A stretch of DNA of 64,000 nucleotides. Origin: an uncultured Thermoanaerobaculia bacterium (GTDB lineage Bacteria; Acidobacteriota; Thermoanaerobaculia; Thermoanaerobaculales; Sulfomarinibacteraceae). How positions within the stretch are numbered: the first letter of the stretch is position 1; every line of letters starts with the position of its first letter. The translations under genes were made by a program, and so were the position numbers. Positions 1-64,000 of the stretch are shown piece after piece. The notes beneath the pieces are model-generated. The model was not told the origin of the DNA. It did not search any database and was given only the letters and a program-made list of their open reading frames with translations. The DNA lies in NCBI GenBank assembly GCA_964641415.1, contig CAZXMW010000001.1, forward strand, positions 227,816 to 291,815. The letters run 5' to 3'.

Positions 1-1
1 C

Positions 2-208
2 CTGCCGGGCGGGTCTCGCCCGGCGGCGCTCGCTCACCTCGCGAGGACGGTGTGCCGCCGCGCCGAACGACGGGTCGTCGCCGTCGCTCAGGTCGACTCT
101 GGCATCATCCCCTACCTCAACCGTTTGTCGGACGCGCTGTTCGTCGCCGCGCGGCAGATCAACGCCGAGCGCGGGATCGCGGACCCCGAATGGCGCCGGG
201 GTGCGTGA
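2..208 (+). CDS. PduO-type ATP:cob(I)alamin adenosyltransferase, C-terminal fragment (gene starts left of the window)
   Basis: Open frame from the window edge to TGA 206-208 reads [28 protein letters not shown]...[20 protein letters not shown]. The [10 protein letters not shown] and YLNRLSDxLFV blocks are typical of PduO-type enzymes. It is absent from the ORF track because it has no start codon in the window. Confidence 0.75.
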
Positions 209-405
209 AACCGACATGCTCGTGCCGGTTTTCTTCCGGAAACCGCAGTTTTCGGCAATCTCGGCGTCGACCTGCGTTTTTCAAGCACCTGAGCAGCAGG
301 TGCTCGGCTCGTCTCATCCACCAGAATCGTTCACCTCAGGTCCGGCGTGTCGCAGTACGGCTCCGCGCAAATTTCTGATTTTGTGAGCTTTGCCTGAAAA
401 ACTCC
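188..405. repeat. Copy A of a diverged inverted repeat pair (partner at 18703-18886)
   Basis: Colinear anchors in reverse complement. gaatggcgccgg (188-199) matches ccggcaccattc (18875-18886) at 11/12. tccggaaac (235-243) matches gtttccgga (18812-18820) exactly. ggcaatctcggcgtc (254-268) matches gacgccgagattgcc (18787-18801) as an exact 15-mer. ttctgat (about 373-379) matches atcagaa (about 18732-18738). Copy A carries an extra segment of about 60 nt (about 275-335) with the hairpin AGCACCTG/CAGGTGCT. Confidence 0.55.
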
Positions 406-704
406 GGCTCCTGCTTGAAAACGTCGCCGTGACCACCGGAGTTTTCGAAGGGGGTCTTGCTAGGATGTGCCACCTGATGGAAACCGCGCTCTTCCTCGTC
501 GCCGTCGAACGGGAGCCTGGGCCCGCTTGGTACAATGCCGGCGTGGACTCCGAACTGACAGACGGCGGGGGAGTGCGTGATCGCGCACGGCTCGGACGGC
601 GAGGACCGGTATTTCATGGATAGCCGGGACCAACCCCCCAGTCCCGGTCGTCGGGCGGGCCGCTGGCAGTCGGGCGGACGCGCTCGGAGCGGGGAGTCGG
701 TCCG

Positions 705-1679
705 TTGCTGACCGTCACCATCGATGAAAACCATGCCGAAAAGCTATTCGGAACGAGGGACCTCAACCTGCGCTACCTCGAGGAGCGGCTCGGTCTCGAG
801 CTGAATGCCCGGGGCCCGGAGATCGGGATTCGCGGTGGCGACGAGGCGTCACGGCGGCTCGCCGCGCGGCTTCTCGATGCCCTCGACCGGCTCCTTGCGG
901 CCGGCGCTGCGGTGGATCGGGAGGAGTTTCGCACCGGTGTCCGCGTCCTCGAGGAGGATCCCGAGACCGACCTCGTCGAGTTCTTCCTCGACGCCTCGGT
1001 GGCACCGTCTATCCGCCGGTTCGTCGCACCCCGCAACCTCAACCAAAGGCTTTTCATCCGGTCGGTCAGCTCGCACGACTATGTGTTCGCGATCGGTCCC
1101 GCCGGTACCGGCAAAACCTACTTGGCGGCGGCGCTGGCCGCCGCGGCGCTCATGGACAAGCAGGTCAAACGGCTGGTGCTGTGCCGTCCGGCGGTCGAGG
1201 CCGGTGAGCGGCTCGGGTTCTTGCCGGGCGATCTCGTGGAGAAGGTCAACCCGTACCTGCGGCCAGTCTACGACGCGCTGTATGACATCCTGGGCTACGA
1301 CAAGACCGCGCGCCTCATCGAACGCCAGGTGATCGAGATCGCACCCTTGGCGTTCATGCGCGGGAGAACGCTGAACGACGCGTTCATCATCCTGGACGAG
1401 GCCCAGAACACGACCCGCGAGCAGATGAAGATGTTCCTCACCCGAATGGGGTTCCACTCCAAGGCGGTGATCACCGGCGACGTGACCCAAATCGATCTGC
1501 CCGGGCGGGCACGTTCGGGCCTCGTCGAGGCGATCGAGATTCTCACCGGTGTCGACGGCATCGCGTTCGTCAACTTCACCCACCGGGATGTCGTCCGTCA
1601 CCGGCTGGTCGAGGTCGTGGTCGACCGCTACAACCGGTGGGAGGCGGAGCATCCGCGAAATCGCGAGGACGACCGATGA
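705..1679 (+). CDS. phoH: PhoH-like ATPase
   Basis: 324 aa. Walker A GPAGTGKTY, LPGDLVEKVNPYLRPVYDAL and IILDEAQNTT motifs typical of PhoH/YbeZ. TTG start with GGGGAG upstream. The stop overlaps the next start (ATGA at 1676). Confidence 0.9.
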   Translation: MLTVTIDENHAEKLFGTRDLNLRYLEERLGLELNARGPEIGIRGGDEASRRLAARLLDALDRLLAAGAAVDREEFRTGVRVLEEDPETDLVEFFLDASVAPSIRRFVAPRNLNQRLFIRSVSSHDYVFAIGPAGTGKTYLAAALAAAALMDKQVKRLVLCRPAVEAGERLGFLPGDLVEKVNPYLRPVYDALYDILGYDKTARLIERQVIEIAPLAFMRGRTLNDAFIILDEAQNTTREQMKMFLTRMGFHSKAVITGDVTQIDLPGRARSGLVEAIEILTGVDGIAFVNFTHRDVVRHRLVEVVVDRYNRWEAEHPRNREDDR

Positions 1680-4000
1680 ACCGGAAGCGCTCGCACTCCG
1701 GCCGGCGGACCGCCTCGCGCATCACCCGGGGGCTCGAGGAGCGCGGCGGTCTGTGGCAGCGCGTGCTCGAGATGCCGGTTGCCTGGGCGTCGATCACGAT
1801 CGTCCTGTGCACGATGTGGCTGCTGCCTCGGCTTCACACCGATGTCCCGACCTGGCCGGTCGGCGCCGTGGCGGCGTACGACGTGGTTGTGCCGCGCGAT
1901 CTCAGCCTTCCGGACGACGCCGCGACCGAGGCTGCCCGGGCCGAGGCGCGCGCCGCGGTGCTGCCGGTTTTCGACTTCGACCCACGGATCCGGACCGAGC
2001 TCGAGACCGAGCTCGCCGAGGTCTTCGAAGCCTGTCGGCAGTGGCTCGACGACGGCTCCGCGGGCCTGGACGATCTCGCCGCGGCAACCGTCCTGAGCAT
2101 CGACGCGACGATGGTCAACGTGCTCGCCGAGGCGGAGTGCTCGGTTTCTTTGGAACAGGCGATCCTCACGGTGGTCGGAAACGTTTACCGGGGCGGACTG
2201 GTCGACGATCGTCGCGAGCTCGACCGACGCGCCGAGCGCGGGTTGGTGATCCGCGAGCTCGGCGGCGGCGTCGAACGACGGTCCAGCGTCGATGATCTGG
2301 CGGAAGCGGTCGACGGGCGGGCGGGGCTCGAGGGTAGCCTCCAAACCCGGTTGCTGGCACAGGAGGCGGTAGCCCGCCGTTGGGTCCGGCCGACGCTCGA
2401 TTTTCTCGCCGCCAACATGCTGCCGAGCATCGTGCTCAACCGTGCCGAAACTGCCAGCCGGACCGCCGATGCCGAAAACCAGGTTGCGCCGCGGTCGCGG
2501 CTGCTGCGCCGCGGCCAGGTGCTCGTTCGCCGGGGCGACCGGGTGTCGCCGGAGGTCGCACAGACCCTGCGGGTGCTCGACCGGCAGAGCCACGACGTCA
2601 CCGAGTACTCGAGGGTGCTCGGAGTCGGTTTGCTGGTGGTTCTCGCGGTCGCTGCGTGGTGGCCGACCCAGCGGCTGTTCGGCGGCGCGATCGGCGGGGC
2701 ACGCCGCCGCTTGTCGATGATCTACATCCTGATGGTTCTCTTCGTCGGTCTCAACCGGCTCGGGGTCTTCCTCGCAGAGGCGGTGTCGCGAAGCGTCCAG
2801 GGACAGACGCTGTCGAATTTCGACTCCTACCTCTGGGGGCTGCCGTTCGCCGCCGGTCCGTCCATGGTCTTCCTGCTCCTCGGGTTGATGCCGGCGTTGG
2901 TCTTCGCCGTGGTCGGAGCGGTCCTGGCCGGCCTGCTGCTCGACGGTCAGCTCAGCATGGCGATCTTCGCACTGGTCTCGGGGCTTGCCGGCGTGCTCGC
3001 GTCGCGCAGGTTTTCCGAGCGTTCGGCGATGAGCCGGATCGGACTGACGGTGGGTGGGATCGGCGTGCTGGTCTTCCTGGCGCTCGAGCTGTACGGCGGT
3101 CTCGCCGAACGCCCGGAGTCGATCCTGTTCGGCTGTGGCTGGGCGTTCGTCGGCGGTCTGCTCGCGATCGCCATCGTGACCTCGATTCTGCCGCTGTTCG
3201 AGGGCCTGTTCGGGGTGACCACGGATCTGCGGCTGCTCGAGCTTTCCAATCAGAATCTGCCACTGCTCAAGCGGTTGTCCCTGGAGGCGCCGGGGACCTA
3301 CCAGCACTCGCTGGCGGTCAGCAATCTGGTCGAAGCCGGCGCCGACGCGGTCGGTGCGAACGCGCTCCTGCTTCGGGTGTGCGCCTACTACCATGACATC
3401 GGGAAGCTGGTGAAGCCCTCCTACTTCGTCGAGAACCAGCGCGGTGTCAATCCCCACGACGACCTGTCGCCGTCGATGTCGTCTCTGGTCATCCAGAGTC
3501 ACGTCAAGGAGGGCCTGGAAATGGCGAGGGCGGCCGGACTGCCGCTGATCATCCGGCAGGGCATCGCCACCCACCATGGGACCAAGCTGATCCGGTTCTT
3601 CTTTCACAAGGCTCGTGATCAGGCCGCGACCACCAAGTCCGAGGTGCGGGAAAGCGACTTCCGTTACCCCGGACCGAAGCCGGACACCAAGGAGCTCGGC
3701 ATTCTGCTGCTGGCTGACGCGGTCGAAGCGGCGGCTCGTACGATCGAGCAACCGACCCCGACCAGGCTCCAGGGGATGATCAAGAAGCTCCTCGACGACG
3801 CCCTGGAGGACGGTCAGCTCGACGACACGGAGCTGACCTTTTCGGAGCTCGACAGAGTCGGATCGGCATTTCTGTGGGTTCTGACCAATATGTACCACCA
3901 TCGGATCGACTACCCGGGATTCGACTTCAACCGAAGGAAGGCGTCGCGTGAGCATGGTGCTCATCAACTGGGAACGGCGACCGTCTCGTCCCGCGGCTGA
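1676..4000 (+). CDS. pgpH: 7TM-HD membrane phosphohydrolase (PgpH-like)
   Basis: Extracellular/7TM region followed by an HD domain (YYHDIGK, HHG). Standard position between phoH and ybeY. The ATG at 1676 overlaps the phoH stop and is preferred over the track start at 1637. Confidence 0.85.
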   Translation: MNRKRSHSGRRTASRITRGLEERGGLWQRVLEMPVAWASITIVLCTMWLLPRLHTDVPTWPVGAVAAYDVVVPRDLSLPDDAATEAARAEARAAVLPVFDFDPRIRTELETELAEVFEACRQWLDDGSAGLDDLAAATVLSIDATMVNVLAEAECSVSLEQAILTVVGNVYRGGLVDDRRELDRRAERGLVIRELGGGVERRSSVDDLAEAVDGRAGLEGSLQTRLLAQEAVARRWVRPTLDFLAANMLPSIVLNRAETASRTADAENQVAPRSRLLRRGQVLVRRGDRVSPEVAQTLRVLDRQSHDVTEYSRVLGVGLLVVLAVAAWWPTQRLFGGAIGGARRRLSMIYILMVLFVGLNRLGVFLAEAVSRSVQGQTLSNFDSYLWGLPFAAGPSMVFLLLGLMPALVFAVVGAVLAGLLLDGQLSMAIFALVSGLAGVLASRRFSERSAMSRIGLTVGGIGVLVFLALELYGGLAERPESILFGCGWAFVGGLLAIAIVTSILPLFEGLFGVTTDLRLLELSNQNLPLLKRLSLEAPGTYQHSLAVSNLVEAGADAVGANALLLRVCAYYHDIGKLVKPSYFVENQRGVNPHDDLSPSMSSLVIQSHVKEGLEMARAAGLPLIIRQGIATHHGTKLIRFFFHKARDQAATTKSEVRESDFRYPGPKPDTKELGILLLADAVEAAARTIEQPTPTRLQGMIKKLLDDALEDGQLDDTELTFSELDRVGSAFLWVLTNMYHHRIDYPGFDFNRRKASREHGAHQLGTATVSSRG

Positions 4001-4373
4001 GGCCCTGCGGCGGACCGTGAGCGGCTGCCTCGGCCGGCTTGACGTCGGCCCCGCGGAGGTCCACGTCCTGATCACGGGAGACGAACGGATCCGCGAGCTC
4101 AACCGGCTGTATCTCGGCCGAGACATGGCGACCGACGTTCTGTCGTTTCCGGACGGAGATCTGCTGCCGACGGGTCGACGGCTGCTCGGCGAGATCGTGA
4201 TCTCGATCGACACCGCGCGGCGGCAGGCACAGACGGAGGGTCACGGCGAGCTCCGCGAGCTTCAGGAGCTGGTCGTGCACGGAACGCTGCACCTGCTCGG
4301 TTGGGACCACGCCGCCGACGACGGCGAGATGAACCGGCTCGAGCTCGACCTCCGGGAGGCGTTGTTGTCGTGA
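3948..4373 (+). CDS. ybeY: rRNA maturation endoribonuclease YbeY
   Basis: 141 aa. TDVLSFP and the metal-site motif HGTLHLLGWDH. The start is uncertain (GTG 3948 or ATG 3954). Confidence 0.9.
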   Translation: MSMVLINWERRPSRPAAEALRRTVSGCLGRLDVGPAEVHVLITGDERIRELNRLYLGRDMATDVLSFPDGDLLPTGRRLLGEIVISIDTARRQAQTEGHGELRELQELVVHGTLHLLGWDHAADDGEMNRLELDLREALLS

Positions 4374-5641
4374 CCTCTTTGTTGATCGCCTGGCTGTCGG
4401 ATCCGATCACCCTCGGTCTTGTCGGCGCCGCGCTCGCGGTCTTCGTCGTTGTCGTCGAGCTGCTCCTTTCCAGTCTCGCCCGGCTCGGCAATGTCCGTTT
4501 CCAGGGCATCCTCGAGGACCATCAGCGCATGCTTCGGCGACTTGCCGATCCGCCGGCCCCCCTGTCCAAGGTGACCGACATCCTGCGTTGGATCGAGATC
4601 GCGAGCCTCGGGTTGCTGTGGCTGGTCGTCGGCCACGCCACCTGGCCCGAGTCGTGGCACAGGGTGGTGGTCGCGGTCGTGGCGACCGCGGTGCTGGTCG
4701 GCGTCACTCGGCTGGCGGTGAGCTCCCTCGACGAAGATGCGATCGCCAAGCTGCTGCGCCTGGTATCACCGGTTGCCGGTCCGTTGATCCGCATCCTCGG
4801 CGCCAACGGAGATCCGGACCCGACAGCGACGGCGACCCTGGAGGAGGAGGACGAGGCGTCCGAGCGAGAGATCCAGGCCTATCTCGAGGCCGGCCAGGCG
4901 GCCGGGATCTTCGAGGTCGAAGAGGGCGAGTTCGTCGAGTCGCTGGTCGATTTCTTCGACACCGTGGTGCGCGAGGTGATGACGCCCCGCACCGACATGG
5001 TGACGGTGCCCGACACGGTCTCGCTGGACGAGCTGCTGGAGATCTTCGGCAGCACGCTCAAGAGCCGTGTTCCGGTCTATCACGAGACCGTCGACCGGGT
5101 GATCGGCTTTGTTCACGTCAAGAAATGCGTCCAGCACATCATCGGTGGCAGCCGACCGCCGGTCGACGCACTGGTCAATCCGTGTCTCGTGGTGCCCGAG
5201 ACCAAGCCTCTCGGCGAGCTGCTGCGCGACTTCCAACAGAACCACCAGCAGATGGCCATTGTCGTCGACGAGTACGGTGGCACCTCAGGGTTGGTGACCC
5301 TCGAGGACATTCTGGAGGAGATCGTCGGTGAGATCGAGGACGAACACGACGCCCGGCAGCCGCCCGAGTGGCAGGAGATCGAGCCCGGAGTGTTCCGACT
5401 GCAGGGGCGGGCGCCGCTCGAGACGCTCGGGGACCTGGTCGGTCGAGAGATCGCCGAGGAGGACGTCGACACGGTCGGTGGCCTGGTCTTCTCACGCCAC
5501 GGTACGGTGCCGGAAGCCGGCACCCTGGTCGAGGACCCGGTCCACGGACTCGCCTTCGTGGTCGACGAGATGGATGAGCGCCGAATCGTCAGCGTGACGG
5601 TGCGGCGGTCGGACTTCGCCGAGCCTTCGGTCGAAGAGTGA
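4370..5641 (+). CDS. DUF21-CBS-CorC_HlyC family membrane protein (CorC/TlyC-like)
   Basis: N-terminal TM region, CBS pair and C-terminal CorC_HlyC-like end (FRLQGRAPLETL...VEDPVHGLAFVVDEMDERRI). GTG 4370 forms a GTGA overlap with the ybeY stop. The Arg-rich N-terminus in the track (from 4301) is discounted. Confidence 0.85.
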   Translation: MTSLLIAWLSDPITLGLVGAALAVFVVVVELLLSSLARLGNVRFQGILEDHQRMLRRLADPPAPLSKVTDILRWIEIASLGLLWLVVGHATWPESWHRVVVAVVATAVLVGVTRLAVSSLDEDAIAKLLRLVSPVAGPLIRILGANGDPDPTATATLEEEDEASEREIQAYLEAGQAAGIFEVEEGEFVESLVDFFDTVVREVMTPRTDMVTVPDTVSLDELLEIFGSTLKSRVPVYHETVDRVIGFVHVKKCVQHIIGGSRPPVDALVNPCLVVPETKPLGELLRDFQQNHQQMAIVVDEYGGTSGLVTLEDILEEIVGEIEDEHDARQPPEWQEIEPGVFRLQGRAPLETLGDLVGREIAEEDVDTVGGLVFSRHGTVPEAGTLVEDPVHGLAFVVDEMDERRIVSVTVRRSDFAEPSVEE

Positions 5642-6633
5642 TGAAGCCGGTGCTGGAGGGGAAGGGCGAGGTGGTGGGAGACGGTGCAGCTCGTTCCGGG
5701 ACGGTGGCGCTGGTCGGCCGGCCCAACGCGGGAAAGTCGACGCTGCTCAACACGCTGCTCGGCGACAAGGTCGCCATCGTGTCGGACAAGCCCCAGACGA
5801 CACGGAACCGGATCATAGGGATCGTCACGGAGGATCGCGGCCAGGTCGTCTTCTTCGACCTGCCCGGCGTCCACCGGCCCCAACACAAGATGAACTCGCG
5901 GATGATGCAGGAAGTGCGATCCGCGCTCGAAGAGGTCGATCTCGTGCTCCACCTCATCGACGCCACGATCCCGTGGGGTGGTGGCGAGCAGTACCTGTTC
6001 GACCTGCTCGAACCGGTGCCGTCGCCGGTCCTCGGAGTGCTCACCAAGATCGATCTGCTGCGCTCGAGGGAGGCTCTGCTCCCGCTCATCGAGGCGTACG
6101 TTGAGCGACGTCCGGGAACCGCCGTCGTGCCGATCTCGGCGCCGCGGGCCGATGGGTTGCCGGAGCTTCTCGGTCAGATCTTCCAGCGGCTGCCCGTCGG
6201 CCCGCCGCTCTATCCCGGAGATGTCACGACGACCCAGACCGAGCGGTTCTTCATTGCCGAGGTGGTTCGCGAGAAGCTGCTTGCACGAACGCGCAACGAG
6301 CTGCCCTACAGCACCGGCGTTGTCGTCGACTTCCTCGACGAACAGAATGACCTCCTTCGAGTCGATGCGGTGATCTACGTCGAGCGGTCGAGCCAGAAGG
6401 GCATCGTCATCGGCAAGGGCGGACGCATGATCAAGGCCGTCGGCACCGCTGCCCGCCAGGAGCTCGAGCGACTGCTCGGGATCCGCATCTACCTCGAGCT
6501 CCACGTCAAGGTGCATTCCAGGTGGCGCGACGATGTCCGCGTCCTTCGTGACATGGAGCCGGGCGCTGCGAGACTCGACGAGGGACTTGCCGATCTGATC
6601 ACGCCGCCCGGCGAACCGGAGGTTGAACCGTGA
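5638..6633 (+). CDS. era: GTPase Era
   Basis: G1 motif GRPNAGKSTLLN, DKPQTTR, DLPG, TKID and a C-terminal KH domain (GKGGRMIKAVGTAARQELE). The start is GTG 5638 or ATG 5641, overlapping the corC-like stop. Confidence 0.9.
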   Translation: MMKPVLEGKGEVVGDGAARSGTVALVGRPNAGKSTLLNTLLGDKVAIVSDKPQTTRNRIIGIVTEDRGQVVFFDLPGVHRPQHKMNSRMMQEVRSALEEVDLVLHLIDATIPWGGGEQYLFDLLEPVPSPVLGVLTKIDLLRSREALLPLIEAYVERRPGTAVVPISAPRADGLPELLGQIFQRLPVGPPLYPGDVTTTQTERFFIAEVVREKLLARTRNELPYSTGVVVDFLDEQNDLLRVDAVIYVERSSQKGIVIGKGGRMIKAVGTAARQELERLLGIRIYLELHVKVHSRWRDDVRVLRDMEPGAARLDEGLADLITPPGEPEVEP

Positions 6634-6647
6634 GCCGCGCCGACACG

Positions 6648-7070
6648 CTACTCGTGCCGCTCGGGAGGACGCCGCAGAGCCTTCTTTTTTGATCGACGCC
6701 GCTTGTTCTCAAGGCGTCGCCGCTTCGCGGCCTTGCTGACCCTGGTCGGCTTGCGCTCTGCGCGTTCTCCAAGCGCGTCGTCGACGAGCTCGATGAAGCG
6801 GGCGATGGCGGCGTGGCGGTTGGCCTCCCGGCTGCGGTGGCGCTGCGAGGTGACGCGAAGGATGCCGTCCTTCGTGATCCGGGTCGCCAGCTGATCGGCG
6901 AGCTGTGCCTTCTGCTCGTCGGTCAGCGACGGCGATGCGTCGATGTCGAACCGAACGGTCACCTTGGTCTCGACCTTGTTGACGTTCTGTCCGCCGGGAC
7001 CCGAGCTGCGCGCGAACTCGAACTCGAGCTCGGCCTCGGGGATGGCGACCTCGTCGTTGATCTCGAGCAT
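6648..7070 (-). CDS. arfB: Alternative ribosome-rescue factor ArfB (peptidyl-tRNA hydrolase, GGQ domain)
   Basis: 140 aa. GPGGQNVNKVETKV GGQ motif and a basic C-terminal tail (KRRRLENKRRRSKKK). Confidence 0.85.
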   Translation of the reverse strand: MLEINDEVAIPEAELEFEFARSSGPGGQNVNKVETKVTVRFDIDASPSLTDEQKAQLADQLATRITKDGILRVTSQRHRSREANRHAAIARFIELVDDALGERAERKPTRVSKAAKRRRLENKRRRSKKKALRRPPERHE

Positions 7071-7138
7071 GGAGCGAGCCTATCCGACCCGACAGAAAGT
7101 TCCAATCCATGAGAATCGCAGCCACTCAAAGCTGCGGG

Positions 7139-8467
7139 CTACAGCAGACTTTCGATCTCCTCCGCGATCTTGTCCTCGTCACCGGGCTCGAAGCCGAGAT
7201 GCGAGTACATCACGCGTCCCTCGCGGTCGATCAGAAAGGATGTCGGGAAGCTGTTGATGCCGAACAGGTTCTGGACCACCTCGGCGTCGCCCTCGCCGTT
7301 TTCGAGGGCGGGGTAGGTCAGGCCGTGCTTGTCGATGAACTTGGTCGCGAGCTCGGTCTGGCGCTTGCCGTCGACGACGACGACGGTGAAGCCCTGTTCG
7401 GCATAGGTCTCATACAGAGGCTGCAGGCGTGGCAACTCCACGCGGCAGCCGCTTCACGTGGGGAACCAGAAGGCGAGCAGGGTGACCTTGCCGTCGGAAA
7501 GAGCCGAGAAGTCGTGCGACTGACCTTCATAGTCGACGAGCGCGAAATCATCGATCGGTTTGGCGAGGCGCTGCCGTTTTGACCAGAGGAACTCGGCGAA
7601 GCCCTGCCGGCTGCCGCTGGTGGTCGCGAAGGCGGTCTCCAGCACTTTGATTGCATCCTTGTCGGAGCCCATCACCGCGGCCGGCGTCACCAGATCGATC
7701 GCCTCCTCGGGGTTGCCGGCCGCGAGCATGGCCTTGGCCCGGTACAGATCGAGCGGCGTGTCCGGAACGCCGAGGTAGTCGACGGTCTTCAGCGGGGTCG
7801 CCCGGTCGAAGGCGGCCAGCGCCTCGTCCGTGCGGTCCAGGTTCCACAGCGCCCACCCGAGGTTCGCCAGGCTCATGACCCGTCGACGGTCGGCCTTGGC
7901 CTCGGCCTGCTCCCGGGTGGAGTCGTCGTCAGGGTAATCGGCGAGAAAGGCCTCGGGTGTCGCCTTCTCCAACGCCGCCTGGGCATATTTCGCGCCGGTG
8001 GACCACTGACCGTGCTCGACCGCGAGGTCGGAAACGTCGATCCGCTCGCCGAAGGTGAGGGGGCGCTCCGCCGCGAGCTCCTCGGCGATCGCGGCGAGGT
8101 CCATGGGCTCGCCGATCTCCGCGGAAAGCGGGAACATGGCCCTGGCGATCTCGAACCGAGTCTTCGGGTCGGTGTTCGCCTCGAGGGTTGTGCCGAGCAC
8201 GGCAAGGGCGCCTTCCGCGTCGCCCATGTCTTCCCCGCGGTAGTAGGCAAGGGCTCCGGCAAGCCGGCCGGCGTATCCGGTGTCGGGATGAGTGTCGAGG
8301 AACCCTTCAATGAGCTGGACCTTTTCGGCGCTTGTCTCGACTTCGTCGTACTCGGTCCGGAAGTCGGCCCATGCCTGTTCGAGATCGGCCTCTGGAGCCT
8401 GTTGGGCGCAGCCGCTCGTCAAACCAAGCGCGATGGACAGCCCGATTGCCAGTGTCGTTTTCCTCAT
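7139..8467 (-). CDS. TPR + thioredoxin-fold (TlpA/ResA-like) lipoprotein with in-frame UGA in a UxxC motif (probable selenoprotein)
   Basis: Track ORFs 7454-8479 and 7139-7441 share one frame and are separated only by TGA at 7454-7456. The read-through peptide is KVTLLAFWFPT-U-SGCRVELPRLQPLYETY, matching the FWATWCxxCxxExP redox-site pattern. Lipobox LGLTSGC near the N-terminus. ATG 8467 is preferred (GGAGGA upstream); ATG 8479 is the alternative. Confidence 0.7.
7419..7450 (-). promoter_or_regulatory. SECIS-like stem-loop immediately 3' of the in-frame UGA
   Basis: mRNA reads UGA AGC GGCUGC-C-GCGUGG-AGUUG-CCACGC-CU-GCAGCC. Two 6-bp helices are separated by a small internal bulge, with a 5-nt apical loop containing G and U. 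The loop starts 16 nt after the UGA. Confidence 0.55.
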
Positions 8468-8567
8468 CGAATCCTCCATACCCCGCCAGGTCGATCAGCG
8501 GTGTTTCGCACATTTGCGCGTACAAGAGAGTATACGGCCTGCCCTGCTTGAAAGATACAGATCTGAT

Positions 8568-8614
8568 CTCGATTTCGACTGGGCATTCCGAAGGGAGGGC
8601 CGGTCGAAATCGAG
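8568..8614 (+). promoter_or_regulatory. Perfect 12-bp inverted repeat enclosing the mtnA Shine-Dalgarno region
   Basis: CTCGATTTCGAC (8568-8579) and GTCGAAATCGAG (8603-8614) flank a 23-nt spacer containing GAAGGGAGGG. The repeat ends 12 nt before ATG 8627. Confidence 0.35.
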
Positions 8615-8626
8615 TATCCTTTGGTC

Positions 8627-9741
<1,115 letters not shown>

Positions 9742-9745
<4 letters not shown>

Positions 9746-10674
9746 GCCGACGCTGGATGGCGCCCGGGATCATGGTGCTCACGCTGCTCGGCGCCGCCGG
9801 CTGCGCGACCACGAACGGGACGGGGGTCGGGCCATGGGATGTCGCGGGCGCCGAGATTCTCACCTGGAACCCCGACGACGAGAGCTTTAGCCAGGATCGC
9901 GCGCTCGAGACCTCAGGCCTGGCCAGAACCGGCGACGCGATGGTGGCGCCGTCGGAGAAGTACGCCCGGTTGCTCTTCTTCGACGCCGATCTCGATGCCC
10001 GAGTCGTCGAGATCGGGGTGCCTCGGCACGCCGAGCTGGAGGGCGTCGCGTGGCACGACAACACGCTGTACCTGTGCGACGAGGCTCACGCTGCGGTCTA
10101 CCGGGTTGATCTCGGCCCGCCGACGCACGGCGTGCCGAGGTTGGCTGCCGTCGAGCTGCCCCTCGAAGGACTCGAGCTCGCCGGCGGCAAGATCGGTCTC
10201 GAGGGCATCGAGGTTTCCCGTGACGGGCGTGTCGTCCTGCTGCTGCTCGAGCGCTCCGGCGACACCGCAGCCGGCTGCGTCTCCCGGATCTGGCAGCTGC
10301 GCGTCGAGCCCGACAGTCTGGCGGCGCTGGGCACGCCGATCGACATCCCCCTCGACGATTGCAACTGGCGGATCACCGGGCTCGCGTGGCTCGACGATCG
10401 GCTGCTCGGCCTGCTGACCCAGTATCCCGGCGAGCGGTACCGCGTCGTCGAGATCGACCTTGTCAGCGGTGCGACGCGACCGGTGCAGGACCTCACTGAT
10501 TTTCTGCGCGGCGTCCGGGCCGACGGCTGGGGCAACAACGTCGAGGGCATCGGCATCGGCGACGACGGTTCCCTGTGGCTGATCGGGGACAACGCGGTCA
10601 CCGGGGTCATTGACGATCCGTATCCACCGTCGACCGACGAGAAGGCCCTGCTGGTCCGGATCCCGAGACGGTAG
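9742..10674 (+). CDS. Secreted lipoprotein, possibly YjiK/SdiA-regulated-like beta-propeller
   Basis: ATG 9742 forms an ATGA overlap with the mtnA stop. Signal/lipobox LTLLGAAGCATT. Repeated LEGIEVS / NVEGIGIGDDGSLWLIGDN-type blades. The family call is tentative. Confidence 0.5.
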
Positions 10675-10952
10675 GGTTTTGTCACCGCAAAAAAGCGAGG
10701 AGCGCGCCATGTCGTCACCGTGGATCCCCGCCGCAGCGTGCTGCGGTGGGGATTCCACGGTGTTCTTCGTGTGGTTGCCTGAGCGCCCTTTGCGGTCTCG
10801 CGGTTCATGTCTCCGGCGGGCCGGATTGATGAGATGATGTCTCTGCGGGAGACCTTGTGGCATTTTTCACATTGCGCTATGATCGATCCGCGCTCGCCGC
10901 CCCGGACGGGTTTCCGCCGGAAGCCCGCGAGCGGACACGACGCGAGGAAGCC

Positions 10953-11363
10953 ATGGCCAGCATTCCCAGTCCGATTCACCCCGAGAACCTGAAGGCCGTC
11001 AACAGAATCGCCGAGATCTCGGGGCAGAACGTCCACGAGTGCATGCAGTGCGGCACCTGCTCGGCGGTGTGCCCGATGGTCGAGTCCATGGGTTTCACCA
11101 CGCGGCAGGGCATTCACTATCTTCAATTCGGCCAGGTCGAGCCGGTGATCCAGGCTCGGATCGGCGACTACTGCGCGTCGTGCCACACCTGCGTCGTGCG
11201 CTGCCCGCGGGGCATCGACGTGCCGCGGATCTTCGAGGCCGTGCGCCAGCTGGTGCTGCGCACCAACACCGATCTGATCAAGCTGCAGGAGATTCCCGAG
11301 GGCACCATGGGCGAGGCGCCCCAGATCGCCTTCGTCTCGGCCTTCCGGAAGCTCACCTCGTGA
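10953..11363 (+). CDS. HdrC-like 2x[4Fe-4S] protein
   Basis: CMQCGTCSAVCP and CASCHTCVVRCPRGIDV cluster motifs. ATG 10953 has GAGGAAG upstream. Confidence 0.75.
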   Translation: MASIPSPIHPENLKAVNRIAEISGQNVHECMQCGTCSAVCPMVESMGFTTRQGIHYLQFGQVEPVIQARIGDYCASCHTCVVRCPRGIDVPRIFEAVRQLVLRTNTDLIKLQEIPEGTMGEAPQIAFVSAFRKLTS

Positions 11364-11371
11364 GGCAGACA

Positions 11372-12259
11372 ATGAAGCTCGGCTACTATCCCGGTTGCAC
11401 GTTGAAGACCAAGGCCGCCAACCTCGAGGTCGCCGCCCTGGCGGCTCTCGACCGGCTCGGAATCGACTACACAGAGTTCGGCCGGTGGAACTGTTGCGGT
11501 GCTGTCTTCTCCCTCGCCGACGACGACCTCATTCACCAGGTGGCGCCGGTCCGCAACCTGATCCGCGCCGCCCAGGAGGGCTGCGACACCGTCGTCACCC
11601 TGTGCTCCCAGTGTTACAACACCTTGGCGCGGGCCAACGCGCTGGTTCGAAACGACGAGGAGAAGCGCGACACCCTCAACCGGTTCATGGACGAGGAGCC
11701 CGACTACGCAGGCGAGGTCGAGGTCGTCCACTACCTCAGTCTGCTGCGCGACCGGATCGGGTGGGACGGGCTCCGGGACGCCGTGACCAATCCCCTCGAC
11801 GGGCTGCGGGTCGCGCCGTTCTACGGCTGCACCCTGGTGCGTCCGGAGGACGTCGCCGTCGACACCGTCGACCGGAAGATCTTCGAGGGTTTCATCACCG
11901 CCCTCGGCGCCGAGCCGGCCGTCTTCCCGGCGGCTCGCGAGTGCTGCGGCTCGTACCAGATGCTGGCTCACCCGGAGGAGGGAATGAAGCGAGCGGCCAA
12001 GGTCATCGCTTCGGCCAACCGGTCCTCGGCCGATGCCCTCATCCTGAGCTGCCCGTTGTGCGAGTACAACCTGGGCACCCGGCAGCAGGAAATCGTCGAG
12101 CACCACGGCGGCCTCGCCCAGGTGCCGACCTTCTACTTCACCCAGTTGCTCGCTGTGGCGCTGGGTCTGGATCCGGAGCTCTGCCGGCTCGACCTCAACG
12201 GTCCCGCAGCCAGAGAGCTCCTGATCGAAAGAAGCTACATCGCGGCGGCGGCGGTCTGA
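11372..12259 (+). CDS. HdrB-like protein with two CCG domains
   Basis: MKLGYYPGCTLK..., WNCCGAV, LCSQCY, FYGCTLVRP, ARECCGSY, SCPLCEYN. This is the duplicated cysteine-rich CCG pattern of HdrB/SdhE/GlpC-type subunits. Confidence 0.8.
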   Translation: MKLGYYPGCTLKTKAANLEVAALAALDRLGIDYTEFGRWNCCGAVFSLADDDLIHQVAPVRNLIRAAQEGCDTVVTLCSQCYNTLARANALVRNDEEKRDTLNRFMDEEPDYAGEVEVVHYLSLLRDRIGWDGLRDAVTNPLDGLRVAPFYGCTLVRPEDVAVDTVDRKIFEGFITALGAEPAVFPAARECCGSYQMLAHPEEGMKRAAKVIASANRSSADALILSCPLCEYNLGTRQQEIVEHHGGLAQVPTFYFTQLLAVALGLDPELCRLDLNGPAARELLIERSYIAAAAV

Positions 12260-12285
12260 GCCGCCGGACCGAAGGAGAGACCGGC

Positions 12286-13038
12286 ATGGACACTGCGACA
12301 TTGACTGATCAAGTGGCGGCAGCAACGATCCCGATCTACATCATGGGCAAGAAGTACGAAGTGCCGGAGACCCTGACCATCATGAAGGCCATGGAGTACG
12401 CCGGTTTCCAGTACATCCGCGGCTGCGGCTGCCGCGGTGGGGTGTGCGGCGCATGCGCCACCGTGTACCGCAAGGCCGGCGACTACAAGATCTACACCGG
12501 TCTCGCCTGTCAGACGGTGGTCGAGCCGGACATGGTGCTGACTCAGATTCCGTTCTACCCGGCCAACCGCGCGACCTACGACTACGAGGCCGCCGAGCCG
12601 ACCCCTGAGACGGTGTATAAGCTCTACCCAGAGCTGTTCCGCTGCGTCGCCTGCAACGCCTGCACCAAGGTCTGCCCCATGGACGTCGAGGTTCTCGACT
12701 ACGTCTCGGCGCTCAAGCGCGGCGACCTCGAGGCCGCCACCGAAATCTCCTTCGACTGCATCCAGTGCGGGCTGTGCGCTTCGCGCTGCATGGGCGAGAT
12801 GGCCCAGTACCACATCGCCCAGCTCGCGCGTCGGCTGACCGGCGGCAAGCTCGCGCCCAAGGCCGGGCACCTCGAAAAGATGTGCGTGGACATCGAGGCC
12901 GGCGCCTTCACAGACGAGCTCGCCAAGCTCAAGAAAATGGGCGAGAACGAGCTCAAGAAGCTCTACACCGAGCGCGAGCAGGAGCCCCACATGGGCGACG
13001 AAGAGTGGACCCCGGCTACCAGCCGCGGGCTCGTCTGA
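12286..13038 (+). CDS. Fe-S subunit (2Fe-2S-like N-domain + 2x 4Fe-4S motifs), SdhB/FrdB/TfrB-like
   Basis: GAAGGAGAGA RBS. RGCGCRGGVCGACATV...GLACQT, then FRCVACNACTKVCPMDV and DCIQCGLCASRC. Confidence 0.75.
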   Translation: MDTATLTDQVAAATIPIYIMGKKYEVPETLTIMKAMEYAGFQYIRGCGCRGGVCGACATVYRKAGDYKIYTGLACQTVVEPDMVLTQIPFYPANRATYDYEAAEPTPETVYKLYPELFRCVACNACTKVCPMDVEVLDYVSALKRGDLEAATEISFDCIQCGLCASRCMGEMAQYHIAQLARRLTGGKLAPKAGHLEKMCVDIEAGAFTDELAKLKKMGENELKKLYTEREQEPHMGDEEWTPATSRGLV

Positions 13039-13048
13039 GAGGTTTGAC

Positions 13049-14719
13049 ATGCCCTACACACCGGAACTCAAAGAGCTCATCAAGATCGTTGAGAAGACCC
13101 GTCCCGAGCGTGTCGCGCGCAAGCGCGCCGGTGACGAGATCCCGTTCCTCAGCCTCGACGAACGCAAGGAGCGACTCAAGTTCCACCCCGACTTCAAGGA
13201 GGAGGGGCGGCGCGAGCTCCAGGTCGGCGCGTCCAAGGGCTACGCCATCGCCCACGAGATCGCCGATCTGCTCGAGGCGACGAGCCGGGTCGAACCCGAC
13301 AAGGTCGATCTCTCGGCGCCGGCGTTCTCGACCGACGTGCTCATCATCGGCGGCGGCGGGGCCGGTACCTCGGCCGCAATTCTGGCCGCTCAACACGGTG
13401 CGGACGTCATCATGGCGACCAAGCTGCGCCACGGCGACGCCAACACCATGATGGCCGAGGGCGGCATCCAGGCGGCTTCCAAGGGCCATAAGGACTCACC
13501 GTACTACCACTACCTGGACGTCATGGGCGGCGGCCATTTCACCAACGTCCCGGAACTCGCCGAGACCCTCGTGACCCTGGCGCCCGACGCGATCCGGTGG
13601 CTCCAGAACCTCGGCGTCAACTTCACCAAGAAGGCCGACGGCACGCTCGAGACGATTCATGGCGGCGGCACCTCGCGCAAGCGCATGCACTATGCGGCCG
13701 ACATCACCGGCGCCGAGATCATGCGTACCATCCGCGACGAGGCGCGCAACCACGGCGACAGGATCCAGGTGCTCGAGTTCTCGCCCGCGGTCGAGCTGGT
13801 GCTCAACGAGCACGGTCAGTGTGCCGGAGCGGTGCTGTACAACATGGACACCGAGGAGTACTTCGTCGTCAAGGCCAAGGCGGTCATCATGGCCACCGGC
13901 GGTTGCGGCCGGCTCCACATCCAGGGCTTCATGACCACCAACCACTACGGCGCCACCGCTGACGGCATCGTTCTCGGCTACCGGGCCGGGGTGCCGGTGG
14001 CCTTTTTGCACACCGTGCAGTACCACCCGACCGGGATCGTCTTCCCAGAGCAGGCCGAGGGAATCCTCATCACCGAGAAGTTCCGCGGCTCGGGCGCCAA
14101 TCTCGTCAATGTCGAGGGCAACCAGTTCGTCAACGAGCGCGAACCGCGCGACGTCGAAGCGGCGTCGATCATCAAGGAGTGCGTCCACGACGGCATGGGT
14201 GTGCCGACCCCGACCGGCCGGCTCGGGATCTGGCTCGACTCGCCGATGATCGAGGAGCTTGCAGGAGAGGGAACCGTCAAGCGGGAGTTCCCCGGCAAGT
14301 ACATTCTCTACAAGCGCTTCGACATCGACATCTCGAAAGAGCCGATGCTCATCTACCCGACCCTGCACTACCAGAACGGCGGGCTTGAGTTCAAGGCGAC
14401 GGGCGAGACCTGTGTGCCCGGTCTGTTCCTCGCGGGCGAGGTGGCGGGCGGCATCCACGGCGCCAACCGGCTGATGGGCAACTCGCTGCTCGACATCATC
14501 GTCTACGGCCGGATCGCCGGAACCACGGCGTCCGAGTTCATCGCCGACGGCTTCAAGGACGGCGCGCTGACCCTCGACCACGTCCGCGCATACAACGCCG
14601 AGGTCGCCAAGGCCGGCGTCGCCGAGGGTCGGGTCGCGCCGGCGATCATCCCCAACTACACCGATCCCGAAGTTCGCGAGCGCCAGCTCACCACCAACTA
14701 CGTCGGAAACCTGCGGTAG
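13049..14719 (+). CDS. FAD flavoprotein of the succinate dehydrogenase/fumarate reductase family (non-covalent-FAD type) with an N-terminal extension of about 95 aa
   Basis: VLIIGGGGAGTSAA dinucleotide fold, VQYHPTG, ITEKFRGSGANLVN, EPRDVEAA, PTLHYQNGG, GLFLAGEVAGGIHGANRLMGNSLLD. No His at the covalent-FAD position (GDANTMMAEGGIQAA). Confidence 0.85.
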   Translation: MPYTPELKELIKIVEKTRPERVARKRAGDEIPFLSLDERKERLKFHPDFKEEGRRELQVGASKGYAIAHEIADLLEATSRVEPDKVDLSAPAFSTDVLIIGGGGAGTSAAILAAQHGADVIMATKLRHGDANTMMAEGGIQAASKGHKDSPYYHYLDVMGGGHFTNVPELAETLVTLAPDAIRWLQNLGVNFTKKADGTLETIHGGGTSRKRMHYAADITGAEIMRTIRDEARNHGDRIQVLEFSPAVELVLNEHGQCAGAVLYNMDTEEYFVVKAKAVIMATGGCGRLHIQGFMTTNHYGATADGIVLGYRAGVPVAFLHTVQYHPTGIVFPEQAEGILITEKFRGSGANLVNVEGNQFVNEREPRDVEAASIIKECVHDGMGVPTPTGRLGIWLDSPMIEELAGEGTVKREFPGKYILYKRFDIDISKEPMLIYPTLHYQNGGLEFKATGETCVPGLFLAGEVAGGIHGANRLMGNSLLDIIVYGRIAGTTASEFIADGFKDGALTLDHVRAYNAEVAKAGVAEGRVAPAIIPNYTDPEVRERQLTTNYVGNLR

Positions 14720-14747
14720 CCGCGAAGCAAGAGACCGCGACCACTCG

Positions 14748-14772
14748 TCGGCGGGGCTTCGATCCCCGCCGA
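14748..14772. terminator. GC-rich hairpin between convergent genes (candidate bidirectional terminator)
   Basis: TCGGCGGGG-cttcgat-CCCCGCCGA, a 9-bp stem. It lies between the flavoprotein stop (14719) and the stop of the minus-strand ORF at 14781. There is no clear U-tract. Confidence 0.45.
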
Positions 14773-14780
14773 TGCCGGGT

Positions 14781-15065
14781 TCAGCGCGGCATTGAGGTGT
14801 CGGAGGGGGTCATGAGATCCGCAGGTCGCGGTTCCACCGGCGTCGCGTAGCGGCCGCGAGCGCCGTCGACGAACTCGCCCACCGCGCCGAGCTCGGTGTA
14901 GAAGAAGGCGTTGGCGTTGACGCCGCTGGCCAGGTTGGCGGACCAGATGCGCCCGAAGGGACCGCGGGCACGGCCGACACCGAGGTGGAGAGCAGCGATG
15001 ACCAGAGCCACCGCGGCGAGTCCGGTGGCGAGCTCGAGCCAGCGTCTGACGCCCGGGTGTCTCAC
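14781..15065 (-). CDS. Small hypothetical membrane protein coupled to the YeiH-family gene
   Basis: GTG 15065 forms a GTGA overlap with the upstream stop. One clear TM helix (LELATGLAAVALVIAALHL). No family recognised. Confidence 0.4.
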   Translation of the reverse strand: MRHPGVRRWLELATGLAAVALVIAALHLGVGRARGPFGRIWSANLASGVNANAFFYTELGAVGEFVDGARGRYATPVEPRPADLMTPSDTSMPR

Positions 15066-16354
15066 GGTCCCGCCGAGAACAGGATGCCGCCGAAGACCAG
15101 CCAGGCGACCAGCAGGGTGAGCAGGATGTTGACGCTCTGGCCGACGATGTAGAGGATGATCGGCTTGCCTCCGACCAGCTGGCGTGCCAGCTCCTTGAAG
15201 TTCGACTCCAGGCCGATCGCCACGAAGGCGAGGCAGAACAGCCAGCCGCGCAGCACCTTGGACGTGTCGAGAACGGCCCCGACCCGGGCCTCGCCGAGAA
15301 CCGGCATGAGCACGAAGCTGAAGATCACGGAAGCGAGCGCGAAGCCGAGGATAAACTTCGGGAAGCGGTACCAGACCTCCATCAGGCTCGGCCGCGGCGC
15401 GCTCGGGTCACGGTCGACCCGGGCCACCCAGAAGATGGCGACGAAGAACGCGACCAGCCCGATCAGGATGTTCTGGATCATCTTGATCACCGCCGCGACC
15501 CTCTCGGCCTCCTCGCCGAGCAGCGCGCCGGCGGCGACGACGGCGCCGGTCGAGTCGATGGTGCCCCCGAGCCAGGCTCCGGCGACCGCGGCCTGCATTC
15601 CGACGAGCTTGGCGATCGCCGGCATGAACACCATCATCAGCACGGTGAAGATCATCGTCATGCCGACCGCGAGGGTCAGCTCCTGCTTCTTCGCCCGGCA
15701 GGCGGCGGCGGTCGCGATCGCCGCCGACACCCCGCACACCGAGGTCGCCGTGGCGATGATGATCGTCAGGGTCTTCGACGGCATCTTGAGCCAGCGGGTG
15801 CCGAACAGCCACATGAAGATGATCACGGTCGGCGTCACCACCCAGGCGACGATCAGGCCGGGCGCGCCGAGTCGCAGGATCTCCGAGAACAGGATCTCGG
15901 CGCCGAGCAGCACCAGGCCGGTCTTGATGAACATCTCGGACTTGGACCCGGCGAGCAGCCAGTCGGGCGTGCCGACGGTGTTCGCCACGATCAGCCCGAA
16001 GGCCAGCGCCCACAGGGCGTACTCCAGCCCGACCGCCTTGACCGACTGCTGGCCGGAGGCCACGAAGGACACGACCGCGAAGGCGAAGATCACAAGGTAG
16101 CCGGCCAGGAAGGGACGCCAGGCCTCGCCCATGATGTGAATGCCGAGGGTGAGCAGAGCGCCCAGGCCGACCGCCAGCAGCAACAGCGGGACGATCATCT
16201 CGGCGTCCAGGGCCTCGAGCGGGTTCGAGACCCAGGAGCGGAGCTTCGGAACGTCGTGGACGAGCCCTGCGATCGTTCCGGCAAAAATGACGACCGAGAA
16301 CCAGATCGCCCAGTAGTCCTCGGACGTCCAGACCTTCTCGAGCTCGCTGCTCAT
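15062..16354 (-). CDS. YeiH/UPF0324 family putative sulfate exporter
   Basis: 430 aa polytopic protein. ATSVCGVSAAIATAAA, GGTIDSTGAVVAAG and AFVAIGLESNFKEL resemble YeiH blocks (GAGSSICGAAAV, GSTVHEVAQVVAAG, AMAALGL). Confidence 0.75.
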   Translation of the reverse strand: MSSELEKVWTSEDYWAIWFSVVIFAGTIAGLVHDVPKLRSWVSNPLEALDAEMIVPLLLLAVGLGALLTLGIHIMGEAWRPFLAGYLVIFAFAVVSFVASGQQSVKAVGLEYALWALAFGLIVANTVGTPDWLLAGSKSEMFIKTGLVLLGAEILFSEILRLGAPGLIVAWVVTPTVIIFMWLFGTRWLKMPSKTLTIIIATATSVCGVSAAIATAAACRAKKQELTLAVGMTMIFTVLMMVFMPAIAKLVGMQAAVAGAWLGGTIDSTGAVVAAGALLGEEAERVAAVIKMIQNILIGLVAFFVAIFWVARVDRDPSAPRPSLMEVWYRFPKFILGFALASVIFSFVLMPVLGEARVGAVLDTSKVLRGWLFCLAFVAIGLESNFKELARQLVGGKPIILYIVGQSVNILLTLLVAWLVFGGILFSAGP

Positions 16355-16833
16355 CGGGGCAGCCTCCCCCGCCGGCCGCTTGAGGGGCGCGCTGCGCCTA
16401 AAGGCGGCGGCGTGCGCGCCATCATACCCCGGCCCGGTCGAGTCCCGCCCGGGTCAGGCTGAGTCGCGTCCACGGTTGTGGTGGACGAGCGGAGGCGACG
16501 AGGCCGGCGCCCGGGGTCCACGGGTCGCTGGCGGCGGCTCCGGATGGAGAATCGGTGACGTTCGTGGACGGCGGGCTCAGGCTGGCCGATGGCCGAACCA
16601 CGATCGCCGAGCCGGCGGGCGAAGAGGGTAGACTGTGGTCTCATGACAGGAAGAATTCGTCTTTCCTCCGGATCTGCAGCAACCGACGGGGTACCCGGGT
16701 GTGATGCTGTGAGCAGTCAAATTCGAGACACAGGGCACTGACTGCCCGTGCCCGTCCCCGTGATTCGATCCGGCCGGCTGGCGGCGCGACCCAATCGGCG
16801 GCCAGCGAAAGCCGGAGAAGGAAGAGAGCCCAG

Positions 16834-17754
16834 GTGGTCGATCATCCCGTACGCCATGCCTTCGAGTATGCGCTGCTGCGTTTCTTTCAGGGCGTTCTGA
16901 GCACGCTGCCCTACCGCGCCGCCCTCTTCGTGGGCTGGTGCGCGGCGCTTTTTTCCCACCACCTGATGCGCTATCGGGTGGCCGAGTCGATCCGCCGCAT
17001 TGAGGAGGTCTTCCCCGGACGATACAGCGCCGCCGAGAAGCGCCGCATCTCCTGGATCGCCTGGAAACACTTCGCCTTCTCGGCGGTCGACCTGTTCCAG
17101 CTGCCGCGCATCGACCGGCGCTGGATCGAGAAACACGTGGTCGATCACGAGCATCTGAGCGAGGTGATGGGGGCCCACGTTGCCACGGGCGCCGGGGCCG
17201 TGATCGCGGCCGGCCACATGGGAGCGGCCGAGGTGGCCAGCGTGGTTCTGCAGCGCCTCGGTGTCCCCATCTTCCTCATCACGGGCAGGCAGAAGAATCC
17301 GAAGGTCGATGCGGCTCTGCACGAGATCCGCCGAGCCACCGGCATCCCCACCGTGCAGCGGCGTTCGACCCTGTTGCGGCAGGTGATCGGCCGCCTCAAG
17401 GAGGGCGGCGTGCTGGCCTTCTTGGCCGACCTGCGGGTCTCACCGAACGGCACCATGACCAGCTTCCTGGGCGCAAAGGCCAGCGTGGCGCCCGGCATGG
17501 CGCGCTTCGCCAAGCAGACTGGCGTGCCGATCTTTCCCATCGTCATCCGACGGGTAGGCTGGGCGCGGCACCACTTCGTCTTCTCGGCGCCGATCTGGCC
17601 CCGCGCCGACCTCGACAAGAACCAGGACTGCCGGCGCATGACGCAGGAGGCCTTCGACGTGCTCGACGAGGCGATTCGCGAGACCCCGGAGCAGTGGTTC
17701 TGGTTCAACAAGCGCTGGATCCTCGATCCGCCGAAGGACGAGAGGGGGTCATGA
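16834..17754 (+). CDS. LpxL/HtrB-family lysophospholipid (lipid A-type) acyltransferase
   Basis: 306 aa. The overall pattern (AGHMGAAE..., GGVLAFLADLR, VPIFPIV, PEQWFWFNKRW) is typical of lauroyl/myristoyl acyltransferases. GTG start with GGAGAAGGAAG upstream. Confidence 0.75.
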   Translation: MVDHPVRHAFEYALLRFFQGVLSTLPYRAALFVGWCAALFSHHLMRYRVAESIRRIEEVFPGRYSAAEKRRISWIAWKHFAFSAVDLFQLPRIDRRWIEKHVVDHEHLSEVMGAHVATGAGAVIAAGHMGAAEVASVVLQRLGVPIFLITGRQKNPKVDAALHEIRRATGIPTVQRRSTLLRQVIGRLKEGGVLAFLADLRVSPNGTMTSFLGAKASVAPGMARFAKQTGVPIFPIVIRRVGWARHHFVFSAPIWPRADLDKNQDCRRMTQEAFDVLDEAIRETPEQWFWFNKRWILDPPKDERGS

Positions 17755-18602
17755 GACGGCCGCCGGTCAAGGTCCGCAGCGTTCTGATCACGGGCTGCTC
17801 CTCGGGCATCGGACGGGCTACCGCAGAGCTGCTGCAAGAGCGCGGCTGGCGGGTGCTCGCCACCGCCCGCGCCGACAGCGACCTGGTGAGCCTGCGCGCC
17901 GCCGGCTTCGAGGCGCTCAAGCTCGACCTGGCCCATGAGCCCTCGGTTCTGGCCTGCGCCGAGAAGTTCCTCGACCTGTGCCGTGACGGTTTTGGCGGCG
18001 TGGTCAACAACGCCGGATATGCCCAGGCGGGGGCGGTGGAGGATCTCGACGGAGCTGCTCTTCGGCGCCAGCTCGAGGTCAATGTGGTGGGCCTCCAGGT
18101 GCTGACCAACCGGCTCATCCCCACCTTGCGTGCGCAGGGCTGGGGCCGCATCGTCAATGTGTCGTCGGTTTACGGCCGCGTGGCCGGCCCCCTTGTCGGT
18201 GCCTACTGCGCATCCAAGCACGCTTTGGAAGCTCTCTCCGACGCCATGCGCATGGAGCTCTGGTTCACCGGCATCGGCGTCAGCCTGATCGAGCCCGGGC
18301 CCATCATCAGCGAGTTTCGGCGCAATGCCGCGGCGGTGGCCGAGGCGAGCCTCGGCGGCGGCGGCTCGCGCTTCACCGCCACCTACGAGCGCCGTATCGT
18401 GCGCAAGAAAAACGCGAAACAGCGGCGGAGCTTCGTGGTGCGCCCGCCCGGGGCGGTTGCGGTGAAGATCCGCCACGCTCTCGAGTCGAGCCGTCCGCGC
18501 CGCCGATACGGTGTGACCCCGGCGGCGTTCTTCGTCGTCCTGCTCCGCCGCTTCGCTCCCGATGCCCTGACGGACGTCCTGCAGCGACGCTCCGTGCGCT
18601 GA
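17751..18602 (+). CDS. Short-chain dehydrogenase/reductase (SDR)
   Basis: ATG 17751 forms an ATGA overlap with the upstream stop. VLITGCSSGIGRATA cofactor motif, NNAG, and catalytic YCASKHAL. Confidence 0.85.
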   Translation: MRRPPVKVRSVLITGCSSGIGRATAELLQERGWRVLATARADSDLVSLRAAGFEALKLDLAHEPSVLACAEKFLDLCRDGFGGVVNNAGYAQAGAVEDLDGAALRRQLEVNVVGLQVLTNRLIPTLRAQGWGRIVNVSSVYGRVAGPLVGAYCASKHALEALSDAMRMELWFTGIGVSLIEPGPIISEFRRNAAAVAEASLGGGGSRFTATYERRIVRKKNAKQRRSFVVRPPGAVAVKIRHALESSRPRRRYGVTPAAFFVVLLRRFAPDALTDVLQRRSVR

Positions 18603-18702
18603 GACGGCTCATGCCGTGATCAGAGGACGTGATCGTCTCGGTCTTCAGCTAGTTCCCATCCAAAAATCCCGATGGGGACTGCGCAGTTCTCGATTTGGAA
18701 AC

Positions 18703-18886
18703 GAGGGGTTTTTGTGCAAGGTCAAGGAAGATCAGAATGTACGCGGAGGCGTACTTCTGTACGCCGCACAAGGAAATTCGCAATCTGACGCCGAGATTGC
18801 CAAAAAGCGCCGTTTCCGGACGGGAACCAGCTCGCGACCGGCTCGAAAAGGCGTCCGTTCGGACGGTCTCGAGGCCGGCACCATTC
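18703..18886. repeat. Copy B of the diverged inverted repeat pair (partner at 188-405)
   Basis: See copy A for anchors. It lies inside the 520-bp non-coding leader between the SDR stop and the Kef-type start, and contains the local hairpin GGCGTAC-ttct-GTACGCC. Confidence 0.55.
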
Positions 18887-19123
18887 CCGCGCCTGTCCCG
18901 ACACGGTATCATCCGGGCGGATGGATGCGGTACGCGCGACCTCGATGAAGCGGCCCGGAGAGAGCCTCGCCCTGACGGGGCCGCTGGCAGCGACCCCGTG
19001 CGCGGCGCCACCGCACCTCCGCGATTCCTCGTCGGCCGACATCGCGGCGTCCGATCTCGTGCAGGCCGCAAAACGAAGTCAGAACGGTCGAGTCAACGGC
19101 GGCCGACGGCCCCAGGAGTGCTG

Positions 19124-21094
19124 ATGGGGATCGCCACCGACATCATCATGCTGGTCGTCGTCGCCTTCCTGCTGGCTGCGGTCGCACAGCGCATCGGCCA
19201 GCCGCCGATCCTCGGCTATGTGGTCGCCGGTGTCATTCTCGGCCCCGGAACCGGCGGCGTGACGGTGTCGAACATCCACAACATCGAGCTGCTGGCCGAG
19301 ATCGGGGTCGCCCTGCTCCTGTTCGGGCTCGGCCTCGAATTCTCGTTCAAGAAGCTGCAGGCCGTCCGGACGGTGGCCCTTGTCGGCACCCCGATCCAGA
19401 TGGCGCTGACCGTCGCCCTCGGCTACGGCTTCGGTCAGCTCCTCGGCTGGGACTGGCGGTCGTCGCTGTGGCTCGGCGCTCTGTTCTCCCTGTCGAGCAC
19501 CATGGTCATCCTCAAGACCCTCATGAGCCAGGGCTGGATGGGAACCCTGTCGAGCAAGGTCATGATCGGCATACTCATCGTCCAGGACCTGGCCGTCGTG
19601 CCCCTCATGATCGTCCTGCCCCAGCTCAACGACCCCCAGGCGGGGGTCTCGGCGGTGGCCTATGCGTCGGTGAAAGCCGTCATCTTCCTCACCATCATGG
19701 TGGTCCTCGGCACCCGGCTGTTGCCCCACGTGCTGACCCGGATCGCGAGCTGGCAGTCGCGCGAGCTCTTCCTGCTCGGCACCACCGCCATCGGCCTCGG
19801 GATCGGCTACGCCACCTACCTGGTCGGGCTGTCGTTCCCCTTCGGCGCCTTCGTCGCCGGAATGGTGCTCTCGGAGTCGGACTTCGGCCACCAGGCGCTG
19901 AGCGACATCGTACCGGTGCGGGACCTGTTCGGGCTGCTTTTCTTCGCCTCGGTGGGCATGCTGCTCGACCCGTCATTCCTGCTCGACCATCTGGCGCAGG
20001 TGAGCGCTCTGGTGGTCGGAGTCAGCCTCGGCAAGGGCCTCATCTTCGCCACCGTCGCCCGGATCTTCGGCTACGGCAACGTGGTGCCGCTGGCGGTGTC
20101 GCTCGGACTGTTCCAGGTCGGCGAGTTCTCGTTCGTGCTGGCGCGGGTCGGCATATCCACCGGCTCGATCGACCAGGAGATCTACTCGCTGGTGCTCACC
20201 GTCGCCATCGTCACCATGTTCCTCACCCCGATCGTGTCGAGCCAGACCACCCGCCTCTACGCGCTCAAGAAGCGCCTGTTCCGGCACGAGAAGCTCGAGT
20301 CGCTGAACCTCCCCGAGGAGGGTCTGCGCGACCACGTGGTGATCGCCGGCGCCGGCCGGGTCGGCAGTCACCTTGCCCGAGTCCTCGCCGAGATCGGTCG
20401 TCCCTTCGTCATCATCGAGCTCGACCAGCGCAGGGTCGAGCAGGCCAAGGACGACGGGTTCCCGGTGATTTTCGGCGACGCAAGTCAAGAGACCGTGCTC
20501 GAGGCCGCGGCCGTGGACCGCGCCCGCCTGCTCCTCGTCACCACGCCCGACTTCGTGGTCGCTCGCGCGGTCATCGTCAACGCCAAGAAGCTCAACCCGG
20601 GTCTTCACGCCGTCGCGCGCGCATCCGCGGCTGAGCACCTCGAGGCATTCGCCGAGCTCGATGTTTTCGAGGTCGTGCAGCCGGAGTACGAGGCGGGTCT
20701 CGAGATGACCCGACAGGCTCTGCTCCACCTCGGCGTCCGGCCCGGCGACATCCAGAGCTACACCGACCGGGTGCGGCAGGAGCTGTACGCGTCTCTCGGC
20801 GGCGACCGTCGTGACCACCGCACGCTGCGTTTGCTGCGAGACGCCGAGCGGCATATCGACCTCGAGTGGGTGACCTTGAGCGAGGCGAGCCCACTGGCGG
20901 GCCGATCGCTCGGCGACGCGCGGATCCGCTCCACGACCGGCGCCTCGGTGGTGGCCGTTGTCAGGGGCGACGAGCTGAGCCCGAATCCGGACGCCGGTCT
21001 TCGCTTCGAGGCCGGCGACCTGCTCGCGGTGATCGGCAACGATGCCGCACGAAAAGCTCTGAGGGAGCTTGCAGAGCCGACGCCGGAAACCTGA
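19124..21094 (+). CDS. CPA2 (Kef-type) K+/H+ antiporter with C-terminal TrkA-N and TrkA-C (RCK) domains
   Basis: [34 protein letters not shown]-terminus, about 12 TM helices, then [14 protein letters not shown] (Rossmann) and a TrkA-C-like end. The track N-terminus (from 18695) is non-coding-like. Confidence 0.85.
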
Positions 21095-21273
21095 TCGACA
21101 AAGAGCCGCTCGCGCGCGGCGGATGACGGGGATCTTCTGACCCAGGATGAGCTCATTGTAGGTCTGACAGCCGCTTCGACCTCGGTTGGTCGCATCGATG
21201 CTGTCCCGGATCCGCTGCCGTCGCAGTTGACGCCGAAAGCTTCGTCAGGCAGCCTTTCGGGGGGAGGATCGCC

Positions 21274-22971
21274 ATGAAGGCCCTGCCGTCCGTCATCTCG
21301 ACGTTGCTTTCGAAGACCAGCTCGAGGATGAACATCCTCGCCCTCGTCCGGTTCCTTGCCTTTCTCGTCGTGCTGATCACAGTGTACAGCGTCGTCTTTC
21401 ACCTCCTGATGGCCGCGGAGGGACAGCAGCACTCGTGGCTGACCGGCTTTTACTGGACGCTCACCGTCATGAGCACCCTGGGCTTCGGCGACATCACCTT
21501 CCACTCGGACATCGGGCGGTTGTTCTCAATGCTGGTGCTCATCTCGGGGGTGGTCTTCCTGCTGGTGCTGATGCCCTTCACCGTCATCAGGTTCTTCTGG
21601 GCGCCGTGGGTCGAGGCCGAGGAACGGAACCGGACCCCCCGTGAGCTGCCCCCCGAGACCGGGGACCACGTCATCATCACCGGCCACGGTCCGGTCGAAA
21701 TGGCGTTGGCGAAGAAGCTCAGCGACCGGGGGATGGAGTACGTGGTCGTGGTCGGCGACTACCAACGCGCCTCCGAGCTCTACGACGAGGGCATCCGGGT
21801 GGCGGTCGGCGACATCGACGACCCCGAGACCTACCGCCGCCTCAGAGCCGAGCGGGCGGCGCTGGTGGTCGCCGCCAACCGCGACGAAATCAACACCAAC
21901 ATCGCCTTCACGGTCCGGGAGCTGTCCGACGAGATGCGCATCGTGACCACCGCCGAGTCGGTGCACTCGGTGGACATCCTCAACCTCGCAGGCAGTGACC
22001 GGGTGCTGCAGCTGTTCGACATGCTCGGCCGCTCGCTGGCCAACTGGACCCTCGGCGGCACCTGCCGCAGCAACGTCATCAGCCGCTTCGACGAGCTCCT
22101 GATCGCGGAGTTCCCCGCCGTCGGGACGCCGCTGGTCGGCAAGACCCTCGCCGAGAGCAATCTGCGCGAGAACTTCGACGTTTCGGTGGTCGGGATCTGG
22201 GAGCGGGGATCGTTCTCGATCCCCACCGCCTCGACCACCATCGGCGACGCCACCATGCTGGTCCTGGCCGGCGCCGAGCAGAGTCTCGACGCGTTCGACG
22301 AGACCTACGCCTTCTACCACATCTGCCGGACCTCGGGTGAGAAGGTGTTGATCATCGGCGGCGGCCGCGTCGGGCGGACCGTTGCAGCCGAGCTCGAACG
22401 CCGCGAGGTGCCTTTCCTCATTCTCGAGAAGAACGCCGAGCGTGCACGCCATCTGCCCAGCGCCGTGGTCGGTGACGCCGCCGACTTCGAGGCCCTCCAG
22501 AAGGCCTGGATCGACGCCGCTCCGGCGGCCCTGGTGACGACCCACGACGACGATACCAACATTTACCTCACCAAGTACTTCCGCAGCCTCCGCCCGGATA
22601 TGCAGATCCTCAGCCGGGCGACTCAGGACCGCAACGTCTCGACCCTGCACCGGGCCGGGGCCGACTACGTCATGTCCCTGGCGTCGGTCGGTTCCAACGC
22701 GATCTTCAACTATCTGAAGAACCAGCAGACCCTGCTCCTCGTCGAGGGCCTCAACATCTTCCGCACTCCGGTGCCGGCTGCGCTCGCCGGCCGGACCCTC
22801 ACCGACTCCGGCATCCGGCATCGCACCGGCTGCTCGGTGGCGGCGGTCGACCTCGACGGCACCCTCGCCATCAACCCGAGCCCCGACCTGGTGCTGACCG
22901 AGCAGGCCGAACTCGTCGTCATCGGCGATCACGAGGGTGAGAAGCGCTTCCTCAAGACCTATCGCGCCTGA
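21274..22971 (+). CDS. 2TM K+ channel with tandem RCK (TrkA-N/TrkA-C) domains
   Basis: Selectivity filter TLGFGD (MSTLGFGDITF), followed by two Rossmann-like blocks (HVIITGHGPVEM, VLIIGGGRVGRTVA). Confidence 0.85.
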   Translation: MKALPSVISTLLSKTSSRMNILALVRFLAFLVVLITVYSVVFHLLMAAEGQQHSWLTGFYWTLTVMSTLGFGDITFHSDIGRLFSMLVLISGVVFLLVLMPFTVIRFFWAPWVEAEERNRTPRELPPETGDHVIITGHGPVEMALAKKLSDRGMEYVVVVGDYQRASELYDEGIRVAVGDIDDPETYRRLRAERAALVVAANRDEINTNIAFTVRELSDEMRIVTTAESVHSVDILNLAGSDRVLQLFDMLGRSLANWTLGGTCRSNVISRFDELLIAEFPAVGTPLVGKTLAESNLRENFDVSVVGIWERGSFSIPTASTTIGDATMLVLAGAEQSLDAFDETYAFYHICRTSGEKVLIIGGGRVGRTVAAELERREVPFLILEKNAERARHLPSAVVGDAADFEALQKAWIDAAPAALVTTHDDDTNIYLTKYFRSLRPDMQILSRATQDRNVSTLHRAGADYVMSLASVGSNAIFNYLKNQQTLLLVEGLNIFRTPVPAALAGRTLTDSGIRHRTGCSVAAVDLDGTLAINPSPDLVLTEQAELVVIGDHEGEKRFLKTYRA

Positions 22972-23300
22972 CCGCGCCGGGCGCCGTCGTCAACGACCGG
23001 CTGCTGCGCTTCGACCTGTGCGGTCTGCCCGAGAATCGAGTCGCCCGCACCCGATGCCCCGACCGCGTCGAGAGGGACCTGGGTGCACTGTCGTGCTGAG
23101 CCCGAAGGCTCGGTCCATTGCGGCCGAAACGGCATTCGGCGGCACTGTGAGACGGGCTCAGCGGAAGATCGGGAGGTTGCCGCAGACCCGCGACTGCGAC
23201 CCCTGCGGCGGCCGGCCATGCGGTGCGCTCTCGGCACGAGAAACTCCGACGCCGAGATGCTACCCTGAGGGCGAGCAACGAAAAGGAGGGCTTGACGCCG

Positions 23301-23678
23301 ATGTCTTCTGAGTGGGTTTTATTCGTGCTGCAGGCGATCGTGGGGCTCGGTCTGCTCAATGTGTGGCTGGTGCGGGCGAGGTCCGCGACCAGCTACCGAG
23401 GTGGCGACGCACGCTCCCTGCGGGAGGAGTTCGCGGCCTACGGCCTGCCGGCGTGGGTCTTCCAACTGGTCGGGGTGCTCAAGATCGGGTCGGCGATCCT
23501 GCTGCTGGCCGGGATCTGGTACCGGCCGGTCGTCCTCCCGGCAGCGGTCGTGGTCGTTGTGCTGATGCTCGGCGCCATCGCGATGCACGTCAAGGTCAAG
23601 GATCCGGCCGTCAAGTCGCTGCCGGCGTTCCTGATGCTCGTGTCGAGCGGGCTCATCTGCTTTCTGTCGATGGTCTGA
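23301..23678 (+). CDS. DoxX-like family membrane protein
   Basis: AAAAGGAGGG RBS. LNVWLVR...YRGG...EEFAAYGLP...LLLAGIW...MLGAIAMHVKVKDP pattern. Confidence 0.65.
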   Translation: MSSEWVLFVLQAIVGLGLLNVWLVRARSATSYRGGDARSLREEFAAYGLPAWVFQLVGVLKIGSAILLLAGIWYRPVVLPAAVVVVVLMLGAIAMHVKVKDPAVKSLPAFLMLVSSGLICFLSMV

Positions 23679-23945
23679 TTCGCGCCTCCTGCGGGCGTCG
23701 TGCCGGACGGCGCGCAACGAGTCGGTCTGCACCGTGCCGGAGGGCCCAGGTTCTCCACCGTGGTTGCATCCCAGGCTCACAGCACCGCAAGGCACCCGTC
23801 GTGGGCGGGGCGGGGCGACGAAGGGGAACGATGACCTTCCCTCCCCGCGCCGAGACCAGGAACATGGTGCCGGGAGCAGAGATCCGCGGTTCGGGTCGAC
23901 ACATCTCGGATCGGGAGCTTGAAGCCGGCACAGCGATCGTGCGGA

Positions 23946-25208
23946 TCATGTGCTGTACTCGGCGTTGATGCGGACGTACTCGTACGAGAAGTCGGAGCCC
24001 CAGGCGGTGGCGGTGCCGTTGCCGGCGTTGAGATCGAGCAGCACGTAGAGGAAGCTCGCCCGCATCATGCGTTTGAGTCTGGCGTGGTCGATGTCGACGG
24101 GCCGGCCGCCGGCGACGATCTGGTGCAGCTGCTTGGAGGTGCCGAGATGCAGGTCGACCCGATCGGGGTCGAAGTCGACGCCGGCCCGACCGGCGGCGGC
24201 GAGAATCCGGCCCCAGTTGGGGTCCCGGCCGAAGAATGCGGTCTTGACCAGGTTCGAGTCGGACACGGTGCGGGCGATGCGGCGCGCGGCTCGGTCGTCC
24301 GGCGCCCCCTCCACGGTGTACTGGATCTGCTTGGTGGCGCCCTCGCCGTCCGAAACGATCTGCCGGGCGAGCTCGATGCAGTGCTTCTTCAGCTCGTCAC
24401 GAAAGCGGTCGAAGTCCGCTCCGGGCTTCTCGATGAGCGGGTTGCCGGCCAGCCCGTTGGCCATCACCCCGACCATGTCGTTGGTCGAGGTGTCGCCGTC
24501 GACGGTGATCATGTTGAATGACACGTCCACCGCCTCGCGCAGAGCACTGTCGAGCAACGACGAGGTGATCTCGGCATCGGTGACGATGAACGCGAGCATG
24601 GTCGCCATGTCGGGGTGAATCATCCCCGATCCCTTGGCGATGCCGCCCATGACGCAGCCCTTGCCGCCGAGCGTGAAGGTGGAGAAGCTCTCCTTGGGGA
24701 AGGTGTCCGTGGTCAGGATGGCGTTTGCCGCAAGGGTTCCGGCGAGGCGAAGGCTGGACAGCTTGGGCGCGCTCTCCCTCACTCCCTGAACGATCTTCTC
24801 GGTCGGAAACGGGCGGCCGATGATGCCGGTCGAGGCGATGATGACCAGCGACGGATCGAGATCGAGCGCCTCGGCGGCCGCGTCGATCACCGCCGCGGCG
24901 CCGCGACGCCCCTGCTCGCCGGTGCAGGCGTTGGCGTTGCCGGCGTTGATCACGAAAACCTGGGCCCGGCCGTCGGCGATGTTCCGTCGGGCCAGCTTGA
25001 CGGGCTCGGCGACGACCACGTTGCGGGTGAACACCGCGGCCGCGGCCGCAGGCACCTCGGAGTGGATGAGCGCCAGATCGCGCCGCTTGCTCTTGACGCC
25101 CGAGTAGGCGCCCCAGGCGCGAATGCCCCGGACCTCGGTGAGGTTGCGCTGGATCGATCGTTCGTCCTCGGACGCCGTCCGATGCGGCTTCTTGTCGTTG
25201 GTGCTCAT
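23946..25208 (-). CDS. argJ: Bifunctional ornithine acetyltransferase / N-acetylglutamate synthase
   Basis: 420 aa. GNANACTG, autoprocessing region MATMLAFIVTDA, TVDGDTSTNDM, and C-terminal INAEYST. Confidence 0.9.
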   Translation of the reverse strand: MSTNDKKPHRTASEDERSIQRNLTEVRGIRAWGAYSGVKSKRRDLALIHSEVPAAAAAVFTRNVVVAEPVKLARRNIADGRAQVFVINAGNANACTGEQGRRGAAAVIDAAAEALDLDPSLVIIASTGIIGRPFPTEKIVQGVRESAPKLSSLRLAGTLAANAILTTDTFPKESFSTFTLGGKGCVMGGIAKGSGMIHPDMATMLAFIVTDAEITSSLLDSALREAVDVSFNMITVDGDTSTNDMVGVMANGLAGNPLIEKPGADFDRFRDELKKHCIELARQIVSDGEGATKQIQYTVEGAPDDRAARRIARTVSDSNLVKTAFFGRDPNWGRILAAAGRAGVDFDPDRVDLHLGTSKQLHQIVAGGRPVDIDHARLKRMMRASFLYVLLDLNAGNGTATAWGSDFSYEYVRINAEYST

Positions 25209-26242
25209 GGTGTCAGTGGTCCCTGGGTGAGGCCGGTGGTTTCCGGCCAGTCGAAGATCAGGTTGAGATTCTGGACCGCCTGTCCGGCCGCGCCCTTGAC
25301 CAGGTTGTCGATGGCCGCCATGGCCACCACACGCCCGGTTCTCGGGTCGAGCTCGGCGTGGAGGTCGCAGAAGTTCGAGCCGCGGACCTCCTTGATCGAG
25401 GGCGGTGCGCCGGTCAGGCGCACGAAGGGCTCGTCGGCGTAGTCGTCAGCGTAGGCCGCAGCGACCTCGTCGGCCGTGAGCGATCCGGTCGGTGTGGCGT
25501 AGCAGGTGGCGAGAATACCTCGGTCGACGGGCAGCAGGTGCGGTGTGAACAGCACCTGAACCTCGGCGTCCGCGACGCGGCCGAGCACCGCTTCGATCTC
25601 CGGCGTGTGGCGGTGGCGCAACAGGCCGTAGGCGCGGAAGTCGCCGAACACGGTGGGAAAGTGGGTGCCTTCCTTGGCGTGAGCGCCGGCGCCGGTGACG
25701 CCGGACTTGGCGTCGACGACGATGTCGTTGGTGCGGATCAATCCACGCCGGAGCAGCGGCGCCAGGGCGAGGATCGTGGCCGTCGGGTAGCACCCCGGGT
25801 TGGCGACGAGGTGGGCGCCCCGGATCTCGTCGCGGAACAGCTCCGGCAGCCCGAAGACCGCGCCTGCGAGGCGCTCTTTGGCCCGGTGCCGCATCTCGTA
25901 CCAGGCCTCGTAGACCCCGGCGTCGGGCAGGCGGAAGTCGCCTGACAGATCGACGATCGGCGGACCGTCCGGCGGCTGTGCCGCCACGAAGTCCATGGAG
26001 ACACCGTGGGGAAGCGCGAGGAAGAACGCGCCGATGGCCAGCGACGGCAGCTCGTCGACGGTCACCAGCGCCTCATCCGCGATCCCGCGGGAGGCGCCGT
26101 GGACCGAGCTGAACGGCTCGCCGACGCGGCCGCGCGAGGTGATCGCTGCGATCTCGACTAAGGGATGCTGCGACAGCAGACGCACCAGCTCGCTGCCGGT
26201 GTAGCCGGTGGCGCCGACGATGGCGACTCGGAGGCGGCCCAT
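25205..26242 (-). CDS. argC: N-acetyl-gamma-glutamyl-phosphate reductase
   Basis: MGRLRVAIVGATGYTGSELVRLL, active-site region VANPGCYPTA. ATG 26242 shares one nucleotide with the argD stop. The long Arg-rich N-terminus in the track (to 26815) is discounted. Confidence 0.9.
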   Translation of the reverse strand: MGRLRVAIVGATGYTGSELVRLLSQHPLVEIAAITSRGRVGEPFSSVHGASRGIADEALVTVDELPSLAIGAFFLALPHGVSMDFVAAQPPDGPPIVDLSGDFRLPDAGVYEAWYEMRHRAKERLAGAVFGLPELFRDEIRGAHLVANPGCYPTATILALAPLLRRGLIRTNDIVVDAKSGVTGAGAHAKEGTHFPTVFGDFRAYGLLRHRHTPEIEAVLGRVADAEVQVLFTPHLLPVDRGILATCYATPTGSLTADEVAAAYADDYADEPFVRLTGAPPSIKEVRGSNFCDLHAELDPRTGRVVAMAAIDNLVKGAAGQAVQNLNLIFDWPETTGLTQGPLTP

Positions 26243-27444
26243 CACTCGCTCTCCGGCGCCTCGGCGTCGTCCAGTGCGTCGAGGAAGACCGAGATCGCGT
26301 GCTCCAGATCGTCGTCGGGGATGTTGAGAGCCGGCACGAAGCGGATGACGTTTCCCGAGGTGCAGTTGGACAGCACACCCCGATGCATCATGTCGACCAC
26401 GAGATCGCCTCCCGGCCATGCCAGCTCGACGCCGATCATGAGACCGCGGCCGCGCACGTCGCGGATCGCAGGCCGGTCGGCGGCGGCCCTCCGCAGTCGC
26501 GTCATCACTCGGTCGCCGAGAACCGAAGCGCGCTCGGGCAGATTTTCTTCCAAGATCGTCCGCACCGTTGCTCCGGCGGCGGCACAGGCGAGAGGGTTGC
26601 CGCCGAAGGTGGTGCCGTGGTCGCCGGGCTCGAAGGCCAGGGCGACCTCCTCCCGTGCCAGCACGGCGCCGATGGGAAAGCCGCCGCCGAGCGCCTTGGC
26701 CATGACCAGGATGTCCGGACGGATGCCGGCGTGCTCGAAGGCGCAGAAGCGGCCGGTCCGGCCGACGCCGCACTGGATCTCGTCCAGAATCATCAGCGCC
26801 CCGCATTCGTCGCACAGAGCCCGCAGGCCGCGCAGGAACTCGTCGGGCGCCACGCGCAGCCCTCCCTCACCCTGAATCGGCTCCAGGACCACCGCCGCCG
26901 TGTGCCCGTCCATGGCCCGCTCGACGGCCTCGAGATCGGCAAAGGGGACCTGGGTGAAGTCGGGAACCAGCGGCAGGTACGGTTCCCGCTGGGGCTCGGA
27001 GTGCGCCGACAGTGCGCCCATGCTGCGACCATGAAAGCAGCCCTCGAAGGAGATGATCTGCGCGCCGTGGTCGTGGGCCCCGGCATGCCGGCGCGCCAGC
27101 TTGAGAGCGCCTTCGACGGCCTCCGTGCCGCTGTTGGTGAAAAACACGCGGCCCAGGCCGACGGTGGCGGTCAGCCGCTCGGCGAGCTCGGCCTGGGGCT
27201 CGGTGTGGTAGAGATTGGTGCAGTGAATCAGGCGTTGTGCCTGCTCGGTGATGGCCTCGACGACGGCGGGGTGGCAGTGCCCGAGAGCGTTGACCGCGAT
27301 GCCGGCAAGGGCATCGATGTACTCGCGGCCCTCACTGTCGCGGACGCGCGAGCCCCGACCCTCCACGAGGGTGATCGGGTAGCGGGCGTACATCGGAAAA
27401 TGGCAGCGCTCCAGGCGTTGCCGGATGGTGTCAGGCTGGTTCAT
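26242..27444 (-). CDS. argD: Acetylornithine aminotransferase
   Basis: 400 aa class-III aminotransferase. FTNSGTEAVEGALKLAR, ILDEIQCGVGRTG, and PLP-lysine region MAKALGGGFPIGA. Confidence 0.9.
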   Translation of the reverse strand: MNQPDTIRQRLERCHFPMYARYPITLVEGRGSRVRDSEGREYIDALAGIAVNALGHCHPAVVEAITEQAQRLIHCTNLYHTEPQAELAERLTATVGLGRVFFTNSGTEAVEGALKLARRHAGAHDHGAQIISFEGCFHGRSMGALSAHSEPQREPYLPLVPDFTQVPFADLEAVERAMDGHTAAVVLEPIQGEGGLRVAPDEFLRGLRALCDECGALMILDEIQCGVGRTGRFCAFEHAGIRPDILVMAKALGGGFPIGAVLAREEVALAFEPGDHGTTFGGNPLACAAAGATVRTILEENLPERASVLGDRVMTRLRRAAADRPAIRDVRGRGLMIGVELAWPGGDLVVDMMHRGVLSNCTSGNVIRFVPALNIPDDDLEHAISVFLDALDDAEAPESE

Positions 27445-28555
27445 GGTGCTCCCGGATGGTGGTGCCGATCTTCGAGTCGGTCAGCAGCGCCCTCGGCAGT
27501 GCGTGCTCGATCATGCCGTTGACGATCCGCGCCGCGCCGACTCCGCCCTCGATGGCGACGAGGCATGACTCGATCTTGGGGATCATGCCGCCTCGGATGA
27601 TGCGGCCGATCTCGTCGCGGACCGCGTGCGGGGTGAAGTCGTGGATCAGCGTGCTCGAGTCGTCGAGAGAGAGCAGCACGCCGTCCACGTCGGTGAGGAT
27701 GACGAAATGGGCGGCGTCGAGGGCGGCCGCGATGTGGCCGGCGAACATGTCACCGTTGATGTTGTAGTCCTCGAGATCCGCGCCGACACCGATGGGGGCG
27801 ATGACCGGGATGTAGTCGGCGGCGAGCAGAATCTCGAGCAGGTGGGTGTCGACCGCGGCGACGTCGCCGACCTGACCGAGGTCGGAGCGATGCTCCCGAT
27901 CGCCTTCTCGAACCCGGTGGATGCGCTTTTCGGCGGTCACCAGGCCGCCGTCTTTGCCGCTGATTCCGGCCGCGCGGTAGCCGTGACACGAGATGAGCTT
28001 GACGATCTCGCTGTTCACCTTACCGCTCAGGGCCATTTCGACGTACACCATGGCGTCGCGGTCGGTCTTGCGGTGGCCGCCGACGAAGGGGGTCTTGACA
28101 CCCACTTCGTGAAGCAGCTCGCTGATCACCGGCCCGCCGCCGTGGACCACGACCGGCCGGGCGCCGAGGCTCTTGAGCGCGCAGATGTCGGCGATGACGC
28201 CCTGCTTGCGCGCCTCGTCGATCATGGCGTTGCCGCCGTACTTGACGAGCACGACCCGGCCTTTGACGGCTGCCACGCGATCAGGATCCACGTCGAGTCC
28301 GCTGAGCGCGGACGGATGCTCGGGGAGTTGGGATTCGGATTCCGGCTCTTCGATCCAGGCGGCGAGGTCCGGAAACTCGTCACGGAGGCGGTCGGCGAGC
28401 TCGCGACGCTTGGCCCCGGCGTGCTCGGGATCCGGCTCGCGCATGATCTCCCGCAGCTCGGCCATGACCCGGCCACGTTCGGTGTTGTCGAGACGGTCGA
28501 ACGGTTGCGGCATGCGGTGCGGCTCCCTTCCGAAACGAGCAGAAGTTCCGGGCAA
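27431..28555 (-). CDS. argB: Acetylglutamate kinase with an unusual N-terminal extension of about 80-90 aa
   Basis: Core VVLVKYGGNAM, VVVHGGGP, NINGDMFAG, LTDVDGV. Upstream in the same frame is acidic, non-ArgB sequence (MAELREIMREPDPEH...). The true start is unresolved. Confidence 0.8.
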   Translation of the reverse strand: MPGTSARFGREPHRMPQPFDRLDNTERGRVMAELREIMREPDPEHAGAKRRELADRLRDEFPDLAAWIEEPESESQLPEHPSALSGLDVDPDRVAAVKGRVVLVKYGGNAMIDEARKQGVIADICALKSLGARPVVVHGGGPVISELLHEVGVKTPFVGGHRKTDRDAMVYVEMALSGKVNSEIVKLISCHGYRAAGISGKDGGLVTAEKRIHRVREGDREHRSDLGQVGDVAAVDTHLLEILLAADYIPVIAPIGVGADLEDYNINGDMFAGHIAAALDAAHFVILTDVDGVLLSLDDSSTLIHDFTPHAVRDEIGRIIRGGMIPKIESCLVAIEGGVGAARIVNGMIEHALPRALLTDSKIGTTIREHHEPA

Positions 28556-28792
28556 TGATGTCTTTGATGGTACACGAACCTAGCTCGTGAAGTGCGAATC
28601 GCTCACCTCAGGTCAAACTCATGAGGGCGGTCGTGCGGGCTTTCGCGAGAACGACGAACTCGATCCGGGCGTCAGCCGCGGTCGGCCGAATCTGTGACGA
28701 CGCCGAGGTCGCGCAGCCGGGGACGTTCGACAATGCCGTCGTCAGCCAGCGCGGAAATCGCGACGAGGAGCAGCCAGACGACCGCCCTTGGG

Positions 28793-29517
28793 TCAGCTCG
28801 CATCATGGGATCCCTCCACCGGTTCGAAGAGCTCCCGGCACAGGGTCTTCACGGACTTTCTCGAACTGGTCAGCTCCTTGACCAGGTAGGCGTTGCCGGC
28901 GAAGCGGCTGGCGTCCAGAGCGAGCGGGATGCCGTGGGCGTCTGCGAGCTCACGCGCTCGGCGGACGTTCTCGATGGCGATCGGCTGGCCGCCGTCGATT
29001 TGTTGGTCACGGAGAGAACGACGAGTGCGGCGCGCGGGTTGCGCCGCAAGGTGCTCTCAAGACGATCAAGGTCGATGTCGCCGCACCACGGCCCCCGCCG
29101 TGCGGGCAGATCGCGCGCCTCGCAGCCCAACACCTCGATGTTGGATCGGGTGGTGTCGAAGAAGGTGTTGGACAGGACCACGTCGCCGGGTTCGAACAGC
29201 AGCCGAAACAGTAGGTTTTCCGCGGCACGGCCCTGGTGGACCGGCTGGATGTACTCGAACCCGAAGATCTCTCTCGCGGCGGACACGAAGTGCTCGTGCG
29301 ACGCCTGGCCGGAGAAGTCCTCCCGGGCGGTCGCCATCGCCGCCCACTGGCGCGAGCTCATGGTGCCGGTGCCCGAGTCCGACACGAGATCGATCTCGAC
29401 GGCGCCGGCAGCGAGCTGGAACGTTTTTCATCCGGCCGCCGCCAGCTTCCGGCGCCGGGCGGCCGGCGACACCCGCGGCAGCGACTCGACGACCTTGATC
29501 CGATACGGCTCGTGCAT
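28793..29517 (-). pseudogene. Decayed tryptophanase / tyrosine phenol-lyase-like (beta-eliminating lyase) gene
   Basis: MHEPYRIKVVESLPRVSP...AAAG then in-frame TGA (29428-29430), then KTFQLAAGAVEIDLVSDSGTGTMS...FGFEYIQPVHQGRAAENL...FDTTRSNIE...LSVTN. A 1-nt frameshift lies near 28998-29006, after which homology continues in another frame (IDGGQPIAIENVRRARELADAHGIPLALDASRFAGNAYLVKE). The gene ends before the PLP-lysine region. Confidence 0.7.
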
Positions 29518-29716
29518 GGTCACCCCTTGCGAGATTATCGACCGGGAACGCGGCGCTCACAACCCGTCACGCCCCGCGTCCGCCTACGACCATGCTGGGG
29601 TGGAGTCGTGGCGATCCCAACGACGTCCATTGAACGAACGCGTCAACCCCGGGGGGTCAAAGGCCCCACCCGGACCTCGTCGGGCGTGGACGGCGAGAGT
29701 TCGTCCGGCAGCGGCG

Positions 29717-30844
29717 TCACGGAGGTCGCAGGTCGAAGCGATCGCGCAGGAAATCCCAGGTCCGGTGGCACAGCCAGTTGCCGCCGAGCGGGGTGATCGC
29801 CGCGAAGGCCATTCGGTGGCGGTGGTGCATCTCGTAGGTTGTCGGCCGGCCCATGGCCTGCCACAGGGCGGTCCGCGCCGACTCCGGGATGCATTCGTCC
29901 TTGGTGGCCTCGAAGATGAGCACCGATTCGGGGTCGACGCGGTCGGGGAAGGACGCCGCATCGACCGGCTCGAAGAGCTCGGCGAGCCGTCTCTCGAGCT
30001 CGTCGGCGTCCCACCCGAAGCTGCGCTCCGCGTTGCGCCGGACCTTCGAAGTTCGCTTGCCGTCGCAGCGGGCGATGATCTGGTGCGGGTGGGCGCCACC
30101 CATCATCAGCACGGTGGCCGCCAGGCGGGGCTCCTGGGTCGCGACGATTCCGGCGACGATGGCGCCCCGGCTGAAACCCACCAATGCGACCCGAGAACCG
30201 TCGATCTCGGGGCGCTGCTCCGCCCAGTCGATGATCCGCCGGATGTCGACCACGACGTTCTGCTCGCGCCTGATACCCCGGCTGAAAATGTCGAGAAAGT
30301 GGTCGGGACGATCGGTTTCGATCAAAGCCGGCCAGTCGATGAGAAAGCGTCGACCCTCGACATCGAGCACGTGGACCGCACCGCGACTCCGCTTCTGCAG
30401 AAAGGTTGCCATGCGCCGCGACGGGTAGGTGAACCGGGCATAGATCGGCAGCACGATGACCAGTGGTCTGGGTTCTTCCAGCTCGCTGCGGTAGTAGCGA
30501 GCGCGGACGAGCCTGCCGTCTTGGCCGTTGTCGCCGACCGATGGAATGGTCAGCTCGCGGTAGGTATACTCGGACGTCCTGCCGCGGCCGACGAGGTGAT
30601 TGTCGAACGGAACCTCGGCGGATGTGTAGCGATAGACCGGGTCGGCGGTCGACCCGGGTTGCGCGAGCCTGAATCGGTCGGCGCTGGCGTTCGCGGGCCG
30701 GAGCGTATGGCTCGTGCATCCCACGGCCGCGGCGAGCGCGAGACCGAGGACCGTGATCGCGGTGCGTTGCGTCCAGCGGTTTCCCGCGGCTCGCCTCGCA
30801 TCGTTCGACAACAGCCGGTTGCATATCGCGGTTCGACCTGTCAT
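29717..30844 (-). CDS. Alpha/beta-hydrolase lipoprotein
   Basis: ATG 30844. Lipobox LAAAVGCTS and nucleophile elbow VGFSRGA. The track ORF extends to 31219 through a Pro/Arg-rich non-coding-like stretch. Confidence 0.65.
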   Translation of the reverse strand: MTGRTAICNRLLSNDARRAAGNRWTQRTAITVLGLALAAAVGCTSHTLRPANASADRFRLAQPGSTADPVYRYTSAEVPFDNHLVGRGRTSEYTYRELTIPSVGDNGQDGRLVRARYYRSELEEPRPLVIVLPIYARFTYPSRRMATFLQKRSRGAVHVLDVEGRRFLIDWPALIETDRPDHFLDIFSRGIRREQNVVVDIRRIIDWAEQRPEIDGSRVALVGFSRGAIVAGIVATQEPRLAATVLMMGGAHPHQIIARCDGKRTSKVRRNAERSFGWDADELERRLAELFEPVDAASFPDRVDPESVLIFEATKDECIPESARTALWQAMGRPTTYEMHHRHRMAFAAITPLGGNWLCHRTWDFLRDRFDLRPP

Positions 30845-31008
30845 CGGTGCCGTATTCCTCCGCCGCTCCGACTTCACCGAGAGGACACCACGAGCGTGTA
30901 AACCCGGTTTGAACCGACGAGCCATGGTTCCGGGATCACGCCGACCGCCGATGGTTTTGTTTCCAGATCTGAGGTATGTTTCCGGAATCTCGAGTTGGAG
31001 GATGAAGC

Positions 31009-31317
31009 ATGAGACTCGCACTGCTGTTGATCGTGATCGTCGGCGTCGTTGCCTTCGGGTGTTCCGCCGAAAAAGCCGAGGACGCGGCCGACCGGGCGGC
31101 AGAGACGGTCGAGCACGCCGCCGAGCACGTCGGCGAAGCGGCCGAGGACGCGGCCGAGAAGGCGGGTGAGATGGCCGAGGAGGCGGGCGACGCAGCCGAG
31201 GACGCGGCCGAGGAGGCAAACGAGGCGGTCGAGCACGTCGGCGACGACGTGGAGCAATCAGCCGACAAGATGGAGAAGGCTGCGGAGAAGGCCAAGAAGA
31301 AGGTCAAAGGCAACTGA
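31009..31317 (+). CDS. Small acidic Ala/Glu-rich repeat lipoprotein
   Basis: GGAGGA RBS. Signal + lipobox GVVAFGCSA. The mature part is built from AEDAA(D/E)-type repeats. The 17-mer GCCGAGGACGCGGCCGA recurs at 31075, 31141 and 31195. Confidence 0.55.
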   Translation: MRLALLLIVIVGVVAFGCSAEKAEDAADRAAETVEHAAEHVGEAAEDAAEKAGEMAEEAGDAAEDAAEEANEAVEHVGDDVEQSADKMEKAAEKAKKKVKGN

Positions 31318-31365
31318 CGCGCTCCCGGTGCCCGTAGAATTCCGTTGATCCGGAGGGACCGGGAG

Positions 31366-32061
31366 ATGCCGCTCGGCAAACGAGAAATCCGCCGGCTATC
31401 GAATCAGATTCGTATCCAGAAGATGCTGGTGCCGCCGGTCTTCCGCAAGCCGCTGAAAACGGTGCTCGACGATGTCGGCCTGGTTTTCGTCCACATTCCG
31501 AAGACGGCGGGAACGTCGGTCCAGACCGGCCTCAGCTCGTTGCCGCGGGACCACCAGCGACGCTATCTGAGGTTGCACAAGCATGCCCGCGCCTTCGAGT
31601 ACCGGCTGGTGCTCGGCGAGTGGCGATGGCGCGAGTACTTCTCTTTCGCGGTTGTCCGTAACCCCTTCGACCTCATGGTTTCGAGCTACTTCTGGTGGAT
31701 CGAGAAGGCCCACAAGTTCAAAAGCCTGAAGCGGCCGCGACAAAGGGTGCTGGCCATGGCCGACTTCAGGGAGTTCGTCCGGTCGGACCTCGGCCGCGGC
31801 TCGATCAACGAGTACCGGGGAGACATTTTCGACTGGATCGCCCTCGACGACGAGGTCATCGTCGACTACGTCGCCCGGGTCGAGACCCTGACCGAGGACT
31901 GGCGCACAATCTGCGATCGGATCGGCGTCCGGGGCGCCGATCTGCCGCGCGAGAACCGAACCTCGCGGGGCGACTACCGCCAGTACTACGACGACGCCAC
32001 GGCCGAGTTGGTCGCCGAGCGGTTCCGGCGCACGATCGAACGTTTCGGCTATCGATTCTGA
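31366..32061 (+). CDS. Sulfotransferase family protein (Sulfotransfer_2-like)
   Basis: VFVHIPKTAGTSV PAPS-binding-type motif plus RNPFDLMVSSYFW. ATG 31366 is preferred to TTG 31345. Confidence 0.6.
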   Translation: MPLGKREIRRLSNQIRIQKMLVPPVFRKPLKTVLDDVGLVFVHIPKTAGTSVQTGLSSLPRDHQRRYLRLHKHARAFEYRLVLGEWRWREYFSFAVVRNPFDLMVSSYFWWIEKAHKFKSLKRPRQRVLAMADFREFVRSDLGRGSINEYRGDIFDWIALDDEVIVDYVARVETLTEDWRTICDRIGVRGADLPRENRTSRGDYRQYYDDATAELVAERFRRTIERFGYRF

Positions 32062-32140
32062 CGCCCCGGCCGACCGCCGAGAAGCGCGCGGGGTGCATTC
32101 GATCTCACCTGTTGCTACCCTGTTCGTGCAAGGGGGTCCG

Positions 32141-33274
32141 ATGGACGCGATGCGCGAGTGGATCGAGGGCTGGCTTCCGTATGCTGGGCGGGAGCTGTTC
32201 GGAAATCACGCGGCGACCTGGCTGCTCGCGGTTCTCGTTGTCGGGACGACCTATGTCATCGCTCGGCTGGTCAAGACCGTCGTGTTGGGGCGATTGAAGA
32301 AGGTCGCTTCGAAGACCGCAACGCCTTGGGACGACATCGCGATCAGCGCCATCGGACGAACCCGGACCTGGTTCTTCCTCACGATCGCGATTTGGCTCGG
32401 CAGCCGTGTGCTCGAGCTGTCGGGCCCGGCCGCGAGGACGGTCACCGTGATCGCCGTTGTCGCGGTCATTCTCCAGATTGCCGCGTGGGCCAATGAAGCG
32501 GTGAGCCTGTGGCTCGAGCGCACCCGTCGGGAGCGAGCGGAGTCGGATCCCGGCTCGGTGACCACCCTGACGGGTCTGTCGTACGTGATTCGCCTGGTCA
32601 TCTGGTCGGCTGGGCTCCTGCTCGTTCTGGAGAACATCGGCGTTGACGTGACCGCTCTGATGGCCGGTCTCGGTGTCGGTGGCATCGCCGTCGCCCTGGC
32701 GGTGCAGAACGTGCTCGGAGACCTCTTCGCGTCGCTTTCGATCTCCCTCGACAAGCCCTTCGTGATCGGTGATTTCGTCATCGTCGGCGAGTTCATGGGC
32801 GTGGTCGAGCACGTCGGCTTGAAGACTACCCGGATTCGCAGCCTGTCGGGTGAGCAACTGGTGTTCTCCAACTCCGATCTGTTGTCGAGCCGGATCCGTA
32901 ACTACAAGCGGATGGAGGAGCGGCGGGTACCGTTCATCGTCGGTGTCACCTACCAGACGCCGGCGGACGAGCTCGAGGCGATTCCGGGCATGGTCCGCGA
33001 GATCATCGAGCACAACGACGGGGCCCGCTTCGACCGGGCACACTTCAAGGCCTTCGGCGACTCGGCCTACCTCTTCGAGTTCGTCTACTACGTGCTGTCG
33101 GCCGAGTACGCCGTGTTCATGGATATCCAGCAGGCGATCAACCTCGAGATCGTCCGGCGTTTCGCCGATCGCGGCATCGAGATCGCCTACCCGACCCGGA
33201 CGCTGCACATGGCAACGCCGGTTGCGACCGAGGTCGTGCCGGTGCGCAGAGCCCCGGTCGACCGGGGGGAGTGA
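32141..33274 (+). CDS. Small-conductance mechanosensitive channel (MscS family)
   Basis: AAGGGGG RBS. TM helices, then GIAVALAVQNVLGDLFASLSISLDKPFVIGDFV...GVVEHVGLKTTRIRS, the MscS beta-domain signature. Confidence 0.85.
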   Translation: MDAMREWIEGWLPYAGRELFGNHAATWLLAVLVVGTTYVIARLVKTVVLGRLKKVASKTATPWDDIAISAIGRTRTWFFLTIAIWLGSRVLELSGPAARTVTVIAVVAVILQIAAWANEAVSLWLERTRRERAESDPGSVTTLTGLSYVIRLVIWSAGLLLVLENIGVDVTALMAGLGVGGIAVALAVQNVLGDLFASLSISLDKPFVIGDFVIVGEFMGVVEHVGLKTTRIRSLSGEQLVFSNSDLLSSRIRNYKRMEERRVPFIVGVTYQTPADELEAIPGMVREIIEHNDGARFDRAHFKAFGDSAYLFEFVYYVLSAEYAVFMDIQQAINLEIVRRFADRGIEIAYPTRTLHMATPVATEVVPVRRAPVDRGE

Positions 33275-34992
33275 ACGCCGCGGCCTGGATTGGGCTGTTG
33301 GCGGGTCCGATTCCGGTGGCAGTCGCGCTGCTCGTGCTGCTGGGGCGCCGGCCGCCGCGGTGCGTCGATCGGGTGGCGGCCGTCTTGCTCGCGCTGCTAC
33401 CGTTGGCGCTGCTCTTCTGGCTCAATCCGGCGTTCCGCATCTACTCGCGGCACGGGTTGTTCCACGCCTCGATCCTGGTCCGCATCGTCGAGCTCGGCGT
33501 GCCACCGTCCAGCCCGTTGGTCGCGGGCGAGCCCCTGTTCTACCACTGGGCCTACGAGCTGGTCGCAGCCGCGGTCAGCGTCGCGACGTCGTTGCCGCCG
33601 TCGTGGAGCTTCGCGATCGTCAACCTCGTGTCTCTGACGCTGGTGATCGTGGTGCTCGCGCGGGTGTCGGACCGTCTCTTCGAACGACGCGAGCGGTCGC
33701 TGTTGGCGCCGCTGGTGGCGATCTTCGCCATCACCCCGGTCCCGATGTGGTGGCTCAAGAGCACGGCGCCGATGTCCGGTCTCGCAGGCCCGCTCATGAC
33801 GCGGGCGACGCCGGTCTTCCAGAAGTTCGCCAACACCAATGGGGTGCCTCTCGGCCTGGTCTGCATCGCGCTGTCGCTGGTCGCTCTGCGCTCTCCGGCG
33901 GGCGCTGTGTCGCGTTGGGCCGGGCTCGCCGCAACGATCGCTGCGTGCGGTCTGCTCTACCCGCCGTTGCTGCCGGCGCAGCTGGTCACCGTGGCGGTCT
34001 TTTCCGTGGTCGAAGCGCTGATCGACCGCTCTCGAGCACCGAAGGTCATTGGTCTCGACGCTGTCGCGTCGGTGGCCGGGCTCGGTTTCGCGGCGGCGGC
34101 GATGGCGCTGCTCGGAATGCGGCCGGTCGCCAAGGGCGGTCTGTTCGACGCCGCCTTTGTCGGCGCCGATCTGGTCTCGGTGCTGCTGACGGCTGCACCG
34201 TCTGCCGTTCTCATCGCCGTGGTGTGGCGCCGCTTGAGCGGTTGTGCCGACCGCCGGCTGATCATCCAGTTGCTGGCCGCAGCAGCCGCTCATGCCGGGT
34301 GCTTCCTCGTCGTGGCGCTGGCCGAACGCAACGAGTACAAGTTCCTGATCGTCAGTCAGGTGCTCCTCGGCCTGGTCGGAGGCGCGGCTCTGGCTGTGCT
34401 GCGCCGGCGTTCGGGCACCCTCGTTGCCGGTGCTCTGGCAGTGCTGTTTCTCGGCTCCTTCGTCCAGATCTACGACAACTGCTTTCGGCTCCACCGCGAG
34501 ACGCCGATCGTGTTGGACGAGGACGGCCGACAGCTGCGGCACCCGAGCCGCGAGCAGGCCGAGCTCTACTCGTGGATCTCGCAGCACACCCCTGCGGACG
34601 CCGTCTTCATCGACAGCGAGCATCTGGTGACGGTGCTCGGACCTCGGGCCCTGCTGATTCCCTACCGGACGGCTGCGGGGGTCCGGTTCGCGGAGCCCGA
34701 GCGCGGTTTCATGCACCGCCTGGACACCGCTCCGATGCGACTGTTCGGCATCTCCGGGGATCTCGCAACGCCGCGACGGAGGCTGGTCCAGGGCGTGATC
34801 GACGGCGCCCCGGGGGATCGGAACCACTGGCTCGCGCTGGCCGGGCGCATCGGCATCGACCCGCTGTTCGTGGTATGCCGGACGCCGGCCCAGCACCGGA
34901 GGCTCGACGCGCTCGGGGCGCAATCGATGTATGTCCGCGGGGAGGTGACGGTGATGCGATGGACCACAACAAGGGGAGAAAACGCCTTGTGA
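33271..34992 (+). CDS. Large polytopic membrane protein (GT-C-like glycosyltransferase/polymerase?)
   Basis: GTG 33271 forms a GTGA overlap with the MscS stop. More than 10 predicted TM helices, then a soluble C-terminal region. No family motif recognised with confidence. Confidence 0.45.
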   Translation: MNAAAWIGLLAGPIPVAVALLVLLGRRPPRCVDRVAAVLLALLPLALLFWLNPAFRIYSRHGLFHASILVRIVELGVPPSSPLVAGEPLFYHWAYELVAAAVSVATSLPPSWSFAIVNLVSLTLVIVVLARVSDRLFERRERSLLAPLVAIFAITPVPMWWLKSTAPMSGLAGPLMTRATPVFQKFANTNGVPLGLVCIALSLVALRSPAGAVSRWAGLAATIAACGLLYPPLLPAQLVTVAVFSVVEALIDRSRAPKVIGLDAVASVAGLGFAAAAMALLGMRPVAKGGLFDAAFVGADLVSVLLTAAPSAVLIAVVWRRLSGCADRRLIIQLLAAAAAHAGCFLVVALAERNEYKFLIVSQVLLGLVGGAALAVLRRRSGTLVAGALAVLFLGSFVQIYDNCFRLHRETPIVLDEDGRQLRHPSREQAELYSWISQHTPADAVFIDSEHLVTVLGPRALLIPYRTAAGVRFAEPERGFMHRLDTAPMRLFGISGDLATPRRRLVQGVIDGAPGDRNHWLALAGRIGIDPLFVVCRTPAQHRRLDALGAQSMYVRGEVTVMRWTTTRGENAL

Positions 34993-35903
34993 CCGCCGAT
35001 CGCGAAACCGCCTACTTCTGGTCGAAGGTCGATCGAAACCGTTTCTCCGGCTCGGTCTACTGGCTGGCCAATCCGATTGTCTATCGGCGCTACCAGGTCA
35101 AAGCGGCGGGCGGGCGACGGGTCGGGCACTGGCTCGAGCACGTCGTCGAGCGGTACCTCGGCGGCGCCGGTGCCGACAACCACGTCCTGACCGTGGGCTG
35201 CGGCGACGGCACCTTCGACCGTCGATTTGCCGAGATCGGCGGTTTCGCCAGCCTCGACGGGGTTGACGTCGCGCCGGACGCGATCGAGGGGGCGAGACTG
35301 GCGGCGGCCGAGCGGGGCCTCGACCGGCTTCGGTACAGGGTGCTCGACATCGAGAACGACGATCCGCCGAGGCCGCCCTACGACGCCATCCTCTTCAGCT
35401 CGGCGCTGCACCACGTGGGCGAACTCGAGGAAGTGCTCGGAAAATGCTCGCGGGCGCTGAAGCCCGGCGGTCATCTGGTCGTCAACGAGTACGTCGGACC
35501 GGAGCGCTTTGCGCTGCCACCGCGCGAGGCCGCCGCGGTCCAGGCGATATTCCTGGAGATCCCGGAGCGCTACCGGCGCTCGCTGTGGTGGGAGAATGCC
35601 GGAGAGCTGCTCACCGAGGCCCCGCTGCCGGATCCCGATGAGGTGGCGCGCGAGGACCCGAGCGAGGCGATCCGGTCGTCGGAGATCCCCGGCCAGGTCG
35701 CCCGCGTTTTCGACGTCCTCGAAAATAACTCCGTCGGCGGCACGATCCTGCAGTTCGCTCTCCACACCATCGCGGGCCACTTCACGGAGCGCGACCCGAC
35801 GTCGGTCGAGGTGCTCGAGACGCTTTTCCGACGCGAGGACGAACTGATTGCCGCCGGCGAAATCTCGAGCCACTTTCGGCTGATGATCGGGCGTCGGCGG
35901 TGA
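34959..35903 (+). CDS. Class I SAM-dependent methyltransferase
   Basis: VLTVGCGDGTF motif I, AILFSSALHH, LKPGGHLVVNEY. The start overlaps the upstream gene by 34 nt. Confidence 0.75.
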   Translation: MDHNKGRKRLVTADRETAYFWSKVDRNRFSGSVYWLANPIVYRRYQVKAAGGRRVGHWLEHVVERYLGGAGADNHVLTVGCGDGTFDRRFAEIGGFASLDGVDVAPDAIEGARLAAAERGLDRLRYRVLDIENDDPPRPPYDAILFSSALHHVGELEEVLGKCSRALKPGGHLVVNEYVGPERFALPPREAAAVQAIFLEIPERYRRSLWWENAGELLTEAPLPDPDEVAREDPSEAIRSSEIPGQVARVFDVLENNSVGGTILQFALHTIAGHFTERDPTSVEVLETLFRREDELIAAGEISSHFRLMIGRRR

Positions 35904-35922
35904 CGTCGAGCGCTGAATCGGG

Positions 35923-36426
35923 TCAGTCGCCGAGCGATCTCAGGACGGCGACGTAGTCGGGTTCCTCGCCGATCTCCGGGACCAGCTGGGAGTGGACAAC
36001 CCGATTGTCCTCGTCGGTGACGACAACGGCGCGGGCGGTCAGGCCCTCGAGCGGCCCCTCGGCGAGCCCGATGCCCCAGTCGCGGCCGAAGTCGGGCGAC
36101 CGGAAGGTCGACAGCGCCTCCAGATTGTCAATGCCCTCGGTGGTGCAGAAGCGCTGCTGCGCGAAGGGCAGATCGCCGGAGATCACGAGCACCACCGCGT
36201 TGTCGAGCCCGGCCGCGGCCTCGTTGAAGCGGCGGGCCTGGGCGGCGCACACCGGGGTGTCGAGACTGGGCACGATGTTGATGATCTTGCGCTTGCCCGC
36301 ATAGTCGTCGAGGGTGGCCTCGGAGAGGTCGCCTCGGACGAGGCGGAAGCCCGGGACGGTGCTGCCGGATTCGGGGAGTTCGCCCCGGGTCGGGAACGGG
36401 TTGCCCTTGAGGGTGACGGTGGCCAT
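35923..36426 (-). CDS. tpx: Thiol peroxidase (atypical 2-Cys peroxiredoxin)
   Basis: 167 aa. VTLKGNP, IVPSLDTPVCAAQARRFN (peroxidatic Cys), ISGDLPFAQQRFC. Confidence 0.9.
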   Translation of the reverse strand: MATVTLKGNPFPTRGELPESGSTVPGFRLVRGDLSEATLDDYAGKRKIINIVPSLDTPVCAAQARRFNEAAAGLDNAVVLVISGDLPFAQQRFCTTEGIDNLEALSTFRSPDFGRDWGIGLAEGPLEGLTARAVVVTDEDNRVVHSQLVPEIGEEPDYVAVLRSLGD

Positions 36427-36565
36427 TGATCAACTCCTTTTCCTGCTCGATTCACTTCGTGACAACCAGCTTCCGGCGGCGAGGAATTCCTCCGTCCGAG
36501 ACCTCGGATCTTCGGTATCCTCGTGGCAGGTCTCGCCGATTGGACCGACTCCTGGGAGGTGCACC

Positions 36566-38278
36566 ATGTCCAACACCGAGCTCGCCCGCGACGCGTTACA
36601 GGAATGGCGAAGCGTCCGAGACCGTAACGCCTGGGAAGACGACCCCTTCTTCCGGAACTTGGTGGTGCGGTTGCGCGGCGACCAACTCGAGCACGGTCTC
36701 GAGGGCGACCTCAGGACCCTCGCCAACCGGCTCGACGCCGGCTTCGACGACCGGGTGGCGCGCTGCAACCGCGACGAGCATCTGCCGCGAGTTGAGCGTC
36801 ACGACGCCGACGGGCGGCCGGCCGAACGTGTCGTCTTCCACCCCGACCACCATGAGGTGGGCCGCGTGTTCTGGGCGAGCGGCGCCCTCGCCGCGCTCGG
36901 CGAGCCGGGGCACGAGGTCGACGCCGGAGCGCGGATCTACCTCCTCGACCAGCACGGCGAGGCCGGTCACGCGTGTCCCGTGGCCTGCACCGCCGGCGCG
37001 ATTCGACTGCTCCGCGGCGTCGGCACCGACGACCAGCGCCGGCGGTACCTGCCCGGTTTGCTCGACACCGACTACGACCGGCGGCTGCACGCGGCCCAGT
37101 TTGTCACCGAGGTTCAGGGTGGCTCCGACGTCGGACTCAATGAGGTCCGTGCGGTCCCCGACGACTCCGCTCCGGGCGGCTGGCGCCTGTACGGCGAGAA
37201 GTGGTTCTGCTCGGTCGCCGATGCCGGGCTCTTCGTGGTCAGCGCGCGGCCCGAGGGCGCACCCGATGGCACCCGCGGCCTCGCCCTGTTCCTGGTGCCG
37301 CGCGAGCTCGACGGCCGGCCGAACGGCTTCGCCCTGCGTCGGCTCAAGGTCAAGCTCGGCACCCGGTCCATGCCGACCGGGGAGATCGAGTTCGACGGCG
37401 CCGCCGCCGAGCCCATCGGCGTCGTCGGTGACGGCTTCCGCAACCTGGTTGGGATCGTTCTCGACACCTCGAGGTTCCACAACGCCGTGGCGGCGTGTGG
37501 CCTCATGCGGCGGGCTTTCACCGAAGCGCGCGCCTTCGCCCGGCGCCGAGTCGCGTTTCGCAACCCGATCATCGACTTCCCGTCGGTCCAGATCATCCTC
37601 GCCCGGATGAAGGTCCGGACGCGGGCTGCTCTGGCGACGACCTTCCGACTGCTCGACCAGACCGACCGCGTCGACACCGGGATCGGTGGCGACGATCTGC
37701 GGGCTGCGCGTCGGATCGGGGTCATGGTCAACAAGTACTGGACCGCGATCCAGTCGACCCGGGCGGCTCGCGACGGCATCGAGATCCTCGGCGGCAACGG
37801 CACCATCGAGGACTTCTCGATCATGCCGCGGCTCTACCGCGACGCCATCGTCATCGAAAGTTGGGAGGGCACCCACAACACCCTGTGCGCCCAGGTGCTG
37901 CGCGACTTCAAGGTGCGCCGTCTCGATCGACCGTGGCTCGAGCAGCTCGCCTCCGAGGTCGAGGCTCTGAAGATCGATGGACGCCAGGATCTGTCATCGA
38001 CCGCCGACGAGCTTTTGGACGATGCTCGGCAGCGCATCGAGAGACTGGTCGAGGCGGACGACGTCACGGCCGCGGCCTGGATCCGGGATCTGGTCGATCG
38101 CATGGCGGTGCTCACCGACTGGGTGGCCCTCGCGACCCAGGCGGTGTGGGAGAGCGAGCACGACCCCACGAGTGACACCGACGACGCCCTCGAGCTGTAT
38201 CGACGGCTCGAGATCGACCGGACGGACCACATGGGCGATCCAACAACATTCGACCTCGAGGCTCGGCTCGCGAGGTAG
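36566..38278 (+). CDS. AidB-like acyl-CoA dehydrogenase family protein
   Basis: GGGAGG RBS and ATG 36566. CPVACTAGA, TEVQGGSDVG, GEKWFCS, LKVKLGTRSMPTGEIEFDG, and ILGGNGTIEDFSIMPRLYRDA resemble AidB/ACAD blocks. Confidence 0.8.
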   Translation: MSNTELARDALQEWRSVRDRNAWEDDPFFRNLVVRLRGDQLEHGLEGDLRTLANRLDAGFDDRVARCNRDEHLPRVERHDADGRPAERVVFHPDHHEVGRVFWASGALAALGEPGHEVDAGARIYLLDQHGEAGHACPVACTAGAIRLLRGVGTDDQRRRYLPGLLDTDYDRRLHAAQFVTEVQGGSDVGLNEVRAVPDDSAPGGWRLYGEKWFCSVADAGLFVVSARPEGAPDGTRGLALFLVPRELDGRPNGFALRRLKVKLGTRSMPTGEIEFDGAAAEPIGVVGDGFRNLVGIVLDTSRFHNAVAACGLMRRAFTEARAFARRRVAFRNPIIDFPSVQIILARMKVRTRAALATTFRLLDQTDRVDTGIGGDDLRAARRIGVMVNKYWTAIQSTRAARDGIEILGGNGTIEDFSIMPRLYRDAIVIESWEGTHNTLCAQVLRDFKVRRLDRPWLEQLASEVEALKIDGRQDLSSTADELLDDARQRIERLVEADDVTAAAWIRDLVDRMAVLTDWVALATQAVWESEHDPTSDTDDALELYRRLEIDRTDHMGDPTTFDLEARLAR

Positions 38279-38318
38279 GCCGGTCCGCCCTGAAGCCTGC
38301 CGCGGATCTGCGGCTGTG

Positions 38319-39254
38319 CTACCAGCCGAGCCAGCGGCAGACGCGGGTCCACACCTTCTTGATGTCGTCCGCGGCTTCTCCGCCGACATCGACTACCGCA
38401 CGTGCCTGAAGTTGGGCCTGGGTGACCGCACGGTCATACCGGACGCGGCCGACCAGCGCGGCGCCGCGGTCGCGGGCCCGCACCTCGATGGCGTCGGCGC
38501 CTTCCGGGTTGAGGTCCCACCGGTTGACGCAGACCGCGGTGCGAGCGTCGAAGTGATCGGCAAGCTCGAGCACCCGCTCCATGTCGTGGACCCCGGACAC
38601 CGTCGGCTCGGTGACCACCAGGACCCCGGAGGAGCCGGTGATCGAAGCGATGACCGGGCAGCCGATACCGGGCGGTCCGTCGATCAGGATTCCTCGGCTG
38701 TCGGACGCGGCGGCGACGCTTCGCGCCTGCTGGCGCACGGTGGACACGAGCTTGCCGGAGTTCTCGGCAGCGATATCGAGGCGGGCGTGCACCATGGCGC
38801 CGCGGCGGGTCGAGGACACGTACCACTCGCCGCACCGCCGGTCGATGAAATCGATGGCGCCGATCGGGCACAGACCGACGCACAACCCGCAGCCTTCGCA
38901 GGCCAGCGGGTCGATCTCGGCGGTGAAGCCGTCGAAGGTAACGGCGTCGTATCGGCAGACCGCGGCGCACAGTGAGCATCCGTCGCAGGCGTCGGCTCGA
39001 ACCACCGCCTCGTGACCGCTGCGAAACTCGTGCCTCTCGAGAATCTCGGGCTCGAGGACGAGGTGAAGGTCGGCTGCGTCGACGTCGCAGTCGGCAACCA
39101 CGAGCCCTGCGTCGAGGACCGCGAAGGATGCCACGAGGCTGGTCTTTCCGGTGCCACCCTTGCCGCTGATGACCACCAGCTCCGGCAGGTCCGGCGGCTG
39201 CGTTCGCGGCCCGACGGTGGGAAGCGAAACCAAAGAGCTGTCAGGCAGAGACAC
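38319..39254 (-). CDS. MinD-superfamily P-loop ATPase with inserted 2x[4Fe-4S] ferredoxin domain (COG1149-type), copy B
   Basis: VVISGKGGTGKTS Walker A, CDGCSLCAAVCRYDA and CEGCGLCVGLCPIGA, DGPPGIGCPV. The start is uncertain and overlaps the upstream gene by 14 nt. Confidence 0.8.
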   Translation of the reverse strand: MSLPDSSLVSLPTVGPRTQPPDLPELVVISGKGGTGKTSLVASFAVLDAGLVVADCDVDAADLHLVLEPEILERHEFRSGHEAVVRADACDGCSLCAAVCRYDAVTFDGFTAEIDPLACEGCGLCVGLCPIGAIDFIDRRCGEWYVSSTRRGAMVHARLDIAAENSGKLVSTVRQQARSVAAASDSRGILIDGPPGIGCPVIASITGSSGVLVVTEPTVSGVHDMERVLELADHFDARTAVCVNRWDLNPEGADAIEVRARDRGAALVGRVRYDRAVTQAQLQARAVVDVGGEAADDIKKVWTRVCRWLGW

Positions 39255-40113
39255 GTTGGTCTCCTTGGATGGCGGCTTGTGCCTCGGCGAGACCCAGCCG
39301 GACGGCGAGATCGACGAAGATCGGCCGGGTTTCGGGGATTGCGTCGATCATCGGCCGGCCCCGGGCGTACGCCTCGGCGATTCTCCGGTCGTCCGGGATC
39401 TCGGCCAGAATGTCGAGCCCCTCGGCCGCGCAATAGTCGTGGACCCGGTCGTCGCCGGCGTCGGCGCGATTGATGACGACGCCGCACCGCAGGCCGAGGG
39501 TCCGCACGGTCTCGACGGCGAGCCCGAGGTCGTGGAGACCGAAGGGCGTCGGCTCGGTGACGAGCACGACCATGTCGGCGCCTCGGACGGCGGCGATCAT
39601 GGAACACGATGTGCCGGGCGGTGCGTCGATGAGTACGGTCTCTGCACCGCGGCCCCGGACCCGAACCTGCCGGATCAGGGGCGGAACCAACGCCTCGCCG
39701 ACGTTGAGTCGGCCCTGGACCAGCCGCACTCCGCGAACCTCGCTGTCCTCGATGAAACCAATGGTGCGGCCGACCTCGGAGATCGCCCGTTCCGGGCAGA
39801 GCAAGGAGCACGCGCCGCAGCCGTGGCAGAGCTCGGGGAACACCGCGGTTCTCGGTCCAAGCACCGCAATGGCGTTGAATTGACAGGCGCGACTGCAATC
39901 CCCGCACAGGGAACATCGGTCCTCGTCGATCCTCGGCACGGGTATGCCGACCTCGGTTCGCGCATGGGGTTTGGCATCGAGGAAGAGGTGCGCGTTCGGT
40001 GCTTCGACATCGCAGTCGAGCAACCGCACGCCGTTGCCGAGAGTCAGCGCGAGATTGACGGCAACCGTGGTTTTGCCGGTGCCTCCCTTGCCCGATGCGA
40101 TGGCGATGATCAT
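39241..40113 (-). CDS. MinD-superfamily P-loop ATPase with inserted 2x[4Fe-4S] ferredoxin domain (COG1149-type), copy A
   Basis: MIIAIASGKGGTGKTTVAVNLA, CSLCGDCSRACQFNA, CHGCGACSLLCPERA, DAPPGTSCSM. The ATG shares its A with the upstream TGA (TGATG). Confidence 0.85.
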   Translation of the reverse strand: MIIAIASGKGGTGKTTVAVNLALTLGNGVRLLDCDVEAPNAHLFLDAKPHARTEVGIPVPRIDEDRCSLCGDCSRACQFNAIAVLGPRTAVFPELCHGCGACSLLCPERAISEVGRTIGFIEDSEVRGVRLVQGRLNVGEALVPPLIRQVRVRGRGAETVLIDAPPGTSCSMIAAVRGADMVVLVTEPTPFGLHDLGLAVETVRTLGLRCGVVINRADAGDDRVHDYCAAEGLDILAEIPDDRRIAEAYARGRPMIDAIPETRPIFVDLAVRLGLAEAQAAIQGDQRVSA

Positions 40114-40472
40114 CACCAGTGTCCGCCGACATCGGGTCCGTCGGCACGGTTCAGAGCGCCCGACTTGAGCTGCTCGACAGCATCCGACACCGTGCCTGAC
40201 GCGCCGGTGTAGACCTCGATTCCGGCTGCGCGCAGACTGCGGAAGGCCTTCGGTCCGCAGTGGCCGGTGACCAGGCACTGAGCGCCGAGACGCGACACCG
40301 TTTCTGCGGCCTGGATGCCGGCGCCCTGCGCGGCGGCGACGCCGGCGGCGTTATCCTCGACCCGGGTCTCACCGGTCTCGGTGTCGACCATGACGAATAC
40401 CGCGGCGCGTCCGAACCTCGGATCGACCGCAGCGTCCACGCTGCTTCCCGTTGATGTCACGACGACCTTCAT
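40113..40472 (-). CDS. NifX/NifB-C-terminal-like (dinitrogenase FeMo-cofactor biosynthesis fold, COG1433) protein, copy 1
   Basis: 119 aa. MKVVVTS...DPRFGRAAVFVMVD...GAGIQAAETV...GAQCLVTGHCGPKAF..L..AGIEVY pattern. GGAGG RBS. Confidence 0.8.
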   Translation of the reverse strand: MKVVVTSTGSSVDAAVDPRFGRAAVFVMVDTETGETRVEDNAAGVAAAQGAGIQAAETVSRLGAQCLVTGHCGPKAFRSLRAAGIEVYTGASGTVSDAVEQLKSGALNRADGPDVGGHW

Positions 40473-40652
40473 TGAGTTCCTCCAGTCAACCGAATGAGCG
40501 AAGATGAGCGGATCTGCTGGATGAAATGCGCCTCGATCATGCCCCGTCGGTGGTTGCGAAAAACGGACGCATCGCTTTCAGGATATCGAATATTTTCGCG
40601 CCTGTCCGGGGTCCGGGAAATCGACGCAGATCACCAGCGAGAATCGCTCATC

Positions 40653-40970
40653 TCAAGAGTTTGTATCTTCGGACTCCAGAGCCTCGAGACGGGCTGTGAT
40701 GCGGTGCCGTTCGTCGTCGAGTTCGGTGGCCCGCTGCTCGAGCCACCGGCGCTCCGAGCCGACGTCGAAGCCGGATTCATCGGTCAACCACCCGGGTTGT
40801 CCGGTGGCCCAGAAACGATGACGCCAGCCGTTCCCGCCGCGACCGAAGCCGATCCCCGGTTGGCGGTATCCTCTGCCGCCACCCGACCACCCCGCTCTGC
40901 GGCACGGTCCGCATCCCCATCCGGTCATGGATCCCATTCCCATCGGTCCGGTTCCGTCTCCGCCTGGCAT
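40653..40970 (-). CDS. DUF5320 family protein
   Basis: N-terminus MPGGDGTGPMGMGSMTGWGCGPC and a C-terminal coiled-coil-like LEQRATELDDERHRITARLEALE. The start is 1 nt after the upstream stop. Confidence 0.75.
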   Translation of the reverse strand: MPGGDGTGPMGMGSMTGWGCGPCRRAGWSGGGRGYRQPGIGFGRGGNGWRHRFWATGQPGWLTDESGFDVGSERRWLEQRATELDDERHRITARLEALESEDTNS

Positions 40971-40971
40971 G

Positions 40972-41316
40972 TCAGCCCTCCTTTTTTTCGCGTCGTTTCA
41001 TGATTTCCTGATGATGCGGCGAGCCCTCGCGAATCAGTGCCGCGCCGCACTCGGGGCAGCGCTCGTCGAGACAGGGCACGCCGGGCCTGTGAGGATAGTT
41101 GCTGCCGCACTTGGGACAGAGACAGGCGCCCCCGGCGCCCATTCCACCTCCGCGTCCGCCGCCCTGGCCGGCGCCCCGACCCTGACCGGATCCGCCGCCC
41201 TGGCCGGCGCCCCGGCCCTGACCGGATCCGCGGCCCTGACCGGATCCGCTGCCCTGACCGGATCCGCGGCCCCCGCCGCCCGATCTCGGTGCGCTCATTC
41301 GTGTCGAGTCATTCAT
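40972..41316 (-). CDS. Gly-rich (GSGQGR)n protein with C-terminal 4-Cys zinc ribbon
   Basis: GGGAGGG RBS and ATG 41316. GGGGRGSGQGSGSGQGRGSGQGRGAGQGGGSGQGRGAGQGGGRGGG, then CLCPKCG...CPECG. The track N-terminus (to 41607) is discounted. Confidence 0.6.
   Translation of the reverse strand: MNDSTRMSAPRSGGGGRGSGQGSGSGQGRGSGQGRGAGQGGGSGQGRGAGQGGGRGGGMGAGGACLCPKCGSNYPHRPGVPCLDERCPECGAALIREGSPHHQEIMKRREKKEG
41161..41267 (-). repeat. Tandem coding repeats (2 x 36 nt, then 18-nt units) inside the Gly-rich gene
   Basis: GGCCCTGACCGGATCCGC at 41214 and 41232, with a near-copy at 41250. The 36-nt unit gccctggccggcgccccg(a/g)ccctgaccggatccgc occurs twice from 41161. Confidence 0.8.
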
Positions 41317-41351
41317 GTCGATTCCCTCCCTGGACGCGCAAACGCCCGGTG

Positions 41352-41762
41352 TCAGCGTTGATGATGTCCGCAACCGCCGCTGTCTCCGGCATCTTTGGAG
41401 TGGTGGTCGCAGTCGTGGAAACCGTGGTCGTGGCACAGCTCGCCGCTGGTGGTGAGGGTGCCGTCGAGGTAGCACCGCACCAGCGTCTCCGGGTCGTCGC
41501 CGACGGCGCCGGTGACCACGTCGATGCCGTACGCCGTGAGCATCTGTGCCGCTCGGGGGCCCATGCCGCCGGCGAGTACCGCCTCGACGCCCTGTTGGCG
41601 AAGCCACGCCGGGAAGATCCCCCGACCGTGCTCGGGCGGTGGCGTGAGCCGGGGCCCGGCGACGTCCTTGAGCTCGAAATCCACGGTGTACATGGCAAAG
41701 GTGTCCGCCCCGCCGAAGTGAGGGCTGAACTTACCGTCTCGTATCGGGACTGCGATGATCAT
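41352..41762 (-). CDS. NifX/NifB-C-terminal-like (COG1433) protein, copy 2, with Cys/His-rich C-terminal tail
   Basis: MIIAVPIRDGKFSPHFGGADTFAMY...GVEAVLAGGMGPRAAQML..YGIDVV. Tail CHDHGFHDCDHHSKDAGDSGGCGHHQR. The start shares its A with the DUF134 stop (TGATG). Confidence 0.75.
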   Translation of the reverse strand: MIIAVPIRDGKFSPHFGGADTFAMYTVDFELKDVAGPRLTPPPEHGRGIFPAWLRQQGVEAVLAGGMGPRAAQMLTAYGIDVVTGAVGDDPETLVRCYLDGTLTTSGELCHDHGFHDCDHHSKDAGDSGGCGHHQR

Positions 41763-42148
41763 CAGTTTCCTTTCCTTTGTCCCCGGTGTCGGCATCGACA
41801 TCTCCGGCCGCGGCGACCGTCGCCGTCGTGAACCGGGCAGGGCAGCGGACGCTGCTCGCCTGGCACGACCGGTCCGTCGCCGATCACGAGGAGCCGTTCT
41901 TCGATCAATGATCGGGCGACGATCGATCGCGCCCGGGCCAGAATTCGAGAAAAAGTCGGACGTGAGACGCCCATGCGCTCGGCGGCTGCCTCCTGGTAGA
42001 GCCCCTCGAGATCAGCCAACCGAAGCGCCTCGAGCTCGTCCACCCTGAGGGTCTCGACCTCGAGCTCCATCGATGGCCGTCCGACGGGCTTGAAGCCTCG
42101 TCCTGGGCCGACGCAGCCGACTCGTCTGAGCTTTTCCGGTCGTCCCAC
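41762..42148 (-). CDS. DUF134 (UPF0251) predicted HTH DNA-binding protein
   Basis: GGAGG-cgct-GTG start at 42148 gives (M)GRPEKLRRVGCVGPGRGFKP..., matching the canonical MPRPRKCRRV...FKP N-terminus. The helix-turn-helix region is VDELEALRLADLEGLYQEAAAERMGVSRPTFSRIL. Confidence 0.75.
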   Translation of the reverse strand: MGRPEKLRRVGCVGPGRGFKPVGRPSMELEVETLRVDELEALRLADLEGLYQEAAAERMGVSRPTFSRILARARSIVARSLIEERLLVIGDGPVVPGEQRPLPCPVHDGDGRRGRRCRCRHRGQRKGN

Positions 42149-42164
42149 AGCGCCTCCGATTACG

Positions 42165-42193
42165 AACATATGCTCAAAATCGACACGTGTCAA
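42165..42193 (-). promoter_or_regulatory. Near-consensus sigma70-type promoter (TTGACA-17-TATGTT) overlapped by the 10-bp palindrome GACACGTGTC
   Basis: The minus strand reads cccTTGACAcgtgtcgattttgagcaTATGTTcgtaatcGGAGGcgctGTG. The -35 is at 42193-42188, the -10 at 42170-42165, and the perfect palindrome at 42182-42191. Confidence 0.5.
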
Positions 42194-42351
42194 GGGTCGA
42201 GTCACGCGCGTCTCGGGCTGGAATGGGCGCGTTTCCGGCGGACGGGCCATTTCTGCAGTTGTGCGCTGTCTGAAACTCGGCTACACGTTGTCGCAACTGC
42301 GGAAGTGGCAGTCGCCGAGCCCAGGCGCGGTGGATCGGGGCGCGAGCCGGG

Positions 42352-44514
42352 CTACCGGGAGATCGTCACGATCCCGACGTACCCGTCCACGGTGAGCCGG
42401 TCGCCGTTGGCGATCTGGGCGGTGACGTCGGGCACGCCGGTGACGCAGGGCAGGCCGTACTCGCGGGCAATGATCGCCCCGTGGACGAGCATTCCGCCGC
42501 GCCGCTCGACAACCGCCGCGGCGAGCGGCACGACGAAGGTCATATTGGGGTCGATCGCGTCGCACACCAGCACTTCGCCGGCTTCGAGCTCGAACAGATC
42601 GTCGACGCTTTCGACCAGCCGCGCGCGTCCGGTGGCGACCCCCGGGCCGGCAGGCTGGCCGACCAGCTGGCGCGGTTGGGCGCGGACGCCGGGCTCGGTG
42701 ACCAGAGGCTGCGCCGCCGGCTGCGGTTCGACGATGAGATTGGGGTGGCGCAGGGCCAGAATCACGCGTTCGGAGTCGATGTTTGCCGTTTTGGGCTCTG
42801 CCGGAAGCTGAATCCGGTCCCGCCCTTCGTCGACGGCAGCGAGCACGAGCGCCTCGAGCCGGGCGAGGTGGAGGTTGTCGTCGTCTCGCAGCCGATAGCT
42901 GGCACGACCGACGTCGAGAATTTCGGCCGCCAGCTGCCTTCGTTCGGCGGCCACCGCTTCGAGGAATGACTCGGCCAGCCCCTCAGTGTCGACCACGCGC
43001 AGCGTCCTGGGTCGGGTGGGTGCGTCGGCTGCTGCGAGCAGCCATCGCACGAAACGGTCGCGATCGGCAAAGCAGGCCCGGTCGGCGAAGACCGCGGCGC
43101 CGTGCTCGGCGAGAAAACCCTCGAGAATCGCCTCGAACCCGGCATCGGAACCACCGCCCTCGGCGAGGCTCGAACGCAGGGTCGGGTCGTCGCGGAGCGT
43201 CGCGACGAGGTCGGCGAGCGCCCGGTTGCGGCGCACGCCGAGCATGGGTGTTCCGGTGAGCAGGTCCATGAACTCGTAGGGGTCGTCCGGACGCACGACT
43301 TCGTTGTAGAACTGCCCGAACAGCCGAATGCCGTGCGCCAGGGGAATGAAGTCGCGCCAGTAGGTCTCGACCCAGCGGTCGTGGGCGGCCTGACGACGCT
43401 CGATCTCGGCGGCGAGCGCCTCGTGATCGAGGCCCTCGAGGTCGACCCGGTCGAGCTCCTCGGCCTGGCGATCCATGGCCGGAAGCATCTCGGTCTCGAC
43501 GGTGGTTCGGAGCTTCCGCAGGCTGTCGAGGCTGCGGGTCAGGCTGAGGTACCACGCGCGCTGATCGCCCTCGGAGCCGGCGGCTGTGGTCACCGGCCGG
43601 GACTGGAGCACGACCAGACGGTCGCGGTCGAAGGTCCACTCGACGTCCTGAGGGGATTTGACCAGCTCGCCCGCCGCACGAATCGCGGACACGACCCGGC
43701 CGAGCGCCGCGTCGTCCAGCGGTGGTGTGTCAATCGGGACCGCCTCGACCCGCGAGCCTCCTTCGGACATCACCATCCGTTGGCGCTTCGACGGTGGGCG
43801 GTGGTCAGTCAGCCGACCGTTCGAACGGTCGATCTGCCAGACGTCGGGCTCGACGGCACCGTCGACCAGCCCCTGGTTGAGGCCGTGCACCGCCTCGACG
43901 ACCATGAGGTCACGATCGGTGGGGTGGATGCCGAACCCGACGCCCGAGACGCGGCCGTTGATCAGGGGCTGGATGACCACCGCCATGGCGCTGCGCTCGG
44001 GGTCGATGCCGAGCTCGCGACGGTAGAGCAGCGCCCGATCGGTCCACAACGACGCCCAAACCGAGCGGACGGCTCCCACCACCTCTGCCGGACCGCGAAC
44101 ACCCACCGTCGAATCGTGCAGACCGGCGAAGGAAGCGCCCTCGGCGTCCTCGCCCGGCGCCGACGACCGGACCGCCAACACGGCGCTGCCGAAAAGCCCG
44201 CCGACCCGATCCTCGATTTCGGACGCCACCGACTCCGGCACCGGGGCGCGCAGGAAACGGTTGCGGATCCTGAGCGCCGTGTCCCAGATCTCCTCCCAGC
44301 GCATGTCGTCGAAGCTCTTGCGCCCGAGCTCCTGAAGGATCACCGGCCGCAGCGCGGCCGCATCGACGAAAACCTGGTAGGCAGCGGTGGTCAGGCACAG
44401 GGTCGCCGGGACCTCGAAGCCGCCGCGGGCGAGCACGGCGAGGGCCGCCGCCTTGCCGCCGACAACGGCAGGATCGGTGGCCTCGGGGGCGTCGAGACCG
44501 ACGACGAATCCCAT
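42352..44514 (-). CDS. PEP-utilising phosphotransferase with PpsA-type ATP-grasp N-domain and C-terminal swivel His domain (rifampicin-phosphotransferase-like architecture)
   Basis: VGGKAAALAVL, VRSSAPGEDAEGASFAGLHDS, DVEWTF...LVVLQSRPVT (PPDK_N). C-terminus GVATGRARLV...LVCDAIDPNMTFVVPLAAAVVERRGGMLVHGAIIAREYGLPCV. No PEP/pyruvate TIM-barrel domain. Confidence 0.8.
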   Translation of the reverse strand: MGFVVGLDAPEATDPAVVGGKAAALAVLARGGFEVPATLCLTTAAYQVFVDAAALRPVILQELGRKSFDDMRWEEIWDTALRIRNRFLRAPVPESVASEIEDRVGGLFGSAVLAVRSSAPGEDAEGASFAGLHDSTVGVRGPAEVVGAVRSVWASLWTDRALLYRRELGIDPERSAMAVVIQPLINGRVSGVGFGIHPTDRDLMVVEAVHGLNQGLVDGAVEPDVWQIDRSNGRLTDHRPPSKRQRMVMSEGGSRVEAVPIDTPPLDDAALGRVVSAIRAAGELVKSPQDVEWTFDRDRLVVLQSRPVTTAAGSEGDQRAWYLSLTRSLDSLRKLRTTVETEMLPAMDRQAEELDRVDLEGLDHEALAAEIERRQAAHDRWVETYWRDFIPLAHGIRLFGQFYNEVVRPDDPYEFMDLLTGTPMLGVRRNRALADLVATLRDDPTLRSSLAEGGGSDAGFEAILEGFLAEHGAAVFADRACFADRDRFVRWLLAAADAPTRPRTLRVVDTEGLAESFLEAVAAERRQLAAEILDVGRASYRLRDDDNLHLARLEALVLAAVDEGRDRIQLPAEPKTANIDSERVILALRHPNLIVEPQPAAQPLVTEPGVRAQPRQLVGQPAGPGVATGRARLVESVDDLFELEAGEVLVCDAIDPNMTFVVPLAAAVVERRGGMLVHGAIIAREYGLPCVTGVPDVTAQIANGDRLTVDGYVGIVTISR

Positions 44515-44963
44515 CAGTCGAAGTGGAGCTCGATGACGTGCTGGAAGCGGCTCACCACCATGTAGACCGACACCCGCAATCGGAGCAGCGCGGAGCTCGG
44601 CGACCGGACGAAGGTCTCCAGGTGGGGGTGCTTGGCGAGGAACAGGGTTTCGAAAGCCGAACGGTCGCCCGGGTCGATTTCCTCGACGACGCCGACCGCG
44701 GTTGCCGCCGACGCCTCGGTGAAGTCGGCAGGCCGGTTGGTTCGGTTGTCGACGAGCATCGAGGCGCGGGCGTCGCCGGCCAGGTTGTCGTGCTTGCGGG
44801 TCTGGCGACCGGTGACGAAAAGCAAAGATCGAAGGTCGTCGGTGGCGGCGAAGCCGACCAGGCTGGTGTAGGGCTCGCCGTCGTGGTGGGTGCCGAGGAC
44901 CGCCAATAACTGGCTCGACAGCAGCTCTCGCAGGATCTCGAGGTGGCTCGGGTCGTGATTCAT
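44514..44963 (-). CDS. Pyridoxamine 5'-phosphate oxidase family (FMN-binding split barrel) protein
   Basis: 149 aa. LLAVLGTHHDGEPYTSLVGFA...LLFVTGRQTRKHDNL pattern. The stop abuts or overlaps the downstream kinase start. Confidence 0.7.
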   Translation of the reverse strand: MNHDPSHLEILRELLSSQLLAVLGTHHDGEPYTSLVGFAATDDLRSLLFVTGRQTRKHDNLAGDARASMLVDNRTNRPADFTEASAATAVGVVEEIDPGDRSAFETLFLAKHPHLETFVRSPSSALLRLRVSVYMVVSRFQHVIELHFD

Positions 44964-45021
44964 CGGAGGGTCCCGCCTTTCACCGCGAAGTATACGGCTT
45001 CGCGAGCGGGGGGGGCGCCGG

Positions 45022-46035
45022 TCAGCGCCCGTCGCTCAGAGGGGCCGGGTGGATCGCCGCGCGGCCGAGTGCCATCATCGCCATGTGGGGCACCGTCAGC
45101 ACCGACAGACCGATGAAGACGATCGACGCGAGCACGGCGTCGAGCTGCACCCCGGCAATGAACACCGCGGCTCCGGCGGCGACAGCGGCAACCACCGTCA
45201 GGAGGGTCAGCGGCAGCGCCTCGCGAACGAAGCGTCGGATTCCGTCGCCGAGCCGCCCGGGCGCCAGGTCGCCTGCGAGCTCGAGGGCGTGGCGCATGGA
45301 GTGCCAGCCGCAGAAGTAGGTCAGAAAGGCGATCAGCGGCGGGGCGACCACATGGAGGGTAGCGATCGCGGCGAGCTCGGCCCCTGCAGCCAGGTGCCCG
45401 CTGGACGTCAGGCGAGCCAGACGAAGCGCGGCCACGGGGAGCACGACCGCCGCGGCGCAGCCCGCCAGAGCGCCGACGACGCCGTGGTCGAGGGTGATCC
45501 GCGCCGGCATCAGCCAGCTGAAGATGACCGTGACCTCGGCGGCGTGCAGCCAGGTCGGCAGCACGATGGGCAGCGCGCCGACCGCGAAGCGCTCGACGGT
45601 GTTCCAAAGCGGTGTCGACCGTTCGATCCACAGCGGATCGTCCCACCCGAAGTGAAGCGCCGACAGCGCGAGAAAGGTGACCAGCGCAATCACCGGAACG
45701 GCGATCCAGAGCGCTCCCATGAAGCCCGCCAGCGAAAGGTAGCCGACGACGAACGGGAGCCACCAGCGGCTGCCGAACACCGGCCGGAAGATCTGGCGCG
45801 CCACCAGATGATCGAGGGCGCCGTGAGGCAGGCCGACCACCGCGACCGCCGCGGCGAGCAGGGCGAGCTGAGCGAAGGAACCGGGCGAACCTGCAGTCAC
45901 CGCATATGCGATCACGGCAGCGGTGATGCCGAGCATCAGACTCCGGTGCTCGCTGAGGGGCGCGACCAGCGATTGCGCCCGGTGGGCGTCCAAACCAGGC
46001 TGCCGCCTCGGAAGGATGGCGAGAGTGGTCGTCAT
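45022..46035 (-). CDS. blh: Brp/Blh-family beta-carotene 15,15'-dioxygenase (retinal synthase)
   Basis: Polytopic protein with conserved His blocks GLPHGALDH, FCGWHSMRHALE and LTVPHMAMM. ATG 46035 lies 49 nt downstream of the rhodopsin stop. Confidence 0.8.
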   Translation of the reverse strand: MTTTLAILPRRQPGLDAHRAQSLVAPLSEHRSLMLGITAAVIAYAVTAGSPGSFAQLALLAAAVAVVGLPHGALDHLVARQIFRPVFGSRWWLPFVVGYLSLAGFMGALWIAVPVIALVTFLALSALHFGWDDPLWIERSTPLWNTVERFAVGALPIVLPTWLHAAEVTVIFSWLMPARITLDHGVVGALAGCAAAVVLPVAALRLARLTSSGHLAAGAELAAIATLHVVAPPLIAFLTYFCGWHSMRHALELAGDLAPGRLGDGIRRFVREALPLTLLTVVAAVAAGAAVFIAGVQLDAVLASIVFIGLSVLTVPHMAMMALGRAAIHPAPLSDGR

Positions 46036-46084
46036 CACAGAAGAAAACGACCCGGGCCGGCACGCGGCCGGCCCGGGACACACG

Positions 46085-46861
46085 TCACGCAGAGGCGCCG
46101 GCGGCGGACAGCGTGAAACCCTCGGCATCCGACTTGGCCCGAGCCAGGCGGTAGATGAAGATGCCGTACAGAGCCTTGGCGGTCAGGTCCGCAATGCTGT
46201 AGCCGACCTGGACGCCGACCTCGGCGGCGGCGCCGGAAAGGCCCAGCATGGGCAGGATGAAGGCGATGGGATAGACCCACCACGACACGACGATGAGATT
46301 TCGAGCGCCGGCGAGCCGTGACCGGATCTCGCCGTTCTCGTCGGCGACGGACCTGGTCAGCTGCCCGAACAGGACGCTCAGGATGTAGAGGAACGGAATC
46401 ATGGACAGCGCCCAGAAGACCCACCGCACCCCGTTCTGATCGGAGATCTCGCCCGGATAGCCGAGGGCGAGCATCGCGATGGCGGCGAAGCTGAGCTTGG
46501 TAATCAGGTTCGACGACTGAGCGCGGCTGAGACCGAGCACGGCGACCAGCTCGATGAGCAGCAGCGGCACGGTGATGAGCCAGTCGGCATAGCGGTAGGC
46601 CTCGTTGAAGGGGACGCCGGACGGGACGTAGTTGCCGCCCTGAAGGACGAAGGCGGCGGCCCAGCTTTCGAACATGCGGAAGTAATGGTAGCCGGCGATG
46701 AACACGACGACTCCGGAAATGATGAGCGCGGGCCGGTATTGCGGCGCGACCTGCGAGCGCGCGGCGAAGAAGAAGATGCCGGAGCCGAACATGGTCGCCA
46801 GCGTCAACGACAGCATGTTGTAGACCAGCTGGAACTGACCCGGGGTGAGTGTGAACTCCAT
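46085..46861 (-). CDS. Microbial rhodopsin, proteorhodopsin/xanthorhodopsin-like, DTE motif (outward H+ pump type)
   Basis: GGAGG RBS and ATG 46861, 258 aa. Helix B AGYHYFRMFESW. Helix C RYADWLITVPLLLIE (D, T, E at the BR 85/89/96 equivalents, Leu at the PR-105 position). Helix G YSIADLTAKALYG (Asp + Schiff-base Lys). Confidence 0.9.
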   Translation of the reverse strand: MEFTLTPGQFQLVYNMLSLTLATMFGSGIFFFAARSQVAPQYRPALIISGVVVFIAGYHYFRMFESWAAAFVLQGGNYVPSGVPFNEAYRYADWLITVPLLLIELVAVLGLSRAQSSNLITKLSFAAIAMLALGYPGEISDQNGVRWVFWALSMIPFLYILSVLFGQLTRSVADENGEIRSRLAGARNLIVVSWWVYPIAFILPMLGLSGAAAEVGVQVGYSIADLTAKALYGIFIYRLARAKSDAEGFTLSAAGASA

Positions 46862-47006
46862 CGTGAACCTCCAAGATTGATTTCGTTGTGTGAAAAGCAA
46901 TCTTATTTCGCAGAATTCCAGAAAAAATCGACGTGATCTTGACAAAATTGAGAATTTTATCTCAAGCTTTGAGCGGTTCATCTGCCTCAGGACCGTGCTC
47001 CTCTGG
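46862..47006 (-). promoter_or_regulatory. Conspicuously AT-rich rhodopsin leader with two inverted repeats
   Basis: TTGAGA-atttta-TCTCAA (46948-46965) and AAGATTG-18 nt-CAATCTT (46873-46904), the latter abutting the GGAGG RBS. I could not pin down a convincing -35/-10 pair. Confidence 0.35.
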
Positions 47007-47390
47007 TCACGGTCGGTGGTCGGCCGGGCCCCGTCGCAGGCGAATCGGACCCCGAGCCGAGGACGGATCGACCGCCCGGGAGCCCTGGACGATCTCGAGC
47101 CGGCCCGCCGCCGCGAGCCGCCGCGCCGCCCGGCGGGACGCCTCCATGAGCTCGCGCCACCGGTCCGGTGCGACCGCCCTCGCCGCCTCCGAGGGGCAGA
47201 TGGAGGCGCCGTCGGCCCGCGCCTCCAGAAGGTCGAGGATGGCGTCCTCGAGGCGTCGGTCGAGCGGCCTCAGCCGTCTGTTGCGGCAGACGCTCGAGCA
47301 GTAGCGCACCTCGTCCCAGCGGCGCCGCCATCGACGGCGCCACTCGAAGCGGCGACCGCAGGACGCGCAGATCTTCGACTCTCGGCTCAT
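47007..47390 (-). CDS. DUF2256 (Zn-ribbon) + DUF3253 fusion protein
   Basis: MSRESKICASCGRRFEWRRRWRRRWDEVRYCSSVCRNRR (DUF2256 pattern), then ...ICPSEAARAV...WRELM...RRAARRLAAAGRLEI. ATG 47390 forms an ATGA overlap with the photolyase-fusion stop. Confidence 0.7.
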   Translation of the reverse strand: MSRESKICASCGRRFEWRRRWRRRWDEVRYCSSVCRNRRLRPLDRRLEDAILDLLEARADGASICPSEAARAVAPDRWRELMEASRRAARRLAAAGRLEIVQGSRAVDPSSARGPIRLRRGPADHRP

Positions 47391-49822
47391 TCGGAACCGT
47401 CGAACAGCGATGGCTGCTCGGGGTCCGGGTGCAGCGAGAGCAGCCGCCCGGCCGCCGCGCAACCCGACAGGAAGGCGCCTTCGACCCTGGGCCCACCGCA
47501 CCAGTCGCCGCAGGCGGCGATCGCGAGATCCCGGTCGAACAGACACGGCTCCGGCAGGGGTTCGAAGGGCTGGGCGAAGCGCCAGCGATGGCCGAACAGG
47601 TCATCGGGCGGGGGCAGACGGCGGTTGACCGCGTCGTGGAAGGCGCCGACGAGCCGACCTGCGGCGAGCTCGCTGTCGAGCTCGAGGTGCTCCTCGGACC
47701 ACTCGGGCGAGGCGTGCAGGACCCAGGTCTCGCCGGTCGGACGACCGGGCTTGCTGCCGTTGCGGGCGACCCACCTCAGCGGAGAGTCGTGGACGAAGGC
47801 GCCGTCGAAGTTCAGCCCGAGCGGCTCCGCGAAGTGCACCATCGCCGCCCAGCAGGGCGCCATCTCGACGGCCTCCGCTCGCCCGCTGAACTCGGGCGCG
47901 AAACCGCCGAGCAGTGCGGCGGTCTGGGGCGCCGGGGCAGACACCACGATCGCGTCGAAACCACCGAGCTCGCCGTCCGTGGTGTGCAGGGACCAGCGGC
48001 TGCCGTCGCGATCGAGACCGGCCACGCGAATGCCGTAGGCGACATCGAGGTCCGTCGCCAGGTGCCGGCAGACGGCGTTCATGCCGGGAACACCGACGAA
48101 GCGCTCTGTCGTGTCGTCCTTGATCTCGATCGCCCCATGGTCGACCACCGCGATGGTGCCGGACCAGGGAGCGACGAGGCCGTCGTCGCGCCACGACCGG
48201 ACGAAGCGCCCGAAGCGCCGATCGCGCACCGTGAAGTACTGTGCTCCGTGGTCGAAGCGCAGCTCGCCGGCGCGCCGGGTCGACATTCGTCCGCCCGGCC
48301 CCCGGGACTTGTCGAAGACGCGGACCCGGTGGCCGTGATCGGCGAGGGATCGAGCGCACGCCAACCCCGACATGCCGGCCCCGATGATTGCGACCTCGAG
48401 CGGCCGCTCGGTGGCCGGTGGCGTCACCCGGGCGGCGTAGCGGTCGAGGTCGAGGCGGCGAGCGTGCGAGGCTGTGGAGCGCGAACGCACCCTGCCGAGG
48501 ACGGGTTGTTCCGGATCGAAGGGCCGGTCGAAGAGTCCGAGGCACCAGAGTAGGCCGCCGTAGGAATTGGGGTCGGATCCGTCGAGGGCGAAGCGGTGGT
48601 TGAGGTCGATCAGGGTGTCGAGGGCGTGGTGGGAATCGCGGGTCCAGCCGACGAGGGCTTTGCCCCAGGTCATCCGGACGTTGTTGTGAAGCTCGCCGTG
48701 GCGCACCAGCGAGGTCTGACAGAGATCCCACAGCCGGTCGCCGGTGCGGCCGCGGGACAGGGTCTCCCATGACCGGGGATCGCGCTCGTCGCCGGCGTGC
48801 CGCGTCAGGGTCTCCCGCGCCCAGACCGGCAGAACCTCGAGCGACTCGACGAGATCGTGACGATGAAAGCACAGGTTGTGCGCGAGCTCGCGCCAGACAA
48901 TGAGCTCGTCGAGGAACTTCTCGGCGCCCTTGCCGCCGACCTCGGCCGCCTCGCGGGCGATTCGCAGCGGAGACACGTGGCCGTGGTGGAGGTAGGCCGA
49001 CAGACGGCTGACGCCGTCGGCCGCCGCGTCGTTCCGCCGGGCGGCGTACGATCGAAGCCCGCGTTCGCGAAACGCCGACCAGCGGGCGTAGCCGGCGACG
49101 GATCCGCCCGGGGTGTGGGCGACCGGCCCGACGGTGTGGTCGACGGCGCAGCCCGCGACGAGATCGGAAATTGCTGTGTCCTCCAGGTCGGTGTCTTCGA
49201 ATCCGAGCGTCGAACGGTCAAAGGGCGGCGGCGAGCTCTCGACCGACGGCCACGGCGACCAGAGCCGACTGTCGAGCTCGTCGCGGATCGCCGACCGGAA
49301 CGCGAAGGCCCGGTCGTGGGGGCGCCCGACCAGCCGCATGGGGACGACGCACGCCGTGTCCAGCGCCCATACCGGGGTGGTGATCCGCTCGGCGACACCA
49401 GCGGTCCAACGGGAAAATGGCGGTGCCGGAAAGTCCTCGGTGACCACCAGCGCCGCGTCGGCGGCCAGCCCTGCCAGGGGCGTCGGTCGGCGGGGATCGG
49501 CGCCGAGTGAGAAGACGTGAACCAGACCCTGCTCGGCGAGCTCCGCGCGGACGTCGCGAGCGCCTTCGAGAATGAAGGTGTGGTGGCGGTCGTTATCGAA
49601 ACGGTGACCTCCGCCGAGCCCCTGGTAGACGATGAGAGGCAGCTCGAGCGTTGCGGCGGCGATGCGAGCGGCGTCGAGGGCGGGGTTCTCGTGACCGCGG
49701 ACCGCGTGGTGCATCCAGTAGAGCACGTGGCGCCCGGAGGTCGCGAACGACCGGTCGGCGACGATGCGCACCCGTTCTCGGACGGCCTCGGGGAGCCGGT
49801 CGAGAAGATTTTTCGGGGTCAT
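47387..49822 (-). CDS. Class II CPD photolyase fused to a renalase-like (COG3380-type) NAD/FAD-dependent oxidoreductase
   Basis: N-terminal part of about 470 aa: VLYWMHHAVRGHENPAL, LSAYLHHGHVSP, ELIVWRELAHN, LWDLCQTSLVRHGELHNNVRMTWGK, DGSDPNSYGGLLWCLG. C-terminal part of about 330 aa: VAIIGAGMSGLACARSL...FDKSRGPGGRMSTRR...ACGDWCGGPRVEGAFLSG. One uninterrupted frame. ATG 49822 forms an ATGA overlap with the nei stop. Confidence 0.8.
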   Translation of the reverse strand: MTPKNLLDRLPEAVRERVRIVADRSFATSGRHVLYWMHHAVRGHENPALDAARIAAATLELPLIVYQGLGGGHRFDNDRHHTFILEGARDVRAELAEQGLVHVFSLGADPRRPTPLAGLAADAALVVTEDFPAPPFSRWTAGVAERITTPVWALDTACVVPMRLVGRPHDRAFAFRSAIRDELDSRLWSPWPSVESSPPPFDRSTLGFEDTDLEDTAISDLVAGCAVDHTVGPVAHTPGGSVAGYARWSAFRERGLRSYAARRNDAAADGVSRLSAYLHHGHVSPLRIAREAAEVGGKGAEKFLDELIVWRELAHNLCFHRHDLVESLEVLPVWARETLTRHAGDERDPRSWETLSRGRTGDRLWDLCQTSLVRHGELHNNVRMTWGKALVGWTRDSHHALDTLIDLNHRFALDGSDPNSYGGLLWCLGLFDRPFDPEQPVLGRVRSRSTASHARRLDLDRYAARVTPPATERPLEVAIIGAGMSGLACARSLADHGHRVRVFDKSRGPGGRMSTRRAGELRFDHGAQYFTVRDRRFGRFVRSWRDDGLVAPWSGTIAVVDHGAIEIKDDTTERFVGVPGMNAVCRHLATDLDVAYGIRVAGLDRDGSRWSLHTTDGELGGFDAIVVSAPAPQTAALLGGFAPEFSGRAEAVEMAPCWAAMVHFAEPLGLNFDGAFVHDSPLRWVARNGSKPGRPTGETWVLHASPEWSEEHLELDSELAAGRLVGAFHDAVNRRLPPPDDLFGHRWRFAQPFEPLPEPCLFDRDLAIAACGDWCGGPRVEGAFLSGCAAAGRLLSLHPDPEQPSLFDGSE

Positions 49823-50652
49823 CTCGACCTCGCGGCGGGCTGGCAGGCGGGGCACCAGAAGCACTTCCGTCCGCCCACCGACGCCTGCTCGACCTCGACG
49901 CCGCAGACCCGGCACGGCTCTTTGTCCCGCCCGTAGACCCAGAACCTCGCCGCCGCTCGGGTCAGGCCGGTCTTCCTGAGCTCGGTGTAGCGGGTGTCGG
50001 GAACCGTGATCCCGCGGGTCCGGTAGGCGCGGCGGGTCAGGGCGAGCATCCGGTCGGCGAGCCGATCGCGCTCGGAAGCGCTGCAGTCGGCCGCCCGCCG
50101 GCGTGGGTGGAGCCCCGCCTCGAACAAGACGTCGGCGCGGAGGTAGTTGCCGAGCCCGGCGACGAAGCCCTGGTCGAGGAGGAGCGCTCCGAGCTGGCGT
50201 CCCCGAAAGCGCGACTCGTCGAGGCGCCCGGCGATCTCGTTCGCGGTCGGCGTTTCGGACAGCAGGTCGGGCCCGAGACGGCTCAAAAACCGGTGCTCGC
50301 GCTCGGCATCGCGGTCGAGGACCTCGATCTCGGAGGCCGAGTAGAGCAGCGCCTGCCGGCCGCCCGACCGGACCGCGAAGCGGAGCTGCCGACGGGTCTC
50401 GGGTCGCCGCCCGTTGGCCATGACGTACCAGCGGCCGTAGAGCTGGTTGTGCGAGTACACGGTCAGACCGCCGTCGAAGCGGGTCAACATGGCCTTGCCT
50501 CGGGTGGTCACCTCGCGAATCACCCGCCCGGTGAGCTCGTCCTCGTACGGCTTGAGACGCTCGAAGGCGAAAAAGACCTCGTCGGCCACCTGGCCCTCGA
50601 TGGCGGCGGCGACGCGGTCGGCAGCGCGGCGGATTTCCGGACCTTCCGGCAT
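49819..50652 (-). CDS. nei: Endonuclease VIII (Fpg/Nei family DNA glycosylase)
   Basis: MPEGPEIRRAADRVAAAIEG..., YSHNQLYGRW, LLYSASEIEVL, LLLDQGFVAGLGNYLRADVLF and the C-terminal zinc finger CFWCPACQ. Co-linear with E. coli Nei as I recall it. Confidence 0.85.
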   Translation of the reverse strand: MPEGPEIRRAADRVAAAIEGQVADEVFFAFERLKPYEDELTGRVIREVTTRGKAMLTRFDGGLTVYSHNQLYGRWYVMANGRRPETRRQLRFAVRSGGRQALLYSASEIEVLDRDAEREHRFLSRLGPDLLSETPTANEIAGRLDESRFRGRQLGALLLDQGFVAGLGNYLRADVLFEAGLHPRRRAADCSASERDRLADRMLALTRRAYRTRGITVPDTRYTELRKTGLTRAAARFWVYGRDKEPCRVCGVEVEQASVGGRKCFWCPACQPAARSR

Positions 50653-50710
50653 GTCGATCTCCATGTCGAGAAATGGCGGCGCGTGGTTTCGTATTCCGCG
50701 GGCCGGCGCG

Positions 50711-51551
50711 TCATCCGGTGATGTCGAGCAGCCGTCGGACATCCGCGAGGGTGTCGATGTCGTTGACGGTCTTGTCCCGCCGCCATCGGGCCATGCGCGG
50801 AAAGCGCAGCGCCATCCCGGCCTTGTGTCGGGACGACGGCCGGATGCCCTCGAAGGCGAGCTCGAAGACCAGCGCGGGCGTCACCGAGCGAACCGGTCCG
50901 AAGCGCTCGACGATGTTGCGCCGGACGAAGCGGTCGACCTCGCGGATCTCGGAGTCGGTCAGCCCCGAGTAGGCCTTGGCGATGGGCACCAGGTCGTCGC
51001 CGTCGCGCACCGCGAATGTGTAGGGCGTAGACGAACAGAACGCTCGTTCGGTTTTCCTCGCGGCGGCTCCGCCACCAGTCCTCGATCTCGCCGAAGACCT
51101 GCTCCTGGTCCGGCCACCGGTAGATCGGCAGGCCGAAGGTGCTTTCGGTGATGAAGACGTCGCAGGGAACCGGCTCGAAGGGCTCGCAGGTCGCGTCTGG
51201 GACGGTCTTGTAGTCGCCGCTCACGACCCAGACCTCGCCGCGGTGTTCGAGGCGGATCTGGGCCGAGCCGAGCAGGTGCCCGGCCGGGTGGAAGCTGACG
51301 CGGACGCCGTTGATGCGGGTCGCCGCCCCGTAGTCGGCGGTTTCGATGACGGCGTCGCGGCCCAGTCGGGGTCGCAGCACGTGGGCGCCGGAAGAGGTGC
51401 ACAGGTAGGCCGCCGAGCCCGGGCGGGCGTGGTCGGCGTGGGCGTGACTGATCACCGCGCGGCCGACCGGCCGCCAGGGATCGATGTGGAAGCCGCCGGC
51501 CGCGCAGTAGAGCCCCTCGGCGGCGCTCTGGAGCATGGGTTTACGGCTCAT
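50711..51551 (-). pseudogene. Deletion remnant: N-terminal ~175 aa of a ligase-associated DNA-damage-response exonuclease (MBL fold) joined out of frame to the C-terminal ~100 aa of an ATP-dependent DNA ligase
   Basis: Exonuclease part: GLYCAAGGFHIDPW...ISHAHADHAR...VSFHPAGHLLGSAQIRLE...WVVSGDYK...FITESTFGLPIYRW...SVLFVYAL. Nonsense sequence follows. In another frame from about 51022: YTFAVRDGDDLVPIAKAYSGLTDSEIREVDRFV...FGPVRSV...VFELAFEGI..SSRHKAGMALRFPRM.RWR.DK. The junction is near 51020-51030. Confidence 0.65.
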
Positions 51552-51770
51552 GCGCGGGTCAACGGGCTCGCACCGAGGATGCTTCCGCCACAGCAGGTGG
51601 AGCCGCGTGCAACAATCGCGATTCGGCCTTGATCGCGCCGAGCTCCAGCTCGGCGTTGATGGCGACGATGCCTGTCAGAACGCTCGCCTGGAGATGGGCG
51701 CTCCAAGGTGTTTCGGTCCTCACCGCCCTCTTCGTCGATTCTTGCAAGCGGCACGGTGTATAACCGTGGG

Positions 51771-52571
51771 ATGCGTCGTCGCCATCTGGTCGAGCTGCAC
51801 GAGCAACCCTGGTTTCCCGCGGCGTGGCGCGACCTGGTCACCGACTTCCTGTCGTTTTTTTTTCGGGCGTTTCGGCCCTACCGGGTCATCGCGCCGGTGC
51901 TCGCCGAGGCCCTCGAGCGGTCGCGCACCGAGAACGTGATCGACCTGTGCTCCGGAGCGGGGGCCCCGGTACTGTCGCTGCTGCCGGCCCTCCGTGGGCT
52001 CGGTCGCTGCCCGCGCTCGGTGGTCCTGACCGATCTTTACCCGAACCGTGACGCCTTTCGCATCGCGGCGGCGAGTGACGCGGGTGTCGCGGTCGTCGAA
52101 ACCCCGGTGGACGCCGCCGACGTGCCGGCCGATCTGGTCGGCTTCCGCACCCTGTTCACGTCGTTCCACCACTTCTCCCCCCCGGCTGCGCGCGCGATCC
52201 TCGCCGACGCCCGGAGCAAGGGCGAGGGCATCGGCGTCTTCGAGTTCACCGAGCGCAACCTCCTGCTGTGGTTGATCCCGGTGCTGGCGATCCCGTTCTT
52301 CGTGGCTGCCTGCACGCCCTTCATGCGCCCGTTCAGGTGGCGCCGACTGCTGTGGACATATTTGGTGCCCGTGGTGCCGCTGGTCGCCGGGTGGGACGGT
52401 CTGGTGTCGAACCTCCGCAGCTACACTCGGGGGGAGCTGCTCGAGCTCGCCGGCGCGCAAGGTCGCGGCGGGTATGTCTGGCGCACCGGCCGCGTCCGCT
52501 CGCTCGGCCTGAGTGGGGTCACGTACCTCGTGGGCTGGCCGGCGAGTGCGGAGCTCAGGTCACCGCGGTGA
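51771..52571 (+). CDS. Hypothetical protein, possibly SAM-dependent methyltransferase fold with C-terminal TM helices
   Basis: VIDLCSGAGAPVL motif-I-like and LFTSFHHF. Then hydrophobic LLLWLIPVLAIPFFVAACTPF. No firm family call. Confidence 0.45.
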   Translation: MRRRHLVELHEQPWFPAAWRDLVTDFLSFFFRAFRPYRVIAPVLAEALERSRTENVIDLCSGAGAPVLSLLPALRGLGRCPRSVVLTDLYPNRDAFRIAAASDAGVAVVETPVDAADVPADLVGFRTLFTSFHHFSPPAARAILADARSKGEGIGVFEFTERNLLLWLIPVLAIPFFVAACTPFMRPFRWRRLLWTYLVPVVPLVAGWDGLVSNLRSYTRGELLELAGAQGRGGYVWRTGRVRSLGLSGVTYLVGWPASAELRSPR

Positions 52572-52992
52572 CCGCGATCGCGATGGCGACCACCGCGCGC
52601 AGGGTCCAGGCGGCGGTCCGAATCCAGTTGCCGCGGACCAGGGCGCGGTGGGCGGCCGGGTCGAAACCCTCGGACAACCGGCGGTGGAGCGGAACCTGGA
52701 GCGTGAAGGTCGACAGCCAGACGATCCCGACCAGCAGCGCGCCGGCGATCAGCAGCGCGACGGACACGCCCTGCGGCCGGATCACGAGCAGCGCGATGGC
52801 GGAGATCAGCTCGATGAGCATCGGCGCGACGACCACAATGCTGATGCGGCGGGCGTGCTCGGAGTGGAAGGCGACGAAGCCGGCGCCCGGCACCCGGTCC
52901 ATGAGCGGGTAGTGCACGACCTGGATGACCCAGATCAGACCGGCGAGGTATAGGGTCGCCGCCAAGTTGGCCCAGACGGTAAGAACGGTCAC
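52555..52992 (-). CDS. DUF1772 (anthrone-oxygenase-like) membrane protein
   Basis: 145 aa with four TM helices. IQVVHYPLM and FHSEHARRI blocks. The start overlaps the upstream stop (4 nt). Confidence 0.55.
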   Translation of the reverse strand: MTVLTVWANLAATLYLAGLIWVIQVVHYPLMDRVPGAGFVAFHSEHARRISIVVVAPMLIELISAIALLVIRPQGVSVALLIAGALLVGIVWLSTFTLQVPLHRRLSEGFDPAAHRALVRGNWIRTAAWTLRAVVAIAIAVTAVT

Positions 52993-53399
52993 GATCCCGA
53001 CCCGCGGAGATCTTCGACGAGGGCCCGAGCGGCGCCCCGCCCGGAGGCCATGGCGCTGTTGATCGAGCCGTTCCGGCGGTGGCCGCCGCAGGCGGAGACG
53101 CCGCTTCCCAACCGCGGCGATCGAGGGGAGGGCCGCGGCGGTCGCTGATCGGGAAGCGCGCGTTCGAGGACAAAGGTGCGCAGGTGCTCCCAGCAGCTGA
53201 TCTGAGCACCGAACCAGATCTCGAGCTGCCCCCCCGGCGTCCGGAGCTCGGTGTCGAGAAAAACGCGGCCCAAGAACGGCCGGAAGAAGCAGTCGATGAT
53301 CGTGCAGGAGACCCGGGCCCGCTCGAGCTCGATCGCGCAGGTGAGTCCGGCGAGGCCGGCACCGACGATGACAACTCCGGGGTTGGACATCCGGTCCAT
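52989..53399 (-). pseudogene. Internally truncated FAD-dependent (amine-oxidase-like) oxidoreductase
   Basis: Retains the N-terminal VVIVGAGLAGLTCAIEL dinucleotide fold and the C-terminal WEHLRTFVLERALPDQ...ACGGHRRNGSINSAMASGRGAARAL end in only about 136 aa. Typical family members are more than 400 aa. Confidence 0.5.
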
Positions 53400-53497
53400 T
53401 GTGCCTGCGACGGCCGGGAAAGAAAACCGGTAGGCCTCACGTTGCTGTGAGACAAAGCGAATTGCGATCAAACGAACCGACCATTTTGGAGGCGGAG

Positions 53498-54121
53498 ATG
53501 CAATCACCCAGAATCGTTATGTCTCTGGCCATGGCGCTGCCGCTCGCATTCACCGGCTGTGCCGATGCAGGTCCATTCTCGGACGAAACCGTGAAGGGAG
53601 AGCCCATGTCGGCAGCCGCTGTCACCGAAACCGATCACGCGGTCGGAATCATCGATCACACCGTTACATCCATTGAGGGGGACATCGTGGACCTCCGCGG
53701 GTACCGCGGGCGGCCGATGCTGATCGTCAACACCGCGTCGAAGTGTGGCTTCACCAAGCAGTACGACACGCTTCAGAAGCTTTTCGAAACCTTCGGCAAC
53801 CAGGGGCTGGCCGTCATCGGTTTCCCGAGCAACGACTTCGGCAATCAGGAGCCGGGCACCGAGGACGAGATCGCCAGCTTCTGCCGCCTCAACTACGGCG
53901 TGACCTTTCCAATGATGGCCAAGCTCCACACCAAGGGTCCGAAGCAGGCGCCGATCTACCGGACGCTCACCGAGGAGACCGCGGACGGGATCCGGGGTGA
54001 GATCCGATGGAACTTCACCAAGTTTCTGGTTGACGCAGAGGGCCGCGTCATCGCCCGTTTCGAGCCGTCCGTCGATCCCATGTCCGATGACGTGGTCTCC
54101 AGAATCGAAAAGCTCCTGTGA
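53498..54121 (+). CDS. Glutathione peroxidase (Cys type), lipoprotein
   Basis: TTGGAGG RBS. Signal/lipobox LPLAFTGCADA. NTASKCGFT (Cys codon TGT), FPSNDFGNQEP, WNFTKFLV. Confidence 0.85.
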   Translation: MQSPRIVMSLAMALPLAFTGCADAGPFSDETVKGEPMSAAAVTETDHAVGIIDHTVTSIEGDIVDLRGYRGRPMLIVNTASKCGFTKQYDTLQKLFETFGNQGLAVIGFPSNDFGNQEPGTEDEIASFCRLNYGVTFPMMAKLHTKGPKQAPIYRTLTEETADGIRGEIRWNFTKFLVDAEGRVIARFEPSVDPMSDDVVSRIEKLL

Positions 54122-54276
54122 GCGGGTCGTCGAGTCCCGGCACTGGTACGAAAGAAGACCGGTAGGCGCGCCCGCGGAATGAGACCTCGAGGCCGACTGT
54201 TGACGCGGGCAGCGGCACAGCCTTCAGTGTGTGAAAACCGGCGCCGAATCGGCGAGCTTCAAATCAGGAGACGACC

Positions 54277-55230
54277 ATGAGTATGACCACCGACGGCCTC
54301 GAACCGGGTCTCCAGGCCGATTGGACGAGCGGCGGTTTTCGGTTGCAGGAGCGCCACCAGGTGCTCCGTTCGGCGATCGAGCGGCGCCTCTCCGACCTCA
54401 TCCCTGACGAGAACGTCGACCCGCAGCCGCTCCATCAATCTATGCGCTACAGCCTGCTGTCCGGGGGCAAGCGCCTGCGGCCGCTGCTCACTCTTCAGGT
54501 GGCATCCGATCTCGGCGGCTCGGTCGATGACGCCCTCGATTCCGCCTGCGCCATCGAGATGATTCACGCGGCGTCCTTGATCCTCGACGATCTGCCCTGT
54601 ATGGACGATGCGTCGCTGCGGCGCGGTCGGCCGGCAAATCACCTCGTATTCGGCGAAGACACGGCGATTCTCGCTGCGACCGCACTGCTCAACCGGGCGT
54701 TCGGGGTCGTCGCCGAGTGCGAACGGCTGCCGGCCGAGGTCCGCATCGGGCTGACGCGCCTGCTGTCCGACGCGGTGGGCAGCGATGGCATCATCGCCGG
54801 CCAGCTCTCCGATCTCCGGTCCAAGCGTGGCAATCAGGACGACGCCGTCGGGCTTGCCCGGATGTACGTTCAGAAGACCGGGGCGCTCTTCGTGGCGGCG
54901 CTGGAGGCGGGGGCTCGGGTCGCCGGCGTGGACGAGATTGCTGTCGGCGCCGTCCGCGAGTACGGCACCAACCTCGGTCTCGCGTTCCAGCTGCTCGACG
55001 ATCTGCTCGACAGCCACTCAACCCCCGACGCATCGGGTAAGGACATCGGGCAGGACCGGGATGCCTCGTTGGCCAACCGACTCGGCGCCAGCGGAGCGAG
55101 GCGTGAGGTGTACCGGTACGTGGAGACTGCGGCGTCGGCGCTCGAGCCGCTCGGCAGCTCCGGCCGTCCGCTCGCCGAGCTCGCGCGCATTTACACGAAA
55201 ACCACCATGGAGCGTGTAGTCTTCTTCTGA
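54277..55230 (+). CDS. crtE: Polyprenyl (geranylgeranyl) diphosphate synthase
   Basis: First DDxxD motif LILDDLPCMDDASLRRGRP and second motif FQLLDDLLD. Context with the crtZ/B/I/Y genes. Confidence 0.8.
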   Translation: MSMTTDGLEPGLQADWTSGGFRLQERHQVLRSAIERRLSDLIPDENVDPQPLHQSMRYSLLSGGKRLRPLLTLQVASDLGGSVDDALDSACAIEMIHAASLILDDLPCMDDASLRRGRPANHLVFGEDTAILAATALLNRAFGVVAECERLPAEVRIGLTRLLSDAVGSDGIIAGQLSDLRSKRGNQDDAVGLARMYVQKTGALFVAALEAGARVAGVDEIAVGAVREYGTNLGLAFQLLDDLLDSHSTPDASGKDIGQDRDASLANRLGASGARREVYRYVETAASALEPLGSSGRPLAELARIYTKTTMERVVFF

Positions 55231-55238
55231 GGTTCGCA

Positions 55239-56222
55239 ATGAACGAATCAGAAGCGGCGACCGCCGAACGGAGCCCCGCTCAGCGAGCGGAATGCGTCCT
55301 GACGGTGGCGGGCGCCCGTCGGCGCTTCGGCGACCGTGTCGCCCTCGACGGGGTCGGCCTCGAGCTGTGCGCCGGTGAGATCTACGGCCTGCTCGGCCCC
55401 AACGGCGCCGGCAAGACGACGCTGGTCCGCGCGATCTCCGGCCGGCTCCGCCTCGACGGGGGATCGGTTGATCTGTGCGGCGGCGACCCGGCCGGCGACG
55501 CGAACGCCCGCCGGCGCCTCGGACTGGTCCCTCAGGAGCTCGCCCTCTACCCGGACCTGACCGCCCGGGAGAACCTGACCGTGTTCGGCCGGCTGATGGG
55601 CCTCGACCGCGGCGCGGGCCGGGCCGCGGCCGACGAGCTGCTCGCCGGCATTGGGCTCACGGACCGCGCCTCGGACGTGGTGGCAACCCTGTCGGGCGGC
55701 ATGAAGCGCCGCCTCAACGTCGCCGCCGGGGTCATTCACAGGCCGCGGGTGCTGCTCCTCGACGAGCCCACCGTCGGCGTCGATCCGACTGCGCGGGAAG
55801 CGATTCACGACCTGCTCCGGGGCCTGCGACGGGACGGGATGGCGATCCTGCTCACCACCCACGACCTCGAGCAGGCCGCCGAGCTCGCGGATCGGGTCGG
55901 TCTCCTCATCGATGGTCGGATCCGCGCCGAGGGACCGGTCCCCGAGCTTGTCGCCGAGGTCTTCGGCGCCGGCCAGGAGCTCACGGTGGGTCTCGGGGTC
56001 GATCCCGGCGAAACCGGTCGAGCCGCACTGCGCGATGCCGGCCTCGAGCCGACCTTTGACGCCCTCGTGTGGTCGGGACGGCTCGATGGCGGCACGTCGG
56101 GCCTCGCCTCGGTGACGCGCGGCCTCGAGGCTTCGGGCGTCGCGATCGACGAGGTCAGGGTCCGCGAGCCCGGGCTGCGGGGGGTCTTCTTCGCGCTCGC
56201 CGGACGGGAGATCGACGCGTGA
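55239..56222 (+). CDS. ABC transporter ATP-binding protein
   Basis: Walker A GPNGAGKTT, signature LSGGMKRRL and Walker B LLLDEPTVGVD. Confidence 0.85.
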   Translation: MNESEAATAERSPAQRAECVLTVAGARRRFGDRVALDGVGLELCAGEIYGLLGPNGAGKTTLVRAISGRLRLDGGSVDLCGGDPAGDANARRRLGLVPQELALYPDLTARENLTVFGRLMGLDRGAGRAAADELLAGIGLTDRASDVVATLSGGMKRRLNVAAGVIHRPRVLLLDEPTVGVDPTAREAIHDLLRGLRRDGMAILLTTHDLEQAAELADRVGLLIDGRIRAEGPVPELVAEVFGAGQELTVGLGVDPGETGRAALRDAGLEPTFDALVWSGRLDGGTSGLASVTRGLEASGVAIDEVRVREPGLRGVFFALAGREIDA

Positions 56223-57451
56223 CCGGCGCCGTCGTTCGCGTCATGCTGCTCGGGCTGCTGCGCGACCGCGCCGCGCTCGCCATGAGCTTCCTGCTGCCGG
56301 CGATCTTCTTCCTGATCTTCGCGGCGATCTTCGCCGGCGCGACCGGCGAGCAGCTCCGCCTCGAGGTCGCCGTTGCCGACGAGGTCGGCGACGAGATCTC
56401 GACCCGGCTGGTCGACGCCATCGGCCGCGACCCGGCGCTGCTCGTGGTCGGCGGCGCGGCCCTCGACGCCGGGCAGGTCCGCGACTGGGTTCGGCGGGGA
56501 ACTGCCGACGTCGGGCTCGTGATCCGCGCCGACGCCGAGCCCCTCGACTCCCTGGGCGGCTTCGGCCCGTCGCCGCTGGTGATCGTTAGCGATCCGGTCC
56601 GCGGTGTCGCGGTGCCCATGCTCAAGGGCCAGATTCAGAAGGCCTACTTCGCCGCGCTTCCCGACGTCGCCCTCGGCGGCGTCATGGGGTTGGTCGAGGA
56701 CCAGTTCATCGATCTTGACGACAACCAGCGGCAGGACCTCGAGGCCGGTCTCGCCGAGCTCGGCGAAGAGGCTCGGGCCGGCGAGGTCGGCGGCTGGGGC
56801 TTCGAGGACCTGTTCGAGGACGTCAGCGTCGCCGGTGAGTCGGCGGCGCGCAACCACGTCGCCTACTACGCCGGCGCGGTTGCGATCCTGTTCCTGCTGT
56901 TCTCGTCGGTCCACGGCGCGATCACCCTCATCGAAGAGCGCGAGTCGGGCGTGCTCGACCGGATCCTCGCCGGGCCGGGACGGATGTCGGTGCTGGTCAA
57001 CGGCAAGTTCCTCTTTCTCGTCATCCAGGGTGTCGTCCAGGTCGGCGTCATCTTCGCCATGGCGTGGCTGATCTACGACGTCGACCTCCCCGGCCACCTA
57101 CTGCCGTGGGCGGTGACCACCGTTCTCGCCGCGGCCATGGCCACCGGGCTCGCCCTGGTGCTCGCCGCGGTCTGCCGGACCAGACGCCAGGCCCAGACCC
57201 TGGCCAACGTCGCGATCCTGGTGCTGTCGGCGCTCGGGGGCAGCATGGTGCCGCGCTTCTTCATGCCCGAGCTGCTGCAGGATCTCGGATGGCTGACGCC
57301 GAACACCTGGGCGCTCGAGGCCTACACCGCGATCTTCTGGCGCGGACAGGGTTTCGATGCGCTGGTCGTGCCCTGGGCCATGCTGGCGGCGGCGGCCGCC
57401 GGTGGGCTCTGGCTCGCCCACCACGCGGCTCGGCGCCTGGAAATACTGTGA
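56219..57451 (+). CDS. ABC-2 type transporter permease
   Basis: GTG 56219 forms a GTGA overlap with the ATPase stop. N-terminal TM helix, a large loop, then 5 C-terminal TM helices, typical of ABC-2 exporters. Confidence 0.75.
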   Translation: MTGAVVRVMLLGLLRDRAALAMSFLLPAIFFLIFAAIFAGATGEQLRLEVAVADEVGDEISTRLVDAIGRDPALLVVGGAALDAGQVRDWVRRGTADVGLVIRADAEPLDSLGGFGPSPLVIVSDPVRGVAVPMLKGQIQKAYFAALPDVALGGVMGLVEDQFIDLDDNQRQDLEAGLAELGEEARAGEVGGWGFEDLFEDVSVAGESAARNHVAYYAGAVAILFLLFSSVHGAITLIEERESGVLDRILAGPGRMSVLVNGKFLFLVIQGVVQVGVIFAMAWLIYDVDLPGHLLPWAVTTVLAAAMATGLALVLAAVCRTRRQAQTLANVAILVLSALGGSMVPRFFMPELLQDLGWLTPNTWALEAYTAIFWRGQGFDALVVPWAMLAAAAAGGLWLAHHAARRLEIL

Positions 57452-57482
57452 CCGTGATTGAGGGTTGCGACGGCAGGAAGGA

Positions 57483-57941
57483 ATGATGCTGATCTCCATA
57501 ACCCTCTTCGTCGGAACCGTCGTCGCCATGGAAGGCGTCGCCTACCTGATGCACAGATTTCTCATGCACGGGCCTCTGTGGTTTCTGCACGAGAGCCACC
57601 ACGTGCGCGACAAAGGCCGCTTCGAGCTCAACGACCTGTTCGGCGTCTTCTTCGCCATCCCGTCGATCATCCTGATCTGGTTCGGCACCCACGGCCAGCC
57701 GCATCTGCTGCCCGTCGGTCTCGGGATGACCGCGTACGGCGCCATCTACTTCGGCTTCCACGACGTCATCGTCCACCGCCGGATCCCGCACCGGTTGAAG
57801 TTCGGCAACGCCTATCTGCAGCGGATCGTCAAGGCCCACCGCATCCACCATGCCACGCGGTCCAAGGACGGCGCGGTGTCCTTCGGCTTCGTCTACGCGC
57901 CGCCGATCGACAAGCTCAAGGCGGCCGTCGGCAAGCGCTGA
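57483..57941 (+). CDS. crtZ: Beta-carotene 3-hydroxylase (fatty-acid hydroxylase superfamily)
   Basis: AGGAAGGA RBS. His boxes HRFLMH, HESHH, HDVIVHRR and HRIHHA, with SFGFVYAP near the end. Confidence 0.8.
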   Translation: MMLISITLFVGTVVAMEGVAYLMHRFLMHGPLWFLHESHHVRDKGRFELNDLFGVFFAIPSIILIWFGTHGQPHLLPVGLGMTAYGAIYFGFHDVIVHRRIPHRLKFGNAYLQRIVKAHRIHHATRSKDGAVSFGFVYAPPIDKLKAAVGKR

Positions 57942-57968
57942 CCGGGGATCGCGGCGGCAGTCGAACGG

Positions 57969-58904
57969 TCACTGCCTCCTTCGCGTCCACAGTCGATTCC
58001 GCGGCTCGTCCTCCGGGCCTCGGCCCCAGCGCCGAGCGATCCACGACCTCGGCCCCGAACCGAGCACCAGGGCGAGCTTGCGCACCGCGCCGGTCGACGG
58101 GCGGCGGTCCCAGGCGCGTGCTCCGCGAGCGAGGATGAGCCGGCCGATGTCGCGGTAGACGGAATTGGCGGCGGCCACCGCCCAGGCCGAGCGCGGCGGC
58201 AATCGGGAGATTCCGAGCCATGCCGAAGCGTAGTAGCGGTCGGCCTCGGCCAGGACTCGGCGGACCACGTCGGCGAGCGCGGGCCGGCGCTTCACGTCTC
58301 GGATCTCGTCCGCCGGAACACCGGCCTCGTCGAGCCAGTCGCCGGGCAGGTAGATCCGGCCGACCTCGGCGTCGTCGATCACGTCTCGGCAGATGTTGGT
58401 CAACTGGAAGGCGAGCCCGAGGTCGGTGGCGCGATCCAGCGTCGGCTCGTCGCGCACCCCCATGAGGTAGGCCATCATGACGCCGACGACCCCGGCGACG
58501 TGGTAGCAGTAGTCCAGGGTGTCGTCGAGGCGCGAGTAGGTGCGGCCCTCGACGTCCATGACGAAGCCGTCGAGGTGCTCGAGGGGGTAGCGGTGGGGGA
58601 TCTCGGCGTCGACCACCACGCGCTGCAGCCCGGCGAAGATCGGGTCGTCGGTGGGCTCGCCGGCGAGGGCGCTCAGGGTCCTTTCGCGCAGCCGCTCGAC
58701 CCGCGTGCGCCCTTCGTCGGTGCTCAGAGCGGCGGCGCCGAAGCCGAGCTCCTGGTCGTCGGTTTCGTCATCGCAGTGGCGGCACCAGGCGTAGAGCATG
58801 TAGGCGCCGTCGCGGGTCTCCGGGTCGAACAGTCTCGCCGCCGCGGCGAAGCTCTTCGAGCCCTTCTCGATGACCTCCTGGCCGTGGTCGGCGAGGTGGC
58901 GCAC
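57969..58904 (-). CDS. crtB: Phytoene synthase
   Basis: GSKSFAAAARLF, YAWCRHCDDETD, YCYHVAGVVG, QLTNICRDVIDDAEVGRIYLP. Confidence 0.9.
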   Translation of the reverse strand: MRHLADHGQEVIEKGSKSFAAAARLFDPETRDGAYMLYAWCRHCDDETDDQELGFGAAALSTDEGRTRVERLRERTLSALAGEPTDDPIFAGLQRVVVDAEIPHRYPLEHLDGFVMDVEGRTYSRLDDTLDYCYHVAGVVGVMMAYLMGVRDEPTLDRATDLGLAFQLTNICRDVIDDAEVGRIYLPGDWLDEAGVPADEIRDVKRRPALADVVRRVLAEADRYYASAWLGISRLPPRSAWAVAAANSVYRDIGRLILARGARAWDRRPSTGAVRKLALVLGSGPRSWIARRWGRGPEDEPRNRLWTRRRQ

Positions 58905-58914
58905 GGTCCGGCTC

Positions 58915-60411
58915 TCAGGCTCCCGCTCCGAGCAGGTCGGGGATCATGAGCCCTGCGGTCGCCTTGGCCGAATTGACCACACCGGGCACCCCGGCGCCGG
59001 GGTGGGTGCCGGCGCCGGCGAAGTAGAGCCCGCCGATCTTCTTGTCGCGGTTGTGGACCCGGAACCACGCGCTCTGGGTCAGGATCGGCTCGAGAGAGAA
59101 CGCCGAGCCGTGCTGCGCGTTGAGCACGTCGGCGAAGTGGTCGGGATCGATGAAGCGGACGGTCTCGATGTCGGCCTGCAGATGCGGCAGGTAGCGCCGC
59201 TCGAGGTAGTCGAGGATCGTGTCCCGATAGCGGGGGCCGGCCTCGGACCAGTCGATGGGCGCATTGCCCAGGTGGGGCACCGGCGACAGCACGTAGAAGG
59301 CCTCGCAGCCTTCGGGCGCCACCGACGGGTCGGTCAGGGTCGGCGCGTGGAGATAGAGGGAGAAGTCGTCGGCAAGCGTGGTTCCGTTGAAAATGTCTTT
59401 GAGGTGGCTCTTGTAGCGCGGCCCGAACAGGATGTCGTGGTGGGCGATCTGGGTGTGGCGGTGCCTGACCCCGAAGTACACCACGAACAGCGACATCGAG
59501 AAGCGCTTTCGCTTGAGCCGTGCCGCCTCGCGCTGAGCGTCGGGGTTGTCGCTCAGCAGGGCTTCGTAGGTGTGGACGACGTCGGCGTTGGATGCCACCG
59601 CGTCGAATTCGCCGCTCCAGCCGTCGGCGCAGCTCACCCCGGTGACCCGGCCGTTGGAGGTGTGGATCCGCTCGACCGGTGAATCGAGCCGGATCTCGCC
59701 GCCGAGCTCGGTGAAGACCTCGACCAGCGCGCGGACCAGCGCACCGGTGCCGCCCCGGACGAAGAACACGCCCCAGTTGCGCTCGAGATAGTGGATCAGG
59801 GTGTAGATCGACGACGAGGTGAAGGGGTTGCCGCCGACCAACAGCGGGTGGAAGCTGAAGACCTCGCGCAGGTGGTCGTCCTTGATGAACTTGGAGATGA
59901 TCGAGTAGACGCTGCGGTAGCTCTGCAGCCGGATCAGCTGCGGCGACACCCGGATCATGCTCCAGAAGTCGAGGAACGGGGTCGCCGCGAGCTTGGTGTA
60001 GCCCTCGTGGAAGACGTCCTCGGCGTAGTCGAGAAAGCGCCGGTAGCCGTCGACGTCGCCCGGGCTCTTGTCGGCGATCTGCTTGGTGATCGCCTCCAAG
60101 TCGTTGGAGTAGTCGAAGGTGTAGCCGTCCTCCCAGTAGAGGCGGTAGAAGGGCATGACCGGGAGCAGGGTGATGTACGAGTCCATCGACCGTCCGGCGG
60201 CGGCGAAGACCTCCTCGATGCTCGGCGGCGCCGTGATGATGGTCGGGCCGCCGTCGAAGGAGTATCCGGAGTCCTCGTAGACGTAGGCGCGGCCGCCGGG
60301 CTTGTCCCGCTTCTCGATGACCGTCGTCTGGATCCCCGCGGCCTGAAGGCGGACCGCCAGGGTCAGCCCGCCGAAACCGCTGCCGATGACCGCTGCTGTG
60401 GATTGGCTCAC
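58915..60411 (-). CDS. crtI: Phytoene desaturase
   Basis: GTG 60411 forms a GTGA overlap with the crtY stop. AAVIGSGFGGLTLAVRLQAAG, EKRDKPGGRAYVY, and C-terminal GLYFAGAGTHPGAGVPGV. The track ORF (to 61896) runs on through crtY antisense frames. Confidence 0.9.
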   Translation of the reverse strand: MSQSTAAVIGSGFGGLTLAVRLQAAGIQTTVIEKRDKPGGRAYVYEDSGYSFDGGPTIITAPPSIEEVFAAAGRSMDSYITLLPVMPFYRLYWEDGYTFDYSNDLEAITKQIADKSPGDVDGYRRFLDYAEDVFHEGYTKLAATPFLDFWSMIRVSPQLIRLQSYRSVYSIISKFIKDDHLREVFSFHPLLVGGNPFTSSSIYTLIHYLERNWGVFFVRGGTGALVRALVEVFTELGGEIRLDSPVERIHTSNGRVTGVSCADGWSGEFDAVASNADVVHTYEALLSDNPDAQREAARLKRKRFSMSLFVVYFGVRHRHTQIAHHDILFGPRYKSHLKDIFNGTTLADDFSLYLHAPTLTDPSVAPEGCEAFYVLSPVPHLGNAPIDWSEAGPRYRDTILDYLERRYLPHLQADIETVRFIDPDHFADVLNAQHGSAFSLEPILTQSAWFRVHNRDKKIGGLYFAGAGTHPGAGVPGVVNSAKATAGLMIPDLLGAGA

Positions 60412-61598
60412 GTCGTTCCCCCGCTCGTGGTGGTGCTCGCTGTCGCCCCGGGGCGCCGCGGATCGCGAAGACACGCGATGGCCCGTCGGACCGGTACTGG
60501 TGGCCGGCCGGTCAACAGCCGAATCTTGTCGGTCGATTTCAGCCGACCGGCGTAAAAGCGCCGGATCAGCGGCGCCGGGAGGCCGTAGAAGCGTTCGAAG
60601 ATCCGGTACCGCAGGTGCGGCTCGGCGGCGCGGAACATCATCCGGTTGAGCAGCCGAAAGAAGCCGCCGCGCTCCCAGGCCTCGAGCGACCGCCGGCGCG
60701 TGAGCTCGTGCAGCTCGCGTCCGTCGAGCCCGCGGGCGGCCGCGATCTCGTCGGCCAGCGCGACGGCGTCGGGCAGCGAGTAGCCGGTGGTCGGGTGGAA
60801 GAATGCGCCCCGCATCCCGCTTCGGGCGACGTCGACGGGGCCGGTGGCCCAGAATGCGCGGATGTCGCCGCCGAGTGCGATCGGCAGCACGCCCGACTCG
60901 CGGTCGGTGATCGCCTCGATCTCCCATCCCTGACGCGCGGCGTAGGACCGGAGCTCGACGGCGATCCGATCCGGCTCGAGGACGGGGCCGTCGCTGTAAT
61001 ACGTGTCCTCGACGAGCAGCTCGCGCTCGCCGAGGGGCAGCGTGTAGACGAAACGGTAGCCGTCGGTCTGCTCGACGGTGGCGTCCATGAGGATCGGACC
61101 GTCGAGGCCGTGATCGCAGGCGAGCCGGACGAACAGCCCGACGAACTTCTGGAAGCCGACCTCGATGGCGTCGCCGCCAGGATCGCCGCGGCCGTCGACC
61201 ACCGCACGGGCGGTCAGCTCGGTGCCGTCGGCGAGCCGGGCCCGGTTCGGACTGAGCTCGACCACGTCGACGCCGAGCCGCACCCGGTCGCCGAGGGCGA
61301 CGCTCACGGCCTCGTGCAGCCGCTCGGAGGTGACCGTGCTGTAGCCGCCGTCCATGACCCGCCGGCGGCGCGGGAAACGCAGCTCGTGCCGGTTCCACGA
61401 GTGCGCCACCAGGGGCGCCATCCAGGCCCGCTGGTCGGCGGTCAGATCGGAGTCGTGGAACGACCAGGTGTGATCGGCGCCGAGCGAGTCCTGCCGCTCC
61501 AGGACGAGCAGCGGGAAGCCGGGCTCTTCGACGAGGATCCGGTGCGCGATGAGGCAGTTGGCGAGGCCGCCGCCGACCAAGACCAGGCCCGAAGTCAC
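60408..61598 (-). CDS. crtY: Lycopene beta-cyclase
   Basis: GLVLVGGGLANCLIA, HTWSFHDSDL, GFQKFVG, FFHPTTGYSLP. GTG 61598 forms a GTGA overlap with the upstream stop. Confidence 0.85.
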   Translation of the reverse strand: MTSGLVLVGGGLANCLIAHRILVEEPGFPLLVLERQDSLGADHTWSFHDSDLTADQRAWMAPLVAHSWNRHELRFPRRRRVMDGGYSTVTSERLHEAVSVALGDRVRLGVDVVELSPNRARLADGTELTARAVVDGRGDPGGDAIEVGFQKFVGLFVRLACDHGLDGPILMDATVEQTDGYRFVYTLPLGERELLVEDTYYSDGPVLEPDRIAVELRSYAARQGWEIEAITDRESGVLPIALGGDIRAFWATGPVDVARSGMRGAFFHPTTGYSLPDAVALADEIAAARGLDGRELHELTRRRSLEAWERGGFFRLLNRMMFRAAEPHLRYRIFERFYGLPAPLIRRFYAGRLKSTDKIRLLTGRPPVPVRRAIACLRDPRRPGATASTTTSGGTT

Positions 61599-62092
61599 GG
61601 AGCGTCCAGGTGGCCGGAAAAATCGGCGACAACCTCGGCCGCGAGCTCGGCGTCGTGACGACCGTGGTGGGCGGCGAGCAGGACGCCGTCGCTGTCGAAG
61701 AGCAGCAGATTGGGCCGGCCGGTGTCGAGGTCGAGAGCTTTCGCCCAGCGGCGGTCCATGTCGATGAGCACCTGCACGCCCTCGGGGACGCGCTCCCGAA
61801 GCTTGCTCGCGACCTCATCAACCGTCGCCTTCGAGTCGTCCGGGACGTCGGCGATGCGGACGATGTCGACGTTTTCAAAGCGTTCGCGCAGATCACGCTC
61901 CCAGGGTTTGAGGTTGCGCAGTCGGCGGGCGGTCACCACCATCACCACGGTCGGGCTGCCGAGGTGGGCGCTCAGGCTGTCCCGCGCACCGAACTGGTCG
62001 ACGAACTCGACAGCCCTGAGCCCGTCGAGCGACGACGGGGCCGTCGGCAGGACGACGCCGAGGATCAGAGCGACAATCAATGGACAGCTCAT
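61595..62092 (-). CDS. Secreted thioredoxin-fold-like protein lacking redox cysteines
   Basis: ATG 62092. Signal-like MSCPLIVALILGVVLPTAPS. The pattern TVVMVVTARR...KPWERDL...VLIDMDRRWAKAL...NLLLFDSDGVL resembles TlpA/AhpC-TSA topology without CxxC. Tentative. Confidence 0.45.
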   Translation of the reverse strand: MSCPLIVALILGVVLPTAPSSLDGLRAVEFVDQFGARDSLSAHLGSPTVVMVVTARRLRNLKPWERDLRERFENVDIVRIADVPDDSKATVDEVASKLRERVPEGVQVLIDMDRRWAKALDLDTGRPNLLLFDSDGVLLAAHHGRHDAELAAEVVADFSGHLDAP

Positions 62093-62207
62093 GGCTCTGG
62101 TTCTTCGATGACGAGCACTGTAGCAATCGCGTTCCTTGCCGCGCAAGTTGAGACGAGCACCCCGCCGGGGATCCCGGCGGGATGCGGATCGCCGGATGCC
62201 GCAACGG

Positions 62208-64000
62208 TCAGTCGAGGAGCAGCCCCTCCATTTCGCTCAGAACCTCGTTCCAGCGCACCATGACGGTGCCGATGACCCCGGGGTCGGTGAGGTCGATGCC
62301 GGCGCGCTCGAGAGCGTCCATCGGGTAGACGCTGCCGCCGAGCTTGAGCACGTCGAGGTAGTCCTGGACCGCGCCGGCATCGCCGCTGCGAACCCGGCCC
62401 GCGAAGGCCTCGCCGGCGGCGAAGGACGACGCGTACTTCCAGACATAGAAGGTGCGGTAGAAGTGGGGGATCCGGGCCCAGCCCGAGCGGTAGACCTCGT
62501 CGAGGGTGACCTCGGGGCCGTAGTAGGTGGTCCAGAGATCGCCCCAGACCTTGCCGAGCGACGCCTTGGTGAGCGGCTCGCCGCGCTCGGCCATGGCGTG
62601 GGCGGCCGACTCGAACTCGTGGAAGAAGAGCTGGCGCAGAAAGGTCCCGGTCATGCTGTTGAGACGGTGATTGAGCAGCGCCAGCCGCTCCTCGGGGCTT
62701 CCCGCGCGTTCGAGCATCCACTCGAAGAACAGCGACTCGGACGCCACCGAGCCGACCTCGGCGATGAACAGCGAGTAGCCGGCGAGGTGGTAGGGCTGGT
62801 TGGCGTTGGCCAGGTAGCTGTGGATCGAGTGGCCCATCTCGTGGACCAGGGTGAAGACGTCCTCGAGGGTCCCGCCCCAGTTGAGGAACAGGTACGGGTG
62901 GGAGTTGTAGCTGCCCCAGGAGTAGGCGCCGCCACGCTTGCCCGGGCTGGTGTAGACGTCGATCCAGCGCTCGGCCCGGCCGCGCTCGGCGGCGGCTGCG
63001 TACTCGTCGCCGAAGGTCTCCCGCCAGTACTCCGTGGCGAGCGCCCAGCCCTCGTCGAAGGTGTACCGCGCCTGCCCCTGCTCGACGATGGGGACGTACA
63101 GGTCGTAGATGTGGAAGTCATCGAGCTCGAGAACCCTCTTGCGCAGCGCGACGTAGCGGTGGATGGCGTCGAGGTTGGCGTGGACCGCCTCGACCATGGC
63201 GTCGGGCACCACCCGCGGCACGTTGTCGGCGTCGAGGGCGGCCTCCAGGGTCGAAGCGTAACCCCGGGTCCGGGCGAGCCAGATGTCCTTCTGGATCGAG
63301 GCTCCGAGAGTGCTCGAGAAGGTGTTGCCGTGGGCGTCGTAGGTGCCGAAGATCGCGAGCGCGGCGTCGCGGCGCAGCCGGCGGTCGTCGCTGGCGAGGA
63401 ACGAGTAGAACAGCGACGGGGTCGCGGTGACCTCCTCGCCGTCGGCGCCCTCGATGGTCGGCCACTCGATGTCTGCGTCGGTCAGGTCGGAGTAGATCTG
63501 GCTCGGTGCGCCGCGCAGCAGGGCCGCAGCGGCGAGCACCCGCTCGACCTCCTCGGACCGGATGTGCTCGGCGGTGCGCATGATGTCGTCGACGACGTGC
63601 CGGTAGGTCGCGAGCCGATCGTGCTCGAGGAAGGGCGCCATCGTGTCGGCCGGGATGGTCGCGATCTCGGGCTGGAGGAAGGCCGCGGCCTGGGCGACCT
63701 TGGCTCCGAGGGCGCGCGCCTTGGCCAGGGTCGCGTTGGCCGCCTGGTTGCGGGTATCGGTGTGCTGGCGCTGGCCCGCCCAGACGATGACGTCCTCGGC
63801 TGTGCTCCGGATGTCGTAGTAGAGGTCGAGGGCGTCGGCGAGCGCCTCGGGCCCGTCGCCGAGCTTTCCGGAAAAATCGGACAGCCGCGGCAGCCTCGCC
63901 TCGACCTCGGCGATTGCGGCGTCGAAGGCCGCTTCGTCGGGGAGGATGTCGGCGATGTTCCAGCGGTAGGCCTCCGGGATGTCGGCCCGACTCTCGTACT
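62208..64000 (-). CDS. pepF: Oligoendopeptidase F (M3B metallopeptidase), 5' end beyond the window
   Basis: HEMGHSIH zinc motif. The same frame stays open from 63641 up to the window edge (YESRADIPEAYRWNIADILPDEAAFDAAIAEVE...), so the gene starts at or just outside position 64000. Confidence 0.85.
   Translation of the reverse strand, partial: YESRADIPEAYRWNIADILPDEAAFDAAIAEVEARLPRLSDFSGKLGDGPEALADALDLYYDIRSTAEDVIVWAGQRQHTDTRNQAANATLAKARALGAKVAQAAAFLQPEIATIPADTMAPFLEHDRLATYRHVVDDIMRTAEHIRSEEVERVLAAAALLRGAPSQIYSDLTDADIEWPTIEGADGEEVTATPSLFYSFLASDDRRLRRDAALAIFGTYDAHGNTFSSTLGASIQKDIWLARTRGYASTLEAALDADNVPRVVPDAMVEAVHANLDAIHRYVALRKRVLELDDFHIYDLYVPIVEQGQARYTFDEGWALATEYWRETFGDEYAAAAERGRAERWIDVYTSPGKRGGAYSWGSYNSHPYLFLNWGGTLEDVFTLVHEMGHSIHSYLANANQPYHLAGYSLFIAEVGSVASESLFFEWMLERAGSPEERLALLNHRLNSMTGTFLRQLFFHEFESAAHAMAERGEPLTKASLGKVWGDLWTTYYGPEVTLDEVYRSGWARIPHFYRTFYVWKYASSFAAGEAFAGRVRSGDAGAVQDYLDVLKLGGSVYPMDALERAGIDLTDPGVIGTVMVRWNEVLSEMEGLLLD

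Follow-up and report, generated by a model that had tools for sequence, protein, structure and literature searches.

Among the closest described systems are the orp operons of Desulfovibrio vulgaris Hildenborough, which comprise Orp3/4/5/8/9 (Fievet 2011, as cited in PMC6345978, PMC3897727 and PMC8359166). In Desulfovibrio, Orp3, Orp4 and Orp8 were purified together as an Orp3-Orp4-Orp8 complex that takes Fe-S clusters from MrpORP; the complex has been tentatively linked to cell division and its physiological role is considered putative (PMC6345978, PMC4672049, PMC8359166). Septum positioning or cell division is the sole published proposal for what it does. MrpORP was found at the cell pole (PMC6345978, PMC4672049, PMC4641369), and the Di-Nase domain binds a [3Fe-4S] cluster (PMC6345978). 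The same domain, followed by a cationic Gly/Arg/aromatic tail, occurs in the thioferrate store IssA (PMC5524996).

We analysed a 64,000-nt stretch of DNA, hereafter the window, in which seven minus-strand genes (38319-42193) are a variant, of an extended and putatively DUF134-regulated type, of the orange-protein (ORP) cluster known from sulfate-reducing bacteria. Open reading frames and translations agreed with the coordinates and common orientation given in the first-pass annotation, and a Pfam scan with curated cut-offs assigned six of the seven proteins to the families it had named (PF02001, PF02579, PF17253, CbiA/ParA and Fer4); the Gly-rich ribbon protein belongs to no Pfam family. An independent gene caller, run on another assembly of this DNA (Logan SRR7048221), returned identical lengths for six of the seven genes; its DUF134 protein had 102 aa in place of 128, a difference of 26 residues. 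The coordinates are collected in Table 1.

Table 1. Features of the seven-gene cluster, in order of transcription; positions are those of the window.
Feature	Position	Strand	Evidence
-35 hexamer TTGACA, DUF134 promoter	42188..42193	-	sole sigma70-like match in 37800-42800 (42193-42165)
Operator-like element TGAGCATATGTTCGTAA	42160..42176	-	unique in window; absent from shuffles
Shine-Dalgarno GGAGG, 4 nt before DUF134 GTG start	42153..42157	-	sequence reading; kept in upstream alignment
DUF134 (UPF0251) helix-turn-helix protein, 128 aa	41762..42148	-	PF02001, 63 bits (cut-off 27)
NifX-like 1, Di-Nase type, 136 aa	41352..41762	-	PF02579, 60 bits
Gly/Arg-rich protein with six-Cys rubredoxin/zinc-ribbon-like C-terminal domain, 114 aa	40972..41316	-	no Pfam family
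DUF5320 protein, 105 aa	40653..40970	-	PF17253, 61 bits
180-nt spacer between two modules, possible internal boundary or processing site	40473..40652	-	unique in window and across all loci
NifX-like 2, orange protein (ORP/Orp8) orthologue, 119 aa	40113..40472	-	PF02579, 81.5 bits
ATPase A, MinD/ParA-class, deviant Walker A, 290 aa	39241..40113	-	Pfam CbiA/ParA/Fer4
ATPase B, paralogue of ATPase A, 311 aa	38319..39254	-	Pfam CbiA/ParA + Fer4

In gene order, the junctions, several of which had been given as 0-4 nt, are a 1 nt overlap, a 35 nt gap, a 1 nt gap, a 180 nt gap, a 1 nt overlap and, at the GTG start of ATPase B, a 14 nt overlap. The string shared by the junctions at 40113 and 41762 had been read as a 14-mer and is the 13-mer TGATGATCATCGC (2 matches vs 0.01 expected). 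We rejected it as a repeat element: as already described, it is a stop TGA overlapping ATG-ATC-ATC, both proteins starting MIIA. The 180-nt spacer matched neither a promoter nor a terminator, and its predicted long hairpin was only slightly better than shuffles (z = -2.1). The homologous gap in the closest relative, a Holophagae MAG (L007), is about 40 nt. The spacer leaves room for two separate transcription units.

The downstream trio corresponds to the Desulfovibrio core. The top PDB match of NifX-like 2 was the ORP of D. (Megalodesulfovibrio) gigas (2WFB, E 1.2e-23, full length), and its identity to ORPs of Desulfobacterota orp operons was 47-53%. The [S2MoS2CuS2MoS2]3- cluster is a feature of M. 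gigas ORP that may not be physiological. ATPase A shared 47-50% identity with the first ATPase of loci L086 and L087 vs 35-38% with the second, and ATPase B 48-50% with the second vs 29-31% with the first; in ATPase B orthologues, too, the N terminus is extended by a short stretch and the starts overlap. By sequence comparison, ATPase A is the orthologue of the first orp-operon ATPase and ATPase B of the second, and NifX-like 2 and the two ATPases are one-to-one orthologues, in the same order, of the Desulfovibrio ORP operon core. This order and the overlapping junctions agree with those of Desulfovibrio sp. X2 and of a second Desulfobacterota-type locus, and in D. vulgaris, too, two paralogous Fe-S MinD-like ATPases come after an ORP, with overlapping junctions. 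The earlier statement that no role had been experimentally defined is therefore wrong for these three genes: the trio is orthologous to a studied complex, whose literature comes close to documenting a function, although the role there is itself termed 'putative'.

Both ATPases carry the invariant set SGKGGxGKT, eight ferredoxin-type Cys and DxPPGxxC. Of the two CxxCxxCxxxCP motifs attributed to each, the second does end in CP, but the first reads CxxCxxCxxxC followed by Q or R. The invariant switch-II Cys lies seven residues past the Walker B Asp, a spacing equal to that of Cys132 in NifH.

The cluster further resembles the D. vulgaris orp operons in having a second NifX/Di-Nase-type protein and Gly/Arg-rich small proteins. 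It differs in lacking a MrpORP with a P-loop domain and in forming one co-oriented array, as opposed to two divergent operons. NifX-like 1 matched positions 265-365, the C-terminal Di-Nase domain, of the 365-position model of MrpORP/Orp9 (PMC6345978; NCBIfam NF041136; E 8e-26), and its top PDB matches were the TM1816-type proteins 1T3V/1O13. Its PPPEHGRGIFP stretch resembles the MrpORP proline motif TPPPHXPGXXP. Within its conserved C-terminal tail, CHDHGFHDC...GGCGHH, the ...HDC-DH stretch resembles the conserved CDH of MrpORP, and the motif CH[DE]Hx[FY]HDC is kept in about 35 orthologues. By contrast with MrpORP, NifX-like 1 has no Mrp/NBP35 P-loop domain, and the N-terminal CXHFGHCE is replaced by SPHFGGAD, which has no Cys.

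The ribbon protein had been described as having four Cys; instead, six Cys are invariant and a His is nearly so (C65, C67, C70, H76, C82, C87, C90). Among 329 relatives, a Pfam domain occurred in one, a DUF134 fusion. In the AlphaFold model, residues 1-60 were of low confidence and residues 61-100 had a pLDDT of 81-91; fold comparison returned generic ribbon/rubredoxin matches alone, none significant. In other phyla the ribbon is joined to DUF134 in one protein, and in loci L088 and L089 it is fused to NifX. A NifX-Gly-rich-ribbon fusion directly precedes DUF5320, ORP and the ATPases in Trichloromonas acetexigens and in a Desulfovibrionales MAG, and in sulfur-oxidising Gammaproteobacteria the ribbon also stands alone, without Gly repeats. 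The Cys ribbon is a newly recognized conserved family that has no Pfam model and is fused to either DUF134 or NifX.

The DUF5320 protein combines a Gly/Arg/Trp-rich N-terminal half (22 G, 7 R and 5 W; pI 11.6, net +6) with a long C-terminal helix; its AlphaFold model was of low confidence over residues 1-50 and had a pLDDT of 90-97 for helix 70-103. A NifX domain was absent from the 120 listed of 206 DUF5320 relatives found. The N-terminal halves of the ribbon protein and DUF5320 (pI 11.6-12, net charge +6) are both predicted from the models to be disordered. Together with the NifX-like proteins, they recall IssA of Pyrococcus furiosus (PMC5524996), which shares the globular domain family (IPR003731 / PF02579) and has cationic Gly-rich, partly Trp/Arg-rich disordered segments similar in composition, homology not being demonstrated. 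The NifX-Gly-rich-ribbon fusions of relatives reproduce its domain-plus-tail layout; in the window, the tails are on separate proteins. Our literature search found no functional study of any DUF134, DUF5320 or ribbon protein.

Locus comparison confirmed that the cluster families are recurrent genomic neighbours, mostly in anaerobes. DUF134-NifX1-ribbon-DUF5320 is a separately conserved module that lies beside the ORP core in many genomes. In ribbon-centred loci, DUF134 was directly upstream or fused in 45 of the 62 whose left flank was long enough, and NifX lay between DUF134 and the ribbon in 33; of the 56 loci with a long enough right flank, 35 contained the ATPases. The seven genes are found complete and in the same order in Holophagae, Thermoanaerobaculia, Sulfomarinibacteraceae, a Pirellulaceae MAG and a 'Deltaproteobacteria' MAG. 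Sigma54/OrpR-type orp clusters contain all components, including DUF5320, but DUF134; there NifX and ribbon form one fused protein that, with DUF5320, directly precedes ORP on the same strand with short gaps. Genes neighbouring the cluster in relatives encode NifU_N, radical SAM and CGGC proteins, rhodanese fusions and a cysteine desulfurase-selenophosphate synthetase fusion, and in several relatives the radical SAM gene is inside or beside the cluster.

Regulation sets the cluster apart from D. vulgaris orp, which uses the sigma54 activator OrpR and IHF; here there are a DUF134 HTH protein, a sigma70-type promoter and a palindromic site. We found neither a sigma54 activator nor a -24/-12 match at the two intergenic regions searched. 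TTGAC was invariant in 30 aligned orthologous upstream regions, the flanking DNA showing no conservation. The core of the operator-like element, GAGCATATGTTC (42164-42175), is a 10/12 palindrome that overlaps the -10 TATGTT (42165-42170). Roughly 40 loci from several phyla have the element ~28 bp ahead of DUF134, and this near-palindrome at the DUF134 promoter, conserved across phyla, is new. In an unbiased metagenome scan with a related palindromic 16-mer, 38 of 80 returned sites were <=300 nt upstream of cluster-family genes; the palindrome also preceded ORP/NifX-type and DUF5320 genes. The DUF134 HTH resembles sigma70 region 4 and is followed by a Cys/His tail, CPVH-x9-CRCRH. All orthologues start M-x-RPEK and keep CPxH...CxC, and in other lineages a fused Cys ribbon replaces the tail. 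We propose that DUF134 autoregulates its operon. The arrangement resembles that of autoregulated ArsR/SmtB metal sensors, which have the same palindrome class (TGA[AG]CATATG[CT]TCA) at the regulator's own promoter, although DUF134, with its region-4-like HTH, is not an HTH_5 protein. Since the half-site is also used by ArsR/SmtB-type regulators, we infer DUF134 binding from co-location.

The first-pass annotation had suggested, in general terms, that ATP drives a metallocluster system controlled by DUF134, and the evidence fits this idea. With a probability of about 0.6, we infer that the seven genes encode an ATP-dependent complex that handles metal-sulfur clusters and is autoregulated by DUF134. 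A DUF134 dimer would bind the palindrome and repress its own operon, repression being proposed because the site overlaps the -10. The Cys/His tail, or the six-Cys ribbon partner, may set DNA affinity by ligating a metal or an Fe-S cluster, so that expression would track redox or metal-sulfur status, analogous to the Fe-S sensor OrpR on the Desulfovibrio operons. ATPases A and B, each with two putative [4Fe-4S] sites and the switch-II Cys, may pair as a nucleotide-dependent heterodimer on which ORP docks, like Orp3-Orp4-Orp8. ORP and NifX-like 1 would be small carriers of preformed, probably anionic, metal-sulfur species (Fe-S or Mo/W-S), which the cationic Gly/Arg(/Trp) halves of the ribbon protein and DUF5320 might hold electrostatically, as has been proposed for the IssA tail; the analogy is one of composition only. 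ATP binding and hydrolysis would gate transfer to a client. Nitrogenase cofactor maturation (NifH, NifX/NafY, NifB) offers a parallel in its dimeric Fe-S ATPase of the same superclass, its NifX-fold carriers and, for relatives of the cluster, a radical SAM partner. However, the cluster has no nitrogenase or NifEN scaffold, and it has its Fe-S sites in inserted ferredoxin domains where NifH has a bridging cluster.

It is unlikely that the two MinD/ParA-class ATPases instead place the septum or another structure, the metal clusters being redox sensors only. This is the published proposal for the orthologous D. vulgaris complex, in keeping with the polar MrpORP, and both ATPases have a deviant Walker A and hydrophobic periodicity in the C-terminal helix, their nearest solved relatives by sequence being archaeal MinD proteins. 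However, they scored far under the cut-off of the MinD models (50-76 vs 202 bits), loci with Pfam-annotated called genes contained no MinC/MinE-like partner, and all other conserved partners are of metal- or cluster-binding types (NifX fold, Cys ribbon; NifU, radical SAM and CGGC neighbours). Rather improbable, too, is an ATP-driven low-potential electron donor modelled on the nitrogenase Fe protein or benzoyl-CoA reductase-type activators, in which ATP hydrolysis by the heterodimer would drive electrons out of the ferredoxin domains into a client, for instance the radical SAM enzyme of relatives, with the NifX-like proteins as adaptors. The eight ferredoxin-type Cys per subunit, the dimer-forming fold, the switch-II Cys and the position of the radical SAM gene in several relatives would suit such a donor; against it, the window proteins examined included neither a radical SAM enzyme nor any other evident client, published work describes the transfer of clusters and not of electrons, and the Gly/Arg-rich proteins are left without a role.

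The 180-nt spacer raises the question of whether the two modules are neighbouring operons of separate function that form no joint complex. In many loci the four-gene module indeed lacks the trio directly downstream, the trio sometimes being on the opposite strand or missing from the 16-kb locus. We nevertheless regard this as very doubtful, given the recurring seven-gene order, the placement of the NifX-ribbon fusion and DUF5320 directly before ORP in sigma54-type clusters, and the presence of the palindrome upstream of ORP/NifX-type and DUF5320 genes as well. Equally doubtful is that another regulator, ArsR/SmtB-type or other and encoded elsewhere, binds the palindrome, or that the latter is an unusually constrained promoter, DUF134 having some other role. 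The same 16-mer preceded ArsR-family genes at 11-12 of the 80 metagenome sites, and in L087 a perfect palindrome precedes ORP in a 14-kb locus without DUF134. Yet the element adjoins the DUF134 start at 30 of the 80 unbiased sites and in about 40 genome loci, across GC contents of 0.34-0.67; no HTH_5/ArsR-family gene was among the called genes of Pfam-annotated DUF134 loci; and the element moves between the -35/-10 spacer and the -10 among loci with its sequence kept.

The earlier statement that the window contains no nitrogenase genes is supported: among roughly 30 of its proteins scanned against Pfam, no nitrogenase family exceeded its cut-off, the sole such match being PF00142 Fer4_NifH (23.0 bits, cut-off 25) to the N-terminal P-loop of ATPase A only. 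The host also differs from D. vulgaris, being a Holophagae-like Acidobacteriota whose genome encodes a rhodopsin and an O2-dependent carotene dioxygenase. In L007, the cluster adjoins DNA homologous to window 50690-55574, so ~42350-50690 (~8.3 kb) is missing there. The rhodopsin and photolyase genes are located in this segment, which has no counterpart at this position in that relative. Their proximity to the cluster, which had been called unexpected, thus reflects an indel and is uninformative on the function of the cluster.

We examined the seven co-oriented minus-strand genes at 38319-42148, which were present as the first-pass annotation had described them. Pfam recovered the families named there for each protein except the Gly/Arg-rich ribbon protein, which belongs to no Pfam family. 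A gene caller applied to an independent assembly of the same DNA gave the same lengths for six of the seven genes; its DUF134 protein has 102 residues versus 128 in the window, and is thus 26 residues shorter.

Genes of the cluster and of the adjacent ~8.3 kb segment
Feature	Position	Strand	Match or context
DUF134 (UPF0251)	41762-42148	-	PF02001, 63.1 bits vs gathering score 27
NifX-like 1 (NifX1)	41352-41762	-	PF02579, 60 bits
Gly-rich ribbon	40972-41316	-	No Pfam family
DUF5320	40653-40970	-	PF17253, 61.3 bits vs gathering score 27, full length
NifX-like 2 (NifX2)	40113-40472	-	PF02579, 81.5 bits
ATPase A	39241-40113	-	Pfam CbiA/ParA + Fer4
ATPase B	38319-39254	-	Pfam CbiA/ParA + Fer4
PEP-utilising enzyme	42352-44514		In ~8.3 kb segment
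PNPOx-like gene	44514-44963		In ~8.3 kb segment
Carotene 15,15'-dioxygenase	45022-46128		In ~8.3 kb segment
Rhodopsin	46085-46981		In ~8.3 kb segment
Photolyase/amine-oxidase fusion	47387-49915	-	In ~8.3 kb segment

In gene order, the first and fifth junctions overlap by 1 nt and the sixth by 14 nt, and the second, third and fourth leave gaps of 35, 1 and 180 nt. The string previously singled out at two junctions is a 13-mer that occurs at those two alone and was rejected as a repeat element; it arises from TGA/ATG stop/start overlaps together with two MIIA N-termini. The 180-nt spacer between the DUF5320 and ORP genes (40473-40652) is unique in sequence and not conserved in relatives, and its counterpart in L007, the Holophagae MAG locus that is the closest relative, spans ~40 nt. 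A single long imperfect hairpin was predicted in it, slightly better than in shuffled sequences (z = -2.1). Rfam returned no family at threshold anywhere in the window and, the spacer being weakly folded and unconserved, a structured RNA or riboswitch was rejected. An anti-phage defence system was also rejected, as no PADLOC model matched any of the seven proteins.

The best PDB match of NifX2 (residues 2-114, E 1.2e-23) was 2WFB, the orange protein (ORP) of Desulfovibrio (now Megalodesulfovibrio) gigas. Searching with the 2WFB sequence led to orp loci of Desulfobacterota. According to BLASTP, NifX2 shares 47-53% identity with the ORPs of these loci, ATPase A 47-50% with their first ATPase and ATPase B 48-50% with their second, while cross-paralogue ATPase comparisons yielded only 29-38%. 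Like the window, the orp loci contain an ORP gene followed by two Fe-S MinD-like ATPases, in the same order and with overlapping junctions. Judged from sequence, NifX2, ATPase A and ATPase B are the core of an ORP operon, in one-to-one orthology with the orp genes.

In D. vulgaris, Orp8, Orp3 and Orp4 co-purify; the Orp proteins receive Fe-S clusters from MrpORP; Orp8/Orp3/Orp4 are described as "putatively involved in cell division"; and the Fe-S sensor OrpR turns on the orp operons under reducing conditions (PMC6345978, PMC8359166, PMC4672049, PMC4641369). The cluster on ORP itself is an anionic Mo-Cu-sulfide bound without covalent attachment, according to work cited in PMC6345978. Because these orthologue data exist, the earlier statement that the cluster has no experimentally defined role is incorrect for its last three genes, whose D. 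vulgaris counterparts have been purified; it stands insofar as the physiological role is unproven. Components of the ORP system have been available in purified form for about two decades, and a physiological role has only been proposed.

NifX1 matches only positions 265-365 of the 365-position MrpORP model (91 bits vs a cut-off of 450), and no Mrp domain, that is, no Mrp/NBP35 P-loop domain with CXXC fused to a Di-Nase domain, was found in the cluster. The MrpORP-type Di-Nase domain binds a [3Fe-4S] cluster (PMC6345978). NifX1 also contains PPPEHGRGIFP, which resembles the published proline motif, and a C-terminal tail, CH[DE]Hx[FY]HDC...GC, that is kept in about 35 orthologues. For the ribbon protein, 329 relatives were detected, just one of which, a DUF134 fusion, carries a Pfam domain. 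All have C-x-C-P-K-C-G...H...P-C...C-P-x-C-G after a Gly/Arg repeat of variable length; the alignment thus gives six invariant Cys and a near-invariant His, rather than the four Cys originally counted. A fold search with the ribbon domain found generic rubredoxin/zinc-ribbon knuckles only (best E 0.4), and no solved relatives were found for DUF134 or DUF5320.

The N-terminal halves of the ribbon and DUF5320 proteins are predicted to be disordered, with pI values of 12.0 and 11.6, respectively, and a net charge of +6 each; that of DUF5320 counts 22 Gly, 7 Arg and 5 Trp among its 62 residues. These halves precede a predicted small Cys domain in the ribbon protein and a predicted long helix in DUF5320. 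The thioferrate-binding tail of IssA, which has a NifX fold, is reported to be of such a Gly-rich cationic composition (PMC5524996). In IssA, however, the NifX-like domain and the cationic Gly/aromatic tail form one polypeptide, whereas in the window they are split among proteins; fused NifX-Gly-ribbon proteins with an IssA-like layout exist in relatives. IssA forms thioferrate particles; the likeness of the cluster to it lies in composition. The 120 DUF5320 relatives listed, out of 206 found, include none with a NifX domain. We therefore rejected homology as a basis for reading DUF5320 as a detached tail of IssA and kept the likeness as a compositional analogy only.

A scan for the ribbon with a narrow alignment, taking one genome per species, returned 80 loci in which a recurrent module was seen, in line with the recurrent neighbourhood first suggested. 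The Acidobacteriota hosts were Holophagae, Thermoanaerobaculia, Sulfomarinibacteraceae and Aminicenantes; the other main hosts were Calditrichota, Caldisericota, Dictyoglomota, Desulfobacterota, Methylomirabilota and sulfur-oxidising Gammaproteobacteria. DUF134 lies directly upstream of the ribbon gene or is fused to it in 45 of the 62 loci with sufficient left flank, and NifX lies between the two in 33 loci with such a flank. The ATPase pair is present in 35/56 loci with sufficient right flank, and the full seven-gene order was found again in several lineages. Aminicenantes, Caldisericota and others have DUF134 fused to the ribbon. The Trichloromonas acetexigens locus encodes, in order, a sigma54-PAS activator, a 221-aa NifX-Gly-rich-ribbon fusion, DUF5320, ORP, an ATPase, a radical SAM protein and an ATPase, and a Desulfovibrionales MAG locus encodes CGGC, NifU_N, a NifX-ribbon fusion, DUF5320 and DUF89. 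In Desulfovibrio sp. X2 (L086, 6059-6900), ORP is preceded by genes for a 168-aa protein with weak similarity to NifX, whose end consists of CPCRCRG and a Gly/Arg tail, and for a 112-aa (GQGQGR)n protein. Proteins with Gly/Gln/Arg repeats thus seem to belong to orp clusters in general, a component that has gone unremarked.

From these fusions and gene orders, it follows that all window genes but DUF134 have counterparts in sigma54-type orp clusters; the place of OrpR is taken by DUF134. On this comparative evidence, DUF134-NifX1-ribbon-DUF5320 is a conserved module of the same system as the ORP core. In relatives, the module neighbours NifU_N, radical SAM and CGGC genes, rhodanese fusions, peroxiredoxins and a cysteine desulfurase-selenophosphate synthetase fusion, which indicates sulfur and Fe-S chemistry. 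No nif genes were found among the scanned window genes, as had been noted before for nitrogenase genes, or in the related loci; PF02579 alone is in common. In eight loci of sulfur-oxidising Gammaproteobacteria (L024, L026, L046, L051, L056, L070, L079 and L084), the ribbon lacks Gly/Arg repeats and stands without DUF134, NifX or ATPases; that of Rhabdochromatium sits between a DsrE-like gene and DUF89.

The region has a single match to a sigma70-like promoter, TTGACA-17-TATGTT (42193-42165). Desulfovibrio orp operons differ in having a sigma54 promoter, the PAS activator OrpR and IHF. No sigma54 activator is among the neighbours of the cluster, and neither intergenic region contains a -24/-12 match, such matches being at chance level window-wide; sigma54 control as in Desulfovibrio was thus rejected. 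The candidate DUF134 operator element is GAGCATATGTTC, the core of which is a 10/12 palindrome. The regions upstream of DUF134 in 30 loci align only at the -35 hexamer, a block around GAGCATATGTTCGTAA, the ribosome-binding site and the start codon. Allowing at most one mismatch, almost all DUF134 loci contain the core once, about 28 bp ahead of the start, and it is nearly absent elsewhere in the 1.05 Mb searched; it is present once in the window. In low-GC phyla, the element lies in the -35/-10 spacer rather than over the -10. One orp locus that has no adjacent DUF134 contains AATGAGCATATGCTCATT, a perfect palindrome of 18 bp, 39 bp ahead of ORP. In L069, one of the related loci, a longer inverted repeat (ATCAGGGC...TCCCTGAT) encloses the palindrome GAGCATATGCTC (~8500-8550); it has a gene for a DUF134-ribbon fusion on one side and a NifX gene on the other, whereas other copies are promoter-embedded.

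As an unbiased test, metagenome contigs were scanned for ATGARCATATGYTCAT, which returned 80 loci. In 38 of these, with GC contents of 0.34-0.67, the site is at most 300 nt upstream of a cluster-family gene: DUF134 in 30 (one also with a NifX-type gene), DUF5320 in 6, and NifX/ORP-type or ATPase only in 2. A further 11-12 of the 80 sites precede regulators of the ArsR/SmtB family; the half-site is thus not confined to DUF134. ATGA[AG]CATATG[CT]TCAT was seen before HTH_5 genes in L095, L100, L105, L108, L132, L147, L152, L159, L163, L168 and L169, and one operator class appears to be used by two unrelated HTH families. One scan site precedes a DUF89/ARMT1-like gene, of a family that adjoins the ribbon or DUF5320 elsewhere and may be a further regulon member. 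This "damage-control phosphatase" gene is 47 nt downstream of the palindrome in L155 (810-1738), next to the ribbon in Rhabdochromatium (L079, 7881-9059) and next to DUF5320 in the Desulfovibrionales MAG (L088, 6369-7274).

The position of the element, overlapping the -10 of the DUF134 promoter, implies repression, and we infer that DUF134 autoregulates through the palindromic site. The ArsR/SmtB-linked sites would fit another regulator at the palindrome, which we regard as very unlikely given the core's recurrence before DUF134. The DUF134 tail is conserved as CPxH-x8-9-CxCxH in the Acidobacteriota clade; in other clades, the six-Cys ribbon, as a fusion, or a different CxxC...CxxC ribbon stands in its place. 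This pattern of conservation and replacement points to the tail or ribbon as a possible metal- or cluster-sensing module. Neither the DUF134/ribbon/DUF5320 part nor the operator was found described in the searchable literature, which also yielded no functional study of DUF134 or DUF5320.

We assign a probability of roughly 0.6 to an ORP cluster that handles metal-sulfur species under DUF134, with nearly all the weight on its identity and general class of function and not on the individual steps. The identity of the cluster, synteny, fusions and operator conservation are direct observations. In the proposed mechanism, DUF134 at the palindrome would repress its own operon until a metal, Fe-S or redox signal, read by its Cys/His tail or the ribbon partner, releases repression. 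A heterodimer of ATPases A and B would dock ORP. The cargo of ORP and NifX1 would be a preformed metal-sulfur species, probably an anion, which the disordered cationic halves of the ribbon and DUF5320 proteins may hold, and ATP turnover would gate its hand-over to a client.

Both ATPase paralogues and their orthologues conserve a deviant Walker A, SGKGGxGKT, the signature lysine of which marks dimer-forming MinD/NifH-class ATPases, as well as DxD, DxPPGxxC, TEPT and the base-recognition Asn. Positioning of the septum or another structure, as proposed for D. vulgaris, would be in keeping with this class and is unlikely: the MinD models scored well below their cut-offs (TIGR01969, 50-76 bits vs 202; TIGR01968, 39-44 vs 213), MinD lacks the inserted ferredoxin domain that the cluster ATPases carry, and no MinC/MinE-like partner was seen in the loci with Pfam-annotated genes. 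The two ferredoxin motifs described earlier are there, with eight invariant Cys per ATPase in two four-Cys motifs, but only the second ends in CP. The CXXC bridging-cluster motif that follows Walker B in Mrp/NBP35/ApbC was not found in either ATPase, which have a single invariant Cys in DxPPGxxC, and matches to the ApbC/MrpORP models are confined to the N-terminal P-loop. This switch-II Cys lies seven residues past the Walker B Asp, presumably the same spacing as that of NifH Cys132. An ATP-driven low-potential electron donor would accord with these features, its client being, for example, the radical SAM enzyme of relatives; it is decidedly unlikely, leaving the Gly/Arg-rich proteins without a role. 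Two independent operons, to which the 180-nt spacer could lend itself, are very unlikely in view of the recurrent seven-gene order.

The cluster is a real, conserved system of the ORP kind and a distinct variant of it, with DUF134 regulation, split NifX/ribbon genes and an Acidobacteriota host. All seven genes are now tied to the ORP system, including DUF134 and DUF5320, which are common domains of unknown function. The phylum-spanning DNA element beside DUF134 and the fusions, which predict contacts of the ribbon with DUF134 and with NifX, make the system directly testable. If it does handle metal-sulfur species, it would offer a path separate from the standard Isc, Suf and Nif machineries. 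We give a small chance to a broader proposal, in which DUF134 would be a widespread, so far unrecognised class of metal-sulfur/redox-sensing autoregulator controlling a split IssA-like ORP device. One palindromic operator would then be common to Acidobacteriota through Caldisericota, the disordered, Gly/Arg(/Trp)-rich ribbon/DUF5320 proteins and NifX-fold carriers would sequester an anionic metal-sulfide polymer or cluster, and the paired Fe-S ATPases would load or unload the metal-sulfide. If this is true, iron-sulfur (or Mo/W-sulfur) would have an ATP-gated store or delivery route separate from those three machineries.

L007 contains the same seven genes, with 58-91% protein identity (most 78-91%, DUF5320 lowest) and ~77% nucleotide identity. 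Its cluster directly adjoins the homologue of window 50690-55574, which makes window ~42350-50690 an indel with respect to L007; this stretch looks like an inserted or lost light-sensing island. As the closest relative lacks this ~8.3 kb segment at the corresponding position, a functional link of the cluster to the rhodopsin and photolyase genes was rejected, and the adjacency that the first-pass annotation had called unexpected has no functional meaning. The photolyase gene is an 842-aa ORF with an unusual fusion of an N-terminal DNA-photolyase (PF00875) to a C-terminal flavin amine-oxidase/NAD_binding_8 domain. Just downstream of the cluster are an AidB-like acyl-CoA dehydrogenase gene (36314-38278, +), syntenic in L007, and a thiol peroxidase gene (Redoxin/AhpC-TSA; 35923-36426, -); peroxiredoxin genes also adjoin the module in L002, another of the related loci.

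The rhodopsin and O2-dependent carotene dioxygenase genes are 3-5 kb from the cluster. Relatives with a ribbon locus are mostly MAGs of lineages that, from their taxon names, we take to be usually anaerobic or sediment-dwelling. Here, a genome with an oxygen-dependent retinal pathway contains an ORP cluster, a type that the literature calls anaerobe-specific. The window further contains polyprenyl synthetase (54277-55230) and lycopene cyclase (60408-61598) genes along with those for rhodopsin and carotene dioxygenase, suggesting that retinal biosynthesis is encoded nearby.

Follow-up and report, generated by a model that had tools for sequence, protein, structure and literature searches.

The locus described here pairs an opsin gene with a gene for a retinal synthase, and it raises the question of what such an opsin does: to which rhodopsin family does it belong, is it a light-driven pump, and would it work with a carotenoid antenna or with retinal alone? 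The two genes lie in a 64,000-nucleotide stretch of DNA (hereafter the window), which also carries a set of carotenoid genes. We consider it highly probable that the opsin is an outward H+ pump of the xanthorhodopsin (XR) family that uses retinal only—with a closed antenna pocket, a retinal supply of the cell's own, and an attenuated blh gene downstream.

The opsin gene and its motif residues

The two genes of the pair are located as follows.

46085..46861, (-) strand: opsin gene, 258 aa (open reading frame and translation)
45022..46035, (-) strand: blh, 337 aa, predicted Brp/Blh beta-carotene 15,15'-dioxygenase (retinal synthase)

The open reading frame at 46085..46861 translates to MEFTLTPGQ...AAGASA, and genes called separately on a Logan contig of identical sequence are again 258 aa, a 49-nt gap, and then 337 aa. 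The opsin model of the original prediction is therefore retained, as is its placing of blh 49 nt downstream; the blh ATG is at 46035, 49 nt past the opsin stop codon. The protein matches Pfam Bac_rhodopsin (PF01036, E = 5e-42), while a search of NCBIfam returned no model for it. As expected of a type-1 rhodopsin, it has the 7-TM Bac_rhodopsin fold and, in helix G, a DxxxK arrangement in which an Asp is followed by the Schiff-base Lys.

Four strings that had been singled out earlier are all present in the protein: AGYHYFRMF carries H59; RYADWLITVPLLLIE holds R90, D93, T97, L101, and E104; RWVFWALSMIPFLYIL holds W150; and SIADLTAKALYG holds D225 and K229. M154, W194, and W195 complete the list of residues considered here. 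Their equivalences are upheld by a MAFFT alignment with BR, GPR, GR, TR, and psXR, and by pairwise HMMER alignments to five solved XR-family structures—those with GR, psXR, and TR run through helices A to E with no gaps. The alignments give the residues that had been claimed at every motif position: D93, T97, and E104 at the equivalents of BR 85, 89, and 96; H59 as the helix-B His (PR His75); D225 and K229 as the counter-ion Asp and the Schiff-base Lys; and L101 at the PR-105 tuning position. Among the 119 closest homologues H59, R90, D93, T97, E104, W194, D225, and K229 are invariant (119/119). Leu at the PR-105 position is found in 118 of the 119; a residue so nearly universal in the family says little beyond "green-type". 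The retinal-pocket residues are the standard set, namely W94, M130, S153, W194, and Y197.

Family placement and fold

The opsin is a member of the XR family. Its matches to the PDB sequences of psXR, GR, TR, XR, and Kin4B8 score 250 to 262 bits, with psXR highest at 262, against about 100 bits for a Cl- pump, 83 for a Na+ pump, 76 for proteorhodopsin, and 62 for BR; no family outside XR exceeds 101 bits. In a neighbor-joining (NJ) tree with GPR as the outgroup, the opsin falls inside the XR family with 96% bootstrap support against GPR, although deep nodes within the family are weakly supported (9–49%). It groups there (78%) with Acidobacteriota MAGs in a clade that shares a W-M-W pocket signature, discussed below, and the inner clade is supported at 97–99%. 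The closest relative (contig P0002, 91% identity) was compared by its gene table.

Two other assignments were considered and rejected. A strict proteorhodopsin is contradicted by the low score to the GPR chains relative to psXR and by the position of GPR outside the XR clade. Actinorhodopsins resemble the opsin in being XR-superclade DTE pumps with a helix-B His, but the nine actinobacterial sequences form a distant, well-separated clade of their own at 43–47% identity to the opsin (Rhodoluna lacicola RlActR, PDB 9hfk: 210 bits, 43% identity), and all those sampled have G-T-G at the three pocket positions, unlike the opsin. The original prediction had spoken of a joint proteorhodopsin/xanthorhodopsin clade; now that the opsin has been placed among the proteorhodopsin, XR, and actinorhodopsin clades, the XR half stands on bit scores, tree, and fold, and the proteorhodopsin half is dropped.

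The AF2 model (pLDDT 89.4) has seven TM helices and a B-C beta-hairpin. Its best Foldseek match is GR (6nwd), with TM scores of 0.92/0.96 and an rmsd of 1.2 Å; with 244 columns aligned to a target of 246 residues, the alignment is nearly gap-free. The top 11 matches are all XR-family, and the myxol-bound Cl- pump structure 9jow is also found among the fold matches. GR (6nwd), psXR (9wfa), Salinibacter XR (3ddl), Thermus TR (5azd), and Kin4B8 (7ytb/8i2z) are 49–53% identical to the opsin by Foldseek, and have in common with it the DTE motif, the helix-B His, the Arg, Asp, and Lys, the B-C beta-hairpin, and the 7-TM fold (TM 0.90–0.96). A C-terminal "AKS..EGF" tail is likewise shared with XR and TR.

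The antenna pocket

These five proteins have Gly at the fenestration position, XR-156, and all but TR have been shown to bind a carotenoid. In the antenna-bearing relatives, the helix E/F face has an opening by which the carotenoid ring reaches the beta-ionone ring of retinal. The opsin has W150 at this position, the equivalent of XR Gly156, GR Gly178, Kin4B8 Gly153, and BR Trp138. Five pairwise HMMER alignments and the MAFFT alignment set W150 against the Gly of psXR, GR, TR, XR, and Kin4B8, in gap-free stretches throughout, which bears out an earlier by-eye alignment that had put Trp at the BR Trp138 position. The small or polar pocket neighbors on helices E and F are replaced as well: M154 stands in place of the Thr/Ser of the five relatives (XR T160, GR T182), and W195 in place of the Gly that follows the BR-W182-equivalent Trp. 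The pocket signature is thus W-M-W in the opsin versus G-T/S-G in all solved XR-family structures.

Across the 119 homologues W150 co-varies with M154 and W195, and the split between W-M-(W/L/S/A) and G-T-G is nearly strict. The W-M-W signature is common to a clade made up mainly of Acidobacteriota MAGs (Thermoanaerobaculia, Ca. Sulfomarinibacteraceae); Trp at the XR-156 position is thus a clade-wide state and no peculiarity of this gene.

Bulky aromatic residues at the fenestration position are known from the engineered GR G178W and Kin4B8 G153F and from the natural rhodopsin of Pyrocystis lunula. The GR G178W mutation abolished carotenoid binding, yet gave better pumping and greater stability (PMC9151804), and G153F abolished xanthophyll binding in Kin4B8 (PMC9151804; bioRxiv 10.1101/2022.08.24.505090). 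For these proteins the reported effects are an absence of carotenoid binding, H+ pumping that is retained or improved, and greater stability (PMC9151804; bioRxiv 10.1101/2022.08.24.505090); Trp or Phe at this position precludes an antenna according to published work, which also puts the share of natural XRs that have one or the other at between about a quarter and a half. By homology to BR W138 and to the GR mutant, the side chain of W150 on helix E would plug the opening. Because W150 would fill it, and because M154 and W195 are bulkier than the Thr and Gly that they replace, a carotenoid antenna is expected to be absent from the opsin.

The earlier argument against a xanthorhodopsin-type antenna thus finds support, by analogy, in the published GR and Kin4B8 mutants. 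The expectation is sound but not new, since both those mutants and natural XRs of the Trp/Phe type have been published, and current understanding is unchanged—non-fenestrated XRs are already known as a large share of natural XRs. What sets the opsin apart from GR G178W and Kin4B8 G153F is that its Trp is native and clade-wide, and is accompanied by two co-varying substitutions. The three-position co-variation marks natural "closed-pocket" XRs, which is mildly useful for rhodopsin biophysics, and a triple mutant would offer a clean test of what opening or closing the antenna site requires.

blh, the spacer hairpin, and the opsin leader

The product of blh matches Pfam BCD (E = 9e-47) and the NCBIfam Brp/Blh model TIGR03753, where its 177.8 bits exceed the cut-off of 95.25. 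The His residues expected as iron ligands are present: H71, H128, H245, H249, and H317 are conserved in 94–100% of 18 homologues, and their spacing is close to that of His-21/78/188/192/256 in the marine Blh, a residue mapping made from spacing only. An alternative start at an internal Met (MLGITAAV..., residue 34 of 337), which has a GGAG before it, was rejected because the upstream N-terminal EHRSLMLG is conserved in orthologues. In all the close relatives examined, opsin and blh lie next to each other, separated by 46–127 nt. The spacer and the region upstream of the opsin contain three further features.

46041..46077, (-) strand: terminator-like hairpin in the 49-nt opsin–blh spacer (terminator scan)
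46868..46872, (-) strand: Shine-Dalgarno GGAGG, 6 nt upstream of the opsin ATG (read from sequence)
46873..46990, (-) strand: AT-rich leader, presumed opsin promoter region (sequence)

The stem of the hairpin consists of 11 bp, all of them G:C (CCCGGGCCGGC / GCCGGCCCGGG); the loop is 5 nt long, and a tail rich in T (TCGTTTTCTT) follows. The RNA fold has an energy of -31.1 kcal/mol (z = -2.8). Four other orthologous spacers have a hairpin at the same position with the core GGCCGGC...GCCGGCC. Covariation is weak (3 of 11 pairs), since the stem is conserved in its very sequence, and for this reason we call the hairpin "terminator-like" only. The T-tract is also imperfect in some lineages; given this and the scant covariation, the hairpin could instead be a stabilizing 3' structure or a REP-like element. 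With a terminator-like hairpin between the two genes, expression of opsin and blh is probably not in a simple 1:1 ratio.

Upstream of the opsin, orthologous loci have GGAG(G) at the same place as the Shine-Dalgarno sequence. The leader is markedly AT-rich within a window of about 68% GC, and it contains the motif CTGGAATTC at 46913–46921, some 50 nt before the opsin ATG. The motif recurs in register upstream of orthologues, exactly in locus L001 and with mismatches in L052, L056, and L002/L054, and may be functional. The copy in the leader is the only exact one in the window, and a search of the window for a regulon gave four one-mismatch copies versus 8.6 expected, fewer than chance, and so no sign of a regulon. 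A sigma-70 promoter scan of 44400–47600 returned no site. Neither Rfam (at gathering thresholds) nor ARAGORN gave a match anywhere in the window, so the leader and spacer are not explained by a known riboswitch or RNA element.

Carotenoid genes in the window

Five further genes were assigned to carotenoid synthesis.

54277..55230, (+) strand: crtE-like short-chain polyprenyl diphosphate synthase, presumed GGPP synthase (Pfam polyprenyl_synt, 2e-48)
57465..57941, (+) strand: crtZ-like beta-carotene hydroxylase, 158 aa (Pfam FA_hydroxylase, 44 bits against a cut-off of 31)
57969..58904, (-) strand: crtB, predicted phytoene synthase (Pfam SQS_PSY, 8e-67)
58915..60420, (-) strand: crtI, phytoene desaturase family (NCBIfam TIGR02734, 668.6 bits against a cut-off of 238; Pfam Amino_oxidase, 3e-43)
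60408..61598, (-) strand: crtY, predicted lycopene beta-cyclase (NCBIfam equivalog TIGR01789, 450 bits against 215; Pfam Lycopene_cycl, 7e-91)

Each of the four genes of the beta-carotene pathway has a clear Pfam domain. By curated NCBIfam cut-offs crtI and crtY pass, whereas the best matches of the other two fall below: crtB scores 382 bits to CrtB NF042419 (equivalog cut-off 480), and the crtE-like gene scores 224 bits to CrtE (cut-off 460) and 248 to FPPsyn (cut-off 275). By these thresholds the latter would be named "polyprenyl synthase" only. The kit of crtE/B/I/Y, blh, and crtZ listed in the original prediction is present as an inventory by Pfam and NCBIfam, with the identity of crtE, and by its cut-off also that of crtB, upheld in part.

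The crtZ-like protein has no match in NCBIfam, and has by eye the His-rich motifs HRFLMH, HESHH, HDVIVH, and HRIHH, which resemble those of CrtZ; from its size, these motifs, and a similarity to Pantoea CrtZ, we take it to be a CrtZ. In two related loci (L002 and L054) a crtE-like gene 67–69% identical to that of the window lies beside the opsin, and in L054 a crtZ orthologue (81% identical) lies beside crtE. An ABC-2 transporter between crtE and crtZ is conserved.

Proposed mechanism and alternatives

The direction of transport and the ion are predicted from the motifs only, which point to outward pumping of H+. By homology, all-trans retinal would be bound to K229 as a protonated Schiff base; D93, held by H59, would serve together with D225 and R90 as counter-ion and proton acceptor, and E104 as the cytoplasmic proton donor. 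Like other XR-family pumps, the opsin would operate with no BR-type Glu194/Glu204 release dyad, and by analogy with them it would be expected to absorb in the green, at roughly 530–560 nm. The cell would make its own retinal—the crtE-like synthase, CrtB, CrtI, and CrtY leading to beta-carotene, which Blh would cleave at the 15,15' bond—while CrtZ would divert part of the beta-carotene to zeaxanthin for non-antenna uses such as photoprotection or membrane function. The GC-rich hairpin and T-tract would probably end most transcripts, yielding much opsin and little Blh from one promoter.

The presence of crtZ, which adjoins crtE in L054, could be taken to mean that a carotenoid such as CrtZ-derived zeaxanthin serves the pump as an antenna after all, bound at the usual helix E/F face with W150 swung aside or at another surface site; Kin4B8, psXR, and some proteorhodopsins have hydroxylated xanthophylls as antennas, and the myxol-bound 9jow resembles the opsin in fold. 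We regard this as very unlikely: all known antenna-binding XRs have Gly where the opsin has W150, Gly-to-Trp and Gly-to-Phe substitutions abolish binding in experiments, M154 and W195 lie on the other side of a nearly strict split from Thr and Gly, and crtZ is common in bacteria that merely make zeaxanthin as a pigment. A bolder reading, which we think improbable, joins pocket and pathway: the W150/M154/W195 triad would act as a carotenoid surrogate in the clade, with the CrtZ xanthophyll put to other use. The ancestral XR carotenoid pocket would have been permanently filled by the co-evolved triad in an Acidobacteriota-centered clade, and this would stabilize the beta-ionone ring side and speed up the pump, by analogy with the single GR G178W mutation. 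The ABC-2 transporter could export the xanthophyll or place it in the outer membrane; alternatively, Blh could cleave the xanthophyll to 3-hydroxyretinal as an alternative chromophore.

That 3-hydroxyretinal is the native chromophore, formed by Blh from CrtZ-derived zeaxanthin or beta-cryptoxanthin, is suggested by the coexistence of crtZ and blh with the opsin, but seems to us most improbable; the retinal pocket is of the standard type, and many zeaxanthin-producing rhodopsin bacteria are understood to use plain retinal. Cleavage of zeaxanthin to 3-hydroxy-retinal by Blh in E. coli is reported in a 2026 preprint, which describes it as inefficient and notes that earlier in vitro work found none (bioRxiv 10.64898/2026.08.06.743266). 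We give equally little credence to the opsin sensing light, pumping inward, or moving an ion other than H+. Its neighbors include light-related genes, encoding a photolyase-like/FAD-oxidase fusion and a DUF2256-DUF3253 protein, and a related contig has a separate NDQ rhodopsin, so that rhodopsins serve more than one function in the lineage. Against this, none of the 119 homologues departs from the DTE, His, Arg, and Asp/Lys set, every solved relative at about 50% identity pumps H+ outward, the NDQ (Na+) and NTQ (Cl-) pump motifs are absent from the opsin, and there is no adjacent transducer gene (Htr- or ASRT-like). A search near the opsin found neither a transducer-like gene nor a second opsin gene, and a search of the window found no second rhodopsin. 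An outward H+ pump that uses retinal only remains the reading that we prefer.

Relation to known rhodopsin systems

The marine gene sets that combine proteorhodopsin with crtEIBY and blh resemble the window in their DTE pump, in Leu at the PR-105 position, and in a retinal pathway that ends in Blh. The opsin differs in being of the XR family, whereas the rhodopsins of the marine sets and of the freshwater Acidobacteriota "Acidiparvus" are of the proteorhodopsin type. Rhodopsins were thus already known in the phylum, and the only ones in the literature searched are those of the Holophagaceae "Acidiparvus" (PMC11561045). "Acidiparvus" was reported without crtY, crtI, crtB, and crtE (PMC11561045), unlike the window, which appears to have the whole retinal pathway; the lineage here appears to be Thermoanaerobaculia in place of Holophagaceae. 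As read from its genes, the locus would add well-supported rhodopsin phototrophy with a self-sufficient retinal pathway in a Thermoanaerobaculia-like lineage of Acidobacteriota.

Blh and CrtZ depend on O2, and photolyase-like genes flank the opsin; both observations point to an oxic, sunlit habitat, in water or in mats, for this member of a class that takes its name from an anaerobic thermophile.

A xanthorhodopsin-family opsin

The opsin is, by every testable criterion, a xanthorhodopsin (XR)-family DTE proton pump, with pumping itself predicted from homology. It matches Pfam Bac_rhodopsin (E = 5e-42), and its six strongest matches in a search of all PDB chains are psXR (262 bits), Gloeobacter rhodopsin (GR, 259), Thermus thermophilic rhodopsin (TR, 256), Salinibacter xanthorhodopsin (255), Kin4B8 (251) and Rhodoluna actinorhodopsin (210); the next PDB matches are Cl- pumps (~100 bits), Na+ pumps (~83), proteorhodopsins (PR, ~76) and bacteriorhodopsin (BR, ~62). 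An AlphaFold2 model (alignment depth 36 homologues; mean pLDDT 89.4, pTM 0.83) has seven helices, together with the B-C beta-hairpin usual in the XR-family group. Its best Foldseek match is GR (TM 0.92/0.96, rmsd 1.2 A, 244 aligned columns, 246-residue target), and the next ten are all XR-family chains.

The original prediction had called for placing the opsin among the PR, XR and actinorhodopsin clades. A neighbour-joining tree (65 sequences, Kimura-corrected distances, 100 bootstraps) puts it within the XR family, with 96% support against proteorhodopsin (GPR); deep branching inside that family has support of only 9-49%. The opsin's own clade, with 78% support, consists mostly of Acidobacteriota MAG sequences; within it, a tight inner clade shared with one Thermoanaerobaculia and one Ca. 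Sulfomarinibacteraceae MAG has 97-99% support. It falls outside the actinorhodopsin clade, and that identity was rejected. XR-family reference sequences were taken from the HMMER alignment output; the BR and GPR references carry, in the alignment, the residue expected at each position defined by them.

Motif residues of the window opsin and their equivalents
H59: PR H75 / GR H87, helix-B His
R90: BR R82
D93, T97, E104: BR 85/89/96, DTE motif
L101: PR L105 / BR L93, tuning position
W94, W194, Y197: retinal pocket
D225, K229: BR D212/K216, counter-ion Asp and Schiff-base Lys

The DTE motif, helix-B His, counter-ion Asp and Schiff-base Lys first read by eye all stand in these alignment columns, and the motif H, R, D, T, E, D, K is invariant in the best 119 full-length homologues. 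The Leu first noted at the PR-105 tuning position is likewise present; being kept in 118 of the same 119, L101 is a family default and carries little specific information. At the BR release-group positions E194/E204 the opsin has Leu and Gly, as do the XR-family references.

A probably closed antenna pocket

The Gly of XR Gly156, GR Gly178 and Kin4B8 Gly153, which opens the fenestration for a carotenoid antenna, corresponds to BR Trp138. A by-eye alignment had placed a Trp here in the window opsin, and five HMMER pairwise alignments together with MAFFT uphold it: W150, BR W138 and GR G178 share one MAFFT column, and the psXR, GR and TR alignments are gap-free from helix A to W150.

HMMER pairwise alignments with the window opsin (...RWVFWALSMIPF...), each with Gly opposite W150
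psXR: ...RIVWGAVSTVPF...
GR: ...RIIWGTVSTIPF...
TR: ...RTLWGALSSIPF...
XR: ...RGLWGFLSTIPF...
Kin4B8: ...RLMWGVLSTVPF...

Pocket codons
46412-46414, minus strand, W150
46400-46402, minus strand, M154
46277-46279, minus strand, W195

Two further positions belong to the same pocket. M154 occupies the XR T160 / GR T182 position, part of the 'carotenoid locked motif' (PMC9151804), and W195, directly after the Trp equivalent to BR W182, stands where every solved XR-family structure has Gly. In the 119 homologues, the signatures at 150/154/195 are W-M-W (39), G-T-G (25), W-M-L (19), W-M-S (12), W-M-A (11) and F-C-M (4); the split between closed, W-M-(W/L/S/A), and open, G-T-G, is therefore nearly strict. 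Because the three positions co-vary almost strictly, the closed pocket is a multi-residue state and not one substitution.

The Gly position is known to vary among environmental XRs and PRs, with Gly in 55% of environmental XRs on average, and xanthophyll binding is abolished in Kin4B8 G153F (Chazan et al., bioRxiv 10.1101/2022.08.24.505090); the psXR paper agrees (PMC12779958). In GR, G178W wholly blocks canthaxanthin binding and improves stability and pumping; Trp occurs at this position in 24% of 150 natural GR homologues, and the rhodopsin of Pyrocystis lunula, a natural Trp-type relative, pumps protons (Chuon et al., PMC9151804). The presumably antenna-less Trp-type opsin belongs to an already recognised class, in contrast to the antenna-bearing xanthorhodopsins with their defining Gly. 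By analogy with these two mutants, the earlier argument against an XR-type antenna, made despite the presence of crtZ, is well founded.

The opsin–blh pair and its spacer

46085..46861, minus strand, opsin ORF, 258 aa, MEFTLTPGQFQLVYNM...LSAAGASA
45022..46035, minus strand, blh ORF, 337 aa, with ATG at 46035, 49 nt past the opsin stop
46873-46990, minus strand, AT-rich leader of the opsin
46077-46041, minus strand, spacer hairpin: 11-bp all-G:C stem, 5-nt loop, then TCGTTTTCTT

The position of blh first noted, 49 nt downstream of the opsin, is borne out by the ORFs and by gene calling done independently on a Logan assembly contig of identical sequence, an exact match (258 aa, 49-nt gap, 337 aa). 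If extended to the earliest start codon available, the blh-frame ORF overlaps the opsin 3' end in a different frame. Both ORFs have a GC3 of 0.83-0.85, in agreement with the coding pattern of the window.

The opsin ATG is preceded at 6 nt by the Shine-Dalgarno sequence GGAGG, and the AT-rich leader of ~120 nt before the ORF is conspicuous against the 65-70% GC of the window. About 50 nt 5' of the ATG the leader carries CTGGAATTC (46913-46921, minus strand), whose counterparts sit in register in the leaders of orthologues, identical in L001 and mismatched in L052, L056 and L002/L054 (related loci described below). This motif may mark a promoter or a regulator site; within the window there is no sign of it as a regulon mark, the sole exact copy being that in the opsin leader.

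The spacer hairpin folds at -31.1 kcal/mol (z = -2.8 against shuffles). Its core, GGCCGGC...GCCGGCC, directly follows the opsin stop in four other lineages (L001 10778-10826; L002 10778-10842; L052 1165-1210; L056 6778-6831), mostly with a T-rich run next; the sequence conservation of the stem leaves only weak covariation. The hairpin probably acts as an intrinsic terminator or attenuator and so sets the opsin:Blh ratio. Such a hairpin would pass only some transcripts into blh, giving much structural opsin and little enzyme.

Proposed retinal supply and mechanism

Blh matches Pfam BCD (9e-47) and NCBIfam TIGR03753 (Brp/Blh; 177.8 bits, cut-off 95.25). Across 18 aligned Blh homologues of related loci, its H71, H128, H245, H249 and H317 are each retained in 94-100% of the sequences, and they are spaced much like His-21/78/188/192/256, discussed as iron ligands in marine Blh. 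The remaining pathway genes lie 7-15 kb from opsin–blh.

54277-55230, plus strand, crtE-like polyprenyl synthase, best match, below equivalog cut-off
55239-57451, plus strand, ABC-2 transporter pair (ATPase and permease), between the crtE-like gene and crtZ
57465-57941, plus strand, crtZ-like FA_hydroxylase protein, 158 aa, with His-rich motifs
57969-58904, minus strand, crtB, best match, below equivalog cut-off
58915-60420, minus strand, crtI, above curated cut-off
60408-61598, minus strand, crtY, above curated cut-off

The complete kit of crtE/B/I/Y and blh originally proposed is supported, with crtI and crtY passing their cut-offs, crtE and crtB putative as best matches below theirs, and the GGPP specificity of the synthase presumed only. 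The His-rich motifs of the 158-aa protein resemble those of CrtZ. The ABC-2 pair also occurs between crtE and crtZ in the Sulfomarinibacteraceae-like L054 (694-2858; 68-75% identity) and may help to handle or export carotenoids.

Beyond gene and residue identity, homology suggests the following steps. Light would isomerise retinal on K229; the Schiff-base proton would pass to D93, tuned by H59; E104 would reprotonate the Schiff base from the cytoplasmic side; and the proton would be released outside, the proton-motive force gained supplementing respiration. With W150, M154 and W195 predicted to fill the antenna pocket, the pump would harvest light by retinal alone, supplied by Blh from the beta-carotene of the nearby crt genes. 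Blh and CrtZ need O2, and an oxic, lit habitat is therefore implied.

The opsin–Blh finding is correct, tidy and unsurprising. Related MAG proteins are labelled 'bacteriorhodopsin [Acidobacteriota bacterium]' in public records, and Acidobacteriota rhodopsins have been published from the Holophagaceae 'Acidiparvus'; those, in contrast, are PR-type and without the retinal-pathway genes crtY, crtI, crtB and crtE (PMC11561045). On rhodopsins in Thermoanaerobaculia, the literature search gave one paper, a survey of a benthic community.

Locus conservation and neighbouring genes

Opsin–blh adjacency holds in all close relatives read, and farther acidobacterial loci have opsin-crtI-crtB-crtY-blh in place of the direct pair.

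Opsin identity at related opsin–blh loci
L001, Thermoanaerobaculia MAG: 84%
L002 and L054, Ca. Sulfomarinibacteraceae: 81%
L052: 86%
L056: 81%
P0002 contig: 91%

The P0002 contig has the entire local order of the window: ligase, Fpg, photolyase-like fusion, DUF2256/DUF3253, opsin, blh, PNPOx, PPDK-like. In L054 the opsin is immediately preceded by crtZ, ABC, ABC and crtE; the opsin and the carotenoid block probably formed one continuous stretch in the past. L054 also carries a second rhodopsin (9575-10375) ~4 kb downstream of its opsin–blh pair and beside a TrkH gene, with the motif RYLNWLIDVPMLLIQ (NDQ) of the Na+-pump type; the 64-kb window has no second rhodopsin. Scans of the whole window (1-64000) gave no tRNA gene and no Rfam family that reaches the gathering threshold.

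47007-49822, minus strand, two genes immediately 5' of the opsin and co-oriented with it: an 811-aa fusion protein (class-2 photolyase-like domain plus FAD amine-oxidase/NAD_binding_8 domain), and a DUF2256-DUF3253 protein
50520-51551, minus strand, MBL-fold ORF, N-terminal half weakly matching Lactamase_B
38319-42250, minus strand, gene cluster of anaerobe-style Fe-S proteins
52555-52992, minus strand, 145-aa hydrophobic protein without Pfam match

The photolyase-fusion and DUF2256-DUF3253 order, the same in P0002, suggests a light/UV-response neighbourhood. The MBL-fold ORF, a possible ligase-associated exonuclease, continues out of frame into the C-terminal ~99 aa of a DNA ligase of the ATP-dependent type (DNA_ligase_A_C); since P0002 carries uninterrupted genes of 340 aa and 530 aa at this site, ~1.8 kb is deleted or misassembled in the window. 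The Fe-S gene cluster encodes two MinD/ParA-type ATPases that carry 4Fe-4S ferredoxin inserts, a pair of NifX/NifB-like proteins with Nitro_FeMo-Co domains, a small protein rich in Gly and Arg, and a DUF134 regulator; it is an odd thing to find beside a retinal pathway that depends on O2. Homologues of the 145-aa protein (51-52% identical) directly follow blh in L002 (11895-12281) and L054 (6672-7058), and the protein could be an accessory to the opsin–blh module that has escaped recognition.

What the first reader, a model, noticed from the sequence alone, without database searches (positions are those of the whole stretch)
47387..49822. Single-ORF fusion of a class II CPD photolyase with a renalase-like FAD oxidoreductase
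Seen in sequence: one uninterrupted 811-codon frame. Residues about 1-470 carry class II photolyase blocks: YWMHHAVRGHENPAL, LSAYLHHGHVSP, ELIVWRELAHN, HNNVRMTWGK, DGSDPNSYGGLLWCLG. After a short linker (...DLDRYAARVTPPATERPLE) comes a complete Rossmann FAD oxidoreductase: VAIIGAGMSGLACARSL, GPGGRMSTRR, ACGDWCGGPRVEGAFLSG.

Established knowledge: COG3380-type oxidoreductases are, as I recall, often neighbours of photolyase genes, but the two are normally separate proteins.

Inference: the covalent fusion implies a functional partnership, for example flavin/antenna cofactor handling or a second repair chemistry. I am not aware of a characterised example.
Basis: partly seen in the sequence, partly recalled or inferred. 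Interest (0 to 1): 0.55.

Follow-up and report, generated by a model that had tools for sequence, protein, structure and literature searches.

The report
Class II photolyase fused to renalase
One gene really does encode a light-driven DNA-repair enzyme (class II photolyase) joined to a renalase-type enzyme that cleans up damaged NAD(P)H; the fusion is common in bacteria, has never been studied biochemically, and hints that renalase's unclear natural role is tied to light stress.

Summary
A single 811-codon ORF lies on the minus strand (47387-49822). Residues 1-466 are a complete class II CPD photolyase. After a 9-residue linker, residues 476-797 are a complete bacterial renalase (43% identical to the characterised Pseudomonas enzyme, model-to-structure RMSD about 1.5 A).

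It is not an assembly artefact and not rare. The same junction occurs in about 190 protein clusters (50% identity) and in at least 80 species-level genomes, mostly Planctomycetota, including complete genomes of cultured strains. Linker length is invariant and AlphaFold2 gives pTM 0.92.

I found no published characterisation. One preprint figure draws the domain pair without comment.

New here: a related Holophagae genome carries the same operon after three deletions, one of which excised exactly the 470 photolyase codons in frame and left a working standalone renalase. Rare lineages show the reverse loss.

Best reading: two autonomous flavoenzymes for light-inflicted damage (DNA dimers and NAD(P)H isomers) co-expressed as one chain. 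A direct redox link between the two flavins is not excluded.

Verdict: a real, uncharacterised variant built from known parts. Moderate interest.

The parts
47387..49822 (-). Whole fusion gene (811 codons plus TGA stop)
   Evidence: ORF. 100% identical protein P0001 in the public collection. Independent gene call.
48425..49822 (-). Class II CPD photolyase module (residues 1-466)
   Evidence: TIGR00591 positions 5-452 of 453, E 6.9e-88. M. mazei 2XRY/8OET E about 1e-52 over the full length. Foldseek target-normalised TM 0.82-0.89. W310, W365, M384, W386, W393, N408 and W426 are invariant in 39 fused homologues.
48398..48424 (-). Inter-domain linker (residues 467-475, TPPATERPL)
   Evidence: Variable sequence apart from P469, but the same length in 38 of 39 homologues. 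LNHR-to-Rossmann spacing is 70 aa in nearly all loci. pLDDT blocks 86-93.
47432..48397 (-). Bacterial renalase module (residues 476-797), FAD Rossmann fold
   Evidence: 4ZCC/3KKJ E 1.7e-78 covering chain residues 4-325 of 336. 43% identity, and 29 of 29 family-invariant residues shared with PpRen. Target-normalised TM 0.94-0.95, RMSD 1.4-1.6 A.
49819..50652 (-). nei (endonuclease VIII); its TGA stop overlaps the fusion's ATG (ATGA)
   Evidence: NF007763 E 7e-98. Overlap read directly. Nei recurs beside the fusion in 11 loci.
47007..47390 (-). DUF2256 + DUF3253 gene (127 aa); its ATG overlaps the fusion's TGA stop (ATGA)
   Evidence: Pfam hits. Overlap read. Same-strand neighbour in 10 loci, 8 of them within 300 bp. 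Also follows the decayed fusion P0393.
46085..46861 (-). DTE-motif microbial rhodopsin, immediately downstream (context, own transcription unit likely)
   Evidence: Bac_rhodopsin E 8e-42. Motif RYADWLITVPLLLIE read. AT-rich upstream region. Terminator-like hairpin at 46077-46051.
45022..46035 (-). Blh beta-carotene 15,15'-dioxygenase (retinal synthesis), context
   Evidence: PF15461 E 9e-47. TIGR03753 E 4e-52.

Best explanation
The gene encodes a two-flavin, bifunctional 'light-damage repair' protein. The N-terminal module is a catalytically intact class II CPD photolyase. It would use FADH- excited by blue/near-UV light to split UV-induced pyrimidine dimers, and it keeps the class II Trp triad for photoreduction. 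The C-terminal module is an intact renalase. It would oxidise the inhibitory 1,2- and 1,6-dihydro isomers of NAD(P)H back to NAD(P)+ with its own FAD. The two modules are autonomous enzymes. The fusion, plus translational coupling to nei and to a DUF2256/DUF3253 gene, secures equimolar co-expression in light-exposed cells, where DNA and nicotinamide cofactors are damaged together. SHOWN: identity, integrity and conservation of both modules; reality and spread of the fusion; fixed linker length; light/UV-repair gene context; independent loss of either module. INFERRED: both enzyme activities, the photochemical origin of the renalase substrate in vivo, and light regulation in this particular organism.
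For: Both catalytic cores are intact. All photolyase lesion-binding, FAD-N5 and Trp-triad positions are invariant in 39 diverse fused proteins (mapped through the M. mazei alignment). All 29 renalase-family invariant residues are identical to the characterised PpRen, and the folds match. The fusion is real and old: about 190 clusters at 50% identity cross the junction, 80 species genomes carry it, and 75 of 83 loci show a single frame. The context is light/UV repair: nei, DPRP, a further cryptochrome/photolyase, SDR, a TIGR03643-like gene and DUF2256/3253 recur; a B12-binding CarH/LitR-type regulator lies directly upstream in L003; rhodopsin and blh lie downstream in the window. The modules are autonomous. 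In L085 a 1410-bp in-frame deletion removed exactly the photolyase codons, along with rhodopsin, blh and most of nei and DUF2256, while the renalase ORF stayed intact and under purifying selection (dN/dS 0.26-0.36). Conversely, P0392 and P0440 are standalone photolyases of the same subclade, and P0393 keeps the photolyase but has lost the renalase Rossmann half. [quoted passage not shown]
Against: No activity was measured. Several features are more than co-expression needs: the strict linker length, pTM 0.92, and the fact that this photolyase subclade is almost never found unfused (about 115 of the 120 nearest relatives). Together they suggest a fixed physical interface. G792 is invariant in 116 fused proteins but variable in standalone renalases. 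Many hosts are nominal anaerobes (14 Desulfobacterota genomes), which is odd for an O2-dependent oxidase. No evidence found here shows that 2-/6-dihydroNAD(P) is actually produced by light in cells.
Confidence: 0.6

Rival explanations
1. Redox-coupled machine. The renalase module takes a hydride from NAD(P)H or its isomers and passes electrons to the photolyase FAD, keeping or restoring the catalytically required FADH- state without relying on light-driven photoreduction. Under anoxia the photolyase flavin would replace O2 as acceptor.
For: Invariant linker length. pTM 0.92 with a high-confidence linker implies one preferred domain arrangement. The photolyase subclade is almost exclusively fused. 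Fused-specific invariant G792/R793 at the end of the last renalase helix. Clade-invariant substitutions next to the flavin/triad relative to M. mazei: Y380->T385 and D404->H409. Many carriers are anaerobes in which O2 is a poor acceptor.
Against: The canonical Trp triad for photoreduction is fully conserved, so a substitute route is not required. Standalone photolyases of the same subclade exist (P0392, P0440), and one lineage keeps the photolyase after deleting the renalase FAD-binding half (P0393). The renalase survives alone under purifying selection. The flavin-to-flavin distance could not be measured because model coordinates are not exposed.
Confidence: 0.22
2. Antenna or structural role. 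The renalase module (or its oxidised FAD, absorbing around 450 nm) acts as a light-harvesting or stabilising appendage for the photolyase and no longer works as an oxidase.
For: Tight predicted association. From my own knowledge, not tested here: some photolyases use a second flavin as antenna (Thermus FMN, Sulfolobus FAD).
Against: All 29 renalase-family invariant residues, including substrate-side ones shared with PpRen, remain conserved in fused proteins; a mere antenna would not need them. The domain readily reverts to an intact standalone gene. Known antenna flavins sit inside the photolyase N-terminal domain, not in a separate domain.
Confidence: 0.05
3. Artefact: two adjacent genes merged by a sequencing or assembly error, or a chance long ORF in GC-rich DNA.
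For: 70% GC DNA produces many long spurious ORFs.
Against: An identical protein occurs in an independent assembly. 75 of 83 loci from unrelated projects, including closed genomes, have the same single frame and spacing. Both halves hit curated families end-to-end.
Confidence: 0.01

Closest known systems
Methanosarcina mazei class II CPD photolyase (MmCPDII; PDB 2XRY, 4CDN, 8OET) and rice class II photolyase (3UMV)
   Same: Full-length homology (E about 1e-52 and 3e-45). Same fold (target-normalised TM 0.82-0.89). Same lesion-binding Trp/Met, Asn at FAD N5 and class II Trp triad.
   Different: Only 27-30% identity. Scores below the NCBIfam trusted cutoff for TIGR00591 (296 vs 550 bits). Clade-invariant changes T385 (Mm Y380) and H409 (Mm D404). 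Carries a 340-residue renalase module at its C-terminus.
Bacterial renalase from Pseudomonas savastanoi pv. phaseolicola / P. syringae (PDB 4ZCC, 4ZCD, 5KRQ, 3KKJ); 2-/6-dihydro-NAD(P) oxidase (Hoag et al. 2015, cited in PMC7660482)
   Same: 43% identity over 321 residues, whole-chain coverage, 29 of 29 family-invariant residues. Target-normalised TM 0.94-0.95, RMSD about 1.5 A.
   Different: The Pseudomonas enzyme is a standalone 336-aa protein. Here the module is N-terminally tethered to a photolyase by a fixed 9-residue linker, with fused-specific invariant G792.
PhrSph98-type bacterial class II-like photolyases, reported as bifunctional CPD/(6-4) (Sphingomonas sp. UV9; bioRxiv 10.1101/2022.06.29.498140)
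   Same: Same broad bacterial PHR2 group. That preprint's tree figure marks some homologues as carrying PHR2 + COG3380 domains, which is the only prior depiction of this architecture that I found.
   Different: The residues that preprint uses to define PhrSph98-type enzymes are not met here, by a constant numbering offset of 4: Y389->T385, W381->E377, F376->L372. The lesion-pocket A430 is Trp (W426), as in ordinary CPD class II enzymes. PhrSph98 itself was not aligned here.
Nudix hydrolase-photolyase operon of Prochlorococcus MED4 (as cited)
   Same: Conceptual analogue: a DNA photorepair enzyme co-expressed with a small-molecule damage-control enzyme.
   Different: Two separate genes, a different partner enzyme, and a resemblance of logic only, not homology.

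Membership tests
Class II CPD photolyase (TIGR00591 / PHR2) | End-to-end match to the class II-specific profile | tested here: inconclusive
   Profile positions 5-452 of 453 matched, E 6.9e-88, but 295.9 bits is below the curated cutoff of 550. This is a divergent subclade rather than a core member.
Class II CPD photolyase (TIGR00591 / PHR2) | Photolyase fold (alpha/beta N-domain plus helical FAD domain) closest to solved class II structures | tested here: met
   Target-normalised TM 0.82-0.89 to MmCPDII and rice class II, which outrank class I entries. In phmmer, class II hits are 1e-45 to 1e-52 versus class I 1e-7 to 1e-9.
Class II CPD photolyase (TIGR00591 / PHR2) | Class II Trp triad (Mm W381-W360-W388), Asn at FAD N5 (Mm N403), lesion-pocket W305/W421/M379 | tested here: met
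   W386, W365, W393, N408, W310, W426 and M384 are present and invariant in 39 of 39 fused homologues. The M. mazei numbering comes from my own knowledge and is consistent with the +20 tag offset.
Class II CPD photolyase (TIGR00591 / PHR2) | Light-dependent CPD splitting with bound FADH- | not testable with these tools
   Needs purified protein and a CPD repair assay.
Bacterial renalase (2-/6-dihydro-NAD(P) oxidase; COG3380) | Full-length homology and fold identity with characterised PpRen | tested here: met
   E 1.7e-78 over chain residues 4-325 of 336. 43% identity. Target-normalised TM 0.94-0.95, RMSD 1.4-1.6 A.
Bacterial renalase (2-/6-dihydro-NAD(P) oxidase; COG3380) | GxGxxG FAD dinucleotide-binding motif and conserved family core residues | tested here: met
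   G481/G483/G486 and 26 further near-invariant positions (including R512, D524-T531, H703, W747, G772-W774, R779, E781) are identical in PpRen: 29 of 29.
Bacterial renalase (2-/6-dihydro-NAD(P) oxidase; COG3380) | Oxidation of 1,2-/1,6-dihydroNAD(P) with discrimination against 1,4-NAD(P)H | not testable with these tools
   Needs enzyme kinetics.
PhrSph98-type bifunctional CPD/(6-4) photolyase | Aromatic electron-transfer path Y389-W369-W390-F376-W381 as defined in the preprint | tested here: not met
   By a constant offset of 4 anchored on eight conserved residues: T385, L372 and E377 replace Y389, F376 and W381; only W365 and W386 are kept. Mapping is by offset, not by direct alignment to PhrSph98.

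The most novel reading that the evidence does not exclude
The fusion is a functional unit in which the renalase flavin is wired to the photolyase flavin, making an NAD(P)H- or dihydroNAD-driven, light-independent recharging system for a DNA photolyase. More broadly, the physiological substrate of bacterial renalases is generated by light, so that renalase is at root a photodamage-repair enzyme. Either version would give the debated renalase family a concrete biological rationale and would add a new way of activating a photolyase.
Probability: 0.22. Interest if true: 0.75.

Novelty: new variant of a known kind. Interest (0 to 1): 0.45.

Why it matters
From my own knowledge, renalase's physiological role is still argued over. 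The 'metabolite repair of NAD(P)H isomers' idea (summarised in PMC7660482) has no established in-vivo source for the isomers. A conserved covalent link to a photolyase, seen in about 190 protein clusters, embedded in light/UV-stress gene neighbourhoods and sometimes under a CarH/LitR-type light switch, points to illumination as that source. This is directly testable in cultured carriers such as Stieleria marina K23_9. For photolyase research it offers a natural two-flavin class II enzyme with a predicted rigid partner domain, and a bacterial class II subclade for which no structure or biochemistry turned up in these searches. The natural in-frame excision of the photolyase module, together with loss of rhodopsin and retinal synthesis, is a neat example of modular loss of light-dependent functions.

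Tried and rejected
- Frameshift/assembly artefact: rejected.
- PhrSph98-type bifunctional CPD/(6-4) enzyme: rejected on that preprint's own residue criteria.
- Regulatory RNA, tRNA or meaningful repeats around the gene: none. Rfam gave 0 hits, ARAGORN gave 0, and the repeats are chance GC-rich matches.
- Sigma-70 promoter scan of 44900-51800: 0 sites, uninformative for this phylum.
- Fused-versus-standalone conservation contrast, intended to map an interface: largely confounded because the standalone sample is less diverse (mean entropy 1.22 vs 1.73). Only G792/R793 stand out against that bias.
- Measuring the FAD-FAD distance: not possible, no model coordinates are exposed.
- Monophyly of fused forms: the rough NJ tree of the renalase domain shows about 10 state changes. 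It is distance-based, unbootstrapped and uses biased sampling, so I use it only as an indication of repeated loss.
- Light induction of Pseudomonas renalase: the accessible LitR paper lists a 'FAD-dependent oxidoreductase' in the light-induced cluster but does not let me identify it as renalase. The key P. putida paper was not in the library.
- My first estimate of about 55% identity to PpRen was wrong; the computed value is 43%.
- The second homology search unexpectedly listed no fused proteins, not even the query's own P0001. I therefore did not use it to rank fused against standalone similarity.
Full report
**1. Observation**

The frame is real but lies on the minus strand. The ORF listing gives 47387..49915 (-), 842 aa from a GTG. 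The 811-codon form starts at the ATG at 49822. That ATG is the supported start:
- Homologues align from residues 1-10 of the 811-aa form.
- An independent gene call on a Logan contig uses it.
- It sits in an ATGA overlap with the stop codon of the upstream nei gene.

At the other end, the fusion's TGA overlaps the ATG of a 127-aa DUF2256+DUF3253 gene. The three genes nei, the fusion and DUF2256/3253 are therefore translationally coupled.

**2. What the two halves are**

N-half:
- Residues 15-465 match the class II photolyase profile TIGR00591 from position 5 to 452 of 453 (E 6.9e-88). The score of 296 bits is below NCBI's trusted cutoff of 550, so this is a divergent subclade.
- Against solved structures, the half aligns over its full length with the Methanosarcina mazei class II enzyme (E about 1e-52) and the rice enzyme (3e-45). 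Class I enzymes reach only 1e-7 to 1e-9.
- Using that alignment, the lesion-pocket residues (Mm W305/W421/M379), the Asn at FAD N5 (Mm N403) and the class II Trp triad (Mm W381/W360/W388) correspond to W310/W426/M384, N408 and W386/W365/W393.
- All of these are invariant in 39 diverse fused homologues.

C-half:
- Residues 476-797 match the characterised Pseudomonas renalase (PDB 4ZCC, 3KKJ) at E 1.7e-78 across chain residues 4-325 of 336. Human renalase matches at 1.7e-10.
- Computed identity is 43% over 321 residues.
- All 29 positions that are near-invariant across 118 fused and 114 standalone homologues are identical in the Pseudomonas enzyme.

Structure:
- An AlphaFold2 model built on the 39-sequence alignment has mean pLDDT 91.4 and pTM 0.92.
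- Foldseek places the C-half on renalase at target-normalised TM 0.94-0.95 (RMSD 1.4-1.6 A) and the N-half on class II photolyases at 0.82-0.89.
- No PDB chain covers both halves; the best query-normalised TM is 0.51.

**3. Is the fusion real, and how common is it?**

- The 120 best database hits to the whole protein are about 800 aa, 51-77% identical, and cover 95-100% of the query. They come from Acidobacteriota, Planctomycetota, Bacteroidota, Gemmatimonadota, Desulfobacterales and others.
The best 80 all match residues about 1-800 in one piece. By record title they are 48 Planctomycetota, 14 Desulfobacterota/'delta', 9 Gamma- or other Proteobacteria, 4 Acidobacteriota, 2 Myxococcota, 1 Rhodothermaceae and 2 with dubious labels.
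- They include closed genomes of cultured strains: Stieleria marina K23_9, Planctomycetales bacterium 10988 and Planctomycetaceae bacterium SH139.
- In 75 of 83 loci a single stop-free frame holds both domains. The distance from the LNHR motif to the Rossmann GxGxxG is 70 residues in nearly every case (67-71 in a few).
- A 191-residue query spanning the junction (residues 385-575) found 190 representatives of 50%-identity clusters at E <= 1e-30. All 150 listed cross the junction, 147 of them in a single aligned stretch.
- The linker (467-475) is variable in sequence apart from P469, but has the same length in 38 of 39.

The other half of that test, 'characterised', is not met.

**4. Literature**

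- Full-text searches for photolyase+renalase, class II photolyase+fusion+FAD oxidoreductase, COG3380, and photolyase+oxidoreductase domain+fused found no description of this protein.
- The single COG3380 hit is a 2022 preprint on PhrSph98-type photolyases. Its Figure 1 legend says PHRB, PHR2 and COG3380 domains are drawn on the tree nodes, but the text never discusses the fusion.
- By that preprint's own residue criteria the fused proteins are not PhrSph98-type. With a constant numbering offset of 4, Y389/F376/W381 become T385/L372/E377, and the pocket residue A430 is W426 as in ordinary CPD enzymes.
- Renalases are reported to oxidise 1,2- and 1,6-NAD(P)H. [quoted passage not shown]

**5. Gene context**

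- In the window the order on the minus strand is: remnant exonuclease/ligase, nei, fusion, DUF2256/3253, DTE-type rhodopsin, blh, PNPOx-like gene, PPDK-like gene.
- An unbiased clustering of ORFs within 6 kb of the fusion in 83 loci gave these recurrent neighbours:
  - DPRP/FeS-BCP-type photolyase: 14 loci
  - SDR: 12 loci
  - Nei: 11 loci
  - DUF2256+DUF3253: 10 loci, always the same strand, 8 within 300 bp
  - a TIGR03643-like small protein: 9 loci
  - another cryptochrome/photolyase: 5 loci
- In L003 a B12-binding MerR (CarH/LitR-type) regulator lies immediately upstream, with folE and an SDR downstream and two more photolyase-family genes nearby.
- This is the typical light/UV-stress neighbourhood described for Pseudomonas LitR regulons.

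**6. A natural dissection experiment**

- Standalone renalases up to 74% identical to the C-half occur in the same phylum.
- Two of them (L084, L085) are followed by the same PNPOx and PPDK genes as in the window.
- blastn of L085 (a Holophagae MAG) against the window shows four collinear blocks separated by three deletions:
  - nei interior, window 50431-49914
  - window 49814-48405, which is 1410 bp or exactly 470 codons in frame, so its protein P0122 begins MTP|LEVAVIGAG, the window's MTP joined to LEVAIIGAG
  - window 47329-44998, the rest of DUF2256/3253 plus rhodopsin and blh
- The surviving nei fragments (73% identical N-terminus) and the first 20 codons of DUF2256 show that the direction of change was loss.
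- The excised renalase remains an intact ORF, with dN/dS 0.26-0.36 in all pairwise comparisons, including standalone versus standalone.
- Conversely, the 120 nearest relatives of the photolyase half are almost all fused.
- Rare exceptions exist. P0392 and P0440 are complete standalone photolyases. P0393 keeps the photolyase and the overlapping DUF2256/3253 gene but retains only renalase residues 644-797, having lost the FAD-binding half.
- A rough NJ tree of the renalase domain interleaves fused and standalone forms, with about 10 state changes.

**7. Mechanism**

The simplest account of all this is two autonomous flavoenzymes dealing with two consequences of illumination, joined for co-expression. 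The photolyase repairs pyrimidine dimers in DNA. The renalase repairs mis-reduced nicotinamide cofactors. I give this 0.6.

Some features go beyond what co-expression requires:
- the invariant linker length
- pTM 0.92
- near-obligate fusion on the photolyase side
- fused-specific invariant G792
- clade-invariant T385 and H409 next to the triad and flavin
- the many anaerobic hosts, for an enzyme that normally uses O2

These keep alive a redox-coupling model in which the renalase flavin feeds the photolyase flavin. I give that 0.22. It is weakened by the intact Trp triad and by natural lineages that keep either module alone. An antenna-only role (0.05) and an artefact (0.01) are unlikely.

**8. 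Novelty and verdict**

Both modules belong to well-known families, and the architecture is abundant and auto-annotated. The window protein is one more member of an existing but uncharacterised fusion family. Relative to characterised systems it is a new variant of known kinds. Interest is moderate at 0.45. It is not surprising enough to overturn anything. It does offer a concrete, testable handle on the unresolved physiological role of renalase, a natural two-flavin class II photolyase, and an unusually clean example of in-frame domain excision accompanying loss of light-dependent genes.

Noticed in passing
window 50711-51551 (-): Deletion remnant of the 'ligase-associated DNA damage response' operon. 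The first 172 of 326 positions of the exonuclease (TIGR04122, E 7e-81) run out of frame and abut the last 93 residues of its ATP-dependent DNA ligase (TIGR04120 positions 434-526 of 526, E 2e-42). These are pseudogenes directly upstream of nei.
   Followed up: partly
window 45022-46861 (-): A DTE-motif (proteorhodopsin/xanthorhodopsin-like) rhodopsin and a Blh retinal-forming dioxygenase lie immediately downstream of the photolyase operon. An AT-rich stretch precedes the rhodopsin (GC 0.57) and a strong terminator-like hairpin (46077-46051) follows it. This small 'light island' is absent from the closest relatives L084 and L085.
   Followed up: partly
L085 5672-7083 (Holophagae MAG, protein P0122): The same operon after three deletions, including an exact in-frame excision of the 470 photolyase codons. 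It leaves a 110-aa nei remnant (N-terminal 74 aa joined to the C-terminal zinc finger) and a 20-codon DUF2256 stub. L086 also has a 57-aa upstream ORF containing a Nei zinc-finger remnant.
   Followed up: yes
L003 7065-11967: In a distant carrier the fusion is directly preceded by a B12-binding MerR (CarH/LitR-type) light-sensor regulator and followed by GTP cyclohydrolase I and an SDR (pterin synthesis, possibly for an antenna chromophore). A classical photolyase, a DPRP gene and an ECF-type sigma factor lie just upstream.
   Followed up: no
window 47007-47390 (-) and 10 related loci: The DUF2256 (zinc ribbon) + DUF3253 two-domain gene is the most tightly linked partner of the fusion: same strand, usually overlapping or within 300 bp, and retained even where the renalase half has decayed (P0393). 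Its function is unknown and it has no NCBIfam model.
   Followed up: partly
L008, L010, L011, L015, L016, L021, L025, L027, L029, L073 and window 38000-42000 region (per L001 8927-12678): Many carriers are nominal anaerobes (Desulfobacterales/Desulfosarcina). The window itself carries an anaerobe-style DUF134 / Nitro_FeMo-Co / CbiA-Fer4 gene set a few kb away. This is odd company for an O2-dependent oxidase and a rhodopsin.
   Followed up: no
fusion residues 431-450 (window about 48473-48532): The only low-confidence stretch of the AF2 model apart from the C-terminal tail (pLDDT about 53). It is a loop near the end of the photolyase module (FDRPFDPEQPVLGRVRSRST), even though several of its residues (D432, R433, P434, G443, R446, R448) are invariant in the family.
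   Followed up: no
L087 33-11344: A standalone renalase sits at the end of an amine-oxidase / DUF1365 / two CFA-synthase (UfaM-like) / CIA30 / DUF2389 cluster, the classic photo-oxidative-stress set, with a DPRP photolyase 2.6 kb downstream.
   Followed up: no
tool behaviour: The homology search with the C-terminal half returned only standalone proteins and omitted even the 100%-identical fused P0001. Its candidate pre-filter seems to penalise longer targets, so fused and standalone similarity cannot be ranked from that list.
   Followed up: no
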